The notes below the pieces were generated by a model, which was not told the DNA's origin, made no database searches, and saw only the letters and a program-made list of their open reading frames with translations. A stretch of 64,000 nucleotides of DNA. It comes from Candidatus Forterrea multitransposorum CG_2015-17_Forterrea_25_41. GTDB lineage: Archaea; Iainarchaeota; Iainarchaeia; Iainarchaeales; CSSED10-239. This document shows, piece by piece, positions 1-64,000 of the stretch (positions within the stretch are counted from its first letter, which is position 1; each line of letters starts with the position of its first letter). The translations under genes were made by a program, and so were the position numbers. The stretch lies in the NCBI GenBank assembly GCA_009392915.1, contig CP045477.1:1-64000 (forward strand), written 5' to 3'.

Positions 1-1092
1 ATGCCAATTTCAAAAAAAAACATATTTTCAAATGTTAAAAACATAGAAGAGTCTATCTTTAAAGATGAACAAGTCTTTTATCCAGACTTTACTCCAGAAA
101 ACATTTTTTCAAGAGATTCACAAATTAAAGAACTTTCTTTTTCTTTAAAACCATTAATTTCAAATAAAAAAGCAAATAATTTTTTAATATATGGACCTCC
201 AGGAACAGGTAAAACTTTAACTTCAAGATTTGTTTTAGAAGAACTTATAAATTATTCTTTAAAAGTTAAATATCTATATGTTAATTGTATACAAGATAAT
301 ACAAGATTTTCTGTATTTTCAAGAATAGTTTCTTTCTTTGGAGGAATAATGCCAAGAAGAGGTCTTGCAGTTGATGAAATTTGGCAAAGAATTAAAGAAC
401 TTTTTTCAAAATCTTCTTTTTCACCAGTAATTATTTTAGATGAAATTGATAAACTTAAAAAAGAAGATCTTTCTGTACTTTTATATGATCTTTCAAGATT
501 TTCTTCAAATAATAAATATTTTACATTAATCTTAATTACAAACAATAAATCTTTTATTTTAGACTTAGATTCAAGAACCCAAAGCTCTTTATTTTTAAAA
601 GATTTAGAATTTAAAAAATATTCTTCTCAAGACCTAAAACTAATCTTAAAAGAAAGAGTTAATTATGGGCTTATTGAGAATGCAATTTCAGAAGATTTAA
701 TAGGGTATATTGCAGGATATGCAGCAATAAGAGATGGAGATGCAAGAATTGCTATTGATCTACTATATAAAGCTGCAAAGCAATCTGAAAGAGAGGGTAA
801 TTTGATGATCTCTAAAGAGGTTTTATTGTCTGTTTCAAACTTAATAGATTCTATTAAACTTAATGAAAAGATAGCTTCTCTTTCAAAAGAAGAATTTATG
901 TTTTTAAAATCTCTAAAAGAAGATCAAACAACAACAGAAGCATATTCTTCTTTAAAAGAAATTGCTCAAAGAACAAAAAGTAGATATCTTTTAAAATTTG
1001 AAAAATTAGGTTTTATTTCTTTTTCTCCAGTAAAAGAAGGAAAAGGTAATGTTAGAATAATATCTTTAAATTTTAATAAAGAATTATTATAA
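1..1092 (+). CDS. orc1: Orc1/Cdc6 family replication initiator (AAA+ ATPase with winged helix)
   Basis: Walker A GPPGTGKT, Walker B IILDEID, C-terminal winged-helix-like region. The ORF begins at the window edge, so upstream sequence and any origin are not visible. Confidence 0.9.
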   Translation: MPISKKNIFSNVKNIEESIFKDEQVFYPDFTPENIFSRDSQIKELSFSLKPLISNKKANNFLIYGPPGTGKTLTSRFVLEELINYSLKVKYLYVNCIQDNTRFSVFSRIVSFFGGIMPRRGLAVDEIWQRIKELFSKSSFSPVIILDEIDKLKKEDLSVLLYDLSRFSSNNKYFTLILITNNKSFILDLDSRTQSSLFLKDLEFKKYSSQDLKLILKERVNYGLIENAISEDLIGYIAGYAAIRDGDARIAIDLLYKAAKQSEREGNLMISKEVLLSVSNLIDSIKLNEKIASLSKEEFMFLKSLKEDQTTTEAYSSLKEIAQRTKSRYLLKFEKLGFISFSPVKEGKGNVRIISLNFNKELL

Positions 1093-1111
1093 AAAAACAG
1101 GTGATTAAATC

Positions 1112-1366
1112 ATGGGCTTTTTAAAAACTGATAAAAAAAAAGTAGAAGTTAAAGATGGAGATAAAGTAATTAAAGCTGCAGAAAAATTAGGTGTGCCTTT
1201 TAGTTGTAGAGAAGGTATTTGTGGTACTTGTAAAGTAAAGGTTGTAGATGGTTATGATAATTTAGCTGAAAAAACAAGTAATGAAGAATTTATGGATTTA
1301 AAAAAAAATGAAAGATTAATGTGTCAATGTAAACTTAAGTCAGGAGAAGTAAAAATTAAATTTTAA
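1112..1366 (+). CDS. small plant-type [2Fe-2S] ferredoxin-like protein
   Basis: Cys pattern CREGICGTCKV...CQC (C-x4-C-x2-C...C) in 84 aa. GGTGA Shine-Dalgarno-like site upstream. The 3' end overlaps the convergent OFOR beta gene. Confidence 0.7.
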   Translation: MGFLKTDKKKVEVKDGDKVIKAAEKLGVPFSCREGICGTCKVKVVDGYDNLAEKTSNEEFMDLKKNERLMCQCKLKSGEVKIKF

Positions 1367-2207
1367 TTATTTTTTTTAGTTTCTCTAAATTTCTTTTTCT
1401 TTTAAAAAGAGGATTTTTATTTTTTTGATAAACATTTTGCATTTCTTCAAAGGTTTTTTTCTTTTTAGAAATATAAATTATTCCTAAAGGCATTTTTTCA
1501 GTTTCTAAAGCTTTTAAAATTGCATTTTCTTTATTTTCTGGATTATAATCTTTTTCTAAATAATATGTGTTTTCTTTAAACCATTCAAAAGTATTTATTT
1601 TATTAAAAGTTACACATGGTTGAAGAATATCTACAATTGATAAGCCTTTATGATAAATTGCTTTTTGTAAGATTTCTTTTGTTTCTTTCAAGTCCCCTAT
1701 GTTTGCTCTAGCAACAAAAGATGCATCTAAAGAAATAGCTAGAGAAATTGGGTTTAAGGGCTCTAAAATAACCCCTGTTGTCTGAACTATAGTTTTCATT
1801 CCTTTTTTACTTGTAGGAGATGCTTGTCCTTTTGTTAAACCATAAATCATATTGTTGTGCACAATTATTGTAATATCTGGATTTCTTCTAATAGCATGTA
1901 AAAAATGATTTCCACCTTCTCCATACATATCTCCATCTCCACTTGTAACAATTACTTTTAAATCAGGATTAACAGCTTTAATAGCGGTTGCAGGAGGAAG
2001 TGATCTTCCGTGAAGTCCATTAAAAAAATTTGTATTAATATATTGTGGTGTTTTTGCCGCTTGTCCTATTCCTGAAACTAAAACTATATTTTCTGGTTTT
2101 AGTTTGGTTTCTTCTAGTACTTTTTTTAAAACTAAGTGTATTCCAAAATTTCCACATCCAGGGCACCATGCAATTTCTGTTTGGTTTGAAAAATCTATTT
2201 TGTTCAT
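1356..2207 (-). CDS. 2-oxoacid:ferredoxin oxidoreductase beta subunit (TPP-binding)
   Basis: N-terminal CPGCGNFG cluster motif and SGDGD TPP/Mg motif. Lies immediately downstream of the alpha/gamma-containing ORF. Confidence 0.9.
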   Translation of the reverse strand: MNKIDFSNQTEIAWCPGCGNFGIHLVLKKVLEETKLKPENIVLVSGIGQAAKTPQYINTNFFNGLHGRSLPPATAIKAVNPDLKVIVTSGDGDMYGEGGNHFLHAIRRNPDITIIVHNNMIYGLTKGQASPTSKKGMKTIVQTTGVILEPLNPISLAISLDASFVARANIGDLKETKEILQKAIYHKGLSIVDILQPCVTFNKINTFEWFKENTYYLEKDYNPENKENAILKALETEKMPLGIIYISKKKKTFEEMQNVYQKNKNPLFKRKRNLEKLKKIIKI

Positions 2208-2210
2208 ATT

Positions 2211-5093
2211 TTAATCTAACCTCTCTGTTATTTCTTGCATGACCTCTTCTACAAAGAATTGCAATCCATTATATTTTAATATTTTAATAACTTCTTTATT
2301 TGTTTCTTTTTTAATAAGTTCTGCAAATTGCCCTGTTGCATTTCCTTCAATAACTATTATTTTTTTTGCAGATTTAAGTAAGTCTTTTGTTCCAGGATAA
2401 ATTGGATATAATTGTTCATAATGAAGATATTTTATTTTTTTATTATCTATTTTTTCAACAGCTTCTTTAATTGTTTCAAAAGTACTTCCCCATCCAATAA
2501 TAATTATTTCATTACCTTTTCCAATAATTGTTGGCTTTAAACTTTCAAAAGTTATATCTTCTATTCTTTTTAATCTTTTTTTAACCATTTTAATTCTTAA
2601 AGAAAAATCTTCTGTAATATGTCCTGTTTGGTCATGTTCGTCACTATCCACACAAACTAAACCTTTTCCAAAGCCAGGGATTGCTCTAGGGGAAATTCCA
2701 CTTTCTGTAAAAGCATATCTTTGATAATCTTTTTTACTTTCTATAATATATTTTTCTTTATCTTCTTTTATTTCTATTTTTTCAAAAGGATAAAGATTTT
2801 CCATAAAATATTGATCTGTTAATATAAAAACAGGAATTTGGTATTTTTGAGAATCAATAAAAGCTTTGTTTGTAATCTCTACAGCACTTTTTAAATTTTT
2901 AGGAGCATATACAATTCTTGCAAATTCTCCATGTCCAGCGTGCATAACTAAATTTAAATCTTCTTGAGCTGTTCTTGTTGGAAGTCCAGTTGCAGGTCCT
3001 GGTCTTTGAGCTACATGTATGACTAATGGAGTTTCTATCATTCCTGCAAGGCTTACACCTTCACACATAAGTGCAAATCCTCCACCAGATGTGTTTGTAA
3101 GTGATCTTGCACCTGCAAAAGATGCTCCTAAACACATGTTTATTGCTGAAATTTCATCTTCTGCTTGTTCTACAATAATATCAAAATTTTCTCTTAATTT
3201 TGCTAGATTTTGTAAAACACCTGTTGATGGTGACATTGGGTATGCTGATATAAAATCACACCCTCCAGCAATTGCTCCGTATGCTATTGCTTGAGCACCT
3301 GTAAATAAATTATTTAATTTTATTTGTTTATTTTTTTTAATTTTTGGTAAATTTTTAACTATTTTTAAAATTTCTTTTCCTTTTAAAATACCTTTTTCTG
3401 CTGCTTGAATATTTTTTAAAACAATTTCTTTTCCTTTTTTTGAAAAACTTTCTTTTAGTTGTTTTATAAAATATTTTTTATTAATATTTAGTATTCCTAA
3501 AAGAGTTCCTGTTGCAACAGTGTTTGCAAAAACTTTATTTCCTATTTTTTCTGCAATTTCTTTAAAGGAAACATCAATTGTTTTATTTTTAAGCCCTAAT
3601 TTTCTAACTTCTTCTTTATTTCCAATAATAATTGTATTTTCATCAATTCTTTCTTTTAAATGTTCTATAGTATTTTTATCTAAAGCAAGTAAAATATCTA
3701 TTTTTTTTAAATTTCCTCTTCTTTCTTTTTCTGTAAGTCTAATAGATATGGTGTTAACTCCTCCTCTAACTCTTGACATATATTCAGAGTTTGAAGAAAA
3801 GTAAAAACCTTCTTCTTTAAGTATTTTAAGTAAAACATTTTGAACAGATACAAGACCTTGGCCTGCTTCTCCAGAAAGTACAATTGATAATTCTTTTTCA
3901 TCTATTTTTTTATTTTTAATTTCTTTTTTAAAAAGTTCTTTTGTTTTTTCAGTAATTATCTTTGAAAATTCATTTAATTTTTTAAAGTTTTCTTTTTTAG
4001 GAATTCCTGTTGAAATTTCTCCTAAAATAACTTCTGCTTCAAAATTATTTGTAATATTTTCAAATTCTTTAAAGGCTTCCCCACCCCATTCTTTAGATCC
4101 AATAAATCCAATAATTTTTGTTTTTGGTTTTAATTTATTTAAAGTACTAACTGTTGTTGAAACAATAGGGTGAAGCCCACCTAAAAAAGTAGGAGATGCT
4201 ATAATTAAAGTTGACGCATCTACCATTTCAATTGCAAGTTGTCCTATCTCTGTAGTTGTAAGATTATATTCTTTAACTTTATTGCCTTGGTTAATAAGTT
4301 TAGAAGTTAAATATTCAACCATTTTTTTTGTACTTCCGTGCATAGAAGTATACCCAATAATTATTTTTGGTTTGGTTTCTTTTTTTGACCAATTATAGTA
4401 TTTATCAATTATCCAATCAACATCTTGGTATATTTTTCCATGACTTGGAGCTATTATTTTTGGATTATATTCTTTTATTTTTTCTAAGTTTTTAAGAATA
4501 TAATTTCTAAAAGGCATCATTATTTCTGCATAATATCTTTTAGCAGGTAATTCTATTTCTTTTGTATCTTTAACAAATAATTCGCTTGTTGCAAGATGTG
4601 CTCCAAAAAAATCACAAGAAAACAAAATTTTATCTTCTTTTAAAAAAGTAGACATAGTTTCTGGCCAATGAACCCAAGGAGTATAAATAAATTTTAAGGT
4701 TTTATCTCCTAAGCTAATTTCTTCTAAGTCTTTAATAACTTGTATTCTTTTTTCCTCAATTACCATTTCATCTAAAAGTATTTTTTTACAAAGAGGATTA
4801 CAAATTAATTTTGCTTTTGGAAATTTATTTAAAATTATAGGTATTGATCCAGAGTGATCTTGTTCTGCATGATTAGATATAATATAATCTATATTTTTAA
4901 TATTTAATTTTTCTAAGTTTAAAATAAGTTCTTCTGTTTTTGTAATGTCAACAGTGTCTATTAAAGCTGTTTTTTTAGATCCAATTATTAAGTATGAATT
5001 GTAGCTAGTTCCATCTGGAAGATAGATTAGTTCATCAAAAAGCTTTCTATCCCAATCAATGGCTCCAACTGAATATATGTTTTTCTTAATCAT
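2211..5093 (-). CDS. fusion protein: flavodiiron protein (metallo-beta-lactamase diiron + flavodoxin) joined to OFOR gamma and alpha modules
   Basis: aa 1-240 carry FDP diiron ligands HAEQDH, VHWPE, CDFFGAH, PSHG. aa ~243-390 are flavodoxin-like (GYTSMHGSTKKM). From aa ~401, SGEAGQG marks the OFOR gamma module. From aa ~595, TGAQAIAYGAIAGGCDFISAYPMSPST marks the alpha module. Confidence 0.8.
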   Translation of the reverse strand: MIKKNIYSVGAIDWDRKLFDELIYLPDGTSYNSYLIIGSKKTALIDTVDITKTEELILNLEKLNIKNIDYIISNHAEQDHSGSIPIILNKFPKAKLICNPLCKKILLDEMVIEEKRIQVIKDLEEISLGDKTLKFIYTPWVHWPETMSTFLKEDKILFSCDFFGAHLATSELFVKDTKEIELPAKRYYAEIMMPFRNYILKNLEKIKEYNPKIIAPSHGKIYQDVDWIIDKYYNWSKKETKPKIIIGYTSMHGSTKKMVEYLTSKLINQGNKVKEYNLTTTEIGQLAIEMVDASTLIIASPTFLGGLHPIVSTTVSTLNKLKPKTKIIGFIGSKEWGGEAFKEFENITNNFEAEVILGEISTGIPKKENFKKLNEFSKIITEKTKELFKKEIKNKKIDEKELSIVLSGEAGQGLVSVQNVLLKILKEEGFYFSSNSEYMSRVRGGVNTISIRLTEKERRGNLKKIDILLALDKNTIEHLKERIDENTIIIGNKEEVRKLGLKNKTIDVSFKEIAEKIGNKVFANTVATGTLLGILNINKKYFIKQLKESFSKKGKEIVLKNIQAAEKGILKGKEILKIVKNLPKIKKNKQIKLNNLFTGAQAIAYGAIAGGCDFISAYPMSPSTGVLQNLAKLRENFDIIVEQAEDEISAINMCLGASFAGARSLTNTSGGGFALMCEGVSLAGMIETPLVIHVAQRPGPATGLPTRTAQEDLNLVMHAGHGEFARIVYAPKNLKSAVEITNKAFIDSQKYQIPVFILTDQYFMENLYPFEKIEIKEDKEKYIIESKKDYQRYAFTESGISPRAIPGFGKGLVCVDSDEHDQTGHITEDFSLRIKMVKKRLKRIEDITFESLKPTIIGKGNEIIIIGWGSTFETIKEAVEKIDNKKIKYLHYEQLYPIYPGTKDLLKSAKKIIVIEGNATGQFAELIKKETNKEVIKILKYNGLQFFVEEVMQEITERLD

Positions 5094-5159
5094 TCTAGAG
5101 TCTATATATAAAACACCTCATAATAAAAAAAAGAAAAATAGTTTTTTTAAAATAAAAAA

Positions 5160-5912
5160 CTATTCTTGGTCAACTCTTGGTGCTAAGAAATATCTAATAG
5201 CAGAAGAGCCGATTGTGTAATTAATTTCAAGTGGCATATCGTCTTTAAGTTTTAAAGTGATTATGCTTTTTGCATTCTTAATCATATTTTGTAAATAGTC
5301 TAAAGTATACATTGCTTTTGCTTTGCTTCCTGAAATTAAAAGATTATTATCATTTGCTTCAATCTCTTGTTTGAATTTCCCTTTACTACTTTGTGTTTCT
5401 AAATAAAATTTATTATTTTCAACTTTTAAAGTGATATGGGAGCTAAAAAGACTTGCATCTTTTAAACCTGCAAGTAATTGATCAGAAGAGATTTGAACTG
5501 TTACATCAAATTGTATTTTAGGAAGAGGTTGTTCTTGTTCTGATACATCTATTAAAGGGATATGGAAGCTTCTTTTTGATTTTCCAATAAGTTCTATTAA
5601 GATAAATGATTTATCATCTTTAATTTCTAAACTTAATTTATCGTCACTTGATGAGTGGTTTAAGATTTGTAAGAAATTATTTATATTTATTCCAAAAGCA
5701 ATATTTTTTTCATCATCTTTAATATCTACTAAAAATTCTTCAAATGAATCTTTTGGCATTACAAAATCAACTAAACTTATTTGTCCAGGATCTGTTGCTC
5801 TTAAAAACATTTTTTCACTATCGATTGTAAATAAACCTTCGTTTATTAATACTCCAATAGCATCCATACTTTTTTGGAATTCTTTTACATCTTTTATTAT
5901 TAATTTAATCAT
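5160..5912 (-). CDS. pcn: DNA polymerase sliding clamp PCNA
   Basis: 250 aa. The N-terminus MIKLIIKDVKEFQKSMDAIGVLINEG...LRATDPGQISLVDF...FEEF matches the archaeal PCNA pattern. Confidence 0.9.
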   Translation of the reverse strand: MIKLIIKDVKEFQKSMDAIGVLINEGLFTIDSEKMFLRATDPGQISLVDFVMPKDSFEEFLVDIKDDEKNIAFGININNFLQILNHSSSDDKLSLEIKDDKSFILIELIGKSKRSFHIPLIDVSEQEQPLPKIQFDVTVQISSDQLLAGLKDASLFSSHITLKVENNKFYLETQSSKGKFKQEIEANDNNLLISGSKAKAMYTLDYLQNMIKNAKSIITLKLKDDMPLEINYTIGSSAIRYFLAPRVDQE

Positions 5913-5976
5913 CTTTAAATCTCCCCCTTAGCTAATATATTATATAAGCGATAATATTAAAATACTAATCATTTGT

Positions 5977-6495
5977 TTATAAAACTAATAATACATAAAC
6001 CCAACCTAATATTAAAACTACTCTTATTAAAAAAGATTGATCTAATACTTTAAATAACCAAGAAAGTATTAAAATTAGAATAGTTAAAGGAAGTAGTAAT
6101 ATCTTATAAAACCACTTAAACAAAGATTGTTTCAATCTGTAGCTTTTTTTTACAGAATCAAAAATGTTATTTGCATCTTGTCTTGAAGGTATTGAAAAGA
6201 AAAGCGCTGATATTGAAACCCATATAATTAATAATTTATAAATTAAAATCATTTCTTTTTTTAAAAGCAAAATTCCTATTATGGCTATTGCAATATTAAA
6301 AAAGAACGGAAATATAGAAATTATTATATTTTTATAAGATCTAGATTCATCATGAACTACATAACCATCTGAAAAACTAAATAATTTAATTTTTCTAATC
6401 CTTACTCCTAAAATAATACATGCAAATGCATGTGCAAGTTCATGGATAGTAATTCCAATAAATAATATTTTGGAAATAAAAACATTAAGGTTCAT
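5977..6495 (-). CDS. polytopic membrane protein with HExxH motif (putative zinc metalloprotease, DUF3267-like)
   Basis: HELAH motif in the first TM helix and several hydrophobic segments. No closer family call is possible by eye. Confidence 0.4.
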   Translation of the reverse strand: MNLNVFISKILFIGITIHELAHAFACIILGVRIRKIKLFSFSDGYVVHDESRSYKNIIISIFPFFFNIAIAIIGILLLKKEMILIYKLLIIWVSISALFFSIPSRQDANNIFDSVKKSYRLKQSLFKWFYKILLLPLTILILILSWLFKVLDQSFLIRVVLILGWVYVLLVL

Positions 6496-6497
6496 AA

Positions 6498-6887
6498 TTA
6501 TTTTTTCTCAATATATATTTTTTTATTTTCTTTTCTAAAGAGGATTGTTTCTTTTTTAATTTCTCTAAAATCTACTTTAATTTCAATATTACTTTCTAAA
6601 AAATATTCTTTTTCTTCATTTGATATTTTATATTTTGAATCTATTTTTTCAATAGTCCATGTCTTTTTAGGTAATGCTTGAATCTCTTCAGAATAATTTT
6701 CTAATATTTCAGAAATATCTATATTTCCTTGTAATTTTTCAGAAAAACTTTTAATCTCTCTATTATCTATTATTTGCATATTTTTAGAATAAAGAGAGGT
6801 TGCTTGAATAATAATTAAGGAAAGCACAACTACAATAGAAAGCGATATTAAGATATACTCTAAACTAACTTGTGCTTTTTCATTCAC
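6498..6887 (-). CDS. class III signal peptide (type IV pilin-like) protein
   Basis: N-terminus MNEKAQVSLEYILISLSIVVVL: short charged leader, Q at the putative +1 position, then a hydrophobic helix. Confidence 0.5.
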   Translation of the reverse strand: MNEKAQVSLEYILISLSIVVVLSLIIIQATSLYSKNMQIIDNREIKSFSEKLQGNIDISEILENYSEEIQALPKKTWTIEKIDSKYKISNEEKEYFLESNIEIKVDFREIKKETILFRKENKKIYIEKK

Positions 6888-6901
6888 AGTTAATTTTTCC
6901 T

Positions 6902-7093
6902 TTAGTCTATTTTTTCTATTTGTTTAAACACATCATCTGCTTTGTCATCAACAGTTTTATTTGCTTTAGTTGTTGTTTTTTGTAACTGTGTTACAACTAC
7001 TAAAACTATAGCGATTATTGCAGCTATTAAAATTATCATTTCAGCAGAAATTTGTGCTTTTTGATCTTTAAATAAATATTTTAATTTATTCAT
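6902..7093 (-). CDS. small class III signal peptide pilin-like protein
   Basis: KDQKAQISAEMIILIAAIIAIVLVV, the same KAQ-x-S-x-E motif as the neighbouring gene; 63 aa. Confidence 0.5.
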   Translation of the reverse strand: MNKLKYLFKDQKAQISAEMIILIAAIIAIVLVVVTQLQKTTTKANKTVDDKADDVFKQIEKID

Positions 7094-7169
7094 AATTCTT
7101 CAAATAATTTATTGGTTATAAGATTATTTAAACCTTTTGTTCTTTATTTTTATTAAATATAATTAATAA

Positions 7170-7919
7170 ATGATTATCATGCAAAGATTAATAATTGTAA
7201 CTGGTGCAACTGGTGATTTAGGTAAAGAATATGTGAAAGTTTATTCCAAATTATCAGAAAATAAAGTTTATGCTATTTCAAGGCGAAAAGAAGACTTTCC
7301 AATAGAAGGTGTAATTTATCTTAATTGTGATTTAGAAAATAAAGATATAACTTTAAATGAAATTAATAAAATTTCTTTAGAGCACACCACTGAAATAGTA
7401 TTTATTCATCCTGTTGGAAAATTTAAGTTTGAAGAAAATGGAGACTTAATAAATAGTATTGATCAAGAAATATTTAAATCTAATTTAGATAGTTTTCATA
7501 ATGTTTTAAACCCTTTATTATTATTAAGAAAAGATAAAAATATTTTAATTAAATTAATTGCTTTTGGATCTTTAAGTGATTCTTTTAATGTACCTTGGTG
7601 GATTTCTTATAGTAAATCAAAACTTGCACTGAGAGCTGATATGAAGTCAATTTCTTTTTCTAAAAAAAATATTTGTTCTCTTTTTTTAAATTTAAGTAGT
7701 GTGAAAACTTTTAATGAACATAAAACAAGACCTTTTGCAGAAACTTCTTTTTGGCTTTCAGTTGATGAAATTGTAAAGAGATCTTTATCTATAATTGATT
7801 CTTTAAAAGAAAAATATACTGAAATTAATTTATATAATAATTCTCCTGAATATTATGAAGGTTATTACAAAGATTTTAATTTTTTAAAAGAAAAATGGTT
7901 AAAAGAAATGAAGGGCTAG
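7170..7919 (+). CDS. short-chain dehydrogenase/reductase family protein
   Basis: TGATGDLG nucleotide-binding motif and YSKSK (YxxxK) catalytic motif. Confidence 0.65.
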   Translation: MIIMQRLIIVTGATGDLGKEYVKVYSKLSENKVYAISRRKEDFPIEGVIYLNCDLENKDITLNEINKISLEHTTEIVFIHPVGKFKFEENGDLINSIDQEIFKSNLDSFHNVLNPLLLLRKDKNILIKLIAFGSLSDSFNVPWWISYSKSKLALRADMKSISFSKKNICSLFLNLSSVKTFNEHKTRPFAETSFWLSVDEIVKRSLSIIDSLKEKYTEINLYNNSPEYYEGYYKDFNFLKEKWLKEMKG

Positions 7920-7961
7920 AAGTCTTCTTTTTATTTGTTTTTATCTATAATATATATATTT

Positions 7962-10253
7962 ATGATTAAATCAATATATCTTGAAAATTGGAAAACCCAC
8001 CTTGATTCTAAGCTTTCCTTTCAAAAAGGAACAAACATACTCTTAGGTGTAATTGGTTCTGGAAAATCAAGTGTTGTTGATGCTATTTGTTATGCTTTAT
8101 ATGGTACATTTCCAACACTTTCAAACAGGAAAATAACTTTAGATGAAACTATAATGTTTAAACCTGTACAAAAAGAAAGTTTTAAGGTTATTTTAGAGCT
8201 TGTTCAAGAAAATAAATTATATTTAATAGAAAGAGAAGTATTTTCTGGAAATAAATCAAACTCTGCAAAAGTATATCTTGAAGGAAAGTTATTGGCTGGT
8301 CCTAAAAAAAGTGATGTTGATGAATTTATTTCAAAACTTTTAGGTATTGATTATAATCTTTTTATAAAAGTTGTATATTCTCAACAAAATGAAATTGATT
8401 ATTTTTTAAAAATAGCTCCTTCTAAAAGAAAAGAACAGTTTGATGATCTTTTTGGTATATCTCATTTTGAAAATATTAAAGTTTCAACAAGAGAAATTGA
8501 TAGACTTTTAAATCATGAAATTGATAAAAATGAACTTTTATTAAAACAAATAACTACTCAAATTTCAAATTATAATATAGAAGAACTTTTAGAAAAAGAA
8601 AAAGAAATAGCTGAAAAAATAACTTCTCTTGAAAAAGAAATTTTAGAAAAAGAAGTAAAAACTTTTTCTTTAAGTAAAGTAATTTCTGAAAAGAAGCTAG
8701 TTAAAGAAAAGCATGAATCCTTAACTTCTCAAATATCTTTATTTTCGTCCAGGCTTGAAGACTTTAATAAAGAATATACCTCTCTTTTAGAAAAAACTAA
8801 TCTTTCTTCTAAAGAAGAACTTGATCTCTTTGAAAAAGAGGTTTTTAAGAAAGAAAAATTCTTTAAAGAAAAACAAAATAAAAACAAAGAAACTGAGATT
8901 TTAAAAAAATCTTTAGATAACAAAATTTCTTTTTATGAAAATAATATTTTTCAAAACCAAGAAAGGATAAAAGAGCTTCTTTTAAAAATAGAAAAAGAAG
9001 AATTAACTATTCCTTTAATAGAGGAAAAGAAAAAATATCTTTTAGAAGAAATTGATTCTCTTAATATTTTAAAAATATCTTTACTTTCAAAACAAAAAGA
9101 TTTAGAAAAATCTTTTTATGAAATTTCTAAAGGCTTTTCAAACTGTCCTGTCTGTCAAACCCCTTTTACTGCAGATAAATTAACTGAAACTAAAGAGCAT
9201 ATAGATAAAGAGCTTTCAAGTCTATCTTTAAACCTAAAGGATTATTTAGAAAAAATAAAAGAAAAAGAAGATTTATTAAATCTGTTAAAAATAAAAGAAA
9301 AAACTTTAGAAAGAAATTTCTTAATTGAAAAACAAATTGAACAATTAAACAAAATAATTCTAGAAAATACTTATTTAAAAGAAAATGCCTTAACTGAAAT
9401 TAATTCTTTAGAAAAAATAGATGACTTGTCTGCTTTAGAAAAAGAAATTTTAAAAATAAAAGAGAGTCTTTCTCTTAAAAAAGAACTTTTAAAAATATCT
9501 GAAAAAATAAAAGAATACACCGAAAAAACAAAATTACAAAAAGAAGAGCTTTCAAAAATAAATTTTTCTCAAGAAGAATATCTAAATCTTTTAACAGATT
9601 ATAAAGGCTTAGAAAATAATTTCCTGCAAATAAAAGAATCCTTAACAAACTATAAATCCTTAAAAGAAAATTTAAAAAAACAATTAGAAAACCTAACCTC
9701 TCTTTCAAAACAAAAAGAAGAAGTAAGCCTTTCTTTTACAAAAATAAATAATAAAAAACAAGATCTTTCTTATTTTTTAAAAGCAATTGATAATAGCCAA
9801 CTACAGTTAAGAAAAGTTTTAATAGATAACATAAATCAAGCTCTTTCAATCATCTGGCCAAAAGTATATCCTTACAAAGATTATTTATCAGCAAGATTAA
9901 ATGCAGATAATGATTATATCTTAGAGGTCTTAACTTTAAAAAATAACTGGATAAGGGTTGAAGGTTTATTAAGTGGAGGAGAGAGGGCTTGTGCTTCACT
10001 TTCCATAAGGATTGCAATTTCTTTGATTCTTACAAAGAAATTAGGCCTTTTAATTCTTGATGAACCAACACATAATTTAGATGAAAAATCAATAGAGGCT
10101 TTATCAAATGTCTTAGAGGAAGAGCTTCCTGATCTTGTTGAGCAAATATTTATTGTGACTCATGATAATAAGCTTCTTGAAACAGTAAATGCAACTAAGT
10201 TTATAATAGAGAGAGATAAAGAAAACGATTCTGCTTCAAGAGTTAATTTTTAA
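7962..10253 (+). CDS. rad50: DNA double-strand break repair ATPase Rad50
   Basis: Walker A GVIGSGKSS, long coiled coils, zinc hook CPVCQ, signature LSGGE, Walker B LLILDEPT, H-loop VTHD. The ATG at 7962 is preferred over the upstream TTG of the ORF track. Confidence 0.9.
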   Translation: MIKSIYLENWKTHLDSKLSFQKGTNILLGVIGSGKSSVVDAICYALYGTFPTLSNRKITLDETIMFKPVQKESFKVILELVQENKLYLIEREVFSGNKSNSAKVYLEGKLLAGPKKSDVDEFISKLLGIDYNLFIKVVYSQQNEIDYFLKIAPSKRKEQFDDLFGISHFENIKVSTREIDRLLNHEIDKNELLLKQITTQISNYNIEELLEKEKEIAEKITSLEKEILEKEVKTFSLSKVISEKKLVKEKHESLTSQISLFSSRLEDFNKEYTSLLEKTNLSSKEELDLFEKEVFKKEKFFKEKQNKNKETEILKKSLDNKISFYENNIFQNQERIKELLLKIEKEELTIPLIEEKKKYLLEEIDSLNILKISLLSKQKDLEKSFYEISKGFSNCPVCQTPFTADKLTETKEHIDKELSSLSLNLKDYLEKIKEKEDLLNLLKIKEKTLERNFLIEKQIEQLNKIILENTYLKENALTEINSLEKIDDLSALEKEILKIKESLSLKKELLKISEKIKEYTEKTKLQKEELSKINFSQEEYLNLLTDYKGLENNFLQIKESLTNYKSLKENLKKQLENLTSLSKQKEEVSLSFTKINNKKQDLSYFLKAIDNSQLQLRKVLIDNINQALSIIWPKVYPYKDYLSARLNADNDYILEVLTLKNNWIRVEGLLSGGERACASLSIRIAISLILTKKLGLLILDEPTHNLDEKSIEALSNVLEEELPDLVEQIFIVTHDNKLLETVNATKFIIERDKENDSASRVNF

Positions 10254-10306
10254 ACTTTTTATTAAAAATAACCTTGTTTTTAAACATTTTTATCTATATA
10301 TTATTT

Positions 10307-11557
10307 ATGTCTTATATCCCTGATTTTCATAAGATTAAATACTTTACAGAAAAGTTTAAAGAATACTATCAAAATAATTATATCTCTTGTATATTGGATG
10401 TTTCAAAAAGAGAGTTTGGAATTGGTACTATACAATCTAAAATAAGTCAAAGACATTTATCTTTTGTATCTTTAGAAGATTTTAATAATTATTTAAGAAT
10501 TACTCCTCCTTTTTATGTTTCTTATTCAACAAGTTATTTTAAATATCCAGATAGAAGACCAATGGATAATAAAATATGGGAAGGTTCAGACATTGTTTAT
10601 GAGTTTGATTCAGATGATTATGATCTACCATGCCATGATAGACATAATACTTGGCAATGTACAAGTGAAGAATGTAATGAATGGGGTTATGGAAATTTAA
10701 CAGAATGCCCTAAATGTTTTTCAAAAACAAAGATTACAGAATGGACTTGTGATGAATGTTTAGGAAAAGCAAAAGAAGATACCTTAAGATTAGTTGATTT
10801 TTTAGAAAAAGAATTTAAATTAAATCCAGCAAGCTTTATTATTAGTTTTTCAGGTGCTAAAGGGTATCATGTAAGAATAACTGATAGAACAATAATTTCT
10901 TTATCTAAACCTGCAAGACTACAGATGATGAACTATATTTTAGCAAATGATTTAGAGCTTGAAAAATTAGGTTTTATAAAACAGAAAAAACTTTGGAAAA
11001 TACCACCTATAAAAGAAGCAGCTGGATGGTCTAAAAAGATTTTACATGGAATAATTGATATTTTTTCTTATGATGAAAAAAAGCTTATTAATTTATTTGG
11101 ACTTTCTCCAAAAAAAGCAAAACTTTTAAAGGATACAAAAGAAGATATTTTAAATAAGATGTATCATAATAATATATTAGTTGCTGATTTTTCTTCAAGT
11201 GATAAATTCTTTGAAGATGTTATAAATCATGTAATAAACAAGACTAGACTTAAAATAGACCCTCAATCATCTTCAGATATTTTTAAGATAATGAGGGTTC
11301 CAGATACTATTCATGGTGGTACTGGTTTTTTATCAACATATATTAAGACAAAAGAAGATTTAATTAATTTTGATCCTTTCAAAGATCCTGTTGTTTTAGG
11401 TACTATGGATCTAAAAAAAATAAAATTATTAAAACCAACACCTAAATTTAGAATAATTGACCAATATTATGGTCCTTATAATAAAGATGAGGTTTTAAAA
11501 CTTCCAGAAAAAGTATCAATGTTTTTAGTTCTTAAAGGGGTGGCAAATTTTGAGTGA
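10307..11557 (+). CDS. priS: DNA primase small (catalytic) subunit PriS
   Basis: Catalytic EFDSDD, GAKGYHVRI and RVPDTIHGGTG motifs, plus a Cys/His-rich zinc region. The ATG at 10307 is preferred. Confidence 0.85.
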   Translation: MSYIPDFHKIKYFTEKFKEYYQNNYISCILDVSKREFGIGTIQSKISQRHLSFVSLEDFNNYLRITPPFYVSYSTSYFKYPDRRPMDNKIWEGSDIVYEFDSDDYDLPCHDRHNTWQCTSEECNEWGYGNLTECPKCFSKTKITEWTCDECLGKAKEDTLRLVDFLEKEFKLNPASFIISFSGAKGYHVRITDRTIISLSKPARLQMMNYILANDLELEKLGFIKQKKLWKIPPIKEAAGWSKKILHGIIDIFSYDEKKLINLFGLSPKKAKLLKDTKEDILNKMYHNNILVADFSSSDKFFEDVINHVINKTRLKIDPQSSSDIFKIMRVPDTIHGGTGFLSTYIKTKEDLINFDPFKDPVVLGTMDLKKIKLLKPTPKFRIIDQYYGPYNKDEVLKLPEKVSMFLVLKGVANFE

Positions 11558-12116
11558 AGATTATAGTTTAGATTACGATGAATTAAGAAAAATTTATAGA
11601 CTTGAAACAAAGTCTCCCAAACTTACAAAATTAAATACTGATTTTTATAAGGAACTTAAAAAATTTCTTTCAGATGAAAGAAAAAAATATACTTCAGAGA
11701 TTGAAGAGTCTTTTTCTCATGCCACTATAAAAAAGTTTGAAACTTTAAAAAAAATGGTTGAAAAAATAAGAGAAATAAGAATGAAAAAATGTCTTAACCT
11801 TTGTTTAATGTATAGTAGAACAAATGATTTTGAAGAAGAAGGTTTAATTGATTTTGAAATTGATTTTGCAAAAGGTGTGATTAAATTAATTGATAAACAA
11901 ACAGAATTTTCACAAAATGTTTTTGGACTTTCTAAAAAAGCTAAAAAAATTGAAAATCAAAATCTTTGTAAAGTAAAATTTTTAGAGGAAGTTCCAACAT
12001 TTATTGGTGCTGATTTAAAGGAGTATGGTCCTTTTGAAAAAGAACAGGTTTGTGAGATTCCTGAAGATATGATTAAAATATTAGAATCAAAAAATCTTAT
12101 TAAAAAAATAGATTAA
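11550..12116 (+). CDS. probable GINS subunit (Gins51/Sld5-like)
   Basis: N-terminal pattern YDELRKIYRLE...LTKLNTDFYKELKKFL. Overlaps the priS stop codon, and priS-gins linkage is common in archaea. TTG start. Confidence 0.5.
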   Translation: MSEDYSLDYDELRKIYRLETKSPKLTKLNTDFYKELKKFLSDERKKYTSEIEESFSHATIKKFETLKKMVEKIREIRMKKCLNLCLMYSRTNDFEEEGLIDFEIDFAKGVIKLIDKQTEFSQNVFGLSKKAKKIENQNLCKVKFLEEVPTFIGADLKEYGPFEKEQVCEIPEDMIKILESKNLIKKID

Positions 12117-12132
12117 AAAGAGTTGATAATTA

Positions 12133-12897
12133 ATGGTTGATTTTCCAAATATAAACGATGTGGTAATTTGTAAAGTTACAAAAATAGCTGATTTTGGTGT
12201 TTTTGCAGAGCTTTTAGAGTATGATAATATGGAAGGGTTTGTGCATATTTCACAAATATCTTCTACATGGATAAAAAATATTCATAACCATGTAAAACAA
12301 AATCAAATAAGAGCTGCAAAAGTTTTAAAAGTTGATGAAGAAAAAAAACATATTGATATTTCTTTTAGTAGGATCACAGCTGCAGATGAAAAAAGAAAAA
12401 TTTCTGAATATAGATTATTTTTAAGATCTCAAAGTCTTTTGGGTGTAATTGCTCAAGAAATTGGTGAGTCTCAAGAAAAAATTTGGGAAGAAGTTGCAGA
12501 TCCAATTATTGAAGAAGAAAATTCTCTTTATAAAGGATTTTTAAATATCTTAAAACATGGTGGAGATTATTATTCTCAAATTGATCCTAAATATCATAAA
12601 GTTTTATTTGAAATTTTAGATAAAAATATTACTTTGAAAGATAAAGATATTTTAGGAATTATGACAATTACTTCAAGTAATTCAAATGGTTTTGAAAATA
12701 TTAAAAAAGTACTTTCTGAAGTTACTGAAAAATATCCTGACTGTAGAATAATTTATTTAGGTCCTGGAAAATATGAACTTAAAGTAACTTCTAAAGAATT
12801 TAAAACTTCTGCAAAAAAATTTGATTTAATTGTAGATGAAATTTCTAAAGGATTAAAGAAACATGCTTCTTTTGAAGTTGTTAAAAAAGATTCTTAA
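12133..12897 (+). CDS. eif2a: translation initiation factor aIF2 alpha subunit
   Basis: N-terminal S1 domain VICKVTKIADFGVFAELLEY...EGFVHISQIS; size 254 aa. Confidence 0.85.
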   Translation: MVDFPNINDVVICKVTKIADFGVFAELLEYDNMEGFVHISQISSTWIKNIHNHVKQNQIRAAKVLKVDEEKKHIDISFSRITAADEKRKISEYRLFLRSQSLLGVIAQEIGESQEKIWEEVADPIIEEENSLYKGFLNILKHGGDYYSQIDPKYHKVLFEILDKNITLKDKDILGIMTITSSNSNGFENIKKVLSEVTEKYPDCRIIYLGPGKYELKVTSKEFKTSAKKFDLIVDEISKGLKKHASFEVVKKDS

Positions 12898-12923
12898 ATA
12901 TTTATATAAAGGTGAGTTGTAAT

Positions 12924-13730
12924 ATGGTTACAGAAATAAAATTAATTAAAAACATAAAAACTTTAAAAAACCCAGTTCTTTTTGTAGGACTTCCTGGAAT
13001 TGGTTTAGTTGGAAAAATATCTGTTGATTATTTAATTAAAGAATTATCTCCAAAACCAACATTGATTGGAAAAATATTTTCTGATTCATTTCCTCCTGCA
13101 GTTCACGAAAAGAATTCTGTTTTAGAGCTTATTTATGATGAAATTTATTTATATAAAACAAAAACAAAAGATTTTTTATTTATAGCAGGCCCTGTACAAC
13201 CTCCTTTAACAAACACAATTAATAGTGATCAACATTATGAATTTTCAGAAAAAATTGCTTTATTTGCAAAAAAACATAAAATTAAGGAAATATATACTTT
13301 TGCAGGTCTTAATATAGGTGATAAAAGAATAACTTCTAAACCAAAAGTAATTTGTGTTTCTACAGACTTAAAAACTAAAGAAAATATTTTAAAAAAGAAA
13401 ATATCAAATCTTCATTTTCAAGATAAAGGACAAGATGCTTTAATCTCTGGAGTTGCAGGTTTACTTTTAGGTATTTCTTTTGAATCTTATAAAATCCCAG
13501 GTGCTTGTTTAATGGGTGAGACAAATAGTAAATTAACTTATGGAGATCCTTCTTCTGCAAAACAACTTTTAGAAGTAGTTGATTCTTTATTTAAATTAAA
13601 AATTAATTTGAAAAAAATAGATGAGAGTGCAAAAAAGATTGAAAAATCATTTAGTGAAATTTCAAAAAATTTAGAACAAATTTCTCAAAAACAAGAAGGT
13701 CCTTCAACTCAATCTAATTATATAAGATAA
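12924..13730 (+). CDS. PAC2-family proteasome assembly chaperone-like protein
   Basis: FVGLPGIGLVGKISVDYLI motif typical of archaeal PAC2 family proteins. Confidence 0.65.
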   Translation: MVTEIKLIKNIKTLKNPVLFVGLPGIGLVGKISVDYLIKELSPKPTLIGKIFSDSFPPAVHEKNSVLELIYDEIYLYKTKTKDFLFIAGPVQPPLTNTINSDQHYEFSEKIALFAKKHKIKEIYTFAGLNIGDKRITSKPKVICVSTDLKTKENILKKKISNLHFQDKGQDALISGVAGLLLGISFESYKIPGACLMGETNSKLTYGDPSSAKQLLEVVDSLFKLKINLKKIDESAKKIEKSFSEISKNLEQISQKQEGPSTQSNYIR

Positions 13731-13751
13731 TTTTTTTGGTGAAAAATAAAT

Positions 13752-15299
13752 ATGGTCTTTAAAGAAAATGAACTTGGAATTGTTGTTTCAACAATGGATT
13801 CACCTTCAACTTCAAAGATCACTTTTGTTTGTACCAAAAAAGTTTATAAAGGACAGTATGTTCAAATAGAATACTCTCAAGGTAGTTTAATTGGGCTTGT
13901 AACAGATGTATCTTCTCAGAATAGATATTTTGAAAATAATGAATCTGTAAAAGAATTTGAAAGTTCTGATTATAATATCAATGATCAATTTCCAACTAGT
14001 GATTGGGAATTTTTAATTGCAAATATAAAGCCTTTAGGGGTTCTTTCAAAAGAAAATTTTTTTGTAAGATCTACTCTTCCAGTATCTCCTGGTTCAAAAG
14101 TTTTAATTTGTGAAAAAGAAGTTTTATTTAAATTTCTTCATTTAAAAAAGAATGGACTTAATCTTGGACAAATTGAATTTCCTACTCTTCCTGTTACTTT
14201 TTGTATGGATAGACTTTTACAAAAACATTTAGCAATTTTAGCACAGTCTGGGGCAGGAAAAAGTTATTTAACCTCTGTTGTTTTAGAAGAACTTTTAGAC
14301 AGAACTAAAGAAGAAGGGCAAGTTGCAATTTTATTATTTGATGTTCATGGAGAGTATTCTCATTTTTCACACCCTATAAAAGATTCTTCTCAACATAAAG
14401 ATTATTCTTCAAAGACAATAAAGATTAATTCTTTTGAAATAAAGATTGGAGTTTCTACTCTTTCTTTAAATTTCTTTTCATCTCTTTTACCTTCTTTAAG
14501 TTCTGCACAAAAACGTGAACTTGGAAGTGTTTTAAAAAAATTAAATGAAGATAAAAAAAATGGTTTAGGTCCTTTTGATCTAAAAGACATTATTAAAGAA
14601 ATTGAAAGACAAGAAGTTAAAGAAAATGTTTCAAAACCTTTAATTAATGCTTTAGGTGAACTTTTAGATTATCATCTTTTTGCAAAAATAGATTCACCTT
14701 CAATTTTTGATATTGTAAAACCTGGAAAATTAACCATTATTGATTTATCTAGAGAGATAAATCTTAAAAAGAAACAATTAATACTTTATTATTTTGCACA
14801 TAAACTTTTTTACTCAAGAACAAATCCTTCTTTAAATGTACCTCCATTCCTTTTAGTTGTTGAAGAAGCCCATCAATTTGCTCCAGAAAGTGCAAGTAAA
14901 GATAGAGCTATGGCAAAATCAATTTTAGAAACTATTGCAAGAGAAGGTAGAAAGTTTGGATCTTGTCTTTGTTTAATTTCTCAAAGACCTGTAAAATTAT
15001 CTACCACTGTGCTTTCACAGGCAAACACACATATAATTTTAAGAATAACTAATCCTTATGACTTAAAACATATAGGAGAATCATCTGAAGGACTTGATTC
15101 TAAATCAGTAGAAATGATAACTTCTTTAAGAGTTGGAGAGGCTTTAGTTGTTGGTGAAGCTTCATCTTATCCTGTGTTTTTTAAAGTTAGAAAAAAATAT
15201 TCTCAAGATTCTCATTTAGATGTTTCTCTTTCAGGGCTTGCTAAAAATTATTTAAAAAATACTTCTAATCAAGAGAAAGATATTGAAGGCTTTTTATAG
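13752..15299 (+). CDS. herA: HerA-like (DUF87) hexameric ATPase/helicase
   Basis: Walker A AQSGAGKSY, Walker B LLVVEEAHQF, ISQRP motif, N-terminal barrel-like region. Confidence 0.8.
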   Translation: MVFKENELGIVVSTMDSPSTSKITFVCTKKVYKGQYVQIEYSQGSLIGLVTDVSSQNRYFENNESVKEFESSDYNINDQFPTSDWEFLIANIKPLGVLSKENFFVRSTLPVSPGSKVLICEKEVLFKFLHLKKNGLNLGQIEFPTLPVTFCMDRLLQKHLAILAQSGAGKSYLTSVVLEELLDRTKEEGQVAILLFDVHGEYSHFSHPIKDSSQHKDYSSKTIKINSFEIKIGVSTLSLNFFSSLLPSLSSAQKRELGSVLKKLNEDKKNGLGPFDLKDIIKEIERQEVKENVSKPLINALGELLDYHLFAKIDSPSIFDIVKPGKLTIIDLSREINLKKKQLILYYFAHKLFYSRTNPSLNVPPFLLVVEEAHQFAPESASKDRAMAKSILETIAREGRKFGSCLCLISQRPVKLSTTVLSQANTHIILRITNPYDLKHIGESSEGLDSKSVEMITSLRVGEALVVGEASSYPVFFKVRKKYSQDSHLDVSLSGLAKNYLKNTSNQEKDIEGFL

Positions 15300-15307
15300 C
15301 AAAGATG

Positions 15308-15319
15308 TTTTTATATATC
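15308..15319 (+). promoter_or_regulatory. TATA-box-like element upstream of a probably leaderless gene
   Basis: TTTTTATATATC is centred about 29 bp upstream of the ATG at 15342, with no SD-like sequence between them. Confidence 0.3.
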
Positions 15320-15341
15320 TTATGATATAATATTATATAGT

Positions 15342-15809
15342 ATGTACAAAGTATCGTGGACAGAGTTTGAAAGTCTAGCAATTGATCTTACTAAAAAGAT
15401 TAAATCTTCAAATAAAAACTTTTCATTTATAGTTGGGGTTAGTAGAGGTGGTCTTTTACTTTCAAGATTATTATCTTCAACTTTAGATTTACCTATGGGT
15501 GTAATTGCAGCAAAACATGTAGATGGAATTTATCATGTTGATAATTATATATCAACAATATATGATGTTGAAGGGGATATTCTTTTAGTTGATGATGTTA
15601 TGGATCAAGCTTCTGTTAATGTAATTTCAAAAATAAATAAAAATTATAAAAATATAAATTCTATAACTTCAGCATGTGTTTTTTATAAAGGTACAGAAAA
15701 AAGTTTTAAACCTGATTTTTATACAAGTAAAGTTGATGATTTTATAACCATTGTTTTTCCTTATCAAGAAAAATCAATTTTGAAAAATTTAGAAAACTGT
15801 GAGGATTAA
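15342..15809 (+). CDS. phosphoribosyltransferase family protein (purine PRTase-like)
   Basis: PRPP-binding-like ILLVDDVMDQAS; 155 aa. Confidence 0.6.
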   Translation: MYKVSWTEFESLAIDLTKKIKSSNKNFSFIVGVSRGGLLLSRLLSSTLDLPMGVIAAKHVDGIYHVDNYISTIYDVEGDILLVDDVMDQASVNVISKINKNYKNINSITSACVFYKGTEKSFKPDFYTSKVDDFITIVFPYQEKSILKNLENCED

Positions 15810-15817
15810 GATTAATT

Positions 15818-16279
15818 ATGAAAAAAAAAATGTCTAATAAACAAAATTTAATAATAGCTTTATTAATTATTTTAATAATTTTAGTAATATTTTTTATTGT
15901 TATATTTTCTGCAAATATTTTATATAGTAATATAAAAGAAAATAATTTAGATAATATAGATTATAATTTAACAATTTCAAAAGTAGATTTTAATTCTGAT
16001 AGGTTAGTAAATGTAGAAAATGATGTGAATTTGTCAGAATTAAATGAATTTACTTTACCAGAAAGTAAGCTTATTAATGAATATTTAATCACAAGTATAA
16101 ATATTTCTGATTTAAGAAATAAATATTCTTTTTTATTTGATGAAGCCTTAGTTTCTTCTTATGGTTATCTTCAAACAGAAAAAGGAGATTATATTTTAGA
16201 ATATAAAGATTATATTTTAGTTTTTAATAAAGATGAAAATCAAACAAAAAGTATCTGGATGATTGAATATTTAGAATAA
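15818..16279 (+). CDS. N-terminally membrane-anchored hypothetical protein
   Basis: One TM helix (LIIALLIILIILVIFFIVIF). No recognisable motifs. Confidence 0.4.
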   Translation: MKKKMSNKQNLIIALLIILIILVIFFIVIFSANILYSNIKENNLDNIDYNLTISKVDFNSDRLVNVENDVNLSELNEFTLPESKLINEYLITSINISDLRNKYSFLFDEALVSSYGYLQTEKGDYILEYKDYILVFNKDENQTKSIWMIEYLE

Positions 16280-16306
16280 TTTTAAATTTTAAAAAATGTG
16301 TTTTTT

Positions 16307-18844
16307 ATGGATGATGCAAATTTAATGCTTTTAAAAAAGAAAGTAAAAGCTATAAAACAATATAAAGGCCAAGGTACTCAACTTATAAGTCTTTATCTTC
16401 CACCTGATGCAGATAGAAGTTCTGCAACAAAACAATTAACTGATGAAATGAGTCAATCTTCAAATATTAAGAGTGCTCAGACTAGAAAAAATGTACAAGC
16501 AGCTTTAAAAAGAATTATTAATTATTTAAAACAAATTGATTTTAAACTTCCTGAAACAGGTTTAGTTTTATTTTCTGGAGATGTTTCAACTAATCCTTCT
16601 AAATCAGATGTAATTTTACTTGCAATTGCACCTCCTGTAAGACTTACAACTAAGCTTTATTGGTGTGATTCAACATTTCACATAGCTCCTTTAGAAGATA
16701 TGGCACAAACAGATGATGTTTATGGTTTAGTTGTTCTTGACAAACGAGAAGCAACAGTTGCTATTTTAAGAGGAAAATCTAAAGAAATTCTTTTTTCAGA
16801 AACCTCAAATGTTCCTGGTAAAACAAAAGCCGGGGGGCAATGTTTAAAAGATGCTTTTGTATCTTTATCTGATGGGAATTTAATAGATGTTAGTGAAATT
16901 TCTAAAAAGGATATTCTTTCTTCTATGAATTTTAAACAAAATAAATTAATTAATTCTAAGGTTTTAGATAATTGGTCAGTTTCTAAAAATAAAACATATA
17001 TTATTAAAACAAAAGCTCCTGGTACAGAAATAAAAGCTAGTGAAGATCATATATTTTTTGTTTTAACTCCAGATGGTGTTGTTGAAAAAGCTTCAAAAGA
17101 TTTAACTTTAAATGATTATTTGTTATTTCCAGAAAAATTATCTTATAAAAATAAAATTTGGTCTTTTGATACTAAAAAATATATTTCTAAATTAAATAAA
17201 CCTTCTATAAAGATACCTATAAAACTTAATAATGTATTTGCTAAATTTTTAGGTTATTTATTAGGTGATGGTTCTATTGAAACTGATAGATTAACTTTTT
17301 ATGAATCTAGAAAAGATGTTATTTTAGAATATAAAAAGTTATTTGATAAATATTTTAATGTAAATTCTTCTTTAACTTTTAGAGATTCTAAAAATTATTA
17401 TCAATTAAGAGTTAATTCAACTGCTCTTGTAAGATTAATTAAAGAAGAATTTAAGGAAATTAAAAAAGCAAGAGATTCTTTAATACCTTCTAAAATATTA
17501 ACTTCTTCTAATAAAATATTAGCTAATTTTTTAAAAGGATTTTATGATGCTGAAGGTTATATTAATACTTCTAGAAAATCAATAGATATTGGAATAAATA
17601 ATAAAAAAATTGCACAACAACTTCAATTATCATTATTAAGATTTTCAATTATTGGATCTTTACAAGAATATGATAATAAACAAAATCCTTATACAAATAA
17701 CCATAGGTTTGTGATTTCAATTTCTGATAAAGAGTCAATAGATTCTTTTGAAAAAAATATTAATTTTACTTCTTTTGAAAAGCAAAAAAAAATAAAAAAA
17801 ATTCAAAAATTAAAAACAAACATGAGTTTCTCAAGAACACTTCCTGTATATGGTAGTCAGGTTAGATCTGTTGTTACAAAACATGGTTATAATTTAGAAC
17901 TTTTCCCAAAAGTGAGTAGTTTTTTCAATAATAATAGAATGCTTAGTAAATGCTTTTTTAAAAGTTCTGTTTTAGATTATGTTAAAGATAAATCTCTTTT
18001 AAAAGATTTAATTAAATTTTATAATATGCCATTTTTTGCTGCAAAGATAAATTCTATATTTATTGAAAAAAAGAAAACAATTATGACAGACATTTCTGTT
18101 GCTAATAAATCTTTTATTGCAAATGGATTAATTGTTCATAATTCAGCACATAGATTCGAAAGACTAAGAGATAAATATGAAGAAGAGTTTTATAAGAGAG
18201 TAGGTTCTAAAGTAAATACTGCTTTTGTAGATCTTGATAATTTTAAAGGAATGATTGTTGGTGGTCCTGGACTTACTAAAAATGAATTTTTAGAAATTGG
18301 TGATTTAGACCACAGAATAAAAGATAAAGTTTTAGGAACTGTAGATACTTCTTATACAGATGAGTCAGGTATAAAAGAAGTTTTAGATAAATCTGAAGAT
18401 ATTTTAAAAGAAACTGGTTTAGTTCATGAAAGAAAATTAATTAATAAGTTTTTTGAAGACTTAGCAAAAACAGGCCTTGCAAATTATGGTTTTCAAGATG
18501 TAATTGATGCCTTAAATATTGGTAAAGCTTCAACTGTTTTAGTGTCTGAAGGTTTAGAATGGACTGTTTTAATTTTTAAATGTTTATCAGACAAATCTAG
18601 ATTTATAAAAATTGTTAAAGATAAACATGAAGTTTCTGATACTATCTCAAAATTTGAAAATTCTCCAACAGATTGTCCAGAAGGTAAAGCAGAACTTGTT
18701 GAAGAAGTTGATATATATGATTATTTTATAGATATTTCTAAAAATACAAGTGCAAAAGTTGAACTTATTTCTATTGAAACTTTAGAAGGTAAACAATTTT
18801 TTGAAACTTTTGGAGGGCTTGCAGCTTTCTTAAGATATAGGTAA
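16307..18844 (+). CDS. prf1: peptide chain release factor aRF1, interrupted by an intein
   Basis: The exteins join to ...VPGKTKAGGQ|SAHRFERLRDKY..., the canonical aRF1 GGQSxxRF region. NIKS-like SNIKSAQTR in the N-domain. Confidence 0.9.
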   Translation: MDDANLMLLKKKVKAIKQYKGQGTQLISLYLPPDADRSSATKQLTDEMSQSSNIKSAQTRKNVQAALKRIINYLKQIDFKLPETGLVLFSGDVSTNPSKSDVILLAIAPPVRLTTKLYWCDSTFHIAPLEDMAQTDDVYGLVVLDKREATVAILRGKSKEILFSETSNVPGKTKAGGQCLKDAFVSLSDGNLIDVSEISKKDILSSMNFKQNKLINSKVLDNWSVSKNKTYIIKTKAPGTEIKASEDHIFFVLTPDGVVEKASKDLTLNDYLLFPEKLSYKNKIWSFDTKKYISKLNKPSIKIPIKLNNVFAKFLGYLLGDGSIETDRLTFYESRKDVILEYKKLFDKYFNVNSSLTFRDSKNYYQLRVNSTALVRLIKEEFKEIKKARDSLIPSKILTSSNKILANFLKGFYDAEGYINTSRKSIDIGINNKKIAQQLQLSLLRFSIIGSLQEYDNKQNPYTNNHRFVISISDKESIDSFEKNINFTSFEKQKKIKKIQKLKTNMSFSRTLPVYGSQVRSVVTKHGYNLELFPKVSSFFNNNRMLSKCFFKSSVLDYVKDKSLLKDLIKFYNMPFFAAKINSIFIEKKKTIMTDISVANKSFIANGLIVHNSAHRFERLRDKYEEEFYKRVGSKVNTAFVDLDNFKGMIVGGPGLTKNEFLEIGDLDHRIKDKVLGTVDTSYTDESGIKEVLDKSEDILKETGLVHERKLINKFFEDLAKTGLANYGFQDVIDALNIGKASTVLVSEGLEWTVLIFKCLSDKSRFIKIVKDKHEVSDTISKFENSPTDCPEGKAELVEEVDIYDYFIDISKNTSAKVELISIETLEGKQFFETFGGLAAFLRYR
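16841..18142 (+). mobile_element. intein (434 aa) with LAGLIDADG homing endonuclease, inserted after the GGQ motif of aRF1
   Basis: Starts with Cys (CLKDAFVSLSDG, block A) and ends ...GLIVHN followed by Ser. LAGLIDADG blocks LGYLLGDGS and LKGFYDAEGY. In frame with the aRF1 exteins. Confidence 0.85.
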
Positions 18845-18856
18845 GGTGTTATTTTT

Positions 18857-19363
18857 TTGATAAAGACATTTAAAGCAAGAAAGATTACAAAAACTAATAT
18901 TGGTTCTAAATGTGGAATCGTAGATATTCGTAAAAGAATTCTAGAAAATAAAACTTATTCTATTTCCTATACTATAAAAGGTAAGTCTTTAGAACTTAAT
19001 TTTTTAAAACGATATCGAAAATCTAATCTTAGTGATTTTAAAAATATTTATTCTGATCTTTTAAATATTGCAAAAGAAAAAAAAGTTAAAAAAATATATA
19101 CTAGTTCTTGGGTATTTTCAGAAACTAAAGGTTTATCTGAAAGATTAGGTTTTAAACTTGTTAAGGGTACTGATAAAAAATTAAATCTAATTAAAGAAAA
19201 ATATCCTGATTATAAAATTATAGGTATTGAACAAAGATTTTCTACAGATTCAATAAATTATGGTGTAATTCCTTGTTTAGTTTTAGAAAATAAATCTTTA
19301 AAAAAAGAAGTTATAATAAATATGGATAAAAATATGCTCCCAATATATGTAAAGGAACTTTAA
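18857..19363 (+). CDS. hypothetical protein
   Basis: 168-aa ORF with a TTG start and no recognisable motifs. Confidence 0.3.
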   Translation: MIKTFKARKITKTNIGSKCGIVDIRKRILENKTYSISYTIKGKSLELNFLKRYRKSNLSDFKNIYSDLLNIAKEKKVKKIYTSSWVFSETKGLSERLGFKLVKGTDKKLNLIKEKYPDYKIIGIEQRFSTDSINYGVIPCLVLENKSLKKEVIINMDKNMLPIYVKEL

Positions 19364-19366
19364 ATT

Positions 19367-20638
19367 ATGGATTATAGATATGTTACAGATACAAAAGGTT
19401 TAGGTGGAAGAATAAAACAACTTCCACAAGATTTCATTGTTGAGGAAATTGGTTTAGATTATGAAACTTCTGTAAAATACTTGCCTGATAAAAAAATAGA
19501 AACTATTGATTGGGAAAAAATATTTGAAAATAAAGAAGAAGGAAAAGATCATTTAATTTTAGATTTAGAAAAACATAATCTTTCTACTATGCAGGCAATT
19601 TCTCAAATGTCAAGATTTTTAAGACTTTCAAAATCAAGATTTGGTTATGCTGGATTAAAAGATAAAAGATCTATTTCTTCTCAAAAAATTTCTCTTTATA
19701 ATCCTGAATTGGAAAGACTTTCAAAATTTTATTTTAAAGACATTAAAACATATAACCCTTTTTGGTCTTCTAAAAAAATAGATATTGGTGATTTAAAAGA
19801 AAATAGATTTATTATAACTATTAGACAAATAGAAGGATTATCAAAAGAAGAAATAAAAGAAATTATTGAAACAAATTTTCTTAAAATAAATCAAAAAGGA
19901 TTAATTAATTATTTTGGTGAACAAAGGTTTGGAGGAGCAAGGGAAGTTACTGCTAAAGTTGGAAAACATTTAATATTAAAAGAATATAAAAAAGCAATTA
20001 TGCTATACTTAACCTCTCCTTCTCCTTATGAAGATCAAGATTTAAAAAATGCAAGAGAAGATATTTTAAAAACAAATGATTTTAAAAAATGGGCTTCTTC
20101 TTTTCCATCTAAATCTGGTTTTGAAGTTCCTATTTTAAATCATTTAGCAATTAATCCTGAAGATTATTTAGGAGCTTTTAAATCTCTTTCAAAATCTATG
20201 CAATATTTATTTATTCATGCTTATCAATCTTATTTGTTTAATGAAATTATTAATTATAGAATTGATAAAGGTTTATTTTTAAAACCATTAGATGCTGATA
20301 ACGTTATAAATGGTGTTTTACATTTACCTTTATTTGGTTATGATTCTAAATTTTTAGATGGTAGGGCAGGAGAAATTGAAAAAGAAATTTTTAAAAGAGA
20401 AGGAATTGATTTTAGACATTTTTTTAATAAAGATTATTCTGTTCTTTCTTGTAGAGGAGACTTAAGGCCAGTTATTACTTTTCCAAAAGAATTAAAGTTA
20501 ATTTCTATAGAGGAAGATGATTTAAATCAAGAAGAAATTCCAGGATCAAAAAAAGCAACAATTTCTTTTATTTTAGATAAAGGGCAATACGCCACTGTCT
20601 TGATTAGAGAGATTATTAAAAAAGAAAATATTGGTTAA
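19367..20638 (+). CDS. truD: tRNA pseudouridine synthase TruD/Pus7 family
   Basis: GYAGLKDKRS catalytic motif and FGEQRFG motif. Confidence 0.85.
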   Translation: MDYRYVTDTKGLGGRIKQLPQDFIVEEIGLDYETSVKYLPDKKIETIDWEKIFENKEEGKDHLILDLEKHNLSTMQAISQMSRFLRLSKSRFGYAGLKDKRSISSQKISLYNPELERLSKFYFKDIKTYNPFWSSKKIDIGDLKENRFIITIRQIEGLSKEEIKEIIETNFLKINQKGLINYFGEQRFGGAREVTAKVGKHLILKEYKKAIMLYLTSPSPYEDQDLKNAREDILKTNDFKKWASSFPSKSGFEVPILNHLAINPEDYLGAFKSLSKSMQYLFIHAYQSYLFNEIINYRIDKGLFLKPLDADNVINGVLHLPLFGYDSKFLDGRAGEIEKEIFKREGIDFRHFFNKDYSVLSCRGDLRPVITFPKELKLISIEEDDLNQEEIPGSKKATISFILDKGQYATVLIREIIKKENIG

Positions 20639-20803
20639 AATAAATATATTTGTTTTTTAGTGGAAAAATAATTTATGGTCCAAAAGGAATTCAGTGGATT
20701 TATAAACCTCCATTATATCTAAAGGACATAAAAAAAAGTACTTTGGAGATTTAACTTAAAATCTAAATAATATAATAAATTGAATTGATATAAATAAAAA
20801 GGA

Positions 20804-21088
20804 GTGATGAAAAATATGAAAAAAGAAGTTTTAGAAAAACTAAATATATTATTAACTAGTGCTTTTGGTTTAGTTGCTGCTCTTGCATGGAATGATGCTA
20901 TTAAAGCTTTGTTCGTTGCTATTTTTGGACAAGCTGGAACAATAATTGCAATGTTTTTATATGCTATAGTGGTTACAATAATAGTTGTTTGGGTTACAAT
21001 GAGACTTTCTATTTTTTCTGAAAAAACTGGTGACTTAGCAAATAAAGTTGTAAGTACTGCTAAAAAACCTTTAAAGAAAAAGAAGTAA
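20804..21088 (+). CDS. small two-TM membrane protein (DUF5654-like)
   Basis: LTSAFGLVAALAWNDAIKALF pattern, lysine-rich tail. Confidence 0.45.
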   Translation: MMKNMKKEVLEKLNILLTSAFGLVAALAWNDAIKALFVAIFGQAGTIIAMFLYAIVVTIIVVWVTMRLSIFSEKTGDLANKVVSTAKKPLKKKK

Positions 21089-21126
21089 CTTATTTTTTAA
21101 AAAAAGTGAAAAAGTAAAGAAAAATT

Positions 21127-23268
21127 TTATTCTTTCTTTATTTTTTCATTTATTGTTTTTTCTTGATATTCAATTTTTAATTCTTTTAAAGTATCAAGTC
21201 CAAATTTTCCAACTAAATTAATAAATTTGTCAGTATTATTTTTAATATCGTTAGCGCTCTTTATACCATTATTAAAAAGTCTTCTAGCTCTTACTCTTCC
21301 AATATTTCTAAGTTCAACTAATGGAACAAGTTCTTGTTTAATACCATACTTAATCCTAGAAAGAAGATTTGAATATTCTTTTATAGTTATAATACTTGAT
21401 TTAGTGTGTTTTAAAAGTTCAATTGTAGAGTGACAGATCCATTCTGCTCTTGATATTAAATCTCTTATTTGTCCTGGTGTGGTATTATACTCATCAATAA
21501 TGTAGTTTTCTTCTTTTTCTTCAATCCAGTCAGCTATAAGTTTTGTTAAATATATTTTTTGTAAAAGATAAATATCTTCATAATCAAAGAAAATATTAGG
21601 TCTAATTTCTTCAAAGATTGTAAATATATTATTTTCTTTTTCTTGTTTATATTTTAAATATGGATACATTTCAGATGTGTTTGAAATAGTAAATATTTTT
21701 TCCATAATTTTAGTATCTTTATTTTTTTTAATCTCAAGATCTTTTAAAATATTATTTGCAGATAATGGATCAATGTATAAATAACATACTTTTTTACCAA
21801 GAGAAGTTATTAAAAAATCATTTTCATTTTTCTCTAAAAAACCATATTCATAGAATTCATAGACAATATCTTGTATATTTTTTCTAATTTCATGATTATC
21901 TCCATATGTGAAATAGTAAAATGTTTTTGATAAATAATTAATAAGTTCTTCTATACTTTTTAGTTCATTAACTAAAATCATAGAAAGCAAATGTCCTCTA
22001 AGAATATTTATTTTAGAAAGTTGAGAATCTATATTGGAAGGACCAGAAATAATATATGTGTTGTATATCTTTGGAATATCACTTTCTTTATTTACAACAC
22101 AAATAGCTTCTCCTTTTTTATCATATTTAGGTCTTCCTGCTCTTCCTGCCATTTGTTGAAATTCATTAACCGGTATTGGAACCATTGATCCTTCTGAAAA
22201 TCTAAACACACTATTAATAACAACTCTATATGCAGGTAAATTAATTCCTGCTGCAAGAGTTGGTGTTGCAAAAATTGCTTTAATATTTCCTTTTTTAAAA
22301 TTATTTTCAACAATTTCTCTTTGTTTATAAACAAGTCCTGCATGATGGAAAGCAGACCCCATTAAAAGAGAAAGAGAAAGTTCTTCACATTGTTTTGTAG
22401 GATTTTCTAAGGCTTCAAGAGCTTCTTTTGAAATTTGTCTTAGTTTTTTATATTCTTCTGGATTTATATGGGTTGATATTATTTTTCCATATTTTTTAGC
22501 AAACGACATTGCATTTTTTCTAGATGCACAAAAAACAATAATTTGTTTTTCTTTTTTTAAAGTGTCTCTAATGATTGATCCTAAATTAATGTTTTTAACT
22601 GCAAGAGAAGTTAAATCTTCTTTTCTATCTTCAAAATAAATAGAGTCGTTATAAAAAACCCCAGTCTCTAAAGGAACTGGCCTATAATTACTTAAAACTA
22701 GTTTTGCAGAAAGCCAATCAGATATTTCTTTTGAATTTTTAATAGTTGCAGATAAACCTAAAAGAGTAATTTCCTTGTAGTTATGTTTTAGTTGTGTTAT
22801 TATTACTTCTAAGGTAGATCCTCTGTTTGATCCAAGTTCATGTATCTCATCAATGGTTAAAAGTCCAACTTGTTTAAGCCAGGATGGCTCATGTCTTATG
22901 ATTGAATCAAATTTTTCGTATGTTAAAAATAAAACATCATAACTTTCAAGATATTTATTACTTGAATCAAGATCTCCTGTTGAGAGTGCTATTTTTACAT
23001 CAAGTTCTTTTGCAAACTTTCTTTTAGTTTCAAGATAATGTTCTGTAGTTAATGCTTTTAAAGGAGATATATATATTACTTTTTTTTTCTTATTTAAAAG
23101 ACAATCAAGCATATACATTTCAAAGACTGTTGTTTTACCTGAAGCAGTAGGTGTTGTTATGAGTGTATTTTCTCCTATGTTTTCTTTTGCTAAGATTTGC
23201 ATAGGGTTAAGTTTATCATAACCGTTAATCTTTAAGATTTTTTGAATAATTTCTTCTTTTGAATGCAT
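21127..23268 (-). CDS. hel308: Ski2-like DNA helicase Hel308
   Basis: Motifs TPTASGKT, DEIH, SAT and QMAGRAGR, with C-terminal HhH-like domains; 713 aa. Confidence 0.85.
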   Translation of the reverse strand: MHSKEEIIQKILKINGYDKLNPMQILAKENIGENTLITTPTASGKTTVFEMYMLDCLLNKKKKVIYISPLKALTTEHYLETKRKFAKELDVKIALSTGDLDSSNKYLESYDVLFLTYEKFDSIIRHEPSWLKQVGLLTIDEIHELGSNRGSTLEVIITQLKHNYKEITLLGLSATIKNSKEISDWLSAKLVLSNYRPVPLETGVFYNDSIYFEDRKEDLTSLAVKNINLGSIIRDTLKKEKQIIVFCASRKNAMSFAKKYGKIISTHINPEEYKKLRQISKEALEALENPTKQCEELSLSLLMGSAFHHAGLVYKQREIVENNFKKGNIKAIFATPTLAAGINLPAYRVVINSVFRFSEGSMVPIPVNEFQQMAGRAGRPKYDKKGEAICVVNKESDIPKIYNTYIISGPSNIDSQLSKINILRGHLLSMILVNELKSIEELINYLSKTFYYFTYGDNHEIRKNIQDIVYEFYEYGFLEKNENDFLITSLGKKVCYLYIDPLSANNILKDLEIKKNKDTKIMEKIFTISNTSEMYPYLKYKQEKENNIFTIFEEIRPNIFFDYEDIYLLQKIYLTKLIADWIEEKEENYIIDEYNTTPGQIRDLISRAEWICHSTIELLKHTKSSIITIKEYSNLLSRIKYGIKQELVPLVELRNIGRVRARRLFNNGIKSANDIKNNTDKFINLVGKFGLDTLKELKIEYQEKTINEKIKKE

Positions 23269-23405
23269 ATTTATTTTTTTAAAAAATTTATTTTTCTGTT
23301 TATATATTATTTTTTTCTTTCTATATATTATTATAAAGAAGATAATATAATACCTCTTTTTATTAATTAATTACTTTTAAAAAGATTATTATAAATAATA
23401 TATTT

Positions 23406-23609
23406 ATGGATATAAATAATAAATTATCTAAAAATCTAAAGTTAGCTTTTAAAGCATATGAAACAAGAAGTATTTCTTTATCAGAGGCAGCAGACATCGC
23501 TGGTATTTCATATAAGGATTTTTTAGATAAAATGGCTGTAAATAATGTTAAGTTTGATTTTTCAAGTATTGGAAAAGATGTGAACTATTTTGTTAAGAAA
23601 ACTAAGTAG
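23406..23609 (+). CDS. UPF0175-like small HTH protein (putative orphan antitoxin)
   Basis: SISLSEAADIAGISYKDFLDKM matches the UPF0175 pattern. No PIN/DUF3368 partner follows; the IS element starts 17 bp downstream. Confidence 0.4.
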   Translation: MDINNKLSKNLKLAFKAYETRSISLSEAADIAGISYKDFLDKMAVNNVKFDFSSIGKDVNYFVKKTK

Positions 23610-23653
23610 TTTAATCTTTTTTTATAATTGTGTTGCATAACTCTTTTTAAAAG

Positions 23654-23699
23654 TATTGTCTAACCTATTTTATTACTAGATAAAGGAGGTTAGACAATA
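23654..23699 (+). promoter_or_regulatory. 13-bp perfect stem-loop occluding the transposase SD and start codon
   Basis: TATTGTCTAACCT (23654-23666) pairs with AGGTTAGACAATA (23687-23699). The right arm covers part of GGAGG and the A of the ATG. Confidence 0.5.
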
Positions 23700-24661
23700 T
23701 GAATATTAAGAACGAAAAGATTAATAAAAGGAACTGGTCAAAGATAAATTATGGAAAAACAAGACAAATCTTGTTTTTACTAGATAAAAACATTATTTTT
23801 AGTGAAAATGAAAGACTAGTTTCCCAAAATAAAAACAAACCAGGAAGACAATTTATATATAGTGATAGAATAATAGAACTATTAATTGATCTTAAAAATT
23901 ATTTTAAATTTGATTATCGTAAACTACAGGCATTCTGCCTGTTGTTTAATAATGTTATAAAAATAAAAACACCTGACTTTACAACTATTTGTAGAAGAAT
24001 GCACAAATTAGAATTATTTCTAAAAAATATAAAAACAAAAAAAGAACCAACCTTTATAGCTATAGATGGTTCTGGACTTCAAACTACTAATCGAGGAGAA
24101 TGGCTTAGATTAATACACAAAAAAGGAAAAATAAACTTAAGAAATGGATTTGTAAAATTAGTGATTGCAACAGATGTTGCATCTGGAGAAATAACTGGAG
24201 TGTATATTTCAGATGATTCTGATTTTGAAAATAAAAGCTTATCAGATTTATTATACCAAACAATAAATAATCAAAACCAAGAAGTCAAAGGACTTCTTGG
24301 AGATGGGGCATACGATTCTTATGATAACTTTGATATGCTTGATGATATGGGAATAAAACCAATTATCAAAATCAGAAAGAATGCAATTACAACAGAACCT
24401 AATGACGATTATTTAAAAAGAAGAAGAAAACTTGGAAAAAAGAAAAAAATAAAAAGAATTGAAGTTGCAAAAAAGCAACTTAAAAATGTAGATGACTGGA
24501 AACAAAAAAATGAGTATAATAAAAGGTGGGTTGTTGAATACACGTTTAGTGTATTCAAAAGACTATTCGGACATAGTGTGTACTCTAAAAGAAAGAAATA
24601 TGTCAAAAATGAAGTAATTTCTAAAGTAAATTTGTATAATAAATTATTAAATATCAATTAA
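23699..24661 (+). CDS. DDE transposase, IS4/IS5 superfamily
   Basis: D (IAIDGSG), D (LLGDGAYDS) and an exact Y-x2-R-x3-E-x6-K signature (YNKRWVVEYTFSVFK). Confidence 0.85.
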   Translation: MNIKNEKINKRNWSKINYGKTRQILFLLDKNIIFSENERLVSQNKNKPGRQFIYSDRIIELLIDLKNYFKFDYRKLQAFCLLFNNVIKIKTPDFTTICRRMHKLELFLKNIKTKKEPTFIAIDGSGLQTTNRGEWLRLIHKKGKINLRNGFVKLVIATDVASGEITGVYISDDSDFENKSLSDLLYQTINNQNQEVKGLLGDGAYDSYDNFDMLDDMGIKPIIKIRKNAITTEPNDDYLKRRRKLGKKKKIKRIEVAKKQLKNVDDWKQKNEYNKRWVVEYTFSVFKRLFGHSVYSKRKKYVKNEVISKVNLYNKLLNIN

Positions 24662-24791
24662 GAAAAAAATAAAATGAATTAAAAAAAGAAATAAGCTAAA
24701 AATATTGTGTAAAACACAATATTTGTGCAACACAATTTTTTTTATCTTTTTTAGTTACATTTATAAATATAATCTTCTTTAATATTAGTAC

Positions 24792-24804
24792 CTTATATAT
24801 ATTA
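24792..24804 (+). promoter_or_regulatory. TATA-box-like element upstream of the DGR target gene
   Basis: CTTATATATATTA lies 15-27 bp upstream of the ATG at 24819, between the IS right end and the gene. Confidence 0.3.
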
Positions 24805-24818
24805 TACTCAGATCATTT

Positions 24819-26192
24819 ATGGCTATAGACAAAAGATTTTTTTTAGGGATAACTATTAGTAAAAAAAGAAAAGCAATTTCTCCTTTAATTGCCACTATTC
24901 TTTTAATAGTTGTTGCCGTTGCAATTATAGCTATTATTGTTTCCTGGGGAAAAGGATTTACCAATGATTCTTTAAGCAAAGCCTCTGGTCTTGAAATTTA
25001 CACTGAATCAGAAACTTCTTTTTACTTGCAAGTAAAAAATTCAATAAACGGAAGAACTGTTGTTCAATATAATCCTCCTTATAATTCTCCTCACACCTCT
25101 TTAACCATAACAGGTTATAGCCTACATGGTAACACGAATATTAATCCCATAGATCCACCAATTACAATAACTGCAAACCAAACTGCAGTTATTGATCATG
25201 GTATTTTATTTCCAGAATTAAATTTAGTTTTATATTTGGATAATGATCGAATGATTATTAAAACTGATCTTTTACAAACTATTAAATCTCCTCTTTCTTG
25301 TCCAGAAGGTTATGTTTCTGTTCCAGGAAACCACTTATATGGAACTATGAATGAAAGTGGGGGTTTTTGTGTTTCAAAATATGAGATGAAAATGGATAGA
25401 ACAGGAGATGGAATAGGAAATCTTGTAGCTGATTATCCTGATTGTAACACCGGTTCTTTAACATATAATACTTATAGTTATGAATTATGCCCTACACCAG
25501 GCACTTTAGTTTCTACTCCAGAAGGTTCTCCCATAGCAAGAATCACACAAACTGAAAGCATATCAGCCTGTGAAGCTATTGGTGGTCATTTAATAACAAA
25601 TAACGAATGGATGACCATTGTACGAAACATAGAACAAGTTCCATCTAATTGGTCAGGTGGAGCAGTTGGTGATGGCTACCTTCCAAGAGGGAATTCATCT
25701 TCTTCAGGAGCTATGGAAGGCTTTGATCAACTTTCAGGAACTACCAAAAGAACCTTGACCTTAACAAACGGAGAGGTAATTTGGGATTTAGCAGGAAATG
25801 TAAGACAATGGACCAGTGACACTATTCAAAGAAAGGACCAGCCTGATGGTTTTAATAATGTAGATGATAGTAATAATACTTCTGGTTTTAATTGGTTTGA
25901 TTATTTTAAGGGCGGTGGAGTAGATCAATATATTTATTCTGATAATTTAGGTAACACCACCTTAAAGTATAAAGATTTATTTTTATTAACTAGTAATACT
26001 TATAATGCAACAGATAATGGTGTTGGAAGGATTTATACTTATAGTGATTTTAGTGATACTAGTACAACTGAGTACGCGTTTTTGCGCGGTGGTCACTGGG
26101 GCAATGGCACTAATGCCGGGGTCTTGCACCTGGTCTTGAACAAGACTCCTGGGTCCCGGAGCATCCTCATCGGCCTGCGCTGTGTCAAGTAG
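24819..26192 (+). CDS. DGR target protein: archaeal pilin-type class III signal peptide, linker, FGE/C-type-lectin-fold domain with C-terminal variable region
   Basis: N-terminus KKRKAISPLIATILLIVVAVAIIAIIV (DUF1628-like). FGE-sulfatase-like motifs SKYEM, GGHLITNNEW, WDLAGNVRQW, RGGHW and IGLRCVK. The last ~39 codons are the VR matching the TR downstream. Confidence 0.9.
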   Translation: MAIDKRFFLGITISKKRKAISPLIATILLIVVAVAIIAIIVSWGKGFTNDSLSKASGLEIYTESETSFYLQVKNSINGRTVVQYNPPYNSPHTSLTITGYSLHGNTNINPIDPPITITANQTAVIDHGILFPELNLVLYLDNDRMIIKTDLLQTIKSPLSCPEGYVSVPGNHLYGTMNESGGFCVSKYEMKMDRTGDGIGNLVADYPDCNTGSLTYNTYSYELCPTPGTLVSTPEGSPIARITQTESISACEAIGGHLITNNEWMTIVRNIEQVPSNWSGGAVGDGYLPRGNSSSSGAMEGFDQLSGTTKRTLTLTNGEVIWDLAGNVRQWTSDTIQRKDQPDGFNNVDDSNNTSGFNWFDYFKGGGVDQYIYSDNLGNTTLKYKDLFLLTSNTYNATDNGVGRIYTYSDFSDTSTTEYAFLRGGHWGNGTNAGVLHLVLNKTPGSRSILIGLRCVK

Positions 26193-26195
26193 TTT
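26075..26195 (+). repeat. DGR variable repeat (VR)
   Basis: 121 bp aligns without gaps to 27300-27420. There are 13 mismatches, 12 of them at TR adenines. GC-rich compared with its surroundings. Confidence 0.9.
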
Positions 26196-26232
26196 TTAGA
26201 AAAAATATATTTCATCCCCAAACCATGTATTT

Positions 26233-26263
26233 AGACGGGTGAGACGGCAAGACGGCCAGACGG
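26233..26263 (+). repeat. four tandem AGACGG motifs in a GC-rich patch downstream of the VR
   Basis: AGACGGgtgAGACGGcaAGACGGccAGACGG with 9/8/8-bp spacing. No ORF covers it. Confidence 0.6.
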
Positions 26264-26362
26264 AAGAAGCCATGGCAACCTAAACGTTTCAAGATTGTTT
26301 TTGCAAAAAAATGAAAAAACGTATTTGTGAAGTTTTAAAAAAAAGAAATGAGTGTGATTTTT

Positions 26363-26396
26363 GCAAATTTTTTTGATTTTTTTCAAAAAAATTTGC
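26363..26396. other. perfect 13-bp inverted repeat (AT-rich hairpin)
   Basis: GCAAATTTTTTTG, an 8-nt loop, then CAAAAAAATTTGC, between the DGR target gene and the first Avd-like gene. Confidence 0.5.
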
Positions 26397-26498
26397 TAGC
26401 CGTTAAACCAAATGGTTTTTTAATGTAAAAATAATTTTTATAATAATTAAGTTTTAAAGAAAAAATACTTTATATCTTGGACAAACAATGTGATTTAA

Positions 26499-26885
26499 AT
26501 GAGTTTAGTTGGAAATGAAAAAGGAATTCTAAATTTTGGTGTTTACAAGGAGCTTTTCCCAATCGTTATTGAAACTTATAATTTTTTAGAAAATAATAAA
26601 TCTTTATTTAAAGTAGATTTTGTTTATACAGATACTGTTAAAAATTTAATAGATATTCTTTCTTTTCTTTCCAAAGGGTATAATAAATTTCATTCTAATG
26701 AAAAATCTTTACTTTACTCTTATTCAAGAGATTGTGTTTCTACAACCCAATCTAATCTTTTAATATTATCTGAACTTAATAAAGATCTCTCAAAAGAAAA
26801 AACCTTATATTTTTATAATCAATTTGAGGATAAAATAAAGTATTTTAATGGTTTAATAAAAAAGATTGAAGAAAATAAAAACTAG
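26499..26885 (+). CDS. divergent four-helix-bundle (Avd-like) protein
   Basis: 128 aa with predicted helical repeats that loosely parallel Avd (VYKELFPIVIETYNFL..., LLILSELNKDL..., YFNGLIKKIE). Positioned directly upstream of avd. Confidence 0.4.
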   Translation: MSLVGNEKGILNFGVYKELFPIVIETYNFLENNKSLFKVDFVYTDTVKNLIDILSFLSKGYNKFHSNEKSLLYSYSRDCVSTTQSNLLILSELNKDLSKEKTLYFYNQFEDKIKYFNGLIKKIEENKN

Positions 26886-26896
26886 GGTATATTATT

Positions 26897-27226
26897 ATGT
26901 TATTTGACTTAAAGTTATATAAAGAAACTTATAACTTTTTACTTTATATTTATCCTGAAATAAATAAATTCCCTAAATCAGATAAATATTCTTTAGGAGA
27001 GGATATTAAAAAAACAACTATTTCTTTAATGTCAAATATTGTTCTTTTTTCAAAGCATAATGAAAATACTTTAAAAGAAGCAGATAAAAACTTAGAATTA
27101 CTAAGAATATATATTAGGCTTTCTTTTGATTTAAAAATAATCTCTTTTAAAAAATATGAGGTTATTTCAAGGCAATTAAATGATATTGGTAATTTATTAG
27201 GTGGTCTTTTAAAACAAAAGATTTAA
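26897..27226 (+). CDS. avd: DGR accessory variability determinant (Avd; four-helix-bundle / 23S rRNA-IVS protein family)
   Basis: LYKETYNFLLYIYPEINKFPKSDKYSLGEDIKKTTISLMSNI matches the family pattern. 109 aa, located between the target gene and the TR. Confidence 0.8.
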   Translation: MLFDLKLYKETYNFLLYIYPEINKFPKSDKYSLGEDIKKTTISLMSNIVLFSKHNENTLKEADKNLELLRIYIRLSFDLKIISFKKYEVISRQLNDIGNLLGGLLKQKI

Positions 27227-27299
27227 ATATTTTTTCAACTAATAGTTATGTTGTTCTTTTAAATAAAAAGAATAGGGCTTTTACAGAAAAAAACAGGTG

Positions 27300-27420
27300 C
27301 GCGTTTTTGCGCGGTGGTAACTGGAACAATGGCACTAATGCCGGGGTCTTGAACCTGAACTTGAACAATACTCCTGGGAACCGGAACAACAACATCGGCC
27401 TGCGCTGTGTCAAGTAGTTT
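27300..27420 (+). repeat. DGR template repeat (TR)
   Basis: Non-coding copy of the VR, rich in AAC/AAT triplets in the VR frame (G N W N N G T N A G V L N L N L N N T P G N R N N N I G L R C V K). Lies 258 bp upstream of the RT gene. Confidence 0.9.
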
Positions 27421-27422
27421 CT

Positions 27423-27445
27423 CCTTATTATTTTTAATAATAAGG
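27423..27445 (+). other. perfect 10-bp stem-loop immediately 3' of the TR
   Basis: CCTTATTATT, loop TTT, then AATAATAAGG, followed by a T-run. Confidence 0.55.
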
Positions 27446-27678
27446 TTTTATCAGAGTTTGTATGTTTATTTTTTTATCTAAAAAAACATATAAAGCGAAT
27501 ATTTTAAAAAACTACATCTGTAAAATGTTTCCTGATTGCACATAATGTGTGCCATAAGAACTATTTTGTTTTTATGTTAAAAAATCAAATATAAAGATAA
27601 GTTATTACATTTAGTATTTTTATAGTCTGTAAAAAGAAATCTGTAATAACTCTTAACTTTAAATAAGGCTTTTTAAAA

Positions 27679-28695
27679 ATGAAATCATACAATAACCTTT
27701 GGCAAGAATTCACTTCTTTTAAAAATATTTTTAATGCCTATAAAAAAGCAAGAAAGTCCACACCAAACAAAAAGTATATCTTGCAATTTACCACAAATTT
27801 AGAAAAGGAGTTATTCTTATTACAAGATCAATTAATTTCAGAAAATTTTCAATTTTCTCCTTACAGAAGTTTTAAAGTTTATGAACCTAAAGAAAGAACA
27901 ATAAGTGCACCTATTTTCAGGGATGTTGTTGTTCAGCATGCCATAATAAACATTATTGAACCTATTTTTGATAAAACCTTTATAGATAACTCTTTTGCTT
28001 GTAGAAAAGGAAAAGGCACACATAAAGGGCTTTTTGAAATTAAAAAAGTAATTCAAACCCCAAATCATCCAAAATACTATTTAAAACAAGATGTAAAGAA
28101 ATACTTTCCTTCAGTTCATAAACCTACCTTAAAAGAAATAATTTTTAAAAGAATTAAGGATGCAAGATTACTTTCTCTAATATATAAAATAATTGATAGT
28201 TATTCTTTTGATTTAAATCAAATTCAAAAAGGTATCCCTATAGGTAATTTAACCTCTCAGTTGTTTGCAAATATTTATTTAAACCATTTAGATCAGTATG
28301 TTAAGCATTCTTTAAAAATTAAACATTATTATAGATATGTAGATGATTTTTTAATATTTTCAAACAATAAAAGAAAATTACATGTTTTTAGAAGAAAAAT
28401 AAAATTATTTTTAAGTAAAGAACTATTATTAGATGTTCCAAAAAATAAAACTTATATAAACTTAGTAAGTAAAGGAGTTGATTTTTTAGGTTATAAGGTA
28501 TTTCCTTCAAACATAAGATTAAGAAAATCAAATCTTAAAAGATTTCTTCTAAGACAAAATAAAAATAACTTTCTTCTAAAAAAAAATCAAATTTCTAAAC
28601 TTAACTATAATTTTTCTCTTTTTTCTTTTTTAGGTTATGCAAAGCATGCAAACTCTTATAATCTCTTAAGTACTTTAAATATTAATGAGTTATAG
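27679..28695 (+). CDS. DGR-type reverse transcriptase
   Basis: RT motifs SAPIFRDVVVQHAI, IPIGNLTSQLFANIYL (DGR-typical [I/L]GxxxSQ) and YVDDFLIF. 338 aa, adjacent to the TR. Confidence 0.9.
   Translation: MKSYNNLWQEFTSFKNIFNAYKKARKSTPNKKYILQFTTNLEKELFLLQDQLISENFQFSPYRSFKVYEPKERTISAPIFRDVVVQHAIINIIEPIFDKTFIDNSFACRKGKGTHKGLFEIKKVIQTPNHPKYYLKQDVKKYFPSVHKPTLKEIIFKRIKDARLLSLIYKIIDSYSFDLNQIQKGIPIGNLTSQLFANIYLNHLDQYVKHSLKIKHYYRYVDDFLIFSNNKRKLHVFRRKIKLFLSKELLLDVPKNKTYINLVSKGVDFLGYKVFPSNIRLRKSNLKRFLLRQNKNNFLLKKNQISKLNYNFSLFSFLGYAKHANSYNLLSTLNINEL
28589..28687 (+). repeat. 99-bp direct repeat, copy 1 (3' end of the RT gene)
   Basis: Identical base for base to 30138-30236. Confidence 0.9.
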
Positions 28696-28838
28696 TTTAT
28701 TTTTATTATGGGCACTTGAGCGTCTATTTTAAACTTAAATTATAATCTTTTACTAACGCACTATACCTTAATTATAATCTTCTATCAAAAGACTATATTT
28801 AAAAATGTTTTTATTATATATTATATTAGTGATAAAAT

Positions 28839-30104
28839 ATGGATAAAGCTTTTTTAAGAAACGTTGTTTCTGACCAGTATGAAGATTTAAAAGATGTTTC
28901 AAAAACAATACAAAGATATGATTCAAAAGAAATAGCGCGCTTTGTAAATAATCCTGCTATATCTATAATTTCAGGAGTAAGGCGTTGTGGTAAGTCCACT
29001 TTTTTAGAGCAGATAATAAATTTATATTATAAAAATAACTTTTATTATTTTGATTTTTCTGATGAAAGAATTGCAAAATTTGAAACTGCTGACTTTCAAA
29101 CATTATATGAGGTGTTTTTAGAAAAATTTGGAAAAAGACAGGCTTTTTTCTTTGATGAAATACAAGGAGTTCCAGAATGGAATAAATTTGTTAATAGAAT
29201 GAAAAAGATTGGGCATAAATGTTTTGTAACCGGTTCAAATTCAAATTTGTTAAGTCAAGAAATATCTACTTATCTAACAGGAAGACATATTGATAAAATC
29301 TTATTCCCTTTTTCCTTTAAAGAATATTTAACGTATAAAAATATTAATGTAGATTTAGATTCTACAAAATCAAGAACCTTAATTATTAAAGAGTTTAAAA
29401 ATTACTTTAAAATAGGTGGTTTTCCAGAGGTTGTTTTAACAAACGATACTTCAATTTTATTAAATATTTATTCTGACATAATTTCTAAAGATATAATTGA
29501 AAGATTTAGGATTAATGATGTTTCTTTATTTAAAGAATTTTGTAATTATGTAATTTCTTTATCTACGAATGAATTTACTTTTAAATCATTAAAAGATAAT
29601 TTTAATATTCAGAATATTACTACTGTTTCAAACTATCTTGATTATCTTAAATTAACTTACCTTGTTTATGAAGTTAAAAGATTTTCTTCTTCATTACAAA
29701 AATTAAATAAATATCCAAAAAAATATTATTGTATAGATAATGGTTTATTAAATAAAGTGGGTTTTGGATATTCAATAGAGGAAACTAGATTTTTAGAAAA
29801 TCAAGTTTTTATTGAACTTTGGAGAAATAATCCGCAATCTGAAATTTATTATTATAGAGATAAGGATAATAAAGAATGTGATTTTTTATTGTTAAATGAT
29901 AGAAAAGTAGTTAAGGCTATTCAAGTGTGTTTTGCTTTTAAAAAGATAGATACTAGAAAAAGAGAAATAGAAGGTTTACTATCTGCTTTAAAAGAGTTTA
30001 ATCTAAATTATGGCGAAATTATTACTTTTGAGCATAAAGAAAAATTAAAGATAGATGGAAAAGTAATAGAGATGATTCCTGTATATGAGTGGTTATTAAA
30101 ATAA
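28839..30104 (+). CDS. AAA-family ATPase (AAA_14 + DUF4143 type)
   Basis: Walker A SGVRRCGKST, Walker B FFFDEIQ; 421 aa. Sits between the two 99-bp repeat copies. Confidence 0.75.
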   Translation: MDKAFLRNVVSDQYEDLKDVSKTIQRYDSKEIARFVNNPAISIISGVRRCGKSTFLEQIINLYYKNNFYYFDFSDERIAKFETADFQTLYEVFLEKFGKRQAFFFDEIQGVPEWNKFVNRMKKIGHKCFVTGSNSNLLSQEISTYLTGRHIDKILFPFSFKEYLTYKNINVDLDSTKSRTLIIKEFKNYFKIGGFPEVVLTNDTSILLNIYSDIISKDIIERFRINDVSLFKEFCNYVISLSTNEFTFKSLKDNFNIQNITTVSNYLDYLKLTYLVYEVKRFSSSLQKLNKYPKKYYCIDNGLLNKVGFGYSIEETRFLENQVFIELWRNNPQSEIYYYRDKDNKECDFLLLNDRKVVKAIQVCFAFKKIDTRKREIEGLLSALKEFNLNYGEIITFEHKEKLKIDGKVIEMIPVYEWLLK

Positions 30105-30137
30105 TTTTTTTTAATTTTAAAAAAGGCTTTACCTTTA

Positions 30138-30236
30138 AAATTTCTAAACTTAACTATAATTTTTCTCTTTTTTCTTTTTTAGGTTATGCAAAGCATGCAA
30201 ACTCTTATAATCTCTTAAGTACTTTAAATATTAATG
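30138..30236 (+). repeat. 99-bp direct repeat, copy 2 (orphan duplicate of the RT 3' end)
   Basis: Identical to 28589-28687. It is no longer attached to an RT ORF. Confidence 0.9.
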
Positions 30237-30336
30237 GTTTTATAGTGTAGATTCTCTTTGCATTAAAAATATTGTTTTTGAAAAAAACAAAGCTTTAAAT
30301 TTTGTTTATTTATATAATATATTAGGTGAAAGCAAT

Positions 30337-30549
30337 ATGAAATATAGAGTTTTAATAGAACAAGACGAAGATGGTATCTTTGTTGCTGAATGCCCTAGTC
30401 TTCCAGGTGCAATTTCTCAAGGAAAAACAAGAGAAGAAGCAATAATAAATATTAAAGAAGCCATAAAAGGTTATCTTGAAAGTTTAAAGATAGCTAATGA
30501 ACCAATTCCTTCTCCAATATCTGAAGAAATAATTGATATTTATGGATAA
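30337..30549 (+). CDS. hicB: HicB-family antitoxin (UPF0150)
   Basis: YRVLIEQDEDGIFVAECPSLPGAISQGKTREEAIINIKEAI matches the HicB/UPF0150 pattern. Confidence 0.8.
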   Translation: MKYRVLIEQDEDGIFVAECPSLPGAISQGKTREEAIINIKEAIKGYLESLKIANEPIPSPISEEIIDIYG

Positions 30550-30766
30550 ACTGCCTATTATATCTGGTCAAGATTTAATCAAATTACTTCTAAAATTAGA
30601 TTATCAAGTTCATCATCAAACTGGATCACATATTATCTTAAGACAAAATAAAGAACCTTTTAGAAGATTAACAATTCCAAACCATAAAGAAATTTCAATA
30701 GGGACTTTAAGAGCAATTATAAGGCAAGTTGGAATAACAAGAGAAGAATTTGTTAAATTATTCTAA
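30542..30766 (+). CDS. hicA: HicA-family mRNA interferase toxin
   Basis: SGQDLIKLLLKLDY...QTGSHIILRQ...LTIPNHKEISIGTLRAIIRQ. The ATG overlaps the hicB stop (ATGGATAA). Confidence 0.85.
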   Translation: MDKLPIISGQDLIKLLLKLDYQVHHQTGSHIILRQNKEPFRRLTIPNHKEISIGTLRAIIRQVGITREEFVKLF

Positions 30767-31041
30767 ATTAAATTGTTCTTTTAATTATTATTTTTAATTT
30801 TTTTAAAGTAAAATAAATAATTTTTAACCTAATTTAAATGTTTTTAAGTAATTTATAATATTTTTTTAATTTACTACATAAAAACAAATCTTTTTAAGCA
30901 ATTCGGTCTATAATTATATTATATAAAAAATCTACTTTTATAAATATCCTATTTTTTGCGGCTGTTTTAATTATTAAAAACAGTAGTAGATAGGTTATTG
31001 ATTTTTAGTTTCTATGATTAGAAGACAAGAGGTTAATTAAC

Positions 31042-31719
31042 ATGATAAAAACAAAAGATATTATTGAAATTGATCTAATTTTAAAAGATGTAAATACTAA
31101 TGAAATTTTAGATACTACAAAAAAAGAAATTGCGAAAGAAAATAATTTAAATTTAAAAAATGAATATAAACCTTTAAATTATGTTTTTGGTACTGGAGAA
31201 CTTTTAAAAGGTATTGAAGATAATATTTCTGATTTAGAAGTTTCTAAAACAAAAACATTTGTTTTAAAAAAAGAACAAGCTTTCAAAGATAAAGACCCTA
31301 AAAAAATAGAATTAGTTTCTTTAAATGAATTTAAAAAAGAAAATGTAAGACCAGAAGTTGGTTTATTTGTAAATATTGGAAATAGATCTGGAAAAATAAT
31401 TTCTGTTTCTGGTGGAAGAGTTAAAGTTGATTTTAATCCTATTTATGCAGGAAGAGATTTAGAATATACTGTAACAATAAATAAAGTTATTTCTAAAGAT
31501 TCTGATAAACTTCCTTTACTTTTAGAAAAGGCATTTTATTTTATGCCAAAAGAACAAATTAATTTAATTTCTAAAGAAGATGAAATTGAAGTTGAAATGC
31601 CTTTAGGTGTTCCTCAAGAAATTGATTATTTTAAACAATTTTTTGCAAAACTAGTTTTTGATTCAACTAATTATGAAAATGTTAAGTTTGTTCAAAAATT
31701 AACTAAGAAAAAAGGGTGA
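31042..31719 (+). CDS. FKBP-type peptidyl-prolyl cis-trans isomerase (long archaeal type)
   Basis: YVFGTGELLKGIEDNI and VDFNPIYAGRDLEYTVTI motifs. Confidence 0.75.
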   Translation: MIKTKDIIEIDLILKDVNTNEILDTTKKEIAKENNLNLKNEYKPLNYVFGTGELLKGIEDNISDLEVSKTKTFVLKKEQAFKDKDPKKIELVSLNEFKKENVRPEVGLFVNIGNRSGKIISVSGGRVKVDFNPIYAGRDLEYTVTINKVISKDSDKLPLLLEKAFYFMPKEQINLISKEDEIEVEMPLGVPQEIDYFKQFFAKLVFDSTNYENVKFVQKLTKKKG

Positions 31720-31725
31720 ATTATT

Positions 31726-32331
31726 TTGAATGATAAAACATTAAAAACAGGTACAACAACAGTTGGAATTGTTGCAAAAGATGGTATTGTTTTAGCAGCT
31801 GATATGCAAGCTACAATGGGTAATTTAGCAGTTAATAATAATACTACTAAAATATACAAAATTAATGATTCTATTGCAATGACAATTGCAGGTTCTGTAG
31901 GGGATGCTATGGTTTTAATTAGATATCTTCAAAATCATGCAAATCTTTATGAACTTGAACATAAGAGGGCTTTAAGTACAAAATCATGTGTAACTCTTTT
32001 GTCAAATATTTTAAATTCTAGTAAAATGCTTCCGTTCTATTCTCAATTAATTCTTGCAGGAGCAGATCAAGAACTTTATTCTCTAGATATGCTTGGAGGA
32101 TTTTCAAAAGAAGATAATTTTTCATTTTCAGGTTCAGGTTCAGAACTTGCTTTAAGTGCACTTGATAAAGGTTATAAATCTAATATTTCTATTAAGGATA
32201 CTATTGAACTTGCAAAAGAAGCTATTACTTCTGCTAAGAAAAGAGATGTTTTTACTGGCGGAGATGGAATAAAAGTTGTAATTATTAAAAAAGATGGTAT
32301 TGAAGAACTACCTATTGAAAAATACAAATAG
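31726..32331 (+). CDS. psmB: proteasome beta subunit
   Basis: Propeptide followed by TGTTTVGIVAKDGIVLAAD (active-site Thr). Confidence 0.9.
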   Translation: MNDKTLKTGTTTVGIVAKDGIVLAADMQATMGNLAVNNNTTKIYKINDSIAMTIAGSVGDAMVLIRYLQNHANLYELEHKRALSTKSCVTLLSNILNSSKMLPFYSQLILAGADQELYSLDMLGGFSKEDNFSFSGSGSELALSALDKGYKSNISIKDTIELAKEAITSAKKRDVFTGGDGIKVVIIKKDGIEELPIEKYK

Positions 32332-32483
32332 TTCTTTTTTTATTTTTTTTTAAAAATTACTTTTAAATTTTTTATACTTTATAATCTTTATATTTATTTT
32401 AAATAAATTATAAAGAAAATTAATCTAAATTATACAATTAAATATATGATATTTATACTTTTTTAAAAATAATGTGAACAAAT

Positions 32484-34376
32484 ATGGACTTATTCGATAA
32501 TATTAAAAAACAAATTTCTTCTCTCTTAAATGAGAAAAAAATGTCGTTTTCAAAGATAGAACCTGAAGCTTCAGAGATTGCTATCTATACAAATGACCCT
32601 TATTCTTTTTTCAGTAATAAAACAATTGTTGGTGAAATTGCTGATAAATTTAAAAAAAGAATTAACATTAGAACTGAAAAATCATCTCTTATGGATTCAG
32701 CTGAAGCCTATAATAAAATAAAAGAAATAATTCCAGAAGATGCTGGTATTAAATCAATTGCTTTTGATGGAGTTTTTTCAGAAGTTGTAATTGAAGCAGA
32801 TAAGCCTGGTGTAGTTATTGGAAAACAAGGAGATGTTTCAAAATCAATTATAAAAGAAACAAAATGGATTCCAAAAATATTAAGAGCACCACTTGAACCT
32901 TCTGAAATAATTAAAAAAATAAGAGGGTATGCAATTAAAAATAATACTGAAAGAAGACAATTTCTAAAAGAAGTTGCAAAAAAAATATATTCTCCTCCTG
33001 TTAGTAATAAAGAATGGGTTAGAATGACAGCTCTTGGTGGTTTTAGAGAAGTTGGAAGAAGTGCTATACTTTTAGAAACTCCTGATACAAAAATACTTTT
33101 AGATTGTGGAATTAATCCTGCAGATAAAAATGAAGAAGCACCTTTCTTTGGTGTTATAAGATTTCCTTTAGATGAACTTGATGCTGTAGTAATTACACAC
33201 GCTCACATAGATCACGTAGGATTTTTACCATATCTTTTTAGAGCAGGTTATAGAGGTCCTGTATATTGTACAGAACCTACAAAAGATATTATGGCTCTTT
33301 TACTTTTAGATGCAATTTCAGTTTCTGAAAAAACAGGTAGAGAAGCTCTTTATGGAGAAGAAGATGTTAAGGAAGTTATAAAACACTGTATAACTAAAAA
33401 CTTTAGAGAAGTTACAGATATCGCTCCTGGAATAAGACTTACTTTCCATAATTCAGCACATATTTTAGGTTCTGCTTCTGCACACTTACATATAGGTGAT
33501 GGAAAACATAACTTAGTTTATTCTGCAGATATTAAATATGGTTTTACAAGATTATATAACAATATGGATGCAAATTATCCTAGAGTAGATACTTTAATTT
33601 TAGAAAGTACTTATGGTGGTAAACCATTAAATCCTTCTAGAAATAAATCAGAAGATCGTTTAATAGAAGTTTTAAATGAAACACATGATAAAGGAGGAAT
33701 TACTTTAATTCCTGTTTTTTCTGTAGGTCGTGCTCAAGAAGTTATGATTGTTTTAGAAGAATATTTTAGACGTGGAAAATTAAAAGCAGAAAATGTTTTT
33801 ATAGATGGTATGACAAGAGAAGCTTCTTTAATACATACTGTTTATCCTGAATATTTAAAAATGAATATTAAAACTAGAGTTTTACAAAATAATTCTCCAT
33901 TTTCTTCAAAACTTTTTAGATCAGTTGATTATGAAGAAAATTCTAGAGAAAATGTTTTAAATTCTCCTGGTTCAATTATTATAGCATCATCAGGTATGCT
34001 TACAGGTGGACCTTCAGTTGCATATTTTAATGAACTTGCAGATAACCCTAATAATTCTTTAGTTTTTGTTGGTTATCAAGCAAGAAATAGTTTAGGACAA
34101 AAGGTGCAAAAAGGTTTAAAATCAATGATTATTAATGATTCTAAAGGAAAAACAAAAACATTAAATGTTAATCTTAGAATTGAAACTATTGATGCCTTTT
34201 CAGGTCACGCTTATCGTCAAGAGTTACTAAATTATGTTACAAGTTTAAATCCTAAACCAAAAACAATTTTAGTAAATCACGGTGATTCTTGTCCTGAATT
34301 TGCAAGATTTGTTGCAAAGAAATTCCATATTAATACACTTTCAATTCAAAATTTAGAGAGTGTTAGATTAAGGTAA
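32484..34376 (+). CDS. beta-CASP ribonuclease aCPSF1 (KH domains + metallo-beta-lactamase)
   Basis: N-terminal KH-like region, HAHIDHVG, and beta-CASP motifs; 630 aa. Confidence 0.9.
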   Translation: MDLFDNIKKQISSLLNEKKMSFSKIEPEASEIAIYTNDPYSFFSNKTIVGEIADKFKKRINIRTEKSSLMDSAEAYNKIKEIIPEDAGIKSIAFDGVFSEVVIEADKPGVVIGKQGDVSKSIIKETKWIPKILRAPLEPSEIIKKIRGYAIKNNTERRQFLKEVAKKIYSPPVSNKEWVRMTALGGFREVGRSAILLETPDTKILLDCGINPADKNEEAPFFGVIRFPLDELDAVVITHAHIDHVGFLPYLFRAGYRGPVYCTEPTKDIMALLLLDAISVSEKTGREALYGEEDVKEVIKHCITKNFREVTDIAPGIRLTFHNSAHILGSASAHLHIGDGKHNLVYSADIKYGFTRLYNNMDANYPRVDTLILESTYGGKPLNPSRNKSEDRLIEVLNETHDKGGITLIPVFSVGRAQEVMIVLEEYFRRGKLKAENVFIDGMTREASLIHTVYPEYLKMNIKTRVLQNNSPFSSKLFRSVDYEENSRENVLNSPGSIIIASSGMLTGGPSVAYFNELADNPNNSLVFVGYQARNSLGQKVQKGLKSMIINDSKGKTKTLNVNLRIETIDAFSGHAYRQELLNYVTSLNPKPKTILVNHGDSCPEFARFVAKKFHINTLSIQNLESVRLR

Positions 34377-34382
34377 GGTATT

Positions 34383-34877
34383 ATGTATTTTGTAATAACA
34401 GGTTCTGTTGCAAGCGGTAAAACTACGCTTGCACAAGAAGTTAAAAAAAAATTTCCTTTTCAAAAGTTTTTAGTTGTTAATGATAAAGATTTTTCTAAAG
34501 AAAATAATATTGCTATCTTAAATGAAGAAACAAAAGAATATGAAATAGATACTTCACTTCTTTCAAAAAAATGTTTAGAACTTTTAAAAAAGAAAAAAAA
34601 TATTATTTTTGAAGGACATTTGTTTTGTGAAGTTTCTAAACTTTTTTTAAAAAAAATGGATTTTGTTTTTTTATTATTATCTTCTGAAAAATTATTAAGA
34701 GATAGAATGTCTGAGAGAAATTATTCTGTTTTAAAAATTGAAGAAAATATTCTTTGTCATAAGACAAGTTATTTTCAAGAAAAATTAAATTCTAAAAAAA
34801 TAGATTATATTCCTATAGAGGTTTCAAAAGACCTTAAATTAAATTTAAAAAAAATAAATAAATATTTAAAATTATAA
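34383..34877 (+). CDS. P-loop NTPase (Fap7/adenylate-kinase-like)
   Basis: MYFVITGSVASGKTT P-loop at the extreme N-terminus; 164 aa. Confidence 0.45.
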   Translation: MYFVITGSVASGKTTLAQEVKKKFPFQKFLVVNDKDFSKENNIAILNEETKEYEIDTSLLSKKCLELLKKKKNIIFEGHLFCEVSKLFLKKMDFVFLLLSSEKLLRDRMSERNYSVLKIEENILCHKTSYFQEKLNSKKIDYIPIEVSKDLKLNLKKINKYLKL

Positions 34878-34890
34878 AATGTGATAAAAA

Positions 34891-35724
34891 ATGGTTCAAG
34901 CATTAGTTTCTGCAAAAACACAAACTGTTAAAGAAATTAAAAAGAAATCTTCTATTAAAAGAAGAAATAAATTAATTGTTAAATTGATTTTAATAACTAT
35001 TGTTGCAATATTAATTGCATTGATATTAAGCAAAATAGTTGTTGAAACAAGAACTTCTTTTACAAATAATGATATTGACTTTAAATCAGTAAACTTTCAT
35101 ATACATGAAGGTTTTGAAATATTTGGAACTGATAAAAATTATTTATTAGTTTTTAATTACTATTACCAAGATACAAATTATTTATCTTCAGTAATTGATG
35201 GCCTTGTATTTTCTCAATCCATGCTTTCTGCTAAAAATAAAAATACAATTCTTTTAATTTCTGTAATTGATAATGAAAATAATCTTCTTTATTGTCAATC
35301 AAATAATGGAAATGTTTTAGAAAATATTGAACTTACAAGTGAAGAATGTTTATCTCTTTTAGATACTAATCATTCTGTAATTATGGTTAATTATCCTTTT
35401 GGAGATGTTGAAAAATCAGAAGTTGTTTTAAATTTAAATGAAAAATTATTATTAATTAATCCTAAATCAAAAGAATTTGTTTATGACTCTTTATATGTTT
35501 CTTTTAATCAAATGTATAAAGATGCTAAAATGATTGAAGATTCTTTAACAGATATTCAAAATAAATTAAGCACTTCTAAAGAAAAGTCTTTGGTTGATAA
35601 AAATATTATTGATGAAAATATTGTTGATGAAAACTTTTATGATCAAAATATTTTAATTGATGAAAATTTTTCTGATGATAATTCTTTAAACGATGATAAC
35701 TTTTCACAAGATATTAATAATTAA
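34891..35724 (+). CDS. membrane-anchored hypothetical protein with acidic D/E/N-rich C-terminal pseudo-repeats
   Basis: One TM helix (LIVKLILITIVAILIALIL). C-terminus DKNIIDENIVDENFYDQNILIDENFSDDNSLNDDNF. Confidence 0.4.
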   Translation: MVQALVSAKTQTVKEIKKKSSIKRRNKLIVKLILITIVAILIALILSKIVVETRTSFTNNDIDFKSVNFHIHEGFEIFGTDKNYLLVFNYYYQDTNYLSSVIDGLVFSQSMLSAKNKNTILLISVIDNENNLLYCQSNNGNVLENIELTSEECLSLLDTNHSVIMVNYPFGDVEKSEVVLNLNEKLLLINPKSKEFVYDSLYVSFNQMYKDAKMIEDSLTDIQNKLSTSKEKSLVDKNIIDENIVDENFYDQNILIDENFSDDNSLNDDNFSQDINN

Positions 35725-35786
35725 ATATTTTTTTAAAAATAACTTTATAAAACAATTTATATTGTTTATGTTCTATAATTATAATT

Positions 35787-37157
35787 ATGTCTTCAATAAA
35801 TCTTGATAAATCAAAAGTATCAATTTATAGAGATACTAGAAAGAAATTACTTTCTCAAATCAAACCTAGTACTTCTCAAAATATAAAAGAAAAAAGATTT
35901 ATTGATAATGTTATTAAAAAAATAGAAAAGATGCCAGGACCACATTTATCTGCTGTTTGTGCAGGTTCTTTTGGAAAAGGTACTAATTTAAAAGATACAA
36001 AAGATTTTGATGTTTTTGTAATTTATCCTCCTTCTCTTGAAAAAACAAAATTTATTGAAGAAGGTTTAATGTTAGGTCAAAAAGCTTTTAAAGGATATTT
36101 TTGGGAAAAAGCATATTCTCAACATCCTTATATAAGAGGTGTAATTGACGGACATAAAGTTGAAGTTGTGCCTGCATATAAAATAGAACCTAATGAACCT
36201 ATAATTTCTGCAGTTGATAGAACTGTTTTACATTTAATGTTTGTTTTAAAAAATATGTCTGAAACACAAAAAGATGAAACTAGACTTTTAAAATATTTTT
36301 TAAAACAAATAGGGTCTTATGGTGCAGATACTTCTGTATCTGGATTTTCTGGTTATTTATGTGAACTTTTAATTCTATTTTATGGAGATTTTATAACTGT
36401 TTTAGAGAATGCTTCAAATTGGCAATATCCTATAAAATTTACTTTACTTAAAGAACAACATGTTAACTTAGCAAGATTTTCTGAAAGCTTAGTTGTAATT
36501 GATCCTATTGATGATACTAGAAATGTAGCATCTGCTGTAAGTTTAAAACAATTAAGTTTATTTATAGCTTCTTCAAGAAAATTTTTAGAAAATCCTTCTA
36601 TTGATTTCTTTAATACTAAAGTTATTCCAAAAGTTACATATCATCAATTAATAGGGAAACTTGAAAATTTTTCACTAGTAATTGTAAGTTTTGAAGTAAA
36701 AGATATGTTAAAAGAAATTATTTGGTCTAAAGTTAAAAGTAATACTTCAAAGTTAATTACTCATTTAGAATTTTCTGATTTTGATATTTTAAAATATGAA
36801 GTTTATCATAAAGAAGGTCAAGATAGATGTTATCTTGTATTATTATTAAATACTTTAGAACTTCCTAAATTTAAAAAAATTAATGGACCTTTAGTTTCTG
36901 ATTTTAAAAGTTCTCAAAATTATTTAACTAATAATCGTTCTGTACTTGGTCCATATATTAAAGAAGATAGATGGTATGTTGTAAGAAAAAGAGATAAAAC
37001 TTCTGCAAAGGCAATAATTTTAGATTTCTCACAAGTCTTTAATTTAAAATCTAAGATTTATTCTGGAACAGAGATCAATGATTTATTTTTAGAAGATGAT
37101 GACTTATCTGAATATTTAACTGATTTTTTTATTACTAAAGAGAAATTTTTAATTTAA
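35787..37157 (+). CDS. cca: archaeal class I CCA-adding tRNA nucleotidyltransferase
   Basis: GSFGKGTNLKDTKDFDVFV nucleotidyltransferase motif; 456 aa. Confidence 0.85.
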   Translation: MSSINLDKSKVSIYRDTRKKLLSQIKPSTSQNIKEKRFIDNVIKKIEKMPGPHLSAVCAGSFGKGTNLKDTKDFDVFVIYPPSLEKTKFIEEGLMLGQKAFKGYFWEKAYSQHPYIRGVIDGHKVEVVPAYKIEPNEPIISAVDRTVLHLMFVLKNMSETQKDETRLLKYFLKQIGSYGADTSVSGFSGYLCELLILFYGDFITVLENASNWQYPIKFTLLKEQHVNLARFSESLVVIDPIDDTRNVASAVSLKQLSLFIASSRKFLENPSIDFFNTKVIPKVTYHQLIGKLENFSLVIVSFEVKDMLKEIIWSKVKSNTSKLITHLEFSDFDILKYEVYHKEGQDRCYLVLLLNTLELPKFKKINGPLVSDFKSSQNYLTNNRSVLGPYIKEDRWYVVRKRDKTSAKAIILDFSQVFNLKSKIYSGTEINDLFLEDDDLSEYLTDFFITKEKFLI

Positions 37158-37320
37158 TTTTTTTAGTTATATATAAGTTAATTATTTAATATTAATATCT
37201 TATTTTTTCCTTTTTTATCCTAAGTAATTATAATCTGGTATGTTATTTTAGATTAAGGTGTTTTTTTTTGTACACTTATTTAGGGTTAATATATATATAT
37301 TACACAAATTATAGTTATAT

Positions 37321-37497
37321 TGGATTTGAGACCTTGGAGACAAGTAGTTTCCTAAAGAATGATTTTCAGGTGAGTTTTTTCATCTAGGAGGTGGTGATAA
37401 AGTAATATGACGATAAACGACTCGAACGATAGTTAGGGAAGCAAACCCAAACCAGGTTTATATGGTAAACTGATGTGATTTGAAGGCTTCCCTATCT
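37321..37497 (+). ncRNA. candidate structured non-coding RNA of unknown class
   Basis: Locally GC-enriched sequence inside a 460-bp ORF-free gap. A perfect 9-bp pairing TAGGGAAGC/GCTTCCCTA encloses the inner hairpin GTTTA-TATGG-TAAAC. The strand is not established. Confidence 0.3.
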
Positions 37498-37617
37498 TTA
37501 ACAAATATTTTTTCTATTTCTCTAATTTTATTTAAATTCTATAAGCTTTATATATCTTTTCTATATATATTATATATATAGTACCTTTTTTTTATCAAAG
37601 ACTATATGGTAAAAAAT

Positions 37618-37699
37618 GCAGAGGTGGCGGAGTGGTCAAACGCGCCAGCCTTGAGAGCTGGAGCCTTGCGCTACACGAGTTCGAATCTCGTCCTCTGCG
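37618..37699 (+). tRNA. tRNA-Ser (anticodon UGA)
   Basis: Acceptor GCAGAGG/CCTCTGC. Anticodon stem CCAGC/GCTGG with loop CTTGAGA. Long variable arm and T-loop TTCGAAT. Confidence 0.9.
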
Positions 37700-37730
37700 C
37701 TTTATCTTTTAAAATATAGGAATTTTTATT

Positions 37731-38063
37731 ATGATTAAAGAAAACATTTCTTTTCAAGATTTTTTAAAACTTGATATAAGAATTGGAACAATTGTTGAGG
37801 CTGAAGCTGTTGAGGGTTCTGATAAATTAATAAAATTAATAATTGATTTTAAAGATTTTAAAAGACAGATTTTAGCTGGTATTAAAACAAAATATCAACC
37901 AACTGATTTATTAAACAAACAAATTCCTGTTATTGTAAATTTAGAACCTAGAAAAATGATGGGTTTTGAAAGTCAAGGAATGATCTTAGCTGTTGGAGAT
38001 AAAACTTTAGATGCTTTACTTTTACCATCTGAGCCTGTATCGGAAGGCTCGATTGTACACTAA
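37731..38063 (+). CDS. tRNA-binding domain protein (Trbp111/CsaA/EMAP-like)
   Basis: FLKLDIRIGTIVEAEAVEGSDKLIKLIIDF...GFESQGMILA matches the OB-fold tRNA-binding domain pattern. Confidence 0.8.
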   Translation: MIKENISFQDFLKLDIRIGTIVEAEAVEGSDKLIKLIIDFKDFKRQILAGIKTKYQPTDLLNKQIPVIVNLEPRKMMGFESQGMILAVGDKTLDALLLPSEPVSEGSIVH

Positions 38064-38084
38064 TTTTTTTTTAAAACTAAAAAT

Positions 38085-38166
38085 GCAGAGGTGGCGGAGT
38101 GGTCAAACGCGCAAGCCTGGAAAGCTTGAGCCTCGTGCTACGCGAGTTCGAATCTCGTCCTCTGCG
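38085..38166 (+). tRNA. tRNA-Ser (anticodon GGA)
   Basis: Acceptor, D and T arms are the same as in the first tRNA-Ser. Anticodon stem CAAGC/GCTTG with loop CTGGAAA. Confidence 0.9.
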
Positions 38167-38197
38167 CTTTTTTCTTTTTTAATTTAATATTTATTTT

Positions 38198-38286
38198 GCA
38201 GAGATGGCGGAGTGGTCAAACGCACAAGTTTCGAAAACTTGATTAAGGTTTTTTCCTTTACATGAGTTCAAATCTCATTCTCTGCG
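38198..38286 (+). tRNA. tRNA-Ser (anticodon CGA)
   Basis: Acceptor GCAGAGA/TCTCTGC. Anticodon stem CAAGT/ACTTG with loop TTCGAAA. Long variable arm AAGG-TTTTTT-CCTT and T-loop TTCAAAT. Confidence 0.85.
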
Positions 38287-38462
38287 TAGCTGGTTTCGGT
38301 CAGCTAGCACCCAATGATTTTGCGTTTGTTAACGCTTATTTAAACTTTCTTTTTAAAAGAAGTGATTTTCCCCCAAAACTTTTTTTCTTTAAAAATTGTG
38401 TTTTAAAAATTTTTAATCTATTTTATATCTATTTAAAATACTTTTGCCTCTCTTTAATATTT

Positions 38463-39584
38463 ATGACTGAAAAAATGATTGTAAATCCATACCAAGTAGA
38501 AGGAGAAGTTGATTACCAAAGACTTGTAAAAGAATTTGGTCTTCAAGAAATAACTCCTGAAATTTTAGAAAAAATAAAACAAATAACTAAAGGTCTTCAT
38601 CCAATGTTAAAGAGAAAAATCTTTTTTGCACATAGAGACCTTAACTGGGTGTTAGATGAATATCTAAAAGGAAATAAATTTTTTCTATATACAGGTTGTG
38701 GTCCATCAGGTCCAATCCATCTAGGGCATGCATTAGTATGGTATTTTACAAAATACTTACAAGATACTTTTGATGTTGAATTATATTTTCAGTTTACAGA
38801 TGATGAAAAATTTTTATACAAAGATAAACCTTATGAAGAAATACAAAAATGGGTCTATGAAAACATGCTTGATGTTATAGCTATAGGTTTTGACCCTAAA
38901 AAAACATTTTTCATAGTAGACACAAAGCATGCTGGTCTTCTTTACCCAGAGGCAATAAAGGTTGCAAAGAAATTAACTTTTTCAACAGTTAAATCTTCTT
39001 TTGGTTTTACAGATAGCAATAATGTTGGATCTATTTTTTATACCTCTATGCAAGCAGTTCCTTCTTTTTTGCCATCAGTTTTAAAAAAGAAAAACATTCC
39101 TTGCCTTATTCCTCATGCAATAGATCAAGATAATCATTTTAGAATAACAAGAGATATTTTACCAAAGCTTGGTTTTTATAAACCTGCAAGCATACAATGT
39201 TCTTTTCTTCCTCCATTAACAGGAGCTTTTGGAAAAATGAGTAGTACTGGAGAAGCTAAAGGAATATTCATGACAGACTCTCCAAAAGAGATTAAAGATA
39301 AAATAAATAAATATGCCTTCTCTGGAGGACAACCAACTTTAGAAGAACATAGAGAAAAAGGTGGAAACACAGAGATTGACATTCCTTTCCAATATTTAAA
39401 ATATCTTTTCGAAGAGGATGATGAAAAATTAGCAGAGATTGAAAAAGATTATTCTTCTGGAAAGATGTTAACTGGAGAGATTAAAAAATATTTAATTGAT
39501 AAAATAACTGCTTTCCTTTTAGCTCATCAAGAAAGAAGAAAAGATGCTCACAAGAAAATAGATGATTTTCTTTTAAAGGTTTAA
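38463..39584 (+). CDS. trpS: tryptophan--tRNA ligase (archaeal/eukaryotic type)
   Basis: VNPYQVEGEVDYQRLVKEFG N-terminus, GPSGPIHLGH (HIGH) and KMSST (KMSKS). The ATG at 38463 is used because the longer ORF-track start overlaps tRNA-Ser(CGA). Confidence 0.85.
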   Translation: MTEKMIVNPYQVEGEVDYQRLVKEFGLQEITPEILEKIKQITKGLHPMLKRKIFFAHRDLNWVLDEYLKGNKFFLYTGCGPSGPIHLGHALVWYFTKYLQDTFDVELYFQFTDDEKFLYKDKPYEEIQKWVYENMLDVIAIGFDPKKTFFIVDTKHAGLLYPEAIKVAKKLTFSTVKSSFGFTDSNNVGSIFYTSMQAVPSFLPSVLKKKNIPCLIPHAIDQDNHFRITRDILPKLGFYKPASIQCSFLPPLTGAFGKMSSTGEAKGIFMTDSPKEIKDKINKYAFSGGQPTLEEHREKGGNTEIDIPFQYLKYLFEEDDEKLAEIEKDYSSGKMLTGEIKKYLIDKITAFLLAHQERRKDAHKKIDDFLLKV

Positions 39585-39596
39585 ATTAGGTGTTTT

Positions 39597-40364
39597 ATGA
39601 ATTTATTATTTTTAGGATTAGGTAATACAGGTATTTCTATTGCCGATAGATTATCTAAAAATAATAATATATTCTATTATGATGTAGTTAAAAAAAATGT
39701 AGCTTATAAGTATTTACCTTTAACAAAGTTAAAAAAATCTAATTTTGATTATATAATAGTTACACTTTCTTCAATTTCGATATTAAACCGACTTAAATTA
39801 TGCTCTAAATATAATACTACTTATGATTTAAGAAAATATGAGTTGGTTAAAAATAAAAATAGTTTGAAAAAAATTATAAATTACCTCCCTAATTCTAAGG
39901 TAATTGTAGTTTCTAATCCTGTGGATGATATTGTTACTTTTTTATCAAAAAATACTAATTTAGATGTAATTGGTTTTGGGATTTCTTTAGATGCTTTAAG
40001 ATATTCTAATTATTTTAAACAAAAAATTAATTGTATTGGTTTACATGGTTTTTCAGTTCCTTTAAAGGTATTAAAAAGTAAAACTCATTTTTTAAAAAGT
40101 TATTCGGCGGTTGATCTAAAATTATTTAACTCTTTTAAAGTTAATGGTATTAATTATGATCTAGTATCAAAAGAATTTGAATTATTTTTTAATAAACTTA
40201 ATTCAGATAAACAAAATACATTATATTTATCTAAATATATTTCAAAAGACATTCTAGGATTAGAAAATATATCTTTATCTCTCCCTTATTTTGTAAAAAA
40301 AGGAAAAGTAGTTGGTCTTAAACAAATAAAACTAACTAGTCTTGAAAAAAATCTATTAAAATAA
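39597..40364 (+). CDS. short lactate/malate dehydrogenase-like protein
   Basis: GLGNTG Rossmann motif, VVSNPVDD, LDALRY and GLHG (catalytic His region). At 255 aa it is shorter than typical LDH/MDH. Confidence 0.45.
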   Translation: MNLLFLGLGNTGISIADRLSKNNNIFYYDVVKKNVAYKYLPLTKLKKSNFDYIIVTLSSISILNRLKLCSKYNTTYDLRKYELVKNKNSLKKIINYLPNSKVIVVSNPVDDIVTFLSKNTNLDVIGFGISLDALRYSNYFKQKINCIGLHGFSVPLKVLKSKTHFLKSYSAVDLKLFNSFKVNGINYDLVSKEFELFFNKLNSDKQNTLYLSKYISKDILGLENISLSLPYFVKKGKVVGLKQIKLTSLEKNLLK

Positions 40365-40366
40365 AA

Positions 40367-40879
40367 TTATTTTCCTAATTTTCCAGGTCTTTCAAAGACA
40401 ATTGATTTATGAGCAGAAAATCTAGTTAAGTTCATTATTAAATCTGCAAGAAGTTTTGCATATATAGGTGGAAAGTTTAAAAATTCAACAAAACCAATAA
40501 CCATTATAAAAATAACAATTACTGCAGAAAAGTTAATTACATAATATCTTCCAAAAGCAAAAAGGTTTTTCTTAGAAAAAGCTTTTACATCATTTTTAAA
40601 AACAAATTTTTTATGAAGATTAAAATTTGTAAATGTTTTTACAAAATCAGAAATAAATGTAACCCATAAGTAATTATAAGCAAGTATATTATGTAAACCA
40701 AAAATCATTAATATATCTATTATTGTTCCTGCAAGACCTAAGACTGCATATTTTAAAAATCTCTTCATTCTATACATTAAAGGAAAAGAAATTAACCAAT
40801 AATATATTTGATATACAAAATTACTTTTTTTAATAGTAATTAATGAATGTGTGAATTTATCATTTTTATCTAAAGCCAT
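40367..40879 (-). CDS. GtrA-family membrane protein
   Basis: Four TM segments; FLKYAVLGLAGTIIDI and a C-terminal HKSIVF pattern. Confidence 0.65.
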   Translation of the reverse strand: MALDKNDKFTHSLITIKKSNFVYQIYYWLISFPLMYRMKRFLKYAVLGLAGTIIDILMIFGLHNILAYNYLWVTFISDFVKTFTNFNLHKKFVFKNDVKAFSKKNLFAFGRYYVINFSAVIVIFIMVIGFVEFLNFPPIYAKLLADLIMNLTRFSAHKSIVFERPGKLGK

Positions 40880-41013
40880 ATTTTAAAAACTCTAATTAAC
40901 TATATTATATATTATTTATAACCCTTAAGTTTTAAAAAGAATAACTATTTATATCTTTTACATATATAATATATTGTTATGATTTTTTAATAACTATTAA
41001 ACTTTGATAAAAT

Positions 41014-44000
41014 ATGTCCGTAGAGAAATATAAAGCAACAAATGATAAAGATTTATTTGATGAAGTAGAATCTTCTAATAGAAAGTATGTTAATGAAGAT
41101 ACTATTAAAGATATTGAAGATAAATTAAAAAAATCAAGAGAAGAACATCCTTTAGAAGATGTTGAAAATTTTTCTGAAATTGATGATTCTGAAGATGATG
41201 ATTCTGAAGATGATGATAACTTAGATGAAGTTGATTTAGAAGAAAACTCTGAAGATGAAAATTCAGAAGATAATAATTCAGAAGATAATAATTCAGAAGA
41301 TAATAATTCAGAAGATAATAATTCAGAAGATAATAATTCAGAAGATAATAATTCAGAAGATAATAATTCTGAAGATAATGATATAGATGAAGCTGATTTA
41401 GAAGAAGACTCTGAAGATAATAATTTAGAAGAAGATAATGTTGAAAAAGACCTAAATGAAATTGATTCTAAAGAATCAGATTTAAAAGAAGATTTTACTA
41501 AAAACTCAAATATATCAAAAGAGATTACTAAAGATAAAGATATACCTGCTAAAAGTTCAGAAATTATAATTAAACCAGCACTTAAATTCTTAGAAGATTT
41601 ACAAGACCCTAATGTAGTTTATTTAGGTAGAAAAAAATCTGTTTTAAAACAATATGGAAAGATAGCTACAGCATATATAGGAAAAGTTGCTGAAAATCAA
41701 CAAGAAGGCAAACAAGTTAACATAGATGGTCTAAATCCACACGTTATTTTCTTAGATGGTGCTAGAGGAACAGGTAAGAGTTATCTTTTAGGGGTAATAG
41801 CAGAAGAGCTTGCAAGAACAAACCCATATATAGGGCAAATAGTAATTGATCCTGTAGGTGTTTTCTGGTCAATGAAATTTCCAAACAGAGATTCAAAAGA
41901 ATTAAAAATTTTAGAAGAATGGGGTTTAAAGGCAGAAGGTCTTAAAAACTTAAAAGTCTTTGTTCCAGAAGGTATAGTTTCTCAAGTTTCAAAAGATACT
42001 TATGATGACACTTTTTCAATGTTTCCTTCTCTTTTAACTCCAGAAGATTGGTGTTTAACTTTTGGTATTGAAAGATTTTCTCCATCAGGCTTACTTTTAG
42101 AAAAAACTTTAGAGTCTGTAAAGAAAGGATATGTTACAGGTGGAACAAAAGATGTTCCTGATGTTAAAAAAATATCAGCAAAAGGAAATCATTTTACTTT
42201 AGAAGATATTATTAACTGTCTTCAAAACAATTCTGAATTTCAATCTTCTCAAAAAGGTTATAAACCAGATTCTATAAGAGCTTTAGTTTCAAGATTTGAA
42301 GCTGCAAGATCTTGGGGTATATTTTCAGATTCTGGAACTCCTCTTTCAAAACTTTCAAGAGAAAATCAATTAACTGTGCTTGATACTTCTTTTTTAGATG
42401 AAAATATTACTGCTTTAGTTATTGGTATTTTAGCTAGAAGAATTCTTTCTGCAAGAAAACTTCTTGCAAGACAAGAAGCTGTTAAAAAATATGGTGATTC
42501 AACACAAAAAGCAGAAGAACTTTTAGAAATTGAAATTCCTCCAACATGGATGTATATTGATGAAGCACACACTTTAATTCCTTCTGGAAATTCTCAAACA
42601 CCAGCAACTGCAGGAATTATAGAGTATGTTAAGCAAGGAAGAAGACCTGGTTGTTCTTTAGTTTTTGCAACACAACAGCCTTCTGCAATAAACACTAAAG
42701 TTTTATCACAAGTTGATATATTAATCTCAAATAAATTAGTTTTTAATGATGATATTTCTGCAATTCAAAAAAGAATGCCTGCAATAATACCAAAGCAATA
42801 TAAAGAACCAAATTTTATAAAGACTTTGCCTTTTGCAACTGCTCTTGTAGGAGATAGATCAGAAGAAACTTCTAGAGCTTTTATTTTAAGAGCAGCACCA
42901 AGAAGATCTCAACATGAAGGTCGTGATGCAGAAACAATTAGAGAGATTCCTAAAAAAAATAAATCTGAAGTTTTAGAAATTGCTTTTAAAATGGTTTATG
43001 AAAAATTAGAAAAAACAAAAGAAATTAAAGTGTCTTTTGCAAAAGATATTTTAGATGTTATTAATATTAAATATAGAGGAACTGTTGAATATGATGAACT
43101 TTTAGAAAAACTTTTAGAAAAAAATGTTTTACTTAAAGAAGATCTTCTATATCTTAATGAAAATTTTTTCAAAGAATATAATCAAGAAGAAAAATTAGTT
43201 TCTAATGATTCCGAAAATACTGATGAAATAAATTCTTTAGATGAAAATGAGCTTGAAAATATTGAAGAAAATTTAGAACATGTTAAAAGTAGTGTTTCAA
43301 AAGTAAAAGTAAGAAATACTATTGCAGAAAGAATTTCAAAAGCAAATATTGAAGAAATTGCAAATCAAAATATTAAAAAATCTTTATTATTTAAACCAAA
43401 AGAAGAAATTTTAAATATTGTTTTAAAATATAGAACAATTTATAAAATAAGTTATAATGTTTATGATTCACAAGATTCTTTTAAGACAAATACTTGTTTT
43501 GTGGATTCTGTAACTGGTGAGTTTATACATTTTTTAAATGGAGAGTTTAAGATTTCTTCTGGTTTAAATGTTTTAGATAAAATTAATGAAGATTATTTAG
43601 AGATTCTTTATCTTTTAAATAAACAACATACTTTGTTTTCTTTAAATCAAGAAACAGATATTGAAGAAAAAGATTTAATTGAAATGATTGATTCTTTTAA
43701 AGAATTAAATTTAATTACTGTTAAAAATAATTCTGGTATAGATGTTTATAAAATAGATTCAAAAGCTTTTGATATTCCTTTTAACCCGACTATTAAAGTT
43801 CTTTCATCTTTAGATGTTTTACCTTTAAAAAAACAAGATGTTGAGTTTTTAGAATCAATAAACTATTCTTTAAATGTTATTCAAGATAATTTAAAGAAAT
43901 TATGGGGTGAAATTGAATTTACTTCTCTTCAAGAAATCTATTGGCCAATTTGGCAAATTACTTATAATAATAAAGAAGGAAATAGAGTTTTAAAAGTAGA

Positions 44001-44025
44001 TGCTGTAACAGGCAAAAAAATGTGA
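41014..44025 (+). CDS. large HerA/FtsK-like P-loop ATPase with acidic repeat N-terminus and uncharacterised C-terminal half
   Basis: Walker A LDGARGTGKSY, Walker B WMYIDEAHTL, ATQQPSAI. N-terminal (SEDNN)n low-complexity tract; 1003 aa. Confidence 0.65.
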   Translation: MSVEKYKATNDKDLFDEVESSNRKYVNEDTIKDIEDKLKKSREEHPLEDVENFSEIDDSEDDDSEDDDNLDEVDLEENSEDENSEDNNSEDNNSEDNNSEDNNSEDNNSEDNNSEDNNSEDNDIDEADLEEDSEDNNLEEDNVEKDLNEIDSKESDLKEDFTKNSNISKEITKDKDIPAKSSEIIIKPALKFLEDLQDPNVVYLGRKKSVLKQYGKIATAYIGKVAENQQEGKQVNIDGLNPHVIFLDGARGTGKSYLLGVIAEELARTNPYIGQIVIDPVGVFWSMKFPNRDSKELKILEEWGLKAEGLKNLKVFVPEGIVSQVSKDTYDDTFSMFPSLLTPEDWCLTFGIERFSPSGLLLEKTLESVKKGYVTGGTKDVPDVKKISAKGNHFTLEDIINCLQNNSEFQSSQKGYKPDSIRALVSRFEAARSWGIFSDSGTPLSKLSRENQLTVLDTSFLDENITALVIGILARRILSARKLLARQEAVKKYGDSTQKAEELLEIEIPPTWMYIDEAHTLIPSGNSQTPATAGIIEYVKQGRRPGCSLVFATQQPSAINTKVLSQVDILISNKLVFNDDISAIQKRMPAIIPKQYKEPNFIKTLPFATALVGDRSEETSRAFILRAAPRRSQHEGRDAETIREIPKKNKSEVLEIAFKMVYEKLEKTKEIKVSFAKDILDVINIKYRGTVEYDELLEKLLEKNVLLKEDLLYLNENFFKEYNQEEKLVSNDSENTDEINSLDENELENIEENLEHVKSSVSKVKVRNTIAERISKANIEEIANQNIKKSLLFKPKEEILNIVLKYRTIYKISYNVYDSQDSFKTNTCFVDSVTGEFIHFLNGEFKISSGLNVLDKINEDYLEILYLLNKQHTLFSLNQETDIEEKDLIEMIDSFKELNLITVKNNSGIDVYKIDSKAFDIPFNPTIKVLSSLDVLPLKKQDVEFLESINYSLNVIQDNLKKLWGEIEFTSLQEIYWPIWQITYNNKEGNRVLKVDAVTGKKM
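41251..41370 (+). repeat. 15-bp coding tandem repeat (GAAGATAATAATTCA), about 8 units
   Basis: Six consecutive perfect units at 41266-41355, flanked by one-mismatch units. Encodes (EDNNS)n. Confidence 0.9.
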
Positions 44026-44031
44026 TAAAGT

Positions 44032-44328
44032 ATGGTTTTAACTGAAAAAGATTTTATACAAGATACATGTAAAGCAACACCAGGATTTGAATATTATCCA
44101 AAGAAGTTCTTAGAATTAAATGTTTCAAAATTACTCCCTATATTAAAAGAAAATGATTTTTATATATCTAAAGATAATTCTCCTTTTTATCTGCATGTAA
44201 AAAAAAAAGAATTAGAAGCATCTATTTTTTCATCAGCTAAGATAATTATTAAGAATACTACTGTTGAAGAAGATGCTAGTTTATTTTTACTTGATATTTT
44301 AGTTTGTTTAAATAAAGTTATGGAATAA
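44032..44328 (+). CDS. hypothetical protein
   Basis: 98-aa ORF starting 6 bp after the large ATPase gene. No motifs recognised. Confidence 0.3.
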   Translation: MVLTEKDFIQDTCKATPGFEYYPKKFLELNVSKLLPILKENDFYISKDNSPFYLHVKKKELEASIFSSAKIIIKNTTVEEDASLFLLDILVCLNKVME

Positions 44329-45328
44329 TTTTTTTTAAAATTTTTTCCATTCTTTCAATAACTTCTCTTTTTTCTTTTTTTTCAATATATTTTTTATGTC
44401 TTTTAATTATTTCTTTTCTAGCAGCTTCTTTAATTTTCTCTTCATTTATAATTGAGCTTTTAACTGTATTTATGCCCATATCTGTAGGAGATTTATACTC
44501 GTGCATTTTATTTTTTTTTGAAATAATTTTGTTAATTATTTTTTTTAAAATTTTAAAATTTTCAATATCTCTATTATAGTTAATAGCTGTAATTCCATAT
44601 GCTTTTTTATGATAAGGGTCAATAATATTTTTATCTCCAATATCTGCTGTTGCAGCTTCATATGCAAGATTAATAGGATGATTTAAAGGAAGATTAAATA
44701 CTGGGAAAGTTTCAGATTTAAAATATCCTGAATTAATTTTATTTTTTGAATCTAAAAATATTTGTGCTAAACAAATCCCCATTTTTCCTGAATTTGCAAC
44801 TGCACCAATTACAACATTTATTTTTTTATTTGTTTGGATATATGGTTGTTCAATAAATCCTTTTTGTCCTAATATTTCATCTAAATCATTTGGATAGTCT
44901 TTAATTGTTTTTGAGAAATAAACTTTTATGTTTTTCTTTTTCATTTCTTTTTCTAAAACTTTTCCTGAATTTTCATTTTTATATCTTGTTATTACTATAT
45001 CAATTTTTTCAAATTTTTTATGCAATTTTTCAATTTCTTCTAATACTAATTTTCTAAATTCTAGATTACTATTATAATCTCTTCCATTTTCTAGATGTTT
45101 TGAATAAATACAATATATTATTCCTACATCTTTTTTTATTTTTTCAAGAATCTTTACTTTTGTATCTTTTTTATAATCTATTAATACTCTATTTGCATGA
45201 TAGTCTCTTAAAAGATGTCCTCCAAACTCAATATAGACTTTATCAAAGTTTTTAATTCTTTTTTTAATTTCATTTACTTGTAATTGAATATATTTATCTT
45301 CATCAAATGCTATTTTCTTTGTAATCAT
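44318..45328 (-). CDS. DUF1846 (UPF0371)-like protein
   Basis: N-terminus FDEDKYIQLQVNEIKKRI...EFGGHLLRDYHANRVL resembles UPF0371. It is shorter than typical family members. Confidence 0.4.
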   Translation of the reverse strand: MITKKIAFDEDKYIQLQVNEIKKRIKNFDKVYIEFGGHLLRDYHANRVLIDYKKDTKVKILEKIKKDVGIIYCIYSKHLENGRDYNSNLEFRKLVLEEIEKLHKKFEKIDIVITRYKNENSGKVLEKEMKKKNIKVYFSKTIKDYPNDLDEILGQKGFIEQPYIQTNKKINVVIGAVANSGKMGICLAQIFLDSKNKINSGYFKSETFPVFNLPLNHPINLAYEAATADIGDKNIIDPYHKKAYGITAINYNRDIENFKILKKIINKIISKKNKMHEYKSPTDMGINTVKSSIINEEKIKEAARKEIIKRHKKYIEKKEKREVIERMEKILKKIIP

Positions 45329-45422
45329 AATTATTTTTTCCTATATCTTTAATATACGATATTACTATCAAAGAGATTATAAATATTTATCTTTATAAAT
45401 GTTTTGGTTTTCTTTTTTATAT

Positions 45423-47465
45423 ATGTATCTTAATAAAAATGCTATTTCTCCATTAATAGCAAGCATTTTAATTATTGTTGTAGTTGTTGCAGTTATTGGT
45501 GTGATTCTATTATGGGGTAAAAACTTTACAAATGAAAGTTTAACTTCCACTTATACTTTTTCACAAGATAAAACTGTTTCTGATTTTGTTTGGCAAGATG
45601 ATATTACTGGTAAAAATCTTTTTATAAAAAACACACATATATCATTAAGTAAAACTATTATTGGTTATAAAATAAACAGTTCCTTAGATTATGCTTATCT
45701 TAATAAATATCATTATCTTGATGAATCTTTTTTATTATCTAAAAATTCCATTGCTCAATTAACTTTAGGTTGTGTTCCAGAAAAGAATTTTTCAATTGAA
45801 CTTTTAACAGACTCTAATGAATATATTTCTTTTCCTGTCACTTCTAAGTTTTTTGATCCTTCAGAATGTACTTTTTCTTTTTCAATAACTTCTCCTTTGG
45901 AAAATTCAATCAATGCTTTAAATTCTAGTATTTCATTTACTTCTGAAATTTTAAATTCTTCAGGTACTCCTTCTTGTACTTGGATTTCTTCAATTGATGG
46001 TACTTTTTCAACATCTTGTGATGCAACTTATTCTTCTTTATCTTCTGGTTCTCATGATATTAATTTAGTTGTTGAAGATTCTGGTGATATTTTAACACAA
46101 TCAACTTCAATTATTGTAAAAGATTCTTTAGAAAGTATTATTTCTACTCCTTCAAATTCATCAAATCATTTATTTAGTGATACAATTTCATTTAGTGGTA
46201 CTGCAGATAATAATTTTGGTTCTCACACTTGTTCTTGGACTTCTTCTTTAGATGGTTCTCTTTCAAGTGATTGTAGTTTTAGTTCTAGTTTATCTCCAGG
46301 CACACATACTATTACTTTACAAGTAACTGATTCTCTTGAAACAGCATCTTCAAATATTTCTATAGATGTTTATGCTTTATTAGTTGCTTCTGTTTCTCTT
46401 CCTGCTAATAATTCTACAAAATCTTTAGGAAGTCCTATCTCTTTTTCATCAAGCATTTCTGGAGGCGATGGATCTTATTCTTGTAGTTGGACAGATAATG
46501 GTTCTCCTTTAAGTTCTAGTTGTTCATTTAGTCATACTTATCCACAAGGAAGTTGGTCTGAATATCAAGATATGCCTCAAGGTAGAGATTATCATGATTG
46601 TGTAGGTGTTGGTGATAAACTATATTGTTTTGGAGGAGATGATTCTACTTATAATGTAGAAAGAACTACTCAAATTTATAATTCTACAACAAATACTTGG
46701 TCTTTAGGTGCAAATATGCCTGCAGATAGAGAGCTTCCAGCATGTAGTTATTATAATGGAATAATTTATTGTATAGGAGGATTTAATAGTTCTTGGGATT
46801 ATGTTAATTCAAATTATGCTTATAATATTTCTACAAATTCTTGGTCTAGTAAAACTTCTATGCCAACAGTAAGAGCTGAACATGATTGTACTGCCTTAGA
46901 TGGAAAAATTTATTGTTTTGGTGGAAATAAAGATGGTGGAGGTGCAAGTAATCTTCTTGAAATATATAATATTTCAACAAATTCTTGGTCAACAGGTACA
47001 AGTTCACCTTCAGGAAAAGCAAATCATAATTGTGAGGGTTTAAATAATAAGGTTTATTGTATTGGTGGTACAACTACTACTTTAATATATGATGTTTTAT
47101 CTGATTCATGGTCTACAGGTACAACTATCTCAACATCAAAATCATCTGGAGCTTCTGATTTATATGGTACTAAAATTTATTATGGAGGAGGTTCTTCTGC
47201 TGCACTTTTAGTTTACGATACTGTTTTAAATAGTTGGTCAACTCTTGCTAGTTTACCTTATTCTAACAGATCTTATATAGGTTGTGGAATTGCAGATAAT
47301 ACTTTTTATTGTGCAGGAGGAGATTCAAGTCAAGGTAGAGAAACATACATGGATAAATTACATGGATATTCTATAGGTGCTACAGGAACACATGAAATTG
47401 AATTAAATGTAAGTGATGGTTATGGTCAAACTGCTTCTAATACAATAAATATTAATGTTCAATAG
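45423..47465 (+). CDS. pilin-signal surface protein with PKD-like repeats and a Kelch beta-propeller
   Basis: N-terminus NAISPLIASILIIVVVVAVIGVILLWGKNFTNESL. Repeats of the form C-x-W...DG...C...G-x-H-x-I-x-L-x-V-x-D. Five to six Kelch-like blades (YCFGG/YCIGG...W). Confidence 0.7.
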   Translation: MYLNKNAISPLIASILIIVVVVAVIGVILLWGKNFTNESLTSTYTFSQDKTVSDFVWQDDITGKNLFIKNTHISLSKTIIGYKINSSLDYAYLNKYHYLDESFLLSKNSIAQLTLGCVPEKNFSIELLTDSNEYISFPVTSKFFDPSECTFSFSITSPLENSINALNSSISFTSEILNSSGTPSCTWISSIDGTFSTSCDATYSSLSSGSHDINLVVEDSGDILTQSTSIIVKDSLESIISTPSNSSNHLFSDTISFSGTADNNFGSHTCSWTSSLDGSLSSDCSFSSSLSPGTHTITLQVTDSLETASSNISIDVYALLVASVSLPANNSTKSLGSPISFSSSISGGDGSYSCSWTDNGSPLSSSCSFSHTYPQGSWSEYQDMPQGRDYHDCVGVGDKLYCFGGDDSTYNVERTTQIYNSTTNTWSLGANMPADRELPACSYYNGIIYCIGGFNSSWDYVNSNYAYNISTNSWSSKTSMPTVRAEHDCTALDGKIYCFGGNKDGGGASNLLEIYNISTNSWSTGTSSPSGKANHNCEGLNNKVYCIGGTTTTLIYDVLSDSWSTGTTISTSKSSGASDLYGTKIYYGGGSSAALLVYDTVLNSWSTLASLPYSNRSYIGCGIADNTFYCAGGDSSQGRETYMDKLHGYSIGATGTHEIELNVSDGYGQTASNTININVQ

Positions 47466-47517
47466 ACTTTATATAAAATAAATATGTTTTTAAACATTAA
47501 CTCTATATAATTATATA

Positions 47518-48375
47518 ATGAACTATAAAATTATATTTTTATTTTTAACATTAATTATATTAACTCCAGGGATTTTTTCTCATGTTAATTTATCAGTAGA
47601 TCCTTCTGTTTCAAATAATACTGTTTATTTATCAAAAAATATTTCAAAAGATGTTTTATTTAATTATACTTCAAATTATTCTTCAACAATTAATAATACT
47701 TATAGAGCTGAATATGATTTAAAAATATATTCTCAAGAACTAAAAGAAATAGATTTATCTTTATCAAAAACAGAAGAATATTTTGTTTCAGATGTCTTTT
47801 CATCTTTTGCTTTAAATATAAGAAGTTTAAATTATATTGATCAAACAATTAATTTAAGAATAAAAGTTTCAGTCTATGATTCTTTAAATAATTTGGTTGA
47901 TAGTGATTATTTATTTTTAAAAATAATTTCAAATAATTCTGAATATGAATTTTCAGAGTCTCCAATAAATAAAGTTCCAGAATATAAAGGTTATTCTTTA
48001 TCTAGAGATAAGATGATACTTTTAAATTATTTAGATAAAGATAAGATTTCAATTAAAAATCATGTAGATTATTCTTTTGTATATGATGTTAATTGTACTT
48101 CAAATAGTAAAGATCTTTCTTTAGATTTAAGATATGATGGAGATAATAAACATATTTTAGAAGTTTCAATAGCTAATAATTCTGTTCAAGAAGATTTATT
48201 TTATATATCTTGTTATGCTTTTAATAAAGATGATATTAAAGACATTAGAACAATTACTGTTAATTATTTAAATCAAGATATTAATGTTAGTGATGAAACT
48301 ATTATTGAAGAAGAAGTTATAGAAGATAACAAAATTAAAACTTTTTTTAAAAATATTTTTGAAAAATTAAAATAA
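47518..48375 (+). CDS. secreted/anchored hypothetical protein
   Basis: N-terminal signal-like helix (IIFLFLTLIILTPGIFS). Asn/Ser-rich with many N-x-S/T sequons. Confidence 0.4.
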   Translation: MNYKIIFLFLTLIILTPGIFSHVNLSVDPSVSNNTVYLSKNISKDVLFNYTSNYSSTINNTYRAEYDLKIYSQELKEIDLSLSKTEEYFVSDVFSSFALNIRSLNYIDQTINLRIKVSVYDSLNNLVDSDYLFLKIISNNSEYEFSESPINKVPEYKGYSLSRDKMILLNYLDKDKISIKNHVDYSFVYDVNCTSNSKDLSLDLRYDGDNKHILEVSIANNSVQEDLFYISCYAFNKDDIKDIRTITVNYLNQDINVSDETIIEEEVIEDNKIKTFFKNIFEKLK

Positions 48376-48383
48376 GTTTATTT

Positions 48384-48812
48384 CTAAAAACTATCTGCAA
48401 GTAAGTGTACTACAACTCCTAAAAAACCTGCAAAGAAATAAACTGGATCTAAAAAAAGTAAAGGACTTGCTGTTAATATTCCAAAAGTAAAAGAATGAAG
48501 TGGCCCTCTATGTTTAATGACAGTTAAAATAATTTCTAATAATAAAAGTATCCCTGCAATAATTAAAGCTGTTTGATCATTATTAATAATACTTATTCCT
48601 GTAAAAAATATTAATAAAAGAATAATTATTTTATCTAATTGTTTTCTTATCCATGAATTATTTTTATCAATATCTGGAAGAAGTGTGTATACTATGAATA
48701 TAAAGTATGCAATTAATATTTTTTCAATCTCAAGTTCCATTAAGTTTGAGATTACAACATATACAAAAGTAAATATAAATGTTGCAAATAGAACATGCCC
48801 TAATTTATTCAT
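48384..48812 (-). CDS. membrane-bound metal-dependent hydrolase (DUF457/YdjM-like)
   Basis: LLPDIDK and GPLHS motifs in a four-TM protein. Confidence 0.5.
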   Translation of the reverse strand: MNKLGHVLFATFIFTFVYVVISNLMELEIEKILIAYFIFIVYTLLPDIDKNNSWIRKQLDKIIILLLIFFTGISIINNDQTALIIAGILLLLEIILTVIKHRGPLHSFTFGILTASPLLFLDPVYFFAGFLGVVVHLLADSF

Positions 48813-48915
48813 TTCTAAAAAATCCTTTTTTTCTTATAATATATATACTATAGATTTATTTATAAATTCTTATCTTCTTTAATATATATTAAATATATTT
48901 TAAAATAGACTAAAA

Positions 48916-49746
48916 ATGAATGAAATAATAAGTTATATAATAATTGGTATTTTACAAGGGGTAGTTGAATGGCTTCCTATAAGTTCTCAAGGAAACTTAA
49001 TGGTTTATTTATCAAATGTTTTAAATTTATCTTCTCAATTAAGTTTAAATTATTCTATTCTTTTACACATAGGTACTCTTTTAGCAGCTATTGTTTATTT
49101 TTATAAAGAAATTAAATCTCTTTTAACTGTTAAAAATATTTCTTTACTTTTTAAATATAATTTTAAATTATTAAAAATTAAAGAAAGTAATTTAGATAAA
49201 GATTTTTCTTACTTAAGATTTATTTTTATAACAGTTATTGTAACTCTTTTAATTTCAGGTCCAATTTATTTTTTAATAAGTGATGGAATAAATAATTTCA
49301 ATATACTTTTAATAAATTTAATTATTGGTCTATTATTATTTATTACTGGTTTTTTAATATTCTTTTCAAGAAAAATATTTTCAAAAAAACCTGTTCTTTC
49401 AATAAAAAATTCTTTTCTTTTAGGTTTATTTCAAGGTTTTTCAATACTTCCAGGGTTAAGTAGAAGTGGGCTTACAACTTCTTTACTTCTTTTTAGAGGT
49501 TTTAGTCCAGAGAAAGCTTTCAGAATTAGTTTTTTAGTTTCAATTCCAACTATTTTTATTGGAGAAATAGCACTTTTAGTTTTTAATGGTTTATTTTTCT
49601 CTCCATATATTTTAATTTCAATAGTTGTTTCTTTTATTGTTGGTTATTTTACAATTGATCTTTTGATTAAATTTGCAAAGAAAATTAATTTTTCATATTT
49701 TTGTTTTATTTTAGGATTTATATATATTCTAACTTATTTTATTTAA
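48916..49746 (+). CDS. uppP: undecaprenyl-diphosphatase (UppP/BacA)
   Basis: EWLPISSQGN and PGLSRSGLT motifs; polytopic. Confidence 0.85.
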   Translation: MNEIISYIIIGILQGVVEWLPISSQGNLMVYLSNVLNLSSQLSLNYSILLHIGTLLAAIVYFYKEIKSLLTVKNISLLFKYNFKLLKIKESNLDKDFSYLRFIFITVIVTLLISGPIYFLISDGINNFNILLINLIIGLLLFITGFLIFFSRKIFSKKPVLSIKNSFLLGLFQGFSILPGLSRSGLTTSLLLFRGFSPEKAFRISFLVSIPTIFIGEIALLVFNGLFFSPYILISIVVSFIVGYFTIDLLIKFAKKINFSYFCFILGFIYILTYFI

Positions 49747-50320
49747 ATTCTAATAATATTCCTTTAATTCTTTCATATGTGATTTTAGGATCATTCAATC
49801 TTATTAGTAATTCATTTATGTGATTTTTATTATTTTTTAATTTTTTAATCAAAACATTTGTTATATTTTCTTTTTTAATTTTAGGTATTTTTTTTAAGAA
49901 TTTCGCAAAATTAATTATTATTTCTCTTGCTTCTTTTGAATTATAATTAAGAGAAACTAATGATATTATTTCTTTTGCTTTCTTAGAAGAAACTTCTTTA
50001 TTGATTAAAAACTTTAAATATATTTTTTTTTGTGCTGTAGTTAGTTTCTCTTCTTCGACAACTTTTCTTTTACTAACTTTTTTTAAGATTTCTTCTTCTT
50101 TTTTTAAACTGTTAAAAAACTGTTTTACACTAAACTTATTTTCTTCAATAGATTTTTTTATTCTTTCATAAATAATAGGATCTTTTTTAATGGTTTTTGT
50201 TAAAAGATTAATTTCGTTTATAGTTAAGTCTAGCCTATAAAGTTCAGGATATTTTTTATCCATTTTAACTAAAACTTCTTTTGTTCTTTTTAATGCTCTA
50301 TTATTTATATTTCTTGGCAT
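49739..50320 (-). CDS. lysine-rich hypothetical protein
   Basis: 193-aa ORF with no recognisable motifs. Confidence 0.3.
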   Translation of the reverse strand: MPRNINNRALKRTKEVLVKMDKKYPELYRLDLTINEINLLTKTIKKDPIIYERIKKSIEENKFSVKQFFNSLKKEEEILKKVSKRKVVEEEKLTTAQKKIYLKFLINKEVSSKKAKEIISLVSLNYNSKEAREIIINFAKFLKKIPKIKKENITNVLIKKLKNNKNHINELLIRLNDPKITYERIKGILLEFK

Positions 50321-50425
50321 GTTTAATCTTTCTTTTATTTATATTTATTTAGAAGATGTATATTCTTTTAAATGTATTCTATAATATATATATTATATAA
50401 AAATATTTCAAGGAGTGAATTAAAT

Positions 50426-50743
50426 ATGTCAGAAAATGTAACTGAATTAAATGATACTAATTTTAAAGAAACAATTACTGGAAAAGAAATTGTAGTTGTT
50501 GATTTTTGGGCTGCATGGTGTGGACCTTGTCAGATGTTTGCTTCAATTTTTGAAAATTTTGCAAAAGAAAATACTAATGTTTTTTGTGTAAAAGTTAATG
50601 TTGATGATTCTCCAAATATTTCTAAAGAATATCAAGTAATGTCAATTCCTACAATACTTTTTATAAAAAATGGAGAAGTTGTTAAAAAACAAGTAGGTGT
50701 ACTTTCTAAAGAAATTATTAAGCAAATTGTTAATGAATTATAA
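50426..50743 (+). CDS. trxA: thioredoxin
   Basis: WAAWCGPCQM active site. The ATG at 50426 is preceded by AGGAGTG. Confidence 0.9.
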   Translation: MSENVTELNDTNFKETITGKEIVVVDFWAAWCGPCQMFASIFENFAKENTNVFCVKVNVDDSPNISKEYQVMSIPTILFIKNGEVVKKQVGVLSKEIIKQIVNEL

Positions 50744-50782
50744 AATTATTTTTTTTAAAAATTTAAAAGGAGTTTATCAAAA

Positions 50783-52288
50783 ATGAAACTAGAATTAAAA
50801 ATAAAAATATTAGATATTTATGCAAATTATCCAATAGTTATTATGCATCCAAGATCATCATTAAGTTTAGGTGCACAAAATTTAGATAGATTAGAAGTTA
50901 AAAATGAAAAAATTGATACAGCTTTTGTTTTAGACACTTCAAATTCTTATGTTACAGAAAATGAATTAGGTATTTTTAAAGATACAGCAAAAGATCTAAG
51001 TTTAAACAACGGAGATAAAGTAGTTGTAAAATTACAAACACCTCCTCTTGCAACTAAATATATAATGGATAAAATAAAAAATAAAACTTTAGAAAAAGAA
51101 GAAATTGATGAAATTGTAAAATCTATAGAAAACAATTCTTTATCAGAAGTTGAATTATCTGCTTTTGTAACTGGAGTTTTCATAAATGGTCTTAATTTAG
51201 AAGAAACTAAATTTTTATGTAATTCTTTAGTTGATATTGGAGATAGAATTGATTTTGGAGAAAACATTATTTTAGATAAACATTCTATTGGTGGAATTAA
51301 TGGTAGAGTTTCAATGATATTAACTCCAATTATTGCATCTTTAGGTTATAAAATTCCAAAAACAGCGTCTAGATCAATAACTTCTGCAGCAGGTACTGCT
51401 GATGCCATGGAAGTTTTAGCTCCTGTAAGCTTTGATGTTGAAGAAATTAAAGAAATTATAAATAAAGCAGGTGGAGTTGTTGCATGGGAAGGTAAATTTG
51501 ATCTTTGTCCTGTAGATAATAAATTAATTGATATTGAACATGCTTTAGGAATTAATCCAGAAGGAATAATGATTGCATCTATTCTTTCAAAGAAAAAAAG
51601 TATAGGTTCAACTCATCTTGTAATTGATATTCCTGTTGGAAGAGATGTTAAAGTTAAAAATAAAGAAGATGGAGAACGTCTTGCAAAGAAATTTATAACT
51701 ATTAGTGAATCTTTAGGTATTAAATCTAAGGTTGTTTTAACTGATGGTGATAAACCTTGTGGGGATTTCTTTGGTCCAGCTCTTGAAGCTAAAAATGTTT
51801 TAGAACTTTTAGAAGGTAAATATCAAGACTCTGTTTTAGAGAAAGCATGTCTTCTTGCAGGTGAACTTTTAGAGCTTGTTGGAAAATCAAAAAATGGAGA
51901 AGGTTATCTTCTTGCAAAAGAAATTGTAACTTCTGGAAAAGCTTTAGATAAATTTATTGAAATTATTAAAATTCAAGGTGGAAGTATTTTAAGATCAGAA
52001 GATGTTCCAAAAGCTAAGTTTATACAAAAGATTTATTCTTCACAAGCAGGGGATGTAAATAATTTTGATGTTTCAAAAATAACTCATTTAGCAAAACTTT
52101 TAGGTGCTCCAAAAGATATTGAAGCAGGTGTTGTTTTATTCTGTCAAGTAGGAGATTCTGTACAAGTAAATGATGCTATATTAGAGTTCCATGCAAATAC
52201 AGAAGAAAAAATATCAAGAGCTATTGAGTATTTAAAAGATAATAATCCTGTTATCTTTGATAAAATGGTTTTAGAAGAGTTTGAATAA
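50783..52288 (+). CDS. AMP phosphorylase (archaeal thymidine-phosphorylase-family enzyme)
   Basis: N-terminal extra domain (LKIKILDI...PIVIMHP), DKHSIGG and SAAGTADAME motifs; 501 aa. Confidence 0.75.
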   Translation: MKLELKIKILDIYANYPIVIMHPRSSLSLGAQNLDRLEVKNEKIDTAFVLDTSNSYVTENELGIFKDTAKDLSLNNGDKVVVKLQTPPLATKYIMDKIKNKTLEKEEIDEIVKSIENNSLSEVELSAFVTGVFINGLNLEETKFLCNSLVDIGDRIDFGENIILDKHSIGGINGRVSMILTPIIASLGYKIPKTASRSITSAAGTADAMEVLAPVSFDVEEIKEIINKAGGVVAWEGKFDLCPVDNKLIDIEHALGINPEGIMIASILSKKKSIGSTHLVIDIPVGRDVKVKNKEDGERLAKKFITISESLGIKSKVVLTDGDKPCGDFFGPALEAKNVLELLEGKYQDSVLEKACLLAGELLELVGKSKNGEGYLLAKEIVTSGKALDKFIEIIKIQGGSILRSEDVPKAKFIQKIYSSQAGDVNNFDVSKITHLAKLLGAPKDIEAGVVLFCQVGDSVQVNDAILEFHANTEEKISRAIEYLKDNNPVIFDKMVLEEFE

Positions 52289-52304
52289 AACTCTTTTTCT
52301 TTTT

Positions 52305-53102
52305 TTATTTTTTAATTAAATTATATATTTTTTCAAATTCCTTTACAGATATTTGTTTTACTTTTTTAGTCTGTAATTTTTCTGGAATAAGTTTTATTTT
52401 ATCTAAAGAAATTATTTCTTTATTTTCAGAATTAGAATGTTTAAAGCTATTAACTATATCTTTATTTGGATATCTAAAAATATTTTTAATAAACTGATTA
52501 TAATTATCATCTACTTTTGTGTTCTTTTTTGGAATTATTGAAACTATTGAAGAATCAACTTTTGGTTTTGGAAAAAAAGATGCTTTTCTAATGTTTCTAA
52601 TATTTTTTATATCACTATGTGATTGTAAAAGTACACTGATTGAAACATAATTTGCAAAACCTTCATATGCAACTAATTTTTCTGCAAATTCTTTTTGTAC
52701 AACTAGACATGCTGGTTTAGTTGCTATTATCTTATCAATTATTTTTAAAGATATTGAATAAGGAATAAATCCAACAATTTTATCAAATTTAAGTTTAGAT
52801 AGATCTACTTCTAAAAAATCAGAATGGATTATTTCTAGATTTTTATCTGGATATTCTTTTTTTAAGATTTCAACCATTATTGGATCTTTTTCAATAGCAA
52901 TTACTTTTTTAAAAACTTTTAAAAGTTCTTTTGTTACAAATCCAAGTCCAGGCCCAATTTCTAGAACTGTTTCTTCTTTATTAGGTTTAATTGTTTCAAT
53001 TACTTTAGAAATAGAGTTTTTATCTATTATAAAATTTTGATCTAATTTATGGTTAGGTTTAAATCCATGAATAAGCATTAATCTATATATTTCTTTTTGC
53101 AT
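52305..53102 (-). CDS. rsmA: 16S rRNA dimethyladenosine transferase (KsgA/RsmA/Dim1)
   Basis: QNFIIDKN and VLEIGPGLGFVT SAM motifs. Confidence 0.9.
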   Translation of the reverse strand: MQKEIYRLMLIHGFKPNHKLDQNFIIDKNSISKVIETIKPNKEETVLEIGPGLGFVTKELLKVFKKVIAIEKDPIMVEILKKEYPDKNLEIIHSDFLEVDLSKLKFDKIVGFIPYSISLKIIDKIIATKPACLVVQKEFAEKLVAYEGFANYVSISVLLQSHSDIKNIRNIRKASFFPKPKVDSSIVSIIPKKNTKVDDNYNQFIKNIFRYPNKDIVNSFKHSNSENKEIISLDKIKLIPEKLQTKKVKQISVKEFEKIYNLIKK

Positions 53103-53116
53103 AATAATTAATTTTT

Positions 53117-53638
53117 TTATTTTTTAATAAGATATGGCATTGTAAATAAATTATATTTAATTTCTTCGCCACCGATGATTTCATCAATAACCCTATTTAC
53201 AACAACCTTTACAGGATCTGGCATCATTTCTATTTCTCTAATGTCATCAAAAGAAGTGAATTTACCTTTTTTCTTAATATGTTCAATGATTGCCATTCTA
53301 TGTTTTACACCTATCATTGGTAAAAGATCAAGTTGATGTCTTCTAAGACCAATTGGTTTTGCATTATTGAAAAAATTTACAAATTTATCTGAGTGTTCAG
53401 TTACAATTGTTTCAATTGCTTTGTCAAGTTCTTTTTTTCCAACATTTGATAATCTATTATAATTTATTCTTCTTACAATTAAATTTTCTGTGGAAATTTT
53501 TTCTTGAATCTTATGATTTTCTGAAGTAACAATTTCAAGTAAAGAAAAGTTAGAGCTACCAATACAGTGAATAACATCTGTTTGTTTAAATTTAATATCT
53601 TTCTTTAGTCTATCTAAAACTATTGCTTCTTTCATCAT
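53117..53638 (-). CDS. DUF655 nucleic-acid-binding protein
   Basis: RRHQLDLLPMIGVKHRMAIIEHI...FTSFDDI (HhH) pattern. Canonical position between rpoF and ksgA. Confidence 0.75.
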   Translation of the reverse strand: MMKEAIVLDRLKKDIKFKQTDVIHCIGSSNFSLLEIVTSENHKIQEKISTENLIVRRINYNRLSNVGKKELDKAIETIVTEHSDKFVNFFNNAKPIGLRRHQLDLLPMIGVKHRMAIIEHIKKKGKFTSFDDIREIEMMPDPVKVVVNRVIDEIIGGEEIKYNLFTMPYLIKK

Positions 53639-53647
53639 AAAATTTAA

Positions 53648-53971
53648 TCACTCTTTTTTGTATTTCTTTAAAATTTCTATGATTTTTTCTTTTTTATCAT
53701 CATCAATATCTTTTTCTTTTTCTAATATTAAGTTTAATTCTGTAACATTAGGCAAGATATCAGTTATTTTTGTTGCAAGTTCATCAGATAATTCTATTTC
53801 AATTAAAGCTGATTTTAACTTTTCTGCTGTTGCAGGAGTTAAACTTGCAAATAACTTTGCATGCTCGTGTGCATGTTTTTGTTCGAAATTTAATTCTTTT
53901 TCTTTTGCTTTTTCAGTTAATACTTTCTTAACTTCATTTAATGTTACGTCTTCAACATATTTATAATTCAT
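53648..53971 (-). CDS. rpoF: RNA polymerase subunit F (Rpo4/RpoF)
   Basis: Size and conserved archaeal gene order L21e-RpoF-DUF655-KsgA. Helical acidic protein. Confidence 0.6.
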   Translation of the reverse strand: MNYKYVEDVTLNEVKKVLTEKAKEKELNFEQKHAHEHAKLFASLTPATAEKLKSALIEIELSDELATKITDILPNVTELNLILEKEKDIDDDKKEKIIEILKKYKKE

Positions 53972-54288
53972 TTTTTCACCTTTTTAACTTTAGGTATTTG
54001 TTTTATAGGTTTTAAATGAACTCTTTCAGTTATAACTTTCTTTTTTAAATTTCCATCATAAATTTCCATAACTGGGGCTTTTCCTTGGAAAGAAACTAAT
54101 TTACCTGTTTTTCCTTGCATTCTTTTATGAGGAAGTCCTTGATGTTTAGAACTGTTAATGTTTATTTGGTATGTTCCACCAATTTCAACTGGTTTTAGTA
54201 CTTCATTAACTGTTGTTTTTGCTCTAACATTTCTTTTCATTAAACTTCTTGTTTTTGCTCTTTTTCCGTGTGCTTTTTTTCCTGACAT
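53968..54288 (-). CDS. rpl21e: 50S ribosomal protein L21e
   Basis: MSGKKAHGKRAKTRSLMKR... and HKRMQGKTG motifs. Confidence 0.9.
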   Translation of the reverse strand: MSGKKAHGKRAKTRSLMKRNVRAKTTVNEVLKPVEIGGTYQININSSKHQGLPHKRMQGKTGKLVSFQGKAPVMEIYDGNLKKKVITERVHLKPIKQIPKVKKVKK

Positions 54289-54527
54289 ATTTAATTACCT
54301 TTTTTTATATTTTTTAAGACTTTGAAAAATTAAGTCACTAGACTAATAAATATCAAAATCTATTAATTATTCAATATATATTAATAGAATAGATATGTTT
54401 TAAAAGAGATTCTTAGGGGAAGAGGGTTTTGAAAATTCATTTTATTTATATTCCTTTAAATACCCCTTTATAAATATTTTGCTTTATAATATATCTAAAG
54501 TGCATATATAAAAATAGGTGATTTCTT

Positions 54528-55136
54528 ATGTCTTATAAAATACAAAATTTAGTTGCATCTTCTAATCTTGAAACTACATTAGATCTTTATAATCTTGCAG
54601 CTGCAATACCTGATGTTGAATACGAACCAGAACAATTTCCAGGAGCTATATTTAAACTTAAAGAACCAAAAGTAACTTTACTTTTATTTAAGAATGGAAA
54701 ATTAATAATCTCTGGAGCTTCAAATGAAGATGATATTGTTGCAGGAATTAAAAAAGCAACAAAGTTAATTAATGAAATTCAAAAAGAAGTTAAAATTAAA
54801 AAATCAGTAAATTATACCATTGTTAATTTAGTTGCAACTTCAAATCTTAATAAACCAGTTGATTTATTCCAAGCTGCAGTAACTTTAGATGATATTGAAT
54901 ATGAACCAGAACAATTTCCTGGTGCAATAATTAGAATTCATAATCCAAAAATTACAATTCTTTTATTTAAGAATGGTAAAATGATTTGTGCTGGTGCAAA
55001 ATCAGAAGCAGATATTAAGAAAAGTATTACTGTTGTAAAGAAATTATTAAAAGACAACAATTCTGAAGGTGAAGAAAAGTTATCTTTTAAACCAGAAAAG
55101 AAAGCAATTGCAAAGAAATCAGTTAAAAAGAAATGA
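54528..55136 (+). CDS. tbp: TATA-box binding protein
   Basis: Two direct repeats, IQNLVASSNL...YEPEQFPGAIFK and IVNLVATSNL...YEPEQFPGAIIR. Lysine-rich C-terminal tail. Confidence 0.95.
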   Translation: MSYKIQNLVASSNLETTLDLYNLAAAIPDVEYEPEQFPGAIFKLKEPKVTLLLFKNGKLIISGASNEDDIVAGIKKATKLINEIQKEVKIKKSVNYTIVNLVATSNLNKPVDLFQAAVTLDDIEYEPEQFPGAIIRIHNPKITILLFKNGKMICAGAKSEADIKKSITVVKKLLKDNNSEGEEKLSFKPEKKAIAKKSVKKK

Positions 55137-55210
55137 TTTCTTTTTTTCTTATTTTTTAATAAAATATTTAAAAAGAATCTATTTATAAACTTTGTGGTTC
55201 TTATTATTTA

Positions 55211-55328
55211 TGTTAGCGGCCATAGGGATGGAGAAACACCTGGACCCTTTCCGAACCCAGAAGTTAAGTCTATTGCCGTTTTAGTTCGCTGTTAGTTCAT
55301 GCTAGTAGCGTCTTTAAAGCTGCTAACA
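55211..55328 (+). rRNA. rrf: 5S ribosomal RNA (orphan, not linked to 16S/23S)
   Basis: GCGGCCATAGG...CCGAACCCAGAAGTTAAG core. Terminal helix TGTTAGCGGC/GCTGCTAACA. Confidence 0.85.
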
Positions 55329-55537
55329 TTTAATATTTTCTATTTTATAAAAAAGAATTATTAAAAGCTATTTTTTTTAAAAATAATTTTTCTACAAGCA
55401 AAACTTATTTTTTTATAAATAATTTAGTTCTTGTTTAGATAAACTTAAATTAAATCTATTTTTTAAAATTAAATATCTTTTAATATATTTCCCTACACAT
55501 TTATTTATTATAATTATTTATTTAAGGGGAAAAATAT

Positions 55538-57490
55538 ATGATAGATACAAAAACAGAATCAAATGCATTTAATACTTTTTTTACAAAACATAAAAAAATT
55601 ATATTTATATTACTTATTTTTTTAATGGCTTTTGCTGTTAGGGGACATCTTTTAAAATATGACAATATGTTTGAATTTGATACATATTGGCACTTAAGAA
55701 TGACAGGTTATGTTCTTCAAGGAGATTTACCTGATTATGATCCATTAGGTTTCTATGCAGAAGGAGGAACTCCACTTTCAGATAGACCCTCTTTTGTATG
55801 GTATTTAACTTCATTTTTATATATTTTATTTACTCTCGGAGCTCCCTACAATAAAGCTTTACTTATGGAGTTTGCAAGGTTTTTGCCAGCAATCTTTGGT
55901 GCTTTAATCTCAGTTGCAATGTATTTTTTAGGTAAAGAAATTTATAATCGTAAAGCTGGATTTATAATGGCAATAGTTACAGCTACAATTCCTGCATTTG
56001 TTTATAGAACCATGGCTGGTTTTTATGAAGAAGATGCTTTAGGATTTTTATGGATGATTTTAGGTTTTATTTTCCTTGTTAAAGCAATAAAAAATATGCA
56101 TTCAAGAAAACAAAATATAAGATACTCTTTATTATCTGGTTTGTTTTTTGGACTTATGGCTTTTACTTGGTCTGCATTTATTTTGATACCTTTAATTATA
56201 GTTTCATTTTTAATTGCAAATTTAATATACATGGCTTATAAGAATTATTCAAATAAAGATATTGCTTTATTTTTAAAAACCATTGTAATTTCTTTTGTAA
56301 TTTTTGCAGCTTTAGCTTCAATTGCTCAACCTGGTTGGGTAAAGACTACAGGTAATTATGTAATTGATAATATACCTTTAAATAAAGAAAACATAGATAA
56401 ACTTTCAAATAATGTAACTTCAGAAACTGATGTTGTAAAAGCATCTGTTGGTGAGGAAAATACAGGAAAGCAATTTTTCTTATATAAGTATAGTTTCCTT
56501 TTATGGATTCCGTTTGTTGTACTTTTAATAATGCCACTTAATTTATTATTTTCAAAAAAGAAAGATAATTTAACTTTATTACTTTTCTTTTGGATTTTAA
56601 TAACTTTATTGATGGCTTGGTCAAAATTAAAGTTTACATTTTATTTTGGAATACCGATAGCTGTATCTGCTGGATTTTTAATTTATTTTATAAATGAATG
56701 GATTAATAAAAATTCTACAGTTTTAAGAAAAAGAGTGTTTGCAATATTTATTGGTTTAATATTATTAACATCTATTGCTGCAGGTACACATGAAGTTTAT
56801 TCTAAAGTTCCACATATTGTTGAAAAAACAGATTGGAGGGAATCAATCTTTTGGATTGCAGAAAATACGTCTCCTGATGCAAAAATATTTAACTGGTGGG
56901 ATTATGGTCACTGGATAACTTATTTTTCAGAAAGAAAGGCCAGTACTGATAATACTAATTCCAATATATCAGGTACTAGTGACTTTGGATTATTTATTTT
57001 AAGTCAAGATTTAAATTATACAGCAAATCTTATGAAAAAATATGATGCTGATTATTTTATAGCAGATAATGGTTATTTTAATAGATATGCTTCATTTGGA
57101 TCTTACGGTTTTATTACTACAAATTATCAAGACCCAAGAATTAAAAGTTATGTTTCATTTTCTTTAGATTGTTATCCTGGCTCTGTAGGTGATGGTAAAC
57201 TTGCATACAAATGTGGAGAAAATATATTTACAGAAGAAGAATTTAATTCATTTCCAACAGTCTGGAATGATAAACCAAAAGATGTAATGAATGGAGTTCC
57301 AATCTTTATGTATCGTTTAGAAGATAACTCTAAATTATTTATTTTAAATACATCTTCAAATAATTCTACATTTGCAAAAATATGGTTTAATGAAAATATT
57401 CATTCTCAATTATTTTCTTTAGCTTATGAAAATGGGGCTGTAAGAATCTATGAAGTTAATAAAGAAAAAGTGAACGAGTATGCAGAATAG
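55538..57490 (+). CDS. aglB: archaeal oligosaccharyltransferase AglB (STT3 family)
   Basis: Polytopic N-terminal domain and WWDYGHW motif. Confidence 0.9.
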   Translation: MIDTKTESNAFNTFFTKHKKIIFILLIFLMAFAVRGHLLKYDNMFEFDTYWHLRMTGYVLQGDLPDYDPLGFYAEGGTPLSDRPSFVWYLTSFLYILFTLGAPYNKALLMEFARFLPAIFGALISVAMYFLGKEIYNRKAGFIMAIVTATIPAFVYRTMAGFYEEDALGFLWMILGFIFLVKAIKNMHSRKQNIRYSLLSGLFFGLMAFTWSAFILIPLIIVSFLIANLIYMAYKNYSNKDIALFLKTIVISFVIFAALASIAQPGWVKTTGNYVIDNIPLNKENIDKLSNNVTSETDVVKASVGEENTGKQFFLYKYSFLLWIPFVVLLIMPLNLLFSKKKDNLTLLLFFWILITLLMAWSKLKFTFYFGIPIAVSAGFLIYFINEWINKNSTVLRKRVFAIFIGLILLTSIAAGTHEVYSKVPHIVEKTDWRESIFWIAENTSPDAKIFNWWDYGHWITYFSERKASTDNTNSNISGTSDFGLFILSQDLNYTANLMKKYDADYFIADNGYFNRYASFGSYGFITTNYQDPRIKSYVSFSLDCYPGSVGDGKLAYKCGENIFTEEEFNSFPTVWNDKPKDVMNGVPIFMYRLEDNSKLFILNTSSNNSTFAKIWFNENIHSQLFSLAYENGAVRIYEVNKEKVNEYAE

Positions 57491-58508
57491 TGTTTTATTC
57501 TTTATATTTTTAGGTTTTTCTTTTTTCTTTTCTTTATTTTTATCTTTATTTTTAGTTCCAATGTTTATTAAAATTATTTCTAAGACTTCATATTTAGGAA
57601 AAGATATGAATAAATACAATAAAAATTTAGTTTGTGAACTTGGAGGAGTTCCAGTTTTTTTAAGTTTTATTTTTTCAATTTTTTTAATAATGTTATTAAA
57701 TTTTGTTTTAATTTCAATTTTTAGTTTTAATTTTTCAGTAATTGATTTCATTCAGTTTAGTTTAATTATTATTGCTTTATTTTCAATCTTTTTTGTAGGA
57801 TTTATTGATGATATTTTAGGTTGGAAAAAAGGAATTAGTCAAATTCAACATTTTATATATCCTTTAGTATTTTCAATTCCTTTAATCATATATGCTTTAA
57901 TTTATGAAATTACAACTCTTTATGTTCCTTTACTAGGTGTTTTTAATGTTGGCTTACTTTATGCATTTATTCTAGTTCCAATTGCATTTACTGCAACTAC
58001 AAATCTTTTAAATTTACTTGCTGGATTTAATGGTCTTGAAGCTGGTATGGGAATTATAGTTTTTTTAACAATTTCAATTTTTTCTATTTTTCAAGGAAAC
58101 ATTACTCTTGTAATTATTTTATTTGCATGGATTGGTGCACTTTTAGGTTTTTTAAAATTTAATAAATTTCCATCTAAAATGTTTCCAGGAGATATTATTA
58201 CTTTAATTAATGGATCTTTAGTTGGAATTTCTGCAATTGTTTTAGGTTTAGAATTATTAATTGCTTTTTTAATTGTTCTTTTTATAATTGAATTTATAAT
58301 TAAAGCAAAACACAAGTTTAAAACAGAATGTTTTGGATTAATTTCAAAATCTGGAATTATAAAACCAAATCCTAAGGGTGGTTCTTTAACTCATGTAGTT
58401 TTAAGCAAAGGAAGGTTTACTGAAAAGAAATTAGTTAATGTTTTTTATATTTTACAAGGAGTAATTTCTGCAATTTCATTAATTCTTTTCTTTATTGTGT
58501 ATATTTGA
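57480..58508 (+). CDS. glycosyltransferase family 4 (polyprenol-phosphate HexNAc-1-P transferase, AglH/WecA/MraY-like)
   Basis: GFIDDILG and NLLAGFNGLEAG motifs. Overlaps the aglB stop. Confidence 0.85.
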   Translation: MQNSVLFFIFLGFSFFFSLFLSLFLVPMFIKIISKTSYLGKDMNKYNKNLVCELGGVPVFLSFIFSIFLIMLLNFVLISIFSFNFSVIDFIQFSLIIIALFSIFFVGFIDDILGWKKGISQIQHFIYPLVFSIPLIIYALIYEITTLYVPLLGVFNVGLLYAFILVPIAFTATTNLLNLLAGFNGLEAGMGIIVFLTISIFSIFQGNITLVIILFAWIGALLGFLKFNKFPSKMFPGDIITLINGSLVGISAIVLGLELLIAFLIVLFIIEFIIKAKHKFKTECFGLISKSGIIKPNPKGGSLTHVVLSKGRFTEKKLVNVFYILQGVISAISLILFFIVYI

Positions 58509-58514
58509 TGTATT

Positions 58515-59348
58515 ATGAGGTTAATTTCTTTTAATAAATTTTTAATAATTTCAAGGCCTATTCTTTTCCCACTTATTTTTATTTGTTTATTGGTTGCTTT
58601 TTTTTATACTTTTAAATCTTTTAAATTTTTAAATTTAATTGATTTAATATTTATTTTATTATTAACTTTTTTAGTTCCTTTTTTTACATTTTCAATAAAT
58701 GACCTTGGAGATTATTATTCTGATAAAAAAAATGTTAGGAAAAAAAATATTCTTTTTGGTAAATTTCAAAAAGATTTATTATTTTTTAAAGATTCAATTT
58801 ATTTATACAATTTTTTAATATTTTTAATTTTATTTATTTATTCTTTAATATTTTATAATTTAGAAACAGTAATTATTTTGTTATTACTTTTATTTTTTAT
58901 TTATTTTTATTCTGCAAAACCAATTAGATTTAAAGAAATTTTTATTTTAGATTTTTTATCAAACGGAATAATTACATTGCTTTGTTTTGCTTTAATTTAT
59001 TCTTTTAAATATTCTTTTTTTGATTTACCATTAGGAATTTATTTAATTTCTTTGGCAATTTCTTCCTATCATTTAATTGCTGCTCAATTAGATTATTCTC
59101 CAGATAAACTTGCAAATCAAAAGACAACTATAATATTAATAAATAATAGACATATAATTTATTCATTAACTTTATTACTAAATGTACCTTTATTTTTAAT
59201 TTCTTTTAATTCTATTTTTAGATATTTAGTTTATTTAAATATAATAATAATCTTAACTTTATGGTTTTTTCCAAAGATAAATAAAAAAATAGTTTTTTGT
59301 GTATTTATTATTTTTTGGACTTTTATTTGTATTTTTTATTTTATTTAA
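58515..59348 (+). CDS. UbiA-family prenyltransferase
   Basis: NDLGDYYSD (NDxxDxxxD) and a second DYSPD Asp-rich motif; polytopic. Confidence 0.7.
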   Translation: MRLISFNKFLIISRPILFPLIFICLLVAFFYTFKSFKFLNLIDLIFILLLTFLVPFFTFSINDLGDYYSDKKNVRKKNILFGKFQKDLLFFKDSIYLYNFLIFLILFIYSLIFYNLETVIILLLLLFFIYFYSAKPIRFKEIFILDFLSNGIITLLCFALIYSFKYSFFDLPLGIYLISLAISSYHLIAAQLDYSPDKLANQKTTIILINNRHIIYSLTLLLNVPLFLISFNSIFRYLVYLNIIIILTLWFFPKINKKIVFCVFIIFWTFICIFYFI

Positions 59349-60412
59349 AAATCAAATATTCTTTTTTGAAATTTCAATCCTTTTAAAATTTCTGATTTTT
59401 GCAAAATCCATTTAAGATTTAAATTTTCTTTAATATATTCAATTACTTGATTTAAATCTTCAAAAACAATTTCTTCTTTTTCTAAAGATTCTTTTATTGC
59501 TTCTCTTATAACCCAAACTCCTTTAGAATTATATTTTTCATCAATATCTCTAAGGACAATAACGCTTGCTTTTTTATTTATTTTTTTTAAATATTCTAAA
59601 ACAACTTCTCTTGCTGCATAGTATGCACCAGTTATTTGATTTGCATATTCTTTTTTAGGTGAATTTATTTCATAGTCCTGAGCAATTAAATTTCCATTAA
59701 CATACTCAAACATTTCAAAACTCCAAGAATACGGCATAAATATAACATAAAATGTGTTGTTATAAAAACTATATTTATGCATCTTAAATCTATCAATTGT
59801 TTGATTGTTTTCAACATCTTTAAAAAATTCTTTTCCTAAAATATCATCAATTGATGTTATTGACCATCTAGTAGGTACAAAAATCCTATTTTTTTTAAGA
59901 CCTAAAAGACCAATAGATAATAGTTGTTCAATCTTATATACATCATTTGTTTTATTATAATATTCAACAATTGCATCTTTTGCTTTTATTTGAGTATCTC
60001 CTGTAATTTTATCTACAGTTCTTGAAACTTTAATATTGTCTACTATTTTTATTTTTTCAAGTTCTAAAGCTTTATTATTTATTCCTGTTATTTTTTCATT
60101 AATGTTTATTTTTTTAATATTGTAATTAATTTCAACTTCAGTTTCTTTATCTGATTTTATTAAATTTTGAATTTCAATAATTTCATTTTTATTTTTAACA
60201 GCATCTATTTTAGAATAATTTTTAACTGCAAAAACTTGTTTTTGTCTATTTTTTTCAACTTCAGATATTTCACTTTTGATCCATTTTTCAGGAGTATTTG
60301 AAAAAGCTTCTTTTTTATCATTAAATATTCCTGGACCTATCATTAAGTTAGGATAATTGTTTTCATAAACTATGTTATATGGCTTTGAATAGGCTTGTTT
60401 TTTAATACTCAT
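59345..60412 (-). CDS. Nre-family (DUF650/DUF651) putative DNA repair protein
   Basis: VPTRWSITSIDD and GAYYAAREVVLEYL patterns recalled from archaeal Nre proteins. Confidence 0.5.
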   Translation of the reverse strand: MSIKKQAYSKPYNIVYENNYPNLMIGPGIFNDKKEAFSNTPEKWIKSEISEVEKNRQKQVFAVKNYSKIDAVKNKNEIIEIQNLIKSDKETEVEINYNIKKININEKITGINNKALELEKIKIVDNIKVSRTVDKITGDTQIKAKDAIVEYYNKTNDVYKIEQLLSIGLLGLKKNRIFVPTRWSITSIDDILGKEFFKDVENNQTIDRFKMHKYSFYNNTFYVIFMPYSWSFEMFEYVNGNLIAQDYEINSPKKEYANQITGAYYAAREVVLEYLKKINKKASVIVLRDIDEKYNSKGVWVIREAIKESLEKEEIVFEDLNQVIEYIKENLNLKWILQKSEILKGLKFQKRIFDF

Positions 60413-60573
60413 ACTATTTTTCTATTTTCTCTTCTTTTAACTATATATTATTTTAAGATAGGTTTATAAATTATTTTATAGATAATTAATATATTATATT
60501 TATCGTTTCGCCATAGAAACAAAATTATAAAGGATTTTATAAGACCTTTAAAAAAAAGGATAGTGATTAGTGT

Positions 60574-61053
60574 ATGTTTAAATTTTTAAGTTTATTTATT
60601 GATAAAAGCAAATCTCCTAAAATGTCAAGGAGAAATAATATTGCAATTTTTGTAGATGGTCCTAATATTTTAAGAAAAGAATTTAATGTTGATTTATCAA
60701 AAATAAGAAGATATTTACAAAAAGAAGGTGTTTTAAAAGTTGCAAGAGTATATCTTAATCAATATGCAACTGATAAGCTTATGGAAGCAGTTGTTAATTT
60801 AGGTTTTGAAACAATAATTACAGTTGGAGATGTTGATGTTGCAATGGCAGTTGATGCAACAGATATTGTTCACAATAAAGAAATAGATACTATTGTTTTT
60901 GTAACTAGAGATTCAGATTATCTTCCTGCAATTTTAAAAGCTAAAAAGCATGGAAAGAATACAATGGTTTTCTTAGTTGAAGAAGGTTCTGCAACAGCTC
61001 TTAAAAACACAGTTGATAAAGTTGTTTTCATGGACAAATTAAAATATGAATAG
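60574..61053 (+). CDS. NYN-domain (LabA-like) protein
   Basis: IAIFVDGPNI and VTRDSDYLPAI motifs. Confidence 0.75.
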   Translation: MFKFLSLFIDKSKSPKMSRRNNIAIFVDGPNILRKEFNVDLSKIRRYLQKEGVLKVARVYLNQYATDKLMEAVVNLGFETIITVGDVDVAMAVDATDIVHNKEIDTIVFVTRDSDYLPAILKAKKHGKNTMVFLVEEGSATALKNTVDKVVFMDKLKYE

Positions 61054-61056
61054 ATT

Positions 61057-61551
61057 ATGAATTTACCAATATCAAAACCAATAGTTGAAAATGTTTTCTT
61101 AGATGTAATAGATCCAGTTAAATTGTTATCTGATCTTAATCAAAAGCAATTTACTGGCTTTATTTATCTTACTATTCATTCTTTGAATAATTTTGAAGAA
61201 AATATTTTATTGTTTTTAAAAGGTAATATTTCTGGTTCTATTTATTTAAATAATACTTATAATGTTGAAATTTTTGGAAAAGAAGCATTTGATTTTTCAA
61301 TTAATAATTTAGGTTATAATGATGGGACAATAAATATTTATGAATTGTCTGCAGAACAATTAAAATTAATATTAATTTTTAATGATAAAATAAAATATGA
61401 AACAAAAATTGATGAAAAATCACTCTCTAAATTAAGTTTTAAATACAATGAAGATTTATTTAGAGAAAGATTGAAAAATAAGATTTTAAATGTTAAATTA
61501 AGAGAAGAATTATTTGACAAATTTAAAATTAATGAGTTATTAAGGTTATAA
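61057..61551 (+). CDS. hypothetical protein (first gene of a minD-linked trio)
   Basis: 164-aa ORF tightly coupled to its neighbours (gaps of 3 bp upstream and downstream). No motifs recognised. Confidence 0.3.
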   Translation: MNLPISKPIVENVFLDVIDPVKLLSDLNQKQFTGFIYLTIHSLNNFEENILLFLKGNISGSIYLNNTYNVEIFGKEAFDFSINNLGYNDGTINIYELSAEQLKLILIFNDKIKYETKIDEKSLSKLSFKYNEDLFRERLKNKILNVKLREELFDKFKINELLRL

Positions 61552-61554
61552 TTT

Positions 61555-61995
61555 ATGAAAAAAATATTATCTAGATTTCTAACAAGATTATCTACAAAAA
61601 TGTTAAATATTGATGATTTAAAAACTCCTAAAGAGTTAGAACCATTATTAGAGTATAGGCCAGTTAATTTATGTTCAAAAAACTTAGATGATTTTTTATT
61701 AAAATTAAGACATAAACATCTTGTAAATCATATAATTGTAACTGATCTTGAAGGAATAGTAATTGGTAGTACAGAAAAAGACTTAAGAGAGGGTTTTAAA
61801 AGTGCTGCAATGTATAATTATATTAATACAGAAATTAAAGAATTATCAATCATCTTAATTGAATCAAAAGGATGGAACATAATATTTAAATATAGTGACA
61901 ATGTATATTTTATTAAAGCAAATGATAGTCTTAGTAGAATAGAAGTAATGGCTATTGTAAATGATTTAGAAAATTATTTAAAAGTTATAAAGTGA
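61555..61995 (+). CDS. possible Roadblock/LC7-like small protein
   Basis: The pattern IIVTDLEGIVIGST...AAMYNYI...IILIESKGWNIIF...VYFIKAN loosely resembles Roadblock/LC7. This is a weak call. Confidence 0.3.
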   Translation: MKKILSRFLTRLSTKMLNIDDLKTPKELEPLLEYRPVNLCSKNLDDFLLKLRHKHLVNHIIVTDLEGIVIGSTEKDLREGFKSAAMYNYINTEIKELSIILIESKGWNIIFKYSDNVYFIKANDSLSRIEVMAIVNDLENYLKVIK

Positions 61996-62002
61996 AATTT
62001 AT

Positions 62003-62791
62003 ATGGGTGAAATATTAACAATTGCATCAGGAAAAGGCGGTGTTGGAAAAACAACACTAACAGCTAATTTAGGGATTGCTTTAAGTGATTTAGGTTTTAA
62101 AGTATTATTGATAGATGCAGATATTGCAATGTCAAATCTTAGTCTATTAATTGGTCTTGAAAATCCACCAATTACTTTACATGATATTTTATTAGGTTCT
62201 TCTTCAGCTCAAGATGCAGTTTATGATGGACCTAATGGAATTAAGATTATCCCTTCTGGACTTTCAATTTCTAATTATCAAAGAGTAGATGCTGAAAGAT
62301 TAATTTCTGTTGCAAAAAGTTTAATTTCAGATTTTGATTATATTTTAATTGATGCTCCTGCTGGTATTGATAAAAATGTTTTATCAGCAATTTCAGCTTC
62401 AACACAAGTTTTATTAATAACTGAACCAACATCTCCTTCTGTAGCAGATGTTTTTAAAGTTAAAATTGTTTGTGAAAGATTAAATCAAAAAGTTTTAGGA
62501 ATTGTTGTAAATAAAGTAAGTAGTACTAAGGGTGAAATTTCTGAAAAAGAAATTATGAAAATGCTTGAACTTCCAAGTTATGGAACTATACCTTACAGTG
62601 CAGACATTAGAGAGTCTTTCTTACTTAAAAAAATAAAACCTATCTTAATACATAATCCTAATAGTCCTTCTGCAAATTCTTTTAGATATATTGCAATAAG
62701 ATTATCAGGAAGAGAAGTTAAAGTTAAAGACGAAAAAAAGAAAAGTGGCTTTTTTAGTTTTTTAAAAAGATTATTTTCAAAAAAAAAATAA
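62003..62791 (+). CDS. minD: archaeal MinD/ParA-family ATPase
   Basis: Deviant Walker A SGKGGVGKTT, LLIDAD and DAPAG motifs, basic C-terminal tail. Confidence 0.85.
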   Translation: MGEILTIASGKGGVGKTTLTANLGIALSDLGFKVLLIDADIAMSNLSLLIGLENPPITLHDILLGSSSAQDAVYDGPNGIKIIPSGLSISNYQRVDAERLISVAKSLISDFDYILIDAPAGIDKNVLSAISASTQVLLITEPTSPSVADVFKVKIVCERLNQKVLGIVVNKVSSTKGEISEKEIMKMLELPSYGTIPYSADIRESFLLKKIKPILIHNPNSPSANSFRYIAIRLSGREVKVKDEKKKSGFFSFLKRLFSKKK

Positions 62792-62802
62792 GGTGATTTA
62801 AA

Positions 62803-63033
62803 ATGAGTGATTCAAAAATAACAAGACCATTTGACATGTTAAATAATGCAATAAATAAGCAAGTTTTAATACAGTTAAAAGAAAATGTTCAAGTTAGAGG
62901 TAAATTAAAAGCATTTGATGTACATATGAATATAGTTATTGAAGATGCTGAAGAAATAATTGATGGAAAGATGAAAACTAAATATGTTGAAACTTTAGTT
63001 AGAGGAGATAATATAGTTTGGATAACTGTTTAA
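62803..63033 (+). CDS. Sm-like archaeal protein (LSm/SmAP)
   Basis: Sm1/Sm2 motifs: VLIQLKENVQVRGKLKAFDVHMNIVIEDAEE and LVRGDNIVWI. Confidence 0.85.
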   Translation: MSDSKITRPFDMLNNAINKQVLIQLKENVQVRGKLKAFDVHMNIVIEDAEEIIDGKMKTKYVETLVRGDNIVWITV

Positions 63034-63054
63034 AATTTAATTTTAAAATAAGAT

Positions 63055-63999
63055 GTGTGTTATATGATATTGGCTATATTTACTAAATTTATTGAAAATT
63101 TTAATAATAATGTTAAAGATAGCCTTTATGATATAATTCCTCTTAACTATATTTTTATTTTTGTAATTATAATATTTGTTTTAGTTGCAATTTTAGTTTT
63201 CTCAACACTAATTTTACCGTTATTTAAAAAGTCTTCAAAAAGACTTTATAAAAGATATCTTTTTTTAAGAGATGAAATGAAAAGAGTAGATACTCTTTAT
63301 TCTCAAAAAAAAATTATATTTGATGAATATGTATCTTTACAGTTTCAGAATGCACAAGAATATTATCAAATTGTAAAAATATTATCTTCAGATCCAAAAT
63401 TTAAATCTAAACTTCAAAGTTACACTCTTCAGGATAATTTATCAAACCCAAAACCTCCTTCAAGAAAACCTTTAACAAAAGAAGAAAAAGATTTACAACA
63501 AATTGAAAAATTAACTTCTGTTTTAAAACCAAGAGCTAGTGATTTTACAAAAGAAGATATATATAGTGTTTTGCTTTATGAAGGTTTTGAAGAAAATATT
63601 ATTCAAAGTGTATTAAAAGCTTTAGTCTCTCAGAATGTGACCTTTTCAAAAATATCTTCTACTGAAAATAAAAAAGATTTATCTTCTTTCTTAGATAATT
63701 TAATTAAAGGAAAAGAATCTGATCTTAAAAATCAAGGTGAAACTTCTCAATCAATTTCATTTGATAAAAATAAAGAGAATGATTTCTTTAAAGAAGATTT
63801 TAAAAGAAAAGAACTTAATTTTGATAATATTAAAGATGTTGATTATACTTTTAAGGTTGAACCTGAAAAGAAAGAAAAAGTTGGTTTCTTTAAAAGACTA
63901 TTTGGAAAAAAGAAAAAACCACCTGTTAAAGCATCTATAACAGAAGTTGACAGTATCTTAAAGAATATTGAAAATGAATTAAAGACTAAAGAAATTTAA
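63055..63999 (+). CDS. membrane-anchored lysine/glutamate-rich hypothetical protein
   Basis: One TM helix (IFIFVIIIFVLVAILVFSTLILPLF). The rest is low complexity. Confidence 0.35.
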   Translation: MCYMILAIFTKFIENFNNNVKDSLYDIIPLNYIFIFVIIIFVLVAILVFSTLILPLFKKSSKRLYKRYLFLRDEMKRVDTLYSQKKIIFDEYVSLQFQNAQEYYQIVKILSSDPKFKSKLQSYTLQDNLSNPKPPSRKPLTKEEKDLQQIEKLTSVLKPRASDFTKEDIYSVLLYEGFEENIIQSVLKALVSQNVTFSKISSTENKKDLSSFLDNLIKGKESDLKNQGETSQSISFDKNKENDFFKEDFKRKELNFDNIKDVDYTFKVEPEKKEKVGFFKRLFGKKKKPPVKASITEVDSILKNIENELKTKEI

Positions 64000-64000
64000 T

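What the first reader, a model, noticed from the sequence alone, without database searches (positions are those of the whole stretch)
2211..5093. Flavodiiron protein fused to the gamma-alpha modules of a 2-oxoacid:ferredoxin oxidoreductase
One uninterrupted 960-aa ORF begins as a complete flavodiiron O2/NO reductase. All diiron ligands are present (H-x-E-x-D-H, HWPE, CDFFGAH, SHG), followed by a flavodoxin domain. From about aa 401 it continues as OFOR gamma (SGEAGQG) and from about aa 595 as OFOR alpha. The TPP/[4Fe-4S] beta subunit gene follows after 3 bp (1356-2207). No delta-type ferredoxin subunit is present. The 3' end of the beta gene overlaps by 11 bp the 3' end of a convergent [2Fe-2S] ferredoxin gene (1112-1366). 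The fusion suggests that electrons from 2-oxoacid oxidation could pass directly to an O2- or NO-reducing diiron centre. That would be a self-contained detoxification or electron-sink module, useful to a fermentative anaerobe with minimal metabolism.
Basis: partly seen in the sequence, partly recalled or inferred. Interest (0 to 1): 0.65.

Follow-up and report, generated by a model that had tools for sequence, protein, structure and literature searches.

The report
Oxygen-reducing enzyme fused to 2-oxoacid oxidoreductase
A tiny-genome archaeon has welded a complete oxygen- or nitric-oxide-reducing flavodiiron enzyme onto the enzyme that oxidises pyruvate-like acids; with its own small ferredoxin, this probably lets the cell pass fermentation electrons straight to traces of oxygen, an arrangement not described before.

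Summary
ORF 2211-5093(-) is an uninterrupted 960-aa protein. It has a full flavodiiron core (diiron ligands H75/E77/D79/H80/H142/D161/H218 plus a flavodoxin domain), a ~13-residue linker, and a complete two-subunit-type OFOR alpha (domains III-I-II). Beta follows after 3 nt, and a convergent [2Fe-2S] ferredoxin gene overlaps its end.

The fusion is real. About 23 protein clusters from independent assemblies carry it (45-100% identity, Woesearchaeota/Nanoarchaeota labels). The fused proteins form one clade, and dN/dS is about 0.08-0.14 for every part. It is rare: 2 of 1.84 billion 50%-identity representatives.

New findings:
- The [2Fe-2S] ferredoxin is an integral component. It is present in 10/10 loci and fused to beta in three.
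- In all other clades beta carries an FNR-like NAD(P)-binding module. The window's clade has lost it.
- Related FDP-FNR single-chain proteins sit in the same genomic context without the OFOR pair.

Best reading: a self-contained 2-oxoacid-driven O2 (possibly NO) reductase, running TPP, [4Fe-4S], [2Fe-2S] and/or FMN, then Fe-Fe. The electron path, the substrate and the O2/NO preference are inferred, not shown. No published FDP class (A-H) contains an OFOR module, so this is a new variant of known kinds.

The parts
2211..5093 (-). Single gene for the FDP-OFOR alpha fusion protein (960 aa plus stop)
   Evidence: The ORF is shown and its domains. Full-length homologues were found. dN/dS is 0.084-0.089 for both halves.
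4389..5093 (-). Metallo-beta-lactamase-like diiron domain (aa 1-235), with ligands H75, E77, D79, H80, H142, D161 and H218
   Evidence: Pfam ODP/Lactamase_B matches. The ligands align with 1YCF, 1E5D, 6FRM, 2OHH and 6ETB and are invariant in 21 sequences.
3930..4376 (-). Flavodoxin-like FMN domain of the FDP core (aa 240-388), with motifs SMHGSTKKM, ASPTFLGGLHP and GSKEWGG
   Evidence: It aligns with the flavodoxin domain of Moorella FprA 1YCF up to aa 379. TIGR01753 and Flavodoxin_5 give weak hits. S250, H252, G253, T255, S300, H308, P309, S333, W336 and G337 are invariant or near-invariant.
3891..3929 (-). Inter-module linker (aa 389-401, Lys/Glu-rich)
   Evidence: AF2 pLDDT is below 50 for aa 390-397. 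Linker length ranges from about 15 to more than 200 residues among homologues. dN/dS is relaxed at 0.58, though over only 12 codons.
3369..3890 (-). OFOR domain III ('gamma', CoA-binding; aa 402-575) with SGEAGQG
   Evidence: PF01558 matches aa 410-569. The domain aligns from residue 3 of StOFOR alpha 5B48_A and residue 2 of MmOGOR 6N2N_A.
2574..3311 (-). OFOR domain I (aa 595-840) with the YPMSP (YPITP-type) motif and R697
   Evidence: PF01855 matches aa 606-838 at E 2e-56. The YPMSP motif is conserved in 108-111 of 111 subfamily alphas.
2214..2531 (-). OFOR domain II (aa 855-960)
   Evidence: PF17147 matches aa 862-942. The region aligns to the ends of 5B48_A and 6N2N_A.
1356..2207 (-). OFOR beta subunit (283 aa): TPP-binding GDGD...NN and [4Fe-4S] ligands C15, C18 and C198, with Gln49 at the position of the usual third Cys. 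It lacks the FNR-like extension found in other clades.
   Evidence: PRK11869 scores 462 bits. The Gln is subfamily-wide. The C-terminus ends exactly at the beta/FNR junction of L084. dN/dS is 0.14.
1112..1366 (+). Dedicated plant-type [2Fe-2S] ferredoxin (84 aa; C32-x4-C37-x2-C40...C71), convergent and overlapping beta by 11 bp
   Evidence: PF00111 matches at E 3e-15. Orthologues are adjacent in L081, L084, L088, L089, L094 and L095, and fused to beta-FNR in L086, L090 and L091. dN/dS is 0.07.

Best explanation
The locus encodes a compact soluble redox machine of a DPANN (Woesearchaeota-type) archaeon. It has three parts: a two-subunit 2-oxoacid:ferredoxin oxidoreductase whose alpha subunit carries a complete flavodiiron protein on a short flexible tether at its N-terminus, the TPP/[4Fe-4S] beta subunit, and a dedicated [2Fe-2S] ferredoxin.

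Proposed mechanism:
1. The OFOR oxidises a 2-oxoacid (most likely pyruvate) with CoA to acyl-CoA plus CO2.
2. The two electrons leave TPP through the single [4Fe-4S] cluster of beta.
3. They reach the FMN of the tethered FDP, either via the [2Fe-2S] ferredoxin or directly.
4. They pass to the diiron site of the partner FDP in an (alpha-beta)2 / head-to-tail FDP dimer.
5. O2 is reduced to water. This needs two OFOR turnovers per O2.

The machine would have two uses. It would scavenge O2 right at the O2-labile OFOR, and it would give a fermenter without a respiratory chain a ferredoxin-independent electron sink, so that acyl-CoA can be used for ATP.

Shown here: the architecture, cofactor-ligand conservation, a single origin and co-evolution of the two halves, Rosetta-stone and neighbourhood linkage of Fer2 and FNR, and purifying selection.

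Inferred: the electron path, the dimeric assembly, the substrate, and the preference for O2 over NO.

In other clades beta additionally carries an FNR-like module, so the ancestral complex also exchanged electrons with NAD(P)(H). The window's clade has lost that branch and is left with the pure 2-oxoacid-to-FDP route.
For: - Domain architecture and curated-threshold matches for alpha and beta.
- All seven diiron ligands and the FMN motifs align with solved FDPs and are invariant across the family.
- The fusion occurs in about 23 clusters from independent assemblies. P0003 is seen on 13 contigs and P0021 on 10.
- The fused alphas are monophyletic (20/20) and the FDP-half tree is congruent.
- dN/dS is 0.07-0.14 for FDP, alpha, beta and Fer2.
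- Fer2 is present in 10/10 fused loci and is covalently fused to beta-FNR in L086, L090 and L091.
- FDP-FNR proteins P0044/P0048 share the FDP half (52-56% identity), the FNR module (53% identity to the L089 beta-FNR) and the RNase_T-Fer2 context with the fused loci.
- Neighbourhoods fit O2 stress and pyruvate supply. L086 has peroxiredoxin, a thioredoxin-reductase-like gene, a NOX-like reductase and a 2-hydroxyacid dehydrogenase. L090 has malic enzyme and flavodoxin.
- The AF2 model has two confident halves joined by a disordered linker.
- Other alphas of this subfamily carry a cytochrome b5 plus membrane domain at the same N-terminal position, so this is a recurrent acceptor-attachment site.
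- Precedents: FDP classes B-H are natural fusions to their redox partners (PMC6033852, PMC9364112). Stygiella has an FDP-ferredoxin fusion (PMC4989108). The hydrogenosomal FDP is described as a terminal oxidase in a PFO/ferredoxin organelle (PMC3669245, PMC6856725). Haloarchaeal two-subunit OFORs use a plant-type ferredoxin (titles in the reference list of PMC2946596).
Against: - There is no biochemical data for any member.
- The relative geometry of FMN, [4Fe-4S] and [2Fe-2S] could not be modelled. The monomer pTM is 0.57 and beta and Fer2 were not in the model.
- Beta has only three cysteines (Gln49 at the usual fourth ligand position), so the nature of the cluster is uncertain, although this holds for the whole subfamily.
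- Second-sphere residues linked to O2/NO preference give mixed signals. D49 matches NorV D52, and H252 matches the His of methanogen F420H2-oxidase FprA.
- Linkers of up to 200 residues in relatives argue against a rigid, optimised direct FMN-cluster contact.
- The rest of the genome (acetyl-CoA synthetase, hydrogenase, other ferredoxin users) was not available.
Confidence: 0.6

Rival explanations
1. The same machine works as a nitric-oxide reductase (2 NO to N2O) rather than an O2 reductase. 2-oxoacid electrons would detoxify NO, for example in denitrifying sediments or groundwater.
For: The best NCBIfam FDP matches are the NorV models, though far below their cut-offs. Window D49 aligns with E. 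coli NorV D52, one of the two positions reported to tune O2/NO preference (paper title cited in the reference list of PMC12528894).
Against: The second tuning position is His252, in an SMHGST motif identical to the O2-specific methanogen F420H2 oxidases (6FRM, 2OHH). It does not match the NorV residue. L086 has peroxide- and oxygen-stress genes nearby, and no nitrogen-oxide genes appear in any locus. Most class-A-type FDPs of anaerobes that have been characterised are O2 reductases (own knowledge).
Confidence: 0.12
2. The fusion serves co-localisation only. The FDP is a bodyguard that keeps O2 away from the labile OFOR but draws its electrons mainly from elsewhere: NAD(P)H via FNR and Fer2 in relatives, or ferredoxin reduced by other enzymes. 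The OFOR's own electrons normally go to Fer2 and on to other metabolism.
For: Fer2, FDP and FNR form a stand-alone system without OFOR in L092, so the FDP can evidently be fed without OFOR. Long flexible linkers occur in some homologues.
Against: The window clade has lost FNR yet keeps FDP-alpha, beta and Fer2 under strong constraint. No FNR-like gene exists in the 64-kb window. In this lineage OFOR is therefore the only evident reductant source in the module. The two readings also overlap, because any Fer2 reduced by OFOR would feed the FDP.
Confidence: 0.15
3. The FDP half is an O2 sensor or regulator (as in ODP-type diiron proteins) that switches OFOR activity. It is not a catalytic electron sink.
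For: The best Pfam hit for the diiron domain is the ODP family model PF19583.
Against: PF19583 also hits ordinary FDPs. ODPs lack the flavodoxin domain, which is complete and conserved here. The conserved Fer2 and FNR partners indicate electron flow.
Confidence: 0.04
4. The enzyme runs in the reductive direction. The flavodoxin domain and Fer2 would deliver low-potential electrons to the OFOR for 2-oxoacid synthesis (CO2 fixation), as in related Chlorobiales and methanogen enzymes.
For: The same OFOR subfamily occurs in Chlorobiales and Methanobacterium genomes.
Against: A diiron O2/NO-reducing domain has no role in that scheme. No low-potential reductant source is linked to the locus, and NAD(P)H via FNR is not reducing enough (established thermodynamics). 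DPANN genomes are not known as autotrophs (own knowledge).
Confidence: 0.03
5. The fusion is an assembly, frameshift or gene-call artefact, or the gene is decaying.
For: One apparently unfused 87%-identical alpha (P0013) and one 'bacterial' full-length match (L057) came up in the searches.
Against: P0013 is a contig-edge truncation. The FDP C-terminus continues in frame upstream. L057 has separate genes and is a different, unfused case. The junction is in frame in about 23 clusters from four data sources. dN/dS is about 0.085 for both halves.
Confidence: 0.01

Closest known systems
Multidomain flavodiiron proteins, classes B-H (E. coli flavorubredoxin; cyanobacterial Flv; class F of Clostridioides difficile and Trichomonas vaginalis)
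   Same: There is an N-terminal FDP core (diiron plus FMN) with the full ligand set. [quoted passage not shown] That is the logic described in PMC6033852 and PMC9364112.
   Different: Published extra modules are rubredoxin, short rubredoxin, NADH:rubredoxin oxidoreductase and flavin reductase only (PMC6033852, Fig. 1 legend). Here the fused partner is the alpha subunit of a TPP-dependent 2-oxoacid oxidoreductase. The reductant is therefore a carbon substrate rather than NAD(P)H, and the partner is part of a hetero-oligomer with a separate beta and a separate ferredoxin.
Two-subunit 2-oxoacid:ferredoxin oxidoreductases (Sulfolobus tokodaii StOFOR 5B46/5B48; Magnetococcus OGOR 6N2N; haloarchaeal POR/KOR)
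   Same: Alpha has domains III-I-II and beta has TPP plus a single [4Fe-4S]. There is no delta/ferredoxin domain. The TPP, CoA-domain and YPITP-type motifs and the Arg are conserved. Haloarchaeal enzymes use a plant-type [2Fe-2S] ferredoxin as acceptor (reference titles in PMC2946596; own knowledge).
   Different: A 400-aa FDP sits on the alpha N-terminus. Beta belongs to a subfamily with Gln instead of the third cluster cysteine, which no solved structure has. In sister clades beta is extended by FNR, with or without Fer2.
Pyruvate:NADP+ oxidoreductase (PNO) of Euglena and Cryptosporidium (PFO fused to an FMN/FAD NADPH-cytochrome-P450-reductase module)
   Same: An OFOR is covalently joined to a flavodoxin-type FMN domain, and in the relatives L084, L086 and L089-L091 also to an FNR-type NAD(P)-binding domain. 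This bypasses free ferredoxin (architecture; PNO from own knowledge).
   Different: The topology is different: flavodoxin sits inside an FDP at the alpha N-terminus, and FNR plus Fer2 sit at the beta C-terminus. The FNR module is of a different type, there is an extra diiron O2/NO-reducing site, and the window's own version has no FNR at all.
Hydrogenosomal PFO - [2Fe-2S] ferredoxin - FDP chain of Trichomonas vaginalis, and the Stygiella FDP-ferredoxin fusion
   Same: The set of components is the same: 2-oxoacid oxidoreductase, ferredoxin and class-A-type FDP as terminal O2 reductase (PMC3669245, PMC6856725, PMC4989108). That ferredoxin is the donor for the Trichomonas FDP rests on my recollection of Smutna et al. 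2009, which could not be opened here.
   Different: In the protists the components are separate soluble proteins, or only FDP and ferredoxin are fused. Here the dehydrogenase itself is fused to the FDP and the ferredoxin gene is locked to the operon.

Membership tests
Flavodiiron proteins (FDP core) | Metallo-beta-lactamase-like domain with the diiron ligand set H-x-E-x-D-H ... H ... D ... H | tested here: met
   H75, E77, D79, H80, H142, D161 and H218 align with the ligands of 1YCF, 1E5D, 6FRM, 2OHH and 6ETB. They are invariant in 21 homologues.
Flavodiiron proteins (FDP core) | A flavodoxin-like FMN domain directly after the diiron domain | tested here: met
   The alignment with the 1YCF flavodoxin domain runs to aa 379. 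The motifs SMHGST, SPTFLGGLHP and GSxEWG are conserved. The Pfam and TIGR flavodoxin hits are weak.
Flavodiiron proteins (FDP core) | Head-to-tail homodimer that brings the FMN of one chain next to the Fe-Fe site of the other, with O2 and/or NO reductase activity | not testable with these tools
   Only a monomer model was possible. No biochemistry is available.
Published FDP classes A-H | Extra modules, if any, are drawn from Rd, short Rd, NROR and flavin reductase | tested here: not met
   The extra module is OFOR domains III-I-II. The class definitions come from PMC6033852 and PMC9364112. The protein therefore fits none of the named classes.
Two-subunit OFOR, alpha (NCBIfam TIGR03710 OAFO_sf) | Whole-protein score above the curated cut-off, with domains III-I-II in one chain | tested here: met
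   The score is 613 bits against a cut-off of 483, covering aa 402-955 and model positions 2-561 of 561.
Two-subunit OFOR, alpha | CoA-domain glycine motif, a YPITP-type substrate/TPP motif and the conserved Arg | tested here: met
   The motifs are SGEAGQG, YPMSP (a conservative variant present in 108-111 of 111 subfamily members) and R697 in QRPGPATGLPTRT.
Two-subunit OFOR, beta (NCBIfam PRK11869) | Score above the curated cut-off and a TPP-binding GDG...NN motif | tested here: met
   The score is 462 bits against a cut-off of 438. The motif [30 protein letters not shown] aligns with StOFOR and MmOGOR.
Two-subunit OFOR, beta | Four cysteine ligands for the single [4Fe-4S] cluster (StOFOR-type C..C...C...C) | tested here: not met
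   Only C15, C18 and C198 are present. Gln49 aligns with the third Cys of 5B46_B, 5B48_B, 6N2N_B and 8YS5_C. The same Gln occurs in 76/76 partner betas of this subfamily across many phyla, so this is a subfamily trait and not a defect of this gene.
Plant-type [2Fe-2S] ferredoxin (Pfam Fer2) | Score above the Pfam gathering threshold and a C-x4-C-x2-C ... C ligand pattern | tested here: met
   PF00111 scores 56 bits against a cut-off of 21. C32, C37, C40 and C71 are conserved in all separate and fused orthologues.
Pyruvate:NADP+ oxidoreductase (PNO)-type fusions | An OFOR covalently joined to both an FMN domain and an FAD/NAD(P)H-binding domain | tested here: not met
   The window's beta ends before the FNR module, and no FNR-like ORF exists in the window. 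Relatives have FNR on beta, but with a different topology and module type.

The most novel reading that the evidence does not exclude
The complex is a soluble, self-sufficient 2-oxoacid (pyruvate):O2 oxidoreductase. It would be a non-respiratory terminal oxidase hard-wired to substrate-level phosphorylation. Ultra-small DPANN archaea could then use traces of O2 as their electron sink and so raise their ATP yield and O2 tolerance without any membrane electron-transport chain. It would define a ninth class of flavodiiron protein. In FNR-bearing relatives it would act as a three-way hub linking 2-oxoacids, NAD(P)(H) and O2. It may also use an unprecedented 3-Cys/Gln-coordinated cluster.
Probability: 0.35. 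Interest if true: 0.75.

Novelty: new variant of a known kind. Interest (0 to 1): 0.6.

Why it matters
Flavodiiron proteins are the main O2/NO scavengers of anaerobes. All described 'self-sufficient' versions take electrons from NAD(P)H through fused rubredoxin or flavin reductase modules. A version fused to the primary carbon-oxidising, O2-labile enzyme would be the shortest known route from a fermentation substrate to O2. It would be a built-in protection device for an OFOR.

It would also bear on an open question: how DPANN archaea with minimal genomes cope with, or even profit from, oxygen in groundwater and sediments.

The comparative series found here is a natural experiment in modular redox-enzyme evolution, and it gives ready-made constructs for biochemistry:
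- FDP-FNR
- FDP-alpha + beta-FNR + Fer2
- FDP-alpha + beta-FNR-Fer2
- FDP-alpha + beta + Fer2

The subfamily-wide replacement of a [4Fe-4S] cysteine by glutamine is a separate, testable question for OFOR enzymology.

Tried and rejected
1. Assembly or frameshift artefact: rejected. The junction is conserved in independent assemblies and both halves are under purifying selection.
2. P0013 as a close unfused alpha: rejected. It is a contig-edge truncation, and the FDP C-terminus lies in frame upstream.
3. L057 as a bacterial fusion: rejected. It has separate genes, its FDP is only about 35% identical, and a spacer of about 360 nt precedes alpha.
4. Beta Gln49 as a sign of cofactor loss: rejected, because it is subfamily-wide.
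5. Alpha Cys612 as a substitute ligand: it is conserved in 99/111 subfamily alphas, but the geometry could not be tested. Left open.
6. An FNR-like module, a second OFOR, or 4Fe-4S ferredoxin or rubredoxin motifs elsewhere in the window: none found.
7. Predicting O2 versus NO preference from second-sphere residues: ambiguous.
8. AF2 monomer model to obtain inter-module geometry: uninformative. pTM is 0.57 and the linker is disordered.
9. Literature searches for any description of an FDP-OFOR fusion, or of FDPs in Woesearchaeota or DPANN: nothing found. The library lacks many subscription papers, and Smutna et al. 2009 could not be opened.
10. Direction of the FDP-FNR versus FDP-[alpha|beta]-FNR change (insertion or deletion): NJ trees favour secondary loss of the OFOR pair in the P0044/P0048 lineage (48/50 bootstraps). 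The deeper order of events is unresolved.


Full report
**1. The observation**

The ORF list shows an uninterrupted 960-aa ORF at 2211-5093 on the minus strand. A 283-aa ORF follows at 1356-2207 after a 3-nt gap on the same strand. A convergent 84-aa ORF at 1112-1366 has its 3' end overlapping that of the 283-aa ORF by 11 bp. The surrounding DNA is about 25% G+C, so stop codons are frequent by chance and a 2.9-kb ORF cannot be accidental.

Pfam and NCBIfam resolve the large protein into the following parts:
- an ODP/metallo-beta-lactamase domain at aa 29-219
- a flavodoxin domain at about aa 244-378 (the whole N-terminal 384 residues match the NorV/flavorubredoxin models)
- POR (gamma, or domain III) at aa 410-569
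- POR_N (domain I) at aa 606-838
- PFOR_II at aa 862-942

Residues 402-955 match NCBIfam TIGR03710, '2-oxoacid:acceptor oxidoreductase subunit alpha', end to end at 613 bits (cut-off 483). The 283-aa protein is an OFOR beta (PRK11869, 462 bits, cut-off 438). The 84-aa protein is a plant-type [2Fe-2S] ferredoxin (PF00111).

The 'gamma-alpha' arrangement is therefore simply the normal alpha subunit of the two-subunit OFOR family, as in Sulfolobus StOFOR and Magnetococcus OGOR, whose chains align from their residues 2-3 with residue 398-402 of this protein. The lack of a delta/ferredoxin domain is also normal for that family. The only unusual junction is FDP to domain III, at aa 389-401 (nt 3891-3929).

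**2. Cofactor sites**

Alignments to solved FDPs were made against Moorella FprA 1YCF, D. gigas ROO 1E5D, methanogen FprA 6FRM and 2OHH, and E. coli flavorubredoxin 6ETB. They place H75-x-E77-x-D79-H80, H142, D161 and H218 on the diiron ligands. The motifs SMHGSTKKM, ASPTFLGGLHP and GSKEWGG fall on the FMN-binding loops.

In alpha, the CoA-domain motif SGEAGQG, the YPITP-type motif (YPMSP) and the conserved Arg (R697) are present. In beta, the TPP motif GDGD...NN is intact. The ferredoxin has C32-x4-C37-x2-C40...C71.

One anomaly emerged. Beta has only three cysteines (C15, C18, C198). The position of the third [4Fe-4S] cysteine in all four solved beta subunits (SGIGC) is Gln49 here (SGIGQAAK). 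This is not decay. The partner beta of 76 of 76 closest alpha homologues has the same SGIGQ motif. Those homologues come from Pirellulales, Atribacterota, Bacillota, Methanobacterium, Thermococcaceae, Chlorobiales, Asgard archaea and others. It is an uncharacterised trait of a whole, widespread OFOR subfamily.

**3. The fusion is real, rare and of single origin**

A search of 5.8 billion protein clusters found 22 full-length fused clusters (942-1186 aa, 45-100% identity), plus one contig-edge fragment. They come from JGI, ENA, NCBI and Logan assemblies. Where named, they are labelled Candidatus Woesearchaeota or Nanoarchaeota, and annotated merely as 'OFOR subunit alpha'. P0003 alone is seen on 13 contigs and P0021 on 10.

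In the alignment of 21 sequences, all diiron ligands and the OFOR motifs are invariant. The linker varies from about 15 residues to more than 200 acidic, low-complexity residues.

An exhaustive HMM search of 1.84 billion 50%-identity representatives returned only two full-length fusions (P0014, P0020). The architecture is therefore confined to one lineage.

The trees support a single origin:
- In an NJ tree of 111 alpha sequences, the 20 fused ones form one clade with no unfused intruder.
- The FDP-half tree has the same internal topology. The two halves have therefore co-evolved since a single fusion.

Against the 94%-identical orthologue (L081), dN/dS is 0.089 for the FDP half, 0.084 for alpha, 0.14 for beta and 0.07 for Fer2. 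The 12-codon linker is relaxed at 0.58.

Two apparent exceptions dissolved:
- P0013, an 'unfused' alpha at 87% identity, is a gene call starting at an internal Met on a 2.2-kb contig. The FDP C-terminus continues in frame upstream.
- L057, labelled 'uncultured bacterium', has a separate and distantly related class-A FDP gene about 360 nt upstream of separate alpha and beta genes.

The AlphaFold2 model (mean pLDDT 81.7) shows two confident halves joined by a disordered linker (aa 390-397, pLDDT below 50). With pTM 0.57, there is no defined mutual orientation.

**4. What the neighbours and relatives add**

Ten fused loci were inspected.

| Clade | Identity to window | Loci | Arrangement |
|---|---|---|---|
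| Window clade (window, P0003, P0004) | 74-100% | window, L081, L094 | FDP-alpha, beta (283-285 aa), convergent overlapping Fer2 (84 aa) |
| P0006-P0012 | ~55% | L084, L088 | Beta is ~513 aa with a C-terminal FAD/NAD-binding (FNR-like) module; the 84-aa Fer2 gene lies convergent behind it |
| P0014-P0016 | ~50% | L089, L095 | Fer2 lies divergently upstream, next to an RNase_T gene; beta-FNR is 527-546 aa |
| P0017-P0023 | 45-49% | L086, L090, L091 | Beta is 631-680 aa: TPP domain + FNR + C-terminal Fer2 in one chain (Pfam confirmation) |

In L088 the gene call had split one continuous beta-FNR ORF.

The ferredoxin is thus present in 10 of 10 loci and is covalently fused to beta in three. That is a Rosetta-stone link showing it belongs to the machine. 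Its sequence is clearly orthologous throughout (AAExLGVPFxCRxGxCGTCKV...CQxKIKxGxV).

The window's beta ends exactly at the point where the FNR module starts in L084. No FNR-like ORF exists anywhere in the 64-kb window. Given the tree, absence of FNR is a derived loss in the window's clade.

The closest non-OFOR relatives of the FDP half are 656-658-aa FDP-FNR single chains (P0044, P0048):
- The FDP half is 52-56% identical to the window's.
- The FNR half is 53% identical to the FNR on the L089 beta.
- They lie in the same RNase_T / divergent-Fer2 context as L089 and L095.
- They nest beside P0014-16 in the FDP tree in 48 of 50 NJ bootstraps.

The fused system therefore reads as FDP-[alpha | beta]-FNR(-Fer2). 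It looks like an FDP-FNR/Fer2 NAD(P)H oxidase with an OFOR pair in the middle, and that pair was probably lost again in the P0044 lineage.

Neighbouring genes in more distant loci fit oxygen stress and pyruvate supply:
- L086 has a peroxiredoxin, a thioredoxin-reductase-like protein, a NOX-like ferric reductase and a 2-hydroxyacid dehydrogenase.
- L090 has a malic enzyme and a flavodoxin.

Other alphas of the same OFOR subfamily carry a cytochrome b5 plus a DUF2231 membrane domain at the same N-terminal position. The N-terminus before domain III therefore appears to be a recurrent place to attach an electron acceptor.

**5. Mechanism proposed**

Shown: all modules needed for a continuous electron path are encoded, conserved, genetically locked together and under selection.

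Inferred: the following steps.
1. The OFOR oxidises a 2-oxoacid with CoA. Pyruvate is the most likely substrate, given the malic-enzyme and 2-hydroxyacid-dehydrogenase neighbours and the lack of a TCA cycle in such organisms.
2. Electrons leave through the beta cluster to the dedicated [2Fe-2S] ferredoxin and/or directly to the tethered FMN.
3. They then reach the diiron site of the partner FDP in a dimer. FDPs are obligate head-to-tail dimers and OFORs are (alpha-beta)2, so the stoichiometries match (established knowledge).
4. O2 is reduced to water, with two OFOR turnovers per O2.

The chain is thermodynamically downhill throughout (established redox ranges of these cofactors; own knowledge).

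The benefit would be twofold. O2 would be removed locally at an O2-labile enzyme, and fermentation would gain a ferredoxin-independent sink.

Because Fer2 also accompanies the OFOR-less FDP-FNR system, it is probably the normal entry point into the FDP. I therefore rate 'via Fer2' as more likely than strictly direct cluster-to-FMN transfer. The short tether of the window protein would allow both.

O2 versus NO cannot be decided from sequence. D49 matches NorV D52. H252 lies in an SMHGST motif identical to the O2-specific methanogen F420H2 oxidases. These are the two positions named in the title of the J Biol Chem 2014 paper listed in the references of PMC12528894. Context favours O2.

**6. Comparison with what is known**

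Published FDP classes A-H use only rubredoxin, short rubredoxin, NADH:rubredoxin oxidoreductase and flavin-reductase modules. [quoted passage not shown] The present protein follows that logic but carries a module of a different kind, so it fits none of the named classes.

Functional precedents:
- The hydrogenosomal FDP is called the terminal oxidase of an organelle that runs on PFO and ferredoxin (PMC3669245, PMC6856725).
- Stygiella has an FDP-ferredoxin fusion (PMC4989108).
- Cyanobacterial FDPs are powered by ferredoxin (bioRxiv 10.1101/2023.05.19.541409, title and abstract only).
- Haloarchaeal two-subunit OFORs use a plant-type ferredoxin (titles in the reference list of PMC2946596).
- Euglena and Cryptosporidium have pyruvate:NADP+ oxidoreductase (own knowledge).

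Full-text searches for FDP together with 2-oxoacid, OFOR, Woesearchaeota or DPANN found no description of this fusion. That library is incomplete.

**7. Organism and window context**

The window encodes Orc1/Cdc6, PCNA, a Rad50-like ATPase, primase, eIF2-alpha, HerA-like ATPases, TruD, a Hel308-like helicase, a CCA-adding enzyme, FttA/aCPSF1, KsgA, AglB, Nre and similar genes. This is a small archaeal genome dominated by information processing. The OFOR-FDP locus is the only redox-metabolic module in the 64 kb.

**8. Verdict**

Fer2 is an integral component, an FNR branch was lost in this lineage, and O2/NO preference and the substrate remain open.

The feature is a new variant of known kinds: a new FDP fusion class, or equivalently a new OFOR fusion. 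It is already present but unrecognised in public databases. It is rare, lineage-restricted and biochemically untested.

Interest is 0.6. A specialist would find the architecture and its modular series notable and directly testable. The underlying chemistry, however, is a recombination of known parts.

Noticed in passing
window 24819-28695: A diversity-generating retroelement. The target gene 24819-26192(+) has an FGE-sulfatase/C-type-lectin fold. Its variable repeat is at 26072-26195, at the gene's 3' end, and the template repeat is at 27297-27420. The repeats are 89% identical, and 13 of the 14 mismatches are template adenines. A reverse transcriptase lies at 27679-28695.
   Followed up: partly
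window 1356-2207 (beta residue Gln49); L001-L080: The whole OFOR subfamily (NCBIfam PRK11869-type beta) has Gln where all four solved beta subunits have the third [4Fe-4S] cysteine. The motif is SGIGQ in 76/76 partner betas from many bacterial and archaeal phyla. Alpha Cys612 is co-conserved (99/111). The identity of the fourth ligand and the cluster type are unknown.
   Followed up: partly
P0155, P0162 (proteins): Other alphas of the same OFOR subfamily carry an N-terminal cytochrome b5-like heme domain plus a DUF2231 membrane domain (830-857 aa). This suggests membrane- or heme-linked OFORs.
   Followed up: no
L092 3052-5399; P0044, P0048, P0226: FDP-FNR single-chain proteins (623-658 aa) occur with an adjacent divergent [2Fe-2S] ferredoxin gene. 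FNR is also not among the partner modules of the published FDP classes. P0044 and P0048 nest within the fused clade and share synteny with L089 and L095.
   Followed up: partly
L057 678-4920: In a 47%-GC contig labelled 'uncultured bacterium', a stand-alone class-A FDP (about 35% identical to the fused FDP halves) lies about 360 nt upstream of separate alpha and beta genes of the same OFOR subfamily. This may be an independent FDP-OFOR association.
   Followed up: partly
window 16298-18844: The gene for peptide-chain release factor aRF1/eRF1 is interrupted by an intein with a LAGLIDADG homing-endonuclease domain.
   Followed up: no
window 23699-24661: An IS element transposase (DDE_Tnp_1) lies just upstream of the retroelement region.
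   Followed up: no
P0017, P0018, P0021, P0023 (alignment A1 columns 418-645): Some fused homologues have linkers of 60 to more than 200 residues between FDP and alpha. The linkers are acidic and of low complexity. P0017 is 1186 aa long.
   Followed up: no
P0052, P0056, P0063: Close relatives of this FDP core are fused to other modules: hemerythrin plus an ScdA-like domain, an EamA transporter domain, or a PALP domain. The FDP lineage appears unusually prone to fusion.
   Followed up: no
window 50783-52288: A 501-aa nucleoside/AMP-phosphorylase-like protein (Glycos_transf_3 + PYNP_C). It is one of the few metabolic genes in the window besides the OFOR locus.
   Followed up: no

Follow-up and report, generated by a model that had tools for sequence, protein, structure and literature searches.

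A probable homing intein at the GGQ peptide-release motif of aRF1 in a DPANN archaeon

In the window, the whole 64-kb stretch of DNA that was analyzed, the gene for the archaeal release factor aRF1 is interrupted immediately after the codons of its catalytic GGQ motif. The open reading frame on the forward strand (16298 to 18844) would encode 848 amino acids if a GTG start codon were used. Database homologues are 845 amino acids long and begin with MDDANL, which favors the ATG at 16307, three codons further in, as the true start. The precursor gene starting there (16307 to 18844, forward strand; 845 codons plus TAA) scored 416.5 bits against the NCBIfam aRF1 equivalog TIGR03676 (curated cutoff, 234.7), and the regions flanking the insert matched all three release-factor domains in Pfam (eRF1_1, eRF1_2, and eRF1_3; PF03463, PF03464, and PF03465, respectively). 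The N-extein (16307 to 16840, forward strand; 178 amino acids) comprises domain N, with the release-factor motifs NIKS and YWCDSTF, and the start of domain M, and ends in KTKAGGQ. The C-extein (18143 to 18844, forward strand; 233 amino acids plus stop) starts with Ser+1 of SAHRFERLR and carries the remainder of domain M and domain C.

The original prediction, an intein inserted at GGQ from 16841 to 18142, was confirmed to the base. These 434 codons are in frame on the forward strand, contain no stop, translate as CLKDAFVSLSDG...NGLIVHN, and lie between the Gln of GGQ (Gln178) and the Ser of SAHRF. GGQ adjoins SAHRF only once they are removed: deletion of 16841 to 18142 joins ...PGKTKAGGQ to SAHRFERLR in a 411-amino-acid product, which aligned without gaps to the solved aRF1 4AF1 through GGQSAxRFxRLR (E value, 5e−80). 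All of the motifs claimed for the insert are present, namely, an N-terminal Cys, SEDH, two LAGLIDADG blocks, and VHN followed by Ser, and the whole has the anatomy of a class-1 Hint splicing domain interrupted by a LAGLIDADG endonuclease.

Conservation of this anatomy was counted over 108 homologous inteins. Splicing block A (CLKDAFVSLSDG; 16841 to 16876) opens with Cys1, the first nucleophile; the block B core S67-E-D-H70, the equivalent of TxxH, occupies 17039 to 17050; and blocks F and G (TIMTDISVANKSFIANGLIVHN; 18077 to 18142) supply Asp417 and, within the VHN at residues 432 to 434, His433 and Asn434. Cys1, Ser67, His70, Asp417, His433, and Asn434 were invariant (108/108). The first LAGLIDADG motif, LGYLLGDGS (residues 137 to 145; 17249 to 17275), carries the catalytic Asp143, kept in 105 of the 108 inteins, and the second, LKGFYDAEGY (residues 231 to 240; 17531 to 17560), carries the catalytic Glu238, at which 104 of 108 have an acidic residue (Glu in 95, Asp in 9). 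The insert matched the Pfam models Intein_splicing (PF14890; E value, 7e−18) and, in two stretches, LAGLIDADG_3 (PF14528; E value, 2e−18). Because of these scores and those of the flanking eRF1 domains and the aRF1 equivalog, a chance resemblance is excluded. From the endonuclease core to block F runs a conserved helical region (residues ∼321 to 400; 17801 to 18040), modeled by AF2 as four helices, with the conserved sequence GYNLELFPKV..FF.N.RM.SK and dN/dS of 0.19 to 0.26, which is probably an accessory DNA-contact domain. GC content is lowest in the intein (21.0%), compared with 24.6% for the window and 29.1% for the exteins; this contrast was set aside as a sign of foreign origin, since a raised GC content is common among the conserved genes of AT-rich genomes.

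The AF2 model of the precursor had a mean pLDDT of 87.4, with most of the intein above 90. Using this model, Foldseek returned aRF1 4AF1 (E value, 2e−27) and the TliVMA intein 7QSS (E value, 2e−25; target TM, 0.77), with further matches to PI-PfuI (1DQ3), PI-SceI, 2CW7, and 1VDE, and the predicted structure of the insert contains the Hint fold. The TliVMA and PhoVMA inteins (7QSS and 7QST) and PI-PfuI, an intein of ribonucleotide reductase (RNR), share with it Cys1, the terminal HN, and the layout of a two-motif LAGLIDADG endonuclease set within a Hint domain (sequence E values, 4e−11 to 5e−9; Foldseek probability, 1.0; target TM, 0.66 to 0.77). However, they share only 15 to 18% identity with the window intein, lie in V-ATPase A or RNR active sites rather than at GGQ/S of aRF1, and lack its additional helical region before block F. 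The next-nearest inteins outside aRF1, those of archaeal MCM, RadA, and GlmS (28 to 32% identity; E values, 1e−30 to 1e−35), have the same domain set, but their hosts belong to the classical intein niche of replication, repair, and metabolic proteins, whereas the window host is a core translation factor. The top match among NCBIfam intein-containing models was to the aIF2/IF-2 intein (PRK14845; E value, 1e−16), also an intein of a translation factor, although it occupies the GTPase P-loop region and not the peptidyl-tRNA hydrolysis loop and is thus a different allele. Few inteins have been reported in the core translation machinery (PMC4760082).

At the GGQ/S site of aRF1, this DPANN archaeon, which is AT-rich and of the Iainarchaeota/Diapherotrites type, very probably has a full-length class-1 intein that encodes a LAGLIDADG homing endonuclease with two motifs; the precursor would splice, and the freed intein would home. 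Both the splicing chemistry and the endonuclease activity are proposed by analogy with the standard intein pathway, and the mechanism does not depart from standard intein biology. Translation would yield the 96-kDa precursor of 845 amino acids, whose Gln-Cys bond would undergo an N-S acyl shift at Cys1, aided by Ser67 and His70 of block B. Attack of the thioester by Ser+1 would give a branched intermediate, cyclization of Asn434, with the help of His433 and of Asp417 in block F, would release the intein, and an O-N shift would leave an ordinary GGQ-S peptide bond in a 46-kDa aRF1 of 411 amino acids. The freed 50-kDa intein would act as a DNA endonuclease that cleaves the GGQ/S-coding sequence of intein-free aRF1 alleles, and repair templated by an occupied allele would copy the intein in.

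Alleles of the kind on which such an endonuclease would act were found. Intein-free aRF1s of 411 amino acids share 92%, 87%, and 80% identity with the spliced extein, and the empty syntenic alleles (L001 to L003) have a gene order in common with the occupied loci: HerA, PRTase, a small ORF, aRF1, (a 168-amino-acid ORF), TruD, and Hel308. Empty and occupied loci differ by exactly 1,302 bp. In L001 the empty site reads ...GCTGGTGGTCAA directly followed by TCAGCACATCGTTTT..., and BLASTN breakpoints of the window against it fell at 16841 and 18143. No rise in identity was seen beside the junction in this comparison, and no co-conversion tract was visible at this divergence. In a tree of exteins, empty and occupied alleles were interleaved, with empty ones in the same clade as the window. 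The occupied locus L004 was 95% identical to the window over 11.5 kb, with exteins at 95 to 96% but the intein at only 82%, the edges of the drop falling sharply at 16841 and 18142; synonymous divergence between the two was 0.59 in the intein versus 0.18 to 0.26 in the exteins. Across the family, intein and extein identities to the window were uncoupled (extein, 99%, and intein, 79%, in P0003; 83% and 83% in P0005). Relaxed constraint, rather than transfer, could contribute to the extra divergence of the intein, but its threefold higher dS disfavors this. The endonuclease core had dN/dS of 0.16 to 0.21, as low as that of the splicing lobes. The empty syntenic sites, the interleaved alleles, an intein at 82% between flanks at 95%, and an endonuclease dN/dS of ∼0.2 together speak for a homing cycle that is still active. 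The population signatures of homing and the empty alleles add to the motifs, family models, and predicted fold in backing the identification as a homing-endonuclease intein.

The window copy differs from most of its relatives in one domain. The family is mostly ∼505 amino acids long, with an XRE-type helix-turn-helix (HTH; PF01381) of ∼68 amino acids inserted after intein residue 114 in ∼85 of the 108 members, where it separates the N-terminal Hint lobe from LAGLIDADG motif 1; P0010 is one such HTH-bearing relative. Inteins of the window's clade, in contrast, are 434 amino acids long and have no HTH. HTH-less forms arose several times, and the nearest neighbor of each carries the domain. Because the HTH is missing, the window endonuclease may bind DNA less well, and the intein might be a splicing-competent but fixed and vertically inherited passenger, its homing endonuclease no longer active, that is kept only because its imprecise loss would destroy GGQ. 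The 434-amino-acid form is common to all nine closest occupied alleles, and homing cycles normally include a phase of endonuclease decay, with which P0023, a 271-amino-acid mini-intein without endonuclease at the same GGQ site, agrees. Nevertheless, both catalytic acidic residues of the window copy are intact, its endonuclease core is as constrained as the splicing lobes, empty alleles lie in the same clade, and the histories of intein and host conflict sharply. Such features would be hard to obtain without recent mobility, and we regard the loss of endonuclease activity as unlikely.

The exteins had dN/dS of 0.02 to 0.29 overall and 0.02 to 0.10 in the N-extein, values that indicate strong purifying selection. 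TBLASTN searches with the extein and the intein returned only their own locus in the 64-kb window, so that no second aRF1 or other intein copy is present there, and a Pfam scan of nine large window ORFs detected no Hint or LAGLIDADG domain. A gene whose insert does not splice, left nonfunctional or repurposed while a second, uninterrupted aRF1 elsewhere carries out termination, is very improbable given this constraint, the invariance of the splicing residues in 108 homologues, the position of the locus at the conserved orthologous aRF1 site that is empty in relatives, and the lack of any other aRF1-like sequence in the window; aRF1 is also single-copy in most archaea. Room for such a second gene comes from the part of the genome in view, which is 64 kb plus the short flanks of two loci from one scan of genome contigs. 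With splicing as the preferred reading, the strong purifying selection on the exteins and the lack of a second aRF1 in 64 kb make it likely, as the original prediction proposed, that translation termination in this organism depends on protein splicing.

Splicing could also depend on conditions such as redox state, temperature, or substrate and act as a posttranslational switch that sets how much active release factor is available, which would be compatible with the homing intein described above. With the intein at the catalytic loop the precursor must be inactive, and there is precedent in other archaeal inteins, conditional splicing being documented for that of archaeal RadA (as cited in PMC4760082). 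Close relatives manage without the intein, however, and selfish homing fits the patchy distribution, so a switch seems improbable. If it existed, conditional splicing would gate the only class-I release factor, DPANN archaea would have a global throttle on ribosome recycling as well as on termination, and the intein would not be a purely selfish passenger. A redox switch was considered as a candidate and rejected: there is no conserved Cys to partner Cys1, the family consensus having Glu where the window intein has Cys371.

Same-site insertions were sought in metagenomic aRF1 homologues and proved to be present, mostly in DPANN archaea. At least 160 protein clusters at 90% identity carry the intein at this site, most of them named as DPANN archaea (Iainarchaeota/Diapherotrites, Woesearchaeota, and Nanoarchaeota), and the 671-kb contig JBBISB010000001.1 also has the allele; the GGQ-site intein of aRF1 is therefore common among DPANN archaea, not rare. 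Members of this family (P0002 to P0120 and L004 to L009) share 39 to 89% identity with the window intein, have the same blocks, and use its insertion point (GGQ/C...HN/S) in 119 of 120 N-terminal junctions and in the 109 recognizable C-terminal junctions, all of which have Ser+1. The family thereby supplies new Cys1/Ser+1 inteins that tolerate Gln at position −1. Inteins as a rule occupy those residues of essential proteins that are under the tightest constraint, and the aRF1 intein is a clean natural case of this rule, at a universally conserved peptide-release motif. As a side observation, some aRF1s, P0392 among them, have GGW at this motif. Loci L001 to L009, taken from public collections, cover every stage of homing, from empty sites through full-length and HTH-less inteins to a mini-intein, and the family is well suited to the study of intein dynamics in uncultured archaea with reduced genomes.

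That aRF1 is not a standard intein host, as had been supposed, held for the literature searched but not for the sequence databases, in which the clusters above are found, some of them automatically annotated. No description of a natural aRF1 or eRF1 intein was found in full-text literature, where matches were to the ARF1 GTPase or to papers on genetic code expansion; eRF1 and inteins are each mentioned, but not in connection, in the paper on Bodo saltans virus, and the main text of the survey by Novikova et al. has no release-factor entry. The GGQ-site intein of aRF1 is thus unreported in the literature searched, although present and labeled in databases, with some family records carrying the automatic JGI label "eRF1/intein/homing endonuclease." Some precursors are named "LAGLIDADG family homing endonuclease" or "helix-turn-helix domain-containing protein" by NCBI, and because they are named after the endonuclease or the HTH, aRF1 risks being scored as missing from genomes with intein-bearing precursors.

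The longest ORF across the interval (16298 to 18844, forward strand) has a GTG start and encodes 848 aa. Since all database homologues are 845 aa long with the N terminus MDDANL, translation of the aRF1 precursor probably begins at the ATG at 16307. Translation of 16841 to 18142 gave 434 stop-free residues, from CLKDAFVSLSDG through NGLIVHN, and their removal joined ...VPGKTKAGGQ to SAHRFERLRD in a 411-aa product; the coordinates in the original prediction, and the GGQ-SAHRF junction it expected upon excision, were correct. Pfam placed eRF1_1, eRF1_2 (two stretches) and eRF1_3 in the flanks of the insert, and Intein_splicing (E value, 7e-18) and LAGLIDADG_3 (two stretches; E value, 2e-18) within it. 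In NCBIfam, the precursor scored 416.5 bits against the aRF1 equivalog TIGR03676 (cut-off, 234.7), while the insert matched the intein N-terminal splicing model TIGR01445 and the intein portions of the intein-containing IF-2, V-ATPase A, RpoA'', GyrA and DnaB models. The spliced extein was collinear with a solved archaeal aRF1 (4AF1; E value, 5e-80), aligning without gaps across GGQSAxRFxRLR, and the same was true of eRF1 structures.

Residue conservation was assessed in an alignment of 108 homologous inteins excised from database proteins. Cys1, the block B S/T-x-x-H residues Ser67 and His70 (SEDH), block F Asp417 and block G His433-Asn434 were kept in all 108, and the +1 residue was Ser at each of the 109 recognizable C-junctions. 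The acidic residue of LAGLIDADG motif 1 (LGYLLGD143GS) was Asp in 105 of 108 inteins, and that of motif 2 (LKGFYDAE238GY) was Glu in 95 and Asp in 9. Every motif named in the original prediction (Cys1, SEDH, two LAGLIDADG blocks, and VHN followed by Ser) was confirmed. The 845-aa precursor, modelled with AlphaFold2 from 76 sequences, had a mean pLDDT of 87.4, with most of the intein above 90, and a Hint plus LAGLIDADG fold was predicted for the insert. In Foldseek, the predicted precursor aligned with aRF1/eRF1 around a single long gap formed by the intein (4AF1; E value, 2e-27), and it also matched solved archaeal LAGLIDADG inteins, namely the TliVMA intein 7QSS (E value, 2e-25; target TM, 0.77), PI-PfuI 1DQ3, PI-TkoII 2CW7 and PI-SceI. 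The V-ATPase inteins and PI-PfuI were also the solved relatives closest in sequence. Judged by sequence and predicted fold, the element has every feature of both an intein and a LAGLIDADG homing endonuclease. A conserved four-helix region (intein residues ~321 to 400) separates the endonuclease core from block F and may form an extra DNA-contact module.

At the sequence level, all chemical groups for the standard four-step class-1 pathway are present and conserved. Splicing would start with an N-S acyl shift at Gln178-Cys1, followed by trans-esterification onto Ser+1, cyclization of Asn434, and an O-N shift restoring GGQ-S; the endonuclease would then attack empty alleles, leading to gene conversion. 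The GGQ loop of eRF1/aRF1 must get to the peptidyl-transferase centre, and therefore a 434-residue domain inside it should inactivate the precursor, and active aRF1 should arise solely through splicing. No other aRF1 was found elsewhere within the 64-kb window.

Searches with the spliced extein identified intein-free 411-aa aRF1s at 92%, 87%, 80%, 79%, 77% and 74% identity. Two intein-free proteins, P0121 and P0123, shared the gene order of the window: HerA (515 aa), a phosphoribosyltransferase (155 aa), a small ORF, aRF1, (a 168-aa ORF), TruD and Hel308. BLASTN alignment of the window with the empty locus L001 broke exactly at 16841 and 18143, and the codon boundary was identical in six occupied and three empty alleles. 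The possibility that the empty alleles are paralogues was ruled out by this common gene order, the exact breakpoints and the shared codon boundary, which together identify them by sequence as orthologous empty sites. The 168-aa ORF (18857 to 19363, forward strand) had no family match and lies between aRF1 and TruD; it is present at this place in the window, L001, and the occupied loci L004 and L005, and in L002, L003, L006 and L007 it is absent, with TruD directly after aRF1.

As to whether metagenomic aRF1 homologues carry an insertion at the same site, at least 160 clusters (90% identity) were recovered at an E value of ≤1e-10 among the candidates scored, using the precursor as the query. 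GGQ|C was found at 119 of 120 N-junctions and a recognizable HN|S(A/S)xRF at 109 of 120 C-junctions among the matches listed, indicating a common insertion point. Source names of occupied alleles included Candidatus Woesearchaeota, Nanoarchaeota, Diapherotrites and 'Candidatus ainarchaeum', and the closest inteins among the GTDB representative genomes (82% and 78% identity) came from MAGs named Candidatus ainarchaeum or Iainarchaeum. The window itself has a GC content of 24.6% and carries the archaeal markers AglB, FttA, Hel308 and HerA; taken with these closest inteins, this assigns it to a DPANN genome of the Iainarchaeota type. When the intein by itself was the query, an exhaustive phmmer search returned 2432 representatives at an E value of ≤1e-3 and 61 at ≤1e-30; aRF1 exteins were present in 59 of the 146 newly returned best matches. 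The nearest inteins outside aRF1 were those of MCM, RadA and GlmS, with 28 to 32% identity to the window intein.

No natural intein in aRF1 or eRF1 was found in the literature searched, and we know of no aRF1 allele in the InBase registry. The view that aRF1 is not a standard intein host holds for the literature searched but not for databases, where the GGQ-site allele is abundant among public metagenomic proteins and partly auto-annotated. We rate the mechanism as ordinary and the insertion site as noteworthy. Core translation components hold few inteins, as a passage in a large survey states (PMC4760082). Several occupied alleles carry the JGI label 'peptide subunit release factor 1 (eRF1)/intein/homing endonuclease', and several precursors in NCBI records are named solely by their intein domains, so a marker-gene or completeness analysis could score the release factor as absent. 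The NCBI names for P0002, P0011, P0043, P0051 and others are 'LAGLIDADG family homing endonuclease' or 'helix-turn-helix domain-containing protein'.

Several observations point to a mobile and functional element. When the exteins were placed on a neighbour-joining tree, occupied (+) alleles interleaved with empty (−) ones at several depths: P0121(−) grouped with P0001 to P0003(+), and P0128(−) paired with P0010(+), P0130(−) with P0011(+), P0136(−) with P0012(+), and P0140(−) with P0019(+). The window and L004, a 105-kb JGI contig, shared 95% identity along 11.5 kb (exteins, 96% and 95%), with a sharp drop at both junctions to 82% nucleotide and 78% protein identity in the intein. Synonymous divergence was 0.59 in the intein and 0.18 and 0.26 in the exteins. 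Extein and intein identities were uncoupled (99% and 79%, respectively, for P0003; 83% and 83% for P0005). A threefold rise in dS is more than relaxed constraint should produce by itself, and the simplest reading would be that the intein was gained or exchanged separately from the host gene. The dN/dS ratios were 0.16 to 0.21 for the endonuclease core, 0.2 to 0.5 for the N-terminal Hint lobe, 0.03 to 0.21 for the C-terminal lobe and 0.02 to 0.29 for the exteins, with purifying selection indicated on endonuclease and host gene alike. P0023 (682 aa; extein 70% identical to that of the window) carries a 271-aa mini-intein lacking LAGLIDADG at the same GGQ|S site, and is a degenerate stage of the homing cycle.

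Approximately 85 of the 108 family inteins are ~505 aa long and carry a ~68-aa XRE-type helix-turn-helix (HTH; PF01381), probably an accessory DNA-recognition module, after intein residue 114 (window equivalent, 17182/17183), where it separates the N-terminal Hint lobe from LAGLIDADG motif 1. Unlike most of the family, the clade of the window (P0001 to P0009) has a uniform 434-aa intein without the HTH. The nearest neighbours of other HTH-less inteins carry the HTH, as with P0017 (505 aa) for P0014 (431 aa) and P0079 (508 aa) for P0059 (436 aa), which indicates repeated loss of the HTH, the clade of the window being one instance.

Other aRF1 variants were observed outside the window. GGW-S(Q/A)xRY replaced the usual GGQ-SxxRF in 118 of the 119 intein-free aRF1s most similar to the P0260 extein (P0386 to P0505 and locus L010:10001-11218). 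These GGW proteins, with source names of Candidatus Aenigmarchaeota and a TGG codon, passed TIGR03676 at 463 to 497 bits (cut-off, 234.7) and kept NIKS and YxCxxxF; no literature on GGW in place of GGQ in these aRF1s was found. The N-extein ended in GGW, GGM, GGF or GGS rather than GGQ in 15 intein-bearing aRF1s (P0248, P0260, P0265, P0271, P0272, P0278, P0281 to P0284, P0286, P0289, P0290, P0302 and P0305), and the C-extein began with SQxR(Y/F) in all but P0278 (SAGRY), giving 14 of 15. Once spliced, they would carry GGxSQ, not GGQ. A GGxSQ motif has been described in the aVLRF1/acVLRF1 families by Burroughs and Aravind (PMC6514570). P0304 (1187 aa) and P0308 (1452 aa) had, in addition to the GGQ intein, another one upstream at YW|CD, ending ...VHN|CDDH just before the Cys of YxCxxxF; by sequence, this is a second site of intein insertion within aRF1, and it is empty in the window (~16661 to 16666).

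Elsewhere in the window, a 960-aa ORF (2211 to 5093, reverse strand) encodes an unusual fusion of an N-terminal ODP/metallo-beta-lactamase domain with POR (pyruvate:ferredoxin oxidoreductase gamma-like) and POR_N (alpha-like). Besides the 515-aa HerA at 13752 to 15299, there is a 1003-aa protein (41014 to 44025, forward strand) whose sole match was a HerA/DUF87 central domain, and a 688-aa protein (45399 to 47465, forward strand) carries PKD and Kelch repeats. Three tRNA genes cluster at 37618 to 38286, and a lone 5S rRNA gene (55212 to 55328) lies directly upstream of the AglB/STT3 gene.

Follow-up and report, generated by a model that had tools for sequence, protein, structure and literature searches.

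Does the segment at 24819-28695 of this 64-kb stretch of DNA (hereafter the window) hold a functional diversity-generating retroelement (DGR), and how does it compare with those already described? Our answer is that it is very probably a chromosomal, functional DGR of a DPANN (Iainarchaeota-like) archaeon. All the parts that the original prediction had placed here, i.e., a target gene ending in a variable repeat (VR), two accessory genes, a template repeat (TR), and a reverse transcriptase (RT), were located, all on the + strand, with every ORF in the window intact and with no additional VR-like copy or second RT in the 64 kb. The guess that the host is DPANN-like fits as well, its nearest named relatives being Candidatus (I)ainarchaeum MAGs of the phylum Iainarchaeota. 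DGRs, which had been noted as known from DPANN, are well documented there, published surveys having found them to be abundant in groundwater DPANN and CPR organisms, and this locus is already present in public MAGs and metagenomes. It adds variant features to a known kind of DGR, namely an Avd-like gene next to Avd, secondary structure in the template RNA, and signs of sequence exchange with a sister element.

The target gene and its repeat

The target (variable protein) gene, at 24819-26192, encodes 457 aa. The N terminus of the protein is of the archaeal type IV pilin/archaellin type (approximately residues 17-47, nt 24867-24959), with a short charged leader and then a hydrophobic helix, the arrangement of a class III signal peptide. 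A beta-sandwich spans approximately residues 70-152, and the C terminus is an FGE-sulfatase/C-type-lectin-fold domain with the VR at its end. The closest fold match of the protein is a solved DGR variable protein; Thermus aquaticus TaqVP (PDB 5vf4) lacks the pilin-type N-terminal helix and the beta-sandwich module of our target. The recoded residues lie in the lectin-fold domain of a protein with an archaeal type IV pilin N terminus, and we infer that the target is probably presented on pili or at the cell surface, where it would act as an adhesin that attaches the cell to a host or to particles.

The VR (26075-26195) takes up the final 39 codons of the target gene (residues 419-457) together with its stop codon, and the variation seen within it falls in residues 426-451. 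It thus lies in the coding sequence of a variation-tolerant fold, the variable codons being AAY, as in other DGRs. The TR (27300-27420) is noncoding, no + strand ORF of at least 40 aa running over it, and when read in the VR frame it contains 12 AAY (Asn) codons. Together, they form a 121-nt gap-free repeat, which a repeat search stretches to 124 nt with 89% identity. Both are GC rich as predicted, with 50-59% GC vs. 24.6% for the window as a whole. Elsewhere in the window, 45% GC is reached only at 25641, by a marginal 46% stretch in the target gene, and around the tRNA-Ser gene (37.6-38.1 kb). The expectation that VR departs from TR almost exclusively at TR adenines was borne out by 12 of the 13 mismatches, corresponding to 12/30 A sites vs. 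1/91 non-A sites (Fisher p=8e-8), with the lone exception being a T>G at TR position 70 (27369). This is within the Paul 2015 limits for a DGR repeat pair, which ask for 10 or more mismatches at A and allow no more than 2 at other bases per 100 bp. Complete relatives in the clade show the same bias, with 16/16, 15/15, and 13/14 mismatches at A, as does a second DGR cassette in the same genome, with 20/20.

Natural alleles and the sister cassette

We compared consensus alleles from 15 further contigs, originating from 14 samples, which together with the window make 16 assemblies of the locus. As anticipated, TR is invariant, with a single sequence shared by the 12 assemblies that include it, of which the window is one, while VR varies, with three alleles in the 15 further contigs, and this variability is confined to VR. 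Invariant TR next to variable VR is the pattern of unidirectional information flow. Outside VR, 14/15 contigs show no difference over the 1.3-5.6 kb compared, and 14/14 are free of mismatches along the 1,256 nt of target gene that precede VR. The clearest case is the window vs. contig L003, with 18 differences within 121 nt and none in the remaining ~5.5 kb. Since genomes otherwise identical over 5.5 kb may show that many VR differences, VR changes are recent relative to background mutation. All the changes distinguishing the VR alleles fall on adenines of the cassette's own TR (TR1) or, for allele 3, on adenines of the second cassette's TR (TR2), save one T>G. Several assemblies break at, or adjoining, VR.

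That second cassette is a close sister, with a TR2 ~92% identical to TR1 and proteins ~75-79% identical, and its TR/VR lineage sequence is present inside one allele of the VR studied here (VR1). Allele 3, which occurs in 10 independent assemblies, departs from TR1 at non-adenine sites only at positions 34, 43, and 56, and these are precisely the interior sites, three in all, that distinguish TR1 from TR2. Relative to TR2, all of its 18 interior differences are at adenines. VR1-specific edges are kept in allele 3, which places the 3' limit of the transferred tract between VR positions 96 and 111 and would place its 5' limit between positions 9 and 20. Allele 3 bears the diagnostic bases of TR2, which points to cross-talk between the cassettes. 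Whether it took the form of two complete paralogous cassettes writing each other's targets, with VR1 allele 3 templated by TR2 rather than by its own TR1, is in our estimate an even bet; if true, it would be natural evidence of trans-homing between full cassettes and would map the transferred tract.

The same bases at positions 34, 43, and 56 could also have arrived by gene conversion. In that scenario, VR alleles would stem mainly from DNA-level recombination among the paralogous VRs of two or more cassettes, the DGR having set only the original adenine pattern. The likeness of the cassettes would favor such exchange, and 10-11 adenine-site substitutions are identical between allele 3 and the second cassette's VR (VR2) when 4.8 are expected (P=0.0005-0.004). 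However, 11 adenine sites and position 34 separate allele 3 from each of the two known VR2 alleles, and since allele 3 has at six positions a base found neither in VR1 alleles 1/2 nor in VR2, it is not a simple mosaic. Moreover, alleles 1 and 2 contain no cassette-2 bases, the differences are all on template adenines, which recombination alone leaves unexplained, and the RT, Avd, and spacer RNA are all intact and conserved. We therefore consider gene conversion an unlikely main source of the alleles. Allele 1 and allele 3 have 4 identical substitutions in common when 3.0 are expected, i.e., no sharing above chance, which fits independent rewriting. Counting against the retrohoming reading, two pairs of alleles differ at a single site each (allele 1/allele 2, and the VR2 of L107/L108), which is not predicted by rewriting of the whole VR.

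A DGR that rewrites its target may nevertheless do so rarely: with only three consensus alleles among 16 assemblies, turnover may be slow. The paucity of alleles might even be taken to mean that the cassette is a relic, in which VR/TR differences are ancient and the target is no longer diversified, and some relatives do have a degraded look (L007 without its Avd segment, L102 with a stop codon in RT). We regard this as very improbable, because genomes with no difference over the other 5.5 kb are as many as 18 VR changes apart, distinct alleles coexist in sample 3300025844, where allele 3 (L103) occurs alongside a VR fragment of the allele-1/2 type (L006), the ORFs of the window are all intact, and both TR and spacer are strongly conserved. 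The DGR is thus apparently active.

Reverse transcriptase, accessory genes, and template RNA

The RT gene (27679-28695) encodes 338 aa and groups with the DGR clade as proposed. Its match to Bordetella bRT (PDB 8ub7) covers residues 2-331 with E=3.7e-54 and 187.5 bits, vs. at most 83 bits to group II, retron, and Drt RTs, the group II matches having E=1.8e-22 or weaker. The predicted motifs IGNLTSQ (residues 188-194) and YVDD (residues 220-223) are present and invariant in 19 relatives. RT relatives with 45-78% identity occur in Iainarchaeota, Aenigmarchaeota, Pacearchaeota, and Nanoarchaeota MAGs. The former motif conforms to [I/V/L]GxxxSQ, the DGR RT signature (PMC7826257), and not to QGxxxSP. 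R73 and I188 align with R74 and I181 of bRT, which have been shown to promote adenine mutagenesis. In the assembly L102, there is a stop at RT codon 2. That the RT belongs instead to a retroelement of a different type (group II intron, retron, or defense RT), with the repeat as an unrelated duplication, can be set aside as extremely improbable since, although a group II intron RT model is its top NCBIfam match (148.8 bits vs. a cutoff of 300), bRT is by far its closest solved relative, it has the DGR-specific IGxxxSQ motif and no maturase/X or endonuclease domain, there is no Rfam intron RNA match, an Avd gene is adjacent, and the VR/TR mismatches are adenine specific. The original prediction had named three findings that would overturn it, an RT outside the DGR clade, a VR that does not vary at adenine positions in populations, and a TR that varies; each was looked for, and none was found.

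Two four-helix-bundle accessory genes had been proposed, and both are assigned to the Avd superfamily, although recognizing the first took modeling and profile searches, since it has no family match of its own. The second gene (26897-27226; 109 aa, pI 9.35) is a clear Avd (accessory variability determinant), matching NF033474 DivGenRetAVD with 92.4 bits (cutoff 80) and PF22296 bAvd with E=2.2e-21. The first (26499-26885; 128 aa, pI 7.7) is Avd-like, probably a divergent member of the Avd/PF05635 superfamily, which modeling predicts to fold as a four-helix bundle of the usual ~110-130 residues. The window protein itself matches neither the bAvd nor the 23S_rRNA_IVP model. Of its 40 family members, 24 match PF05635 (best E=1.5e-39) and 2 match bAvd, and the family profile matches the local Avd profile (78% probability, E=1.8e-5) and 2gsc (E=4.9e-5). 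The pI of 7.7 is seen in the window and in L009, while orthologs from other lineages are at 9.0-9.2. The Avd-like gene is in tandem with Avd in every relative containing that region; relative L007 is without the Avd segment. Conceivably, the two conserved partners assemble into a heteromeric accessory complex in this clade.

The TR-RT spacer (27421-27678, + strand) is a stretch of structured noncoding RNA, an analog of the "Sp" region in Bordetella. It consists of a post-TR hairpin (27423-27445) and three helices, at 27457-27467/27484-27494, 27533-27537/27583-27587, and 27599-27609/27642-27652. These helices comprise 27 pairs, of which 14 have kept their pairing through two-sided (compensatory) changes. 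Paired alignment cells amount to 92.4%, vs. 41-52% when partners are slid, and such values were reached in 0/500 shuffles. A covariance model recovers held-out relatives: L096, L097, and L093 are matched with E=2e-6 to 4e-12, while the match to L014 is weaker (E=0.002). In L007, the spacer is 97.7% identical to that of the window, when the flanking RT and target genes are only 81-82% identical. This covariation fits the requirement for Sp RNA in priming by bRT-Avd in Bordetella.

Proposed mechanism and relation to known systems

By analogy with the Bordetella phage DGR, we infer how cDNA would be primed and synthesized, which proteins would form the complex, and how integration would work. A transcript comprising the accessory genes, TR, and structured spacer would be bound by the RT with an Avd-type pentamer, which in this clade possibly includes the second, Avd-like paralog. 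The RT would then copy TR into cDNA faithfully except opposite adenines, and the target gene would exchange its 3'-terminal VR for this homologous cDNA. As many as 12 AAY codons could be recoded in this way, each with 15 possible amino acids and no stop codon, i.e., ~1e14 variants.

The likeness to the Bordetella phage BPP-1 DGR (bRT-Avd, TR, Sp RNA, and Mtd) is extensive. It includes an RT of the same clade (with its E value of 3.7e-54, signature, and counterparts of R74 and I181), an Avd that is a basic four-helix bundle, structured spacer RNA between TR and the downstream RT gene, adenine-specific VR/TR differences, and a VR at the C terminus of a C-type-lectin-fold protein. In contrast to BPP-1, the locus resides on an archaeal chromosome rather than in a phage, has two tandem Avd-superfamily genes instead of one, and has a pilin-anchored target instead of a tail fiber. 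Host type, habitat, the presence of several DGRs per small genome, and a CLec-type C-terminal VR are shared with the groundwater DGRs of DPANN and CPR organisms (Paul et al. 2015, 2017; the "CPR set" of Wu et al. 2018; archaeal clade 5 of Roux et al. 2021). While targets of archaeal-clade DGRs usually have no recognizable transmembrane or conserved domains in published surveys, and two avd genes were reported in only 1/372 DGRs, the target family here has a recognizable archaeal pilin N terminus and all members of the sub-clade have the Avd-like/Avd pair, both of which may have been described before. In a bacterial type V pilus system, a DGR is reported to diversify the tip with which a pilus-associated protein binds its ligand. 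The concept would be the same here, but the anchor is archaeal type IV pilin-like, with a class III signal, and the pilus parts are not homologous.

The basic understanding of DGRs is unchanged by this locus. It does offer a plausible cell-surface role, as a pilin-anchored lectin-fold adhesin, for a target family in which surveys see no recognizable domains, which bears on the attachment of DPANN episymbionts to their hosts. If confirmed, the second Avd paralog and the inter-cassette transfer would extend the DGR mechanism with respect to accessory-complex composition, trans-acting template use, and tract boundaries. We know of no archaeal DGR that has been reconstituted experimentally, and this one is a compact and unusually well-evidenced candidate, with intact genes, a template RNA whose helices are supported by covariation, natural alleles that demonstrate recent turnover, and a sister cassette as internal control.

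In the region 3' of VR, the locus also departs from BPP-1. The last 28 nt of VR and TR are identical and diverge abruptly afterward, with no recognizable canonical IMH/IMH* pair or mismatch, and no GC-rich hairpin immediately follows VR, two points that weigh against the reading as a functional DGR. Instead, GACGG occurs there four times in an array, and an AT-rich inverted repeat lies farther downstream. The array (26234-26263, + strand; unit spacing 9, 8, and 8 nt) begins 42 nt past the target stop codon, just after a conserved A/T-rich block, and is unique in the window, with 0 expected from 100 shuffles. It is kept in cassette 2 and L009, and lineage variants occupy the same site elsewhere (ATCGG x4 in L011, ATCTG x3 in L096/L097). 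The array may be a cis element that marks the target site or controls the operon. The inverted repeat (26363-26396, + strand), located between the target and accessory genes, is a perfect 14-bp repeat, GCAAATTTTTTTGA / TCAAAAAAATTTGC, with a 6-nt loop. An equivalent is visible in the alignment of cassette 2, L009, and L011, and it is a candidate terminator, operator, or cruciform.

Repeats, reverse transcriptase and target

By all criteria that can be tested on sequence, the element is a diversity-generating retroelement (DGR), and the original prediction of a complete DGR at 24819-28695 was confirmed as an observation and supported in its interpretation. Abundant DGRs have been documented in groundwater organisms of the DPANN and CPR groups, and this locus is already present in public assemblies. 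It is a variant in its tandem Avd paralogues, pilin-type target anchor, covariation-supported template RNA and inter-cassette transfer, which make it a good candidate for experiments.

A check of ORFs and repeats placed every part on the + strand, at the positions first proposed: the target ORF (24819-26192), the variable repeat (VR, 26075-26195), two small ORFs (26499-26885 and 26897-27226), the template repeat (TR, 27300-27420) and the reverse transcriptase (RT) ORF (27679-28695). VR and TR align without gaps over 121 nt, and the repeat reaches 124 nt with 89% identity in a repeat search. As predicted, they differ almost only at TR adenines, where 12 of the 13 mismatches in 121 nt lie (12/30 TR adenines vs. 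1/91 other bases, Fisher p=8e-8), the remaining one being a T>G at TR position 70. In a window of 24.6% GC, the VR and TR tracts reach up to 50-59%, and the only further tracts of at least 45% GC are a marginal 46% stretch in the target gene and the tRNA-Ser gene region. No additional VR-like copy or second RT was found within the window. Read in the VR frame, TR encodes AFLRGGNWNNGTNAGVLNLNLNNTPGNRNNNIGLRCVK followed by a stop and contains 12 AAY codons. AAY is the classic DGR codon design, in which adenine substitutions give access to 15 amino acids and no stop codon; the calculated number of potential variants from these codons is 15^12, or ~1.3e14.

The RT is of the predicted DGR type. Its best match among solved RTs is the Bordetella phage DGR RT (bRT, PDB 8ub7), aligned over residues 2-331 (E=3.7e-54), against 1.8e-22 or weaker for group II intron RTs and weaker values yet for retron-type and Drt RTs, and it scores far under every cutoff of the NCBIfam group II, retron and Drt models. 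It has an IGNLTSQ motif, [I/V/L]GxxxSQ being the mark of DGR RTs and QGxxxSP that of group II and retroviral RTs (PMC7826257). Moreover, its R73 and I188 align with bRT R74 and I181, which were shown to promote adenine mutagenesis (PMC7826257). In one contig (L102, ERZ27293361), the 5' end of the RT, equivalent to window 27682-27714, carries five clustered substitutions that do not match the second cassette described below and include a stop at codon 2 (AAA>TAA). These changes reflect either a genuine RT-null variant or a fault of the assembly.

The target protein begins with an archaellin/type IV pilin domain (TIGR02537, over cutoff) and has an FGE-sulfatase domain in its C-terminal part (PF03781, over cutoff). 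In its predicted model (pLDDT 87.6), a long helix at the N-terminus is followed by a beta-sandwich and by an alpha/beta domain with the VR at its end. The first 328 residues are also encoded, with 100% identity, by a 1,149-nt contig (P0123, NCBI NCN53274.1) that NCBI labels 'Candidatus Wolfebacteria bacterium' and that is probably mis-binned. In a relative's locus (L095; repeat features at 9-96, 1094-1214 and 5373-5482), a single TR is paired with two VRs: the first lies upstream, and the other belongs to a second target gene that follows an ATPase gene. In this clade, one cassette can thus serve two targets.

VR variation in natural populations and a second cassette

We collected 15 further contigs from 14 samples via exact-protein look-ups, an identical RT being encoded on contigs from many samples. 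The metagenome_contigs collection evidently lacks these samples, since a pattern joining the VR 3' end and its flank was absent there and present in JGI-derived loci. This comparison, which had been proposed with the original prediction, revealed an invariant TR, three VR alleles and no other differences in 14/15 contigs. TR is identical in 12/12 assemblies containing it, including that of the window, and the part of the target gene that precedes the VR (1,256 nt) has 0 mismatches in 14/14 contigs. With 1.3-5.6 kb compared for each contig, 14 of the 15 depart from the window inside the VR only, at 0, 1 or 18 positions, and the proteins of the cluster differ from one another only at residues 426-451. 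These findings show recent VR-restricted turnover in natural populations. Relatives with complete loci have the same signature, with 16/16, 15/15 and 13/14 VR/TR mismatches at adenines, and the contigs of several relatives end at or beside the VR. One sample (3300025844) yielded both a contig with allele 3 (L103) and a contig starting inside the VR with allele-1/2-type sequence (L006).

Alleles 1 and 2 differ at one TR-adenine site only, position 38 of the repeat (window 26112), which is A or T. Such single-site pairs are not predicted by a whole-tract rewriting model and hint at short-patch conversion or point mutation instead; the two alleles of a second VR (VR2; L107/L108, position 4210) form another, with G or C at one TR-adenine site. 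Both alleles 1 and 2 carry the T>G at position 70, which is compatible with the non-adenine error rates of 0.4-1.7% per site measured for bRT (PMC7826257). Alleles 1 and 3 share four identical substitutions, with 3.0 expected by chance, which is consistent with independent rewriting.

VR2 belongs to a second complete cassette of the same architecture (L107, L108), whose proteins are 75-79% identical to those of the window's cassette. Both lie in the same genome, as judged by an NCBI locus-tag prefix (GW776) and a longest contig (839,632 bp) that they have in common. Its template (TR2) differs from that of the window (TR1) at 10/121 positions (1, 2, 4, 7, 8, 34, 43, 56, 112 and 113), the interior changes from TR1 to TR2 being C>A at 34, C>A at 43 and C>T at 56; TR2 does not account for the T>G at position 70. 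The non-adenine departures of allele 3 from TR1 are exactly at 34, 43 and 56, with G, G and T, a coincidence with a chance of about 1.4e-5. When allele 3 is compared to TR2, all 18 interior differences are at adenines, while its edges stay of the type found in the window's VR (VR1). Since the interior of allele 3 matches the TR2 pattern, sequence of the cassette 2 lineage was written into VR1.

Two routes might have led to this transfer. The first is that TR2-derived cDNA may have homed in trans into VR1. At 11 adenine sites and at position 34, allele 3 is unlike either known VR2 allele, and at six positions its base is absent from VR1 alleles 1/2 as well as from VR2. The second is that VR2 may have converted VR1, and here allele 3 and VR2 share 10-11 identical adenine-site substitutions, with 4.8 expected (P=0.0005-0.004); common selection on paralogous binding sites could also yield this sharing. 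Under either route, the retained VR1 edges confine the 5' transfer boundary to positions 9-20 and the 3' boundary to 96-111, so that the latter lies within the GC-rich TCGGCCTGCGCTGTGT segment. A chimera of VR1 and VR2 made during assembly can be dismissed, as allele 3 is identical in 10 assemblies from different pipelines and has the six bases absent from VR1 alleles 1/2 and VR2. Neutral drift or RT errors, first considered for the three non-adenine changes, all of which are synonymous, were superseded by the exact match to TR2.

Accessory genes, spacer RNA and cis elements

The original prediction of two four-helix-bundle accessory genes held for both small ORFs, by different evidence. The second (Avd, 26897-27226) matches the NCBI curated DGR Avd model with 92.4 bits (cutoff 80) and also Pfam bAvd, and its product has a pI of 9.35. 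For the first (Avd-like, 26499-26885), the window protein itself matched no family, and its predicted model (pLDDT 84, pTM 0.78) has four long helices. An exhaustive profile search of 1.84 billion proteins gave 51 family representatives, and 24/40 family members match PF05635. Compared directly, the Avd-like protein and Avd gave only a BLASTP E=0.008 over 42 residues, and a five-sequence profile comparison 0.07% probability. The signal of kinship came only with the deeper family alignment, whose profile aligns full-length with the local Avd profile (78% probability, E=1.8e-5). Judged from profiles and the predicted model, these findings show the first ORF to be a putative divergent member of the Avd superfamily. 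Its pI is near neutral in the window and in a close relative's locus (L009) and basic (9.0-9.2) in other lineages.

Six relatives (L009-L012, L096 and L097) have RTs 54-76% identical to that of the window, and L095 one 64% identical by BLASTP. Where the region is present, they share the gene order target, Avd-like, bAvd, TR, spacer and RT, with Avd-like proteins of 123-136 aa, bAvd proteins of 109-113 aa and spacers of about 200-280 nt. Since a published survey saw two avd genes in only 1/372 DGRs, the conserved tandem pair of this clade is a noteworthy variant. In a contig of the Ca. ainarchaeum MAG STF1_257 (L007, 5570-5955; coverage about 5x), both Avd genes are missing and the target VR is fused straight to the spacer downstream of TR, by either a VR x TR recombination that deleted the segment or an assembler collapse of the repeat.

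Between the window and L007, the spacer that separates TR and RT is 97.7% identical, against 81-82% for the adjoining RT and target genes. Nine aligned spacers define three helices with 27 pairs, of which 14 keep pairing despite changes on both sides. In this alignment, 92.4% of cells are paired, compared to 41-52% with partners slid by 1-3 columns, and neither the observed pairing nor the observed covariation was reached in any of 500 shuffles. When L096, L097 and the partial locus L093 were left out of a covariance model, it still recovered all three (E=2e-6 for L096, E=3e-5 for L097), and in the window it matches the spacer only. Distant DGR loci from metagenome_contigs (RT 35-47% identity) were too divergent for spacer alignment; only one of them matched the model, L014, more weakly (E=0.002) and directly upstream of its RT (45% identical). 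No Rfam family matches the spacer. A CCTT...AAGG hairpin (27423-27445) lies directly 3' of TR. In Bordetella, the Sp RNA downstream of TR is needed for bRT-Avd binding, with priming from the 2'-OH of Sp A56, and, according to a review, the trailing RNA is structured and about 200 nt long. The structured window spacer resembles this arrangement, and by analogy its covariation fits a role like that of Sp RNA.

VR and TR are identical over their final 28 nt, and therefore no distinction between IMH and IMH* is visible; nor is there a GC hairpin after the VR, and in both respects the locus departs from the textbook DGR model. Downstream of the VR, after a conserved A/T-rich block (ATGTATTTC..ATATTGTATTTT), is an array of four GACGG units spaced 8-9 nt (26234-26263; 0 expected by chance), 42 nt past the target stop codon. 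The array is kept in cassette 2 (L107, about 4280-4310) and L009, and lineage-specific repeats (ATCGG x4, ATCTG x3) hold its position elsewhere, in loci including L011, L096 and L097. It is followed by a conserved, perfect 14-bp inverted repeat (26363-26396). Together, the two are candidates for target-site marking, a terminator, or a promoter/operator of the accessory operon.

Host and genomic surroundings

Flanking genes are archaeal housekeeping genes (Hel308-type helicase, FKBP, proteasome subunit, KH/beta-CASP nuclease and CCA-adding enzyme). Among named relatives, 'Candidatus (I)ainarchaeum' MAGs of the DPANN phylum Iainarchaeota are the closest, in keeping with the 'DPANN-like' genome originally predicted. 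L009 (RT 76% identical) has the same synteny as the window without the upstream IS5 transposase (23699-24661) or the downstream AAA_14/DUF4143 ATPase and HicAB pair (28839-30766), which are lineage-specific insertions and not DGR parts. The ATPase was considered as a DGR component and rejected, as it is missing from L007, L009 and most relatives, and the ATPase of L095 is only 26% identical and comes without an RT-end duplication.

In the window, an exact 99-nt direct duplication of the RT 3' end (28589-28687 and 30138-30236) flanks a 1,450-nt insert that carries the ATPase gene (28839-30104) and is missing from L007 and L009. The RT ORF is completed by the first copy (...NINEL and a stop), and the second is a remnant (...NINGFIV and a stop). 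The arrangement looks like an insertion that regenerated the end of its target gene, but no integrase is present. Downstream of it is a HicB/HicA toxin-antitoxin pair (30337-30766), also absent from L007 and L009. The position after the RT is held by ATPases in the window and L095, and DUF1016/YhcG-type (nuclease-like) genes lie directly 3' of the RT in L012 (2506-5371) and L096 (5133-6113), so that accessory or mobile genes seem to have a hotspot at this site.

The IS5-family transposase gene (NF033579, 195 bits) sits between the DGR target and a UPF0175 gene, an insertion that L007 and L009 lack. The same IS abuts a different upstream context in three other contigs (L001, L098 and L103), and many contigs stop about 200 nt before the target gene; therefore, the IS is probably multi-copy and breaks assemblies. 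The window also contains three tRNA-Ser genes (TGA, GGA and CGA anticodons) within 670 nt (37618-38287) and a 5S rRNA gene (55212-55328).
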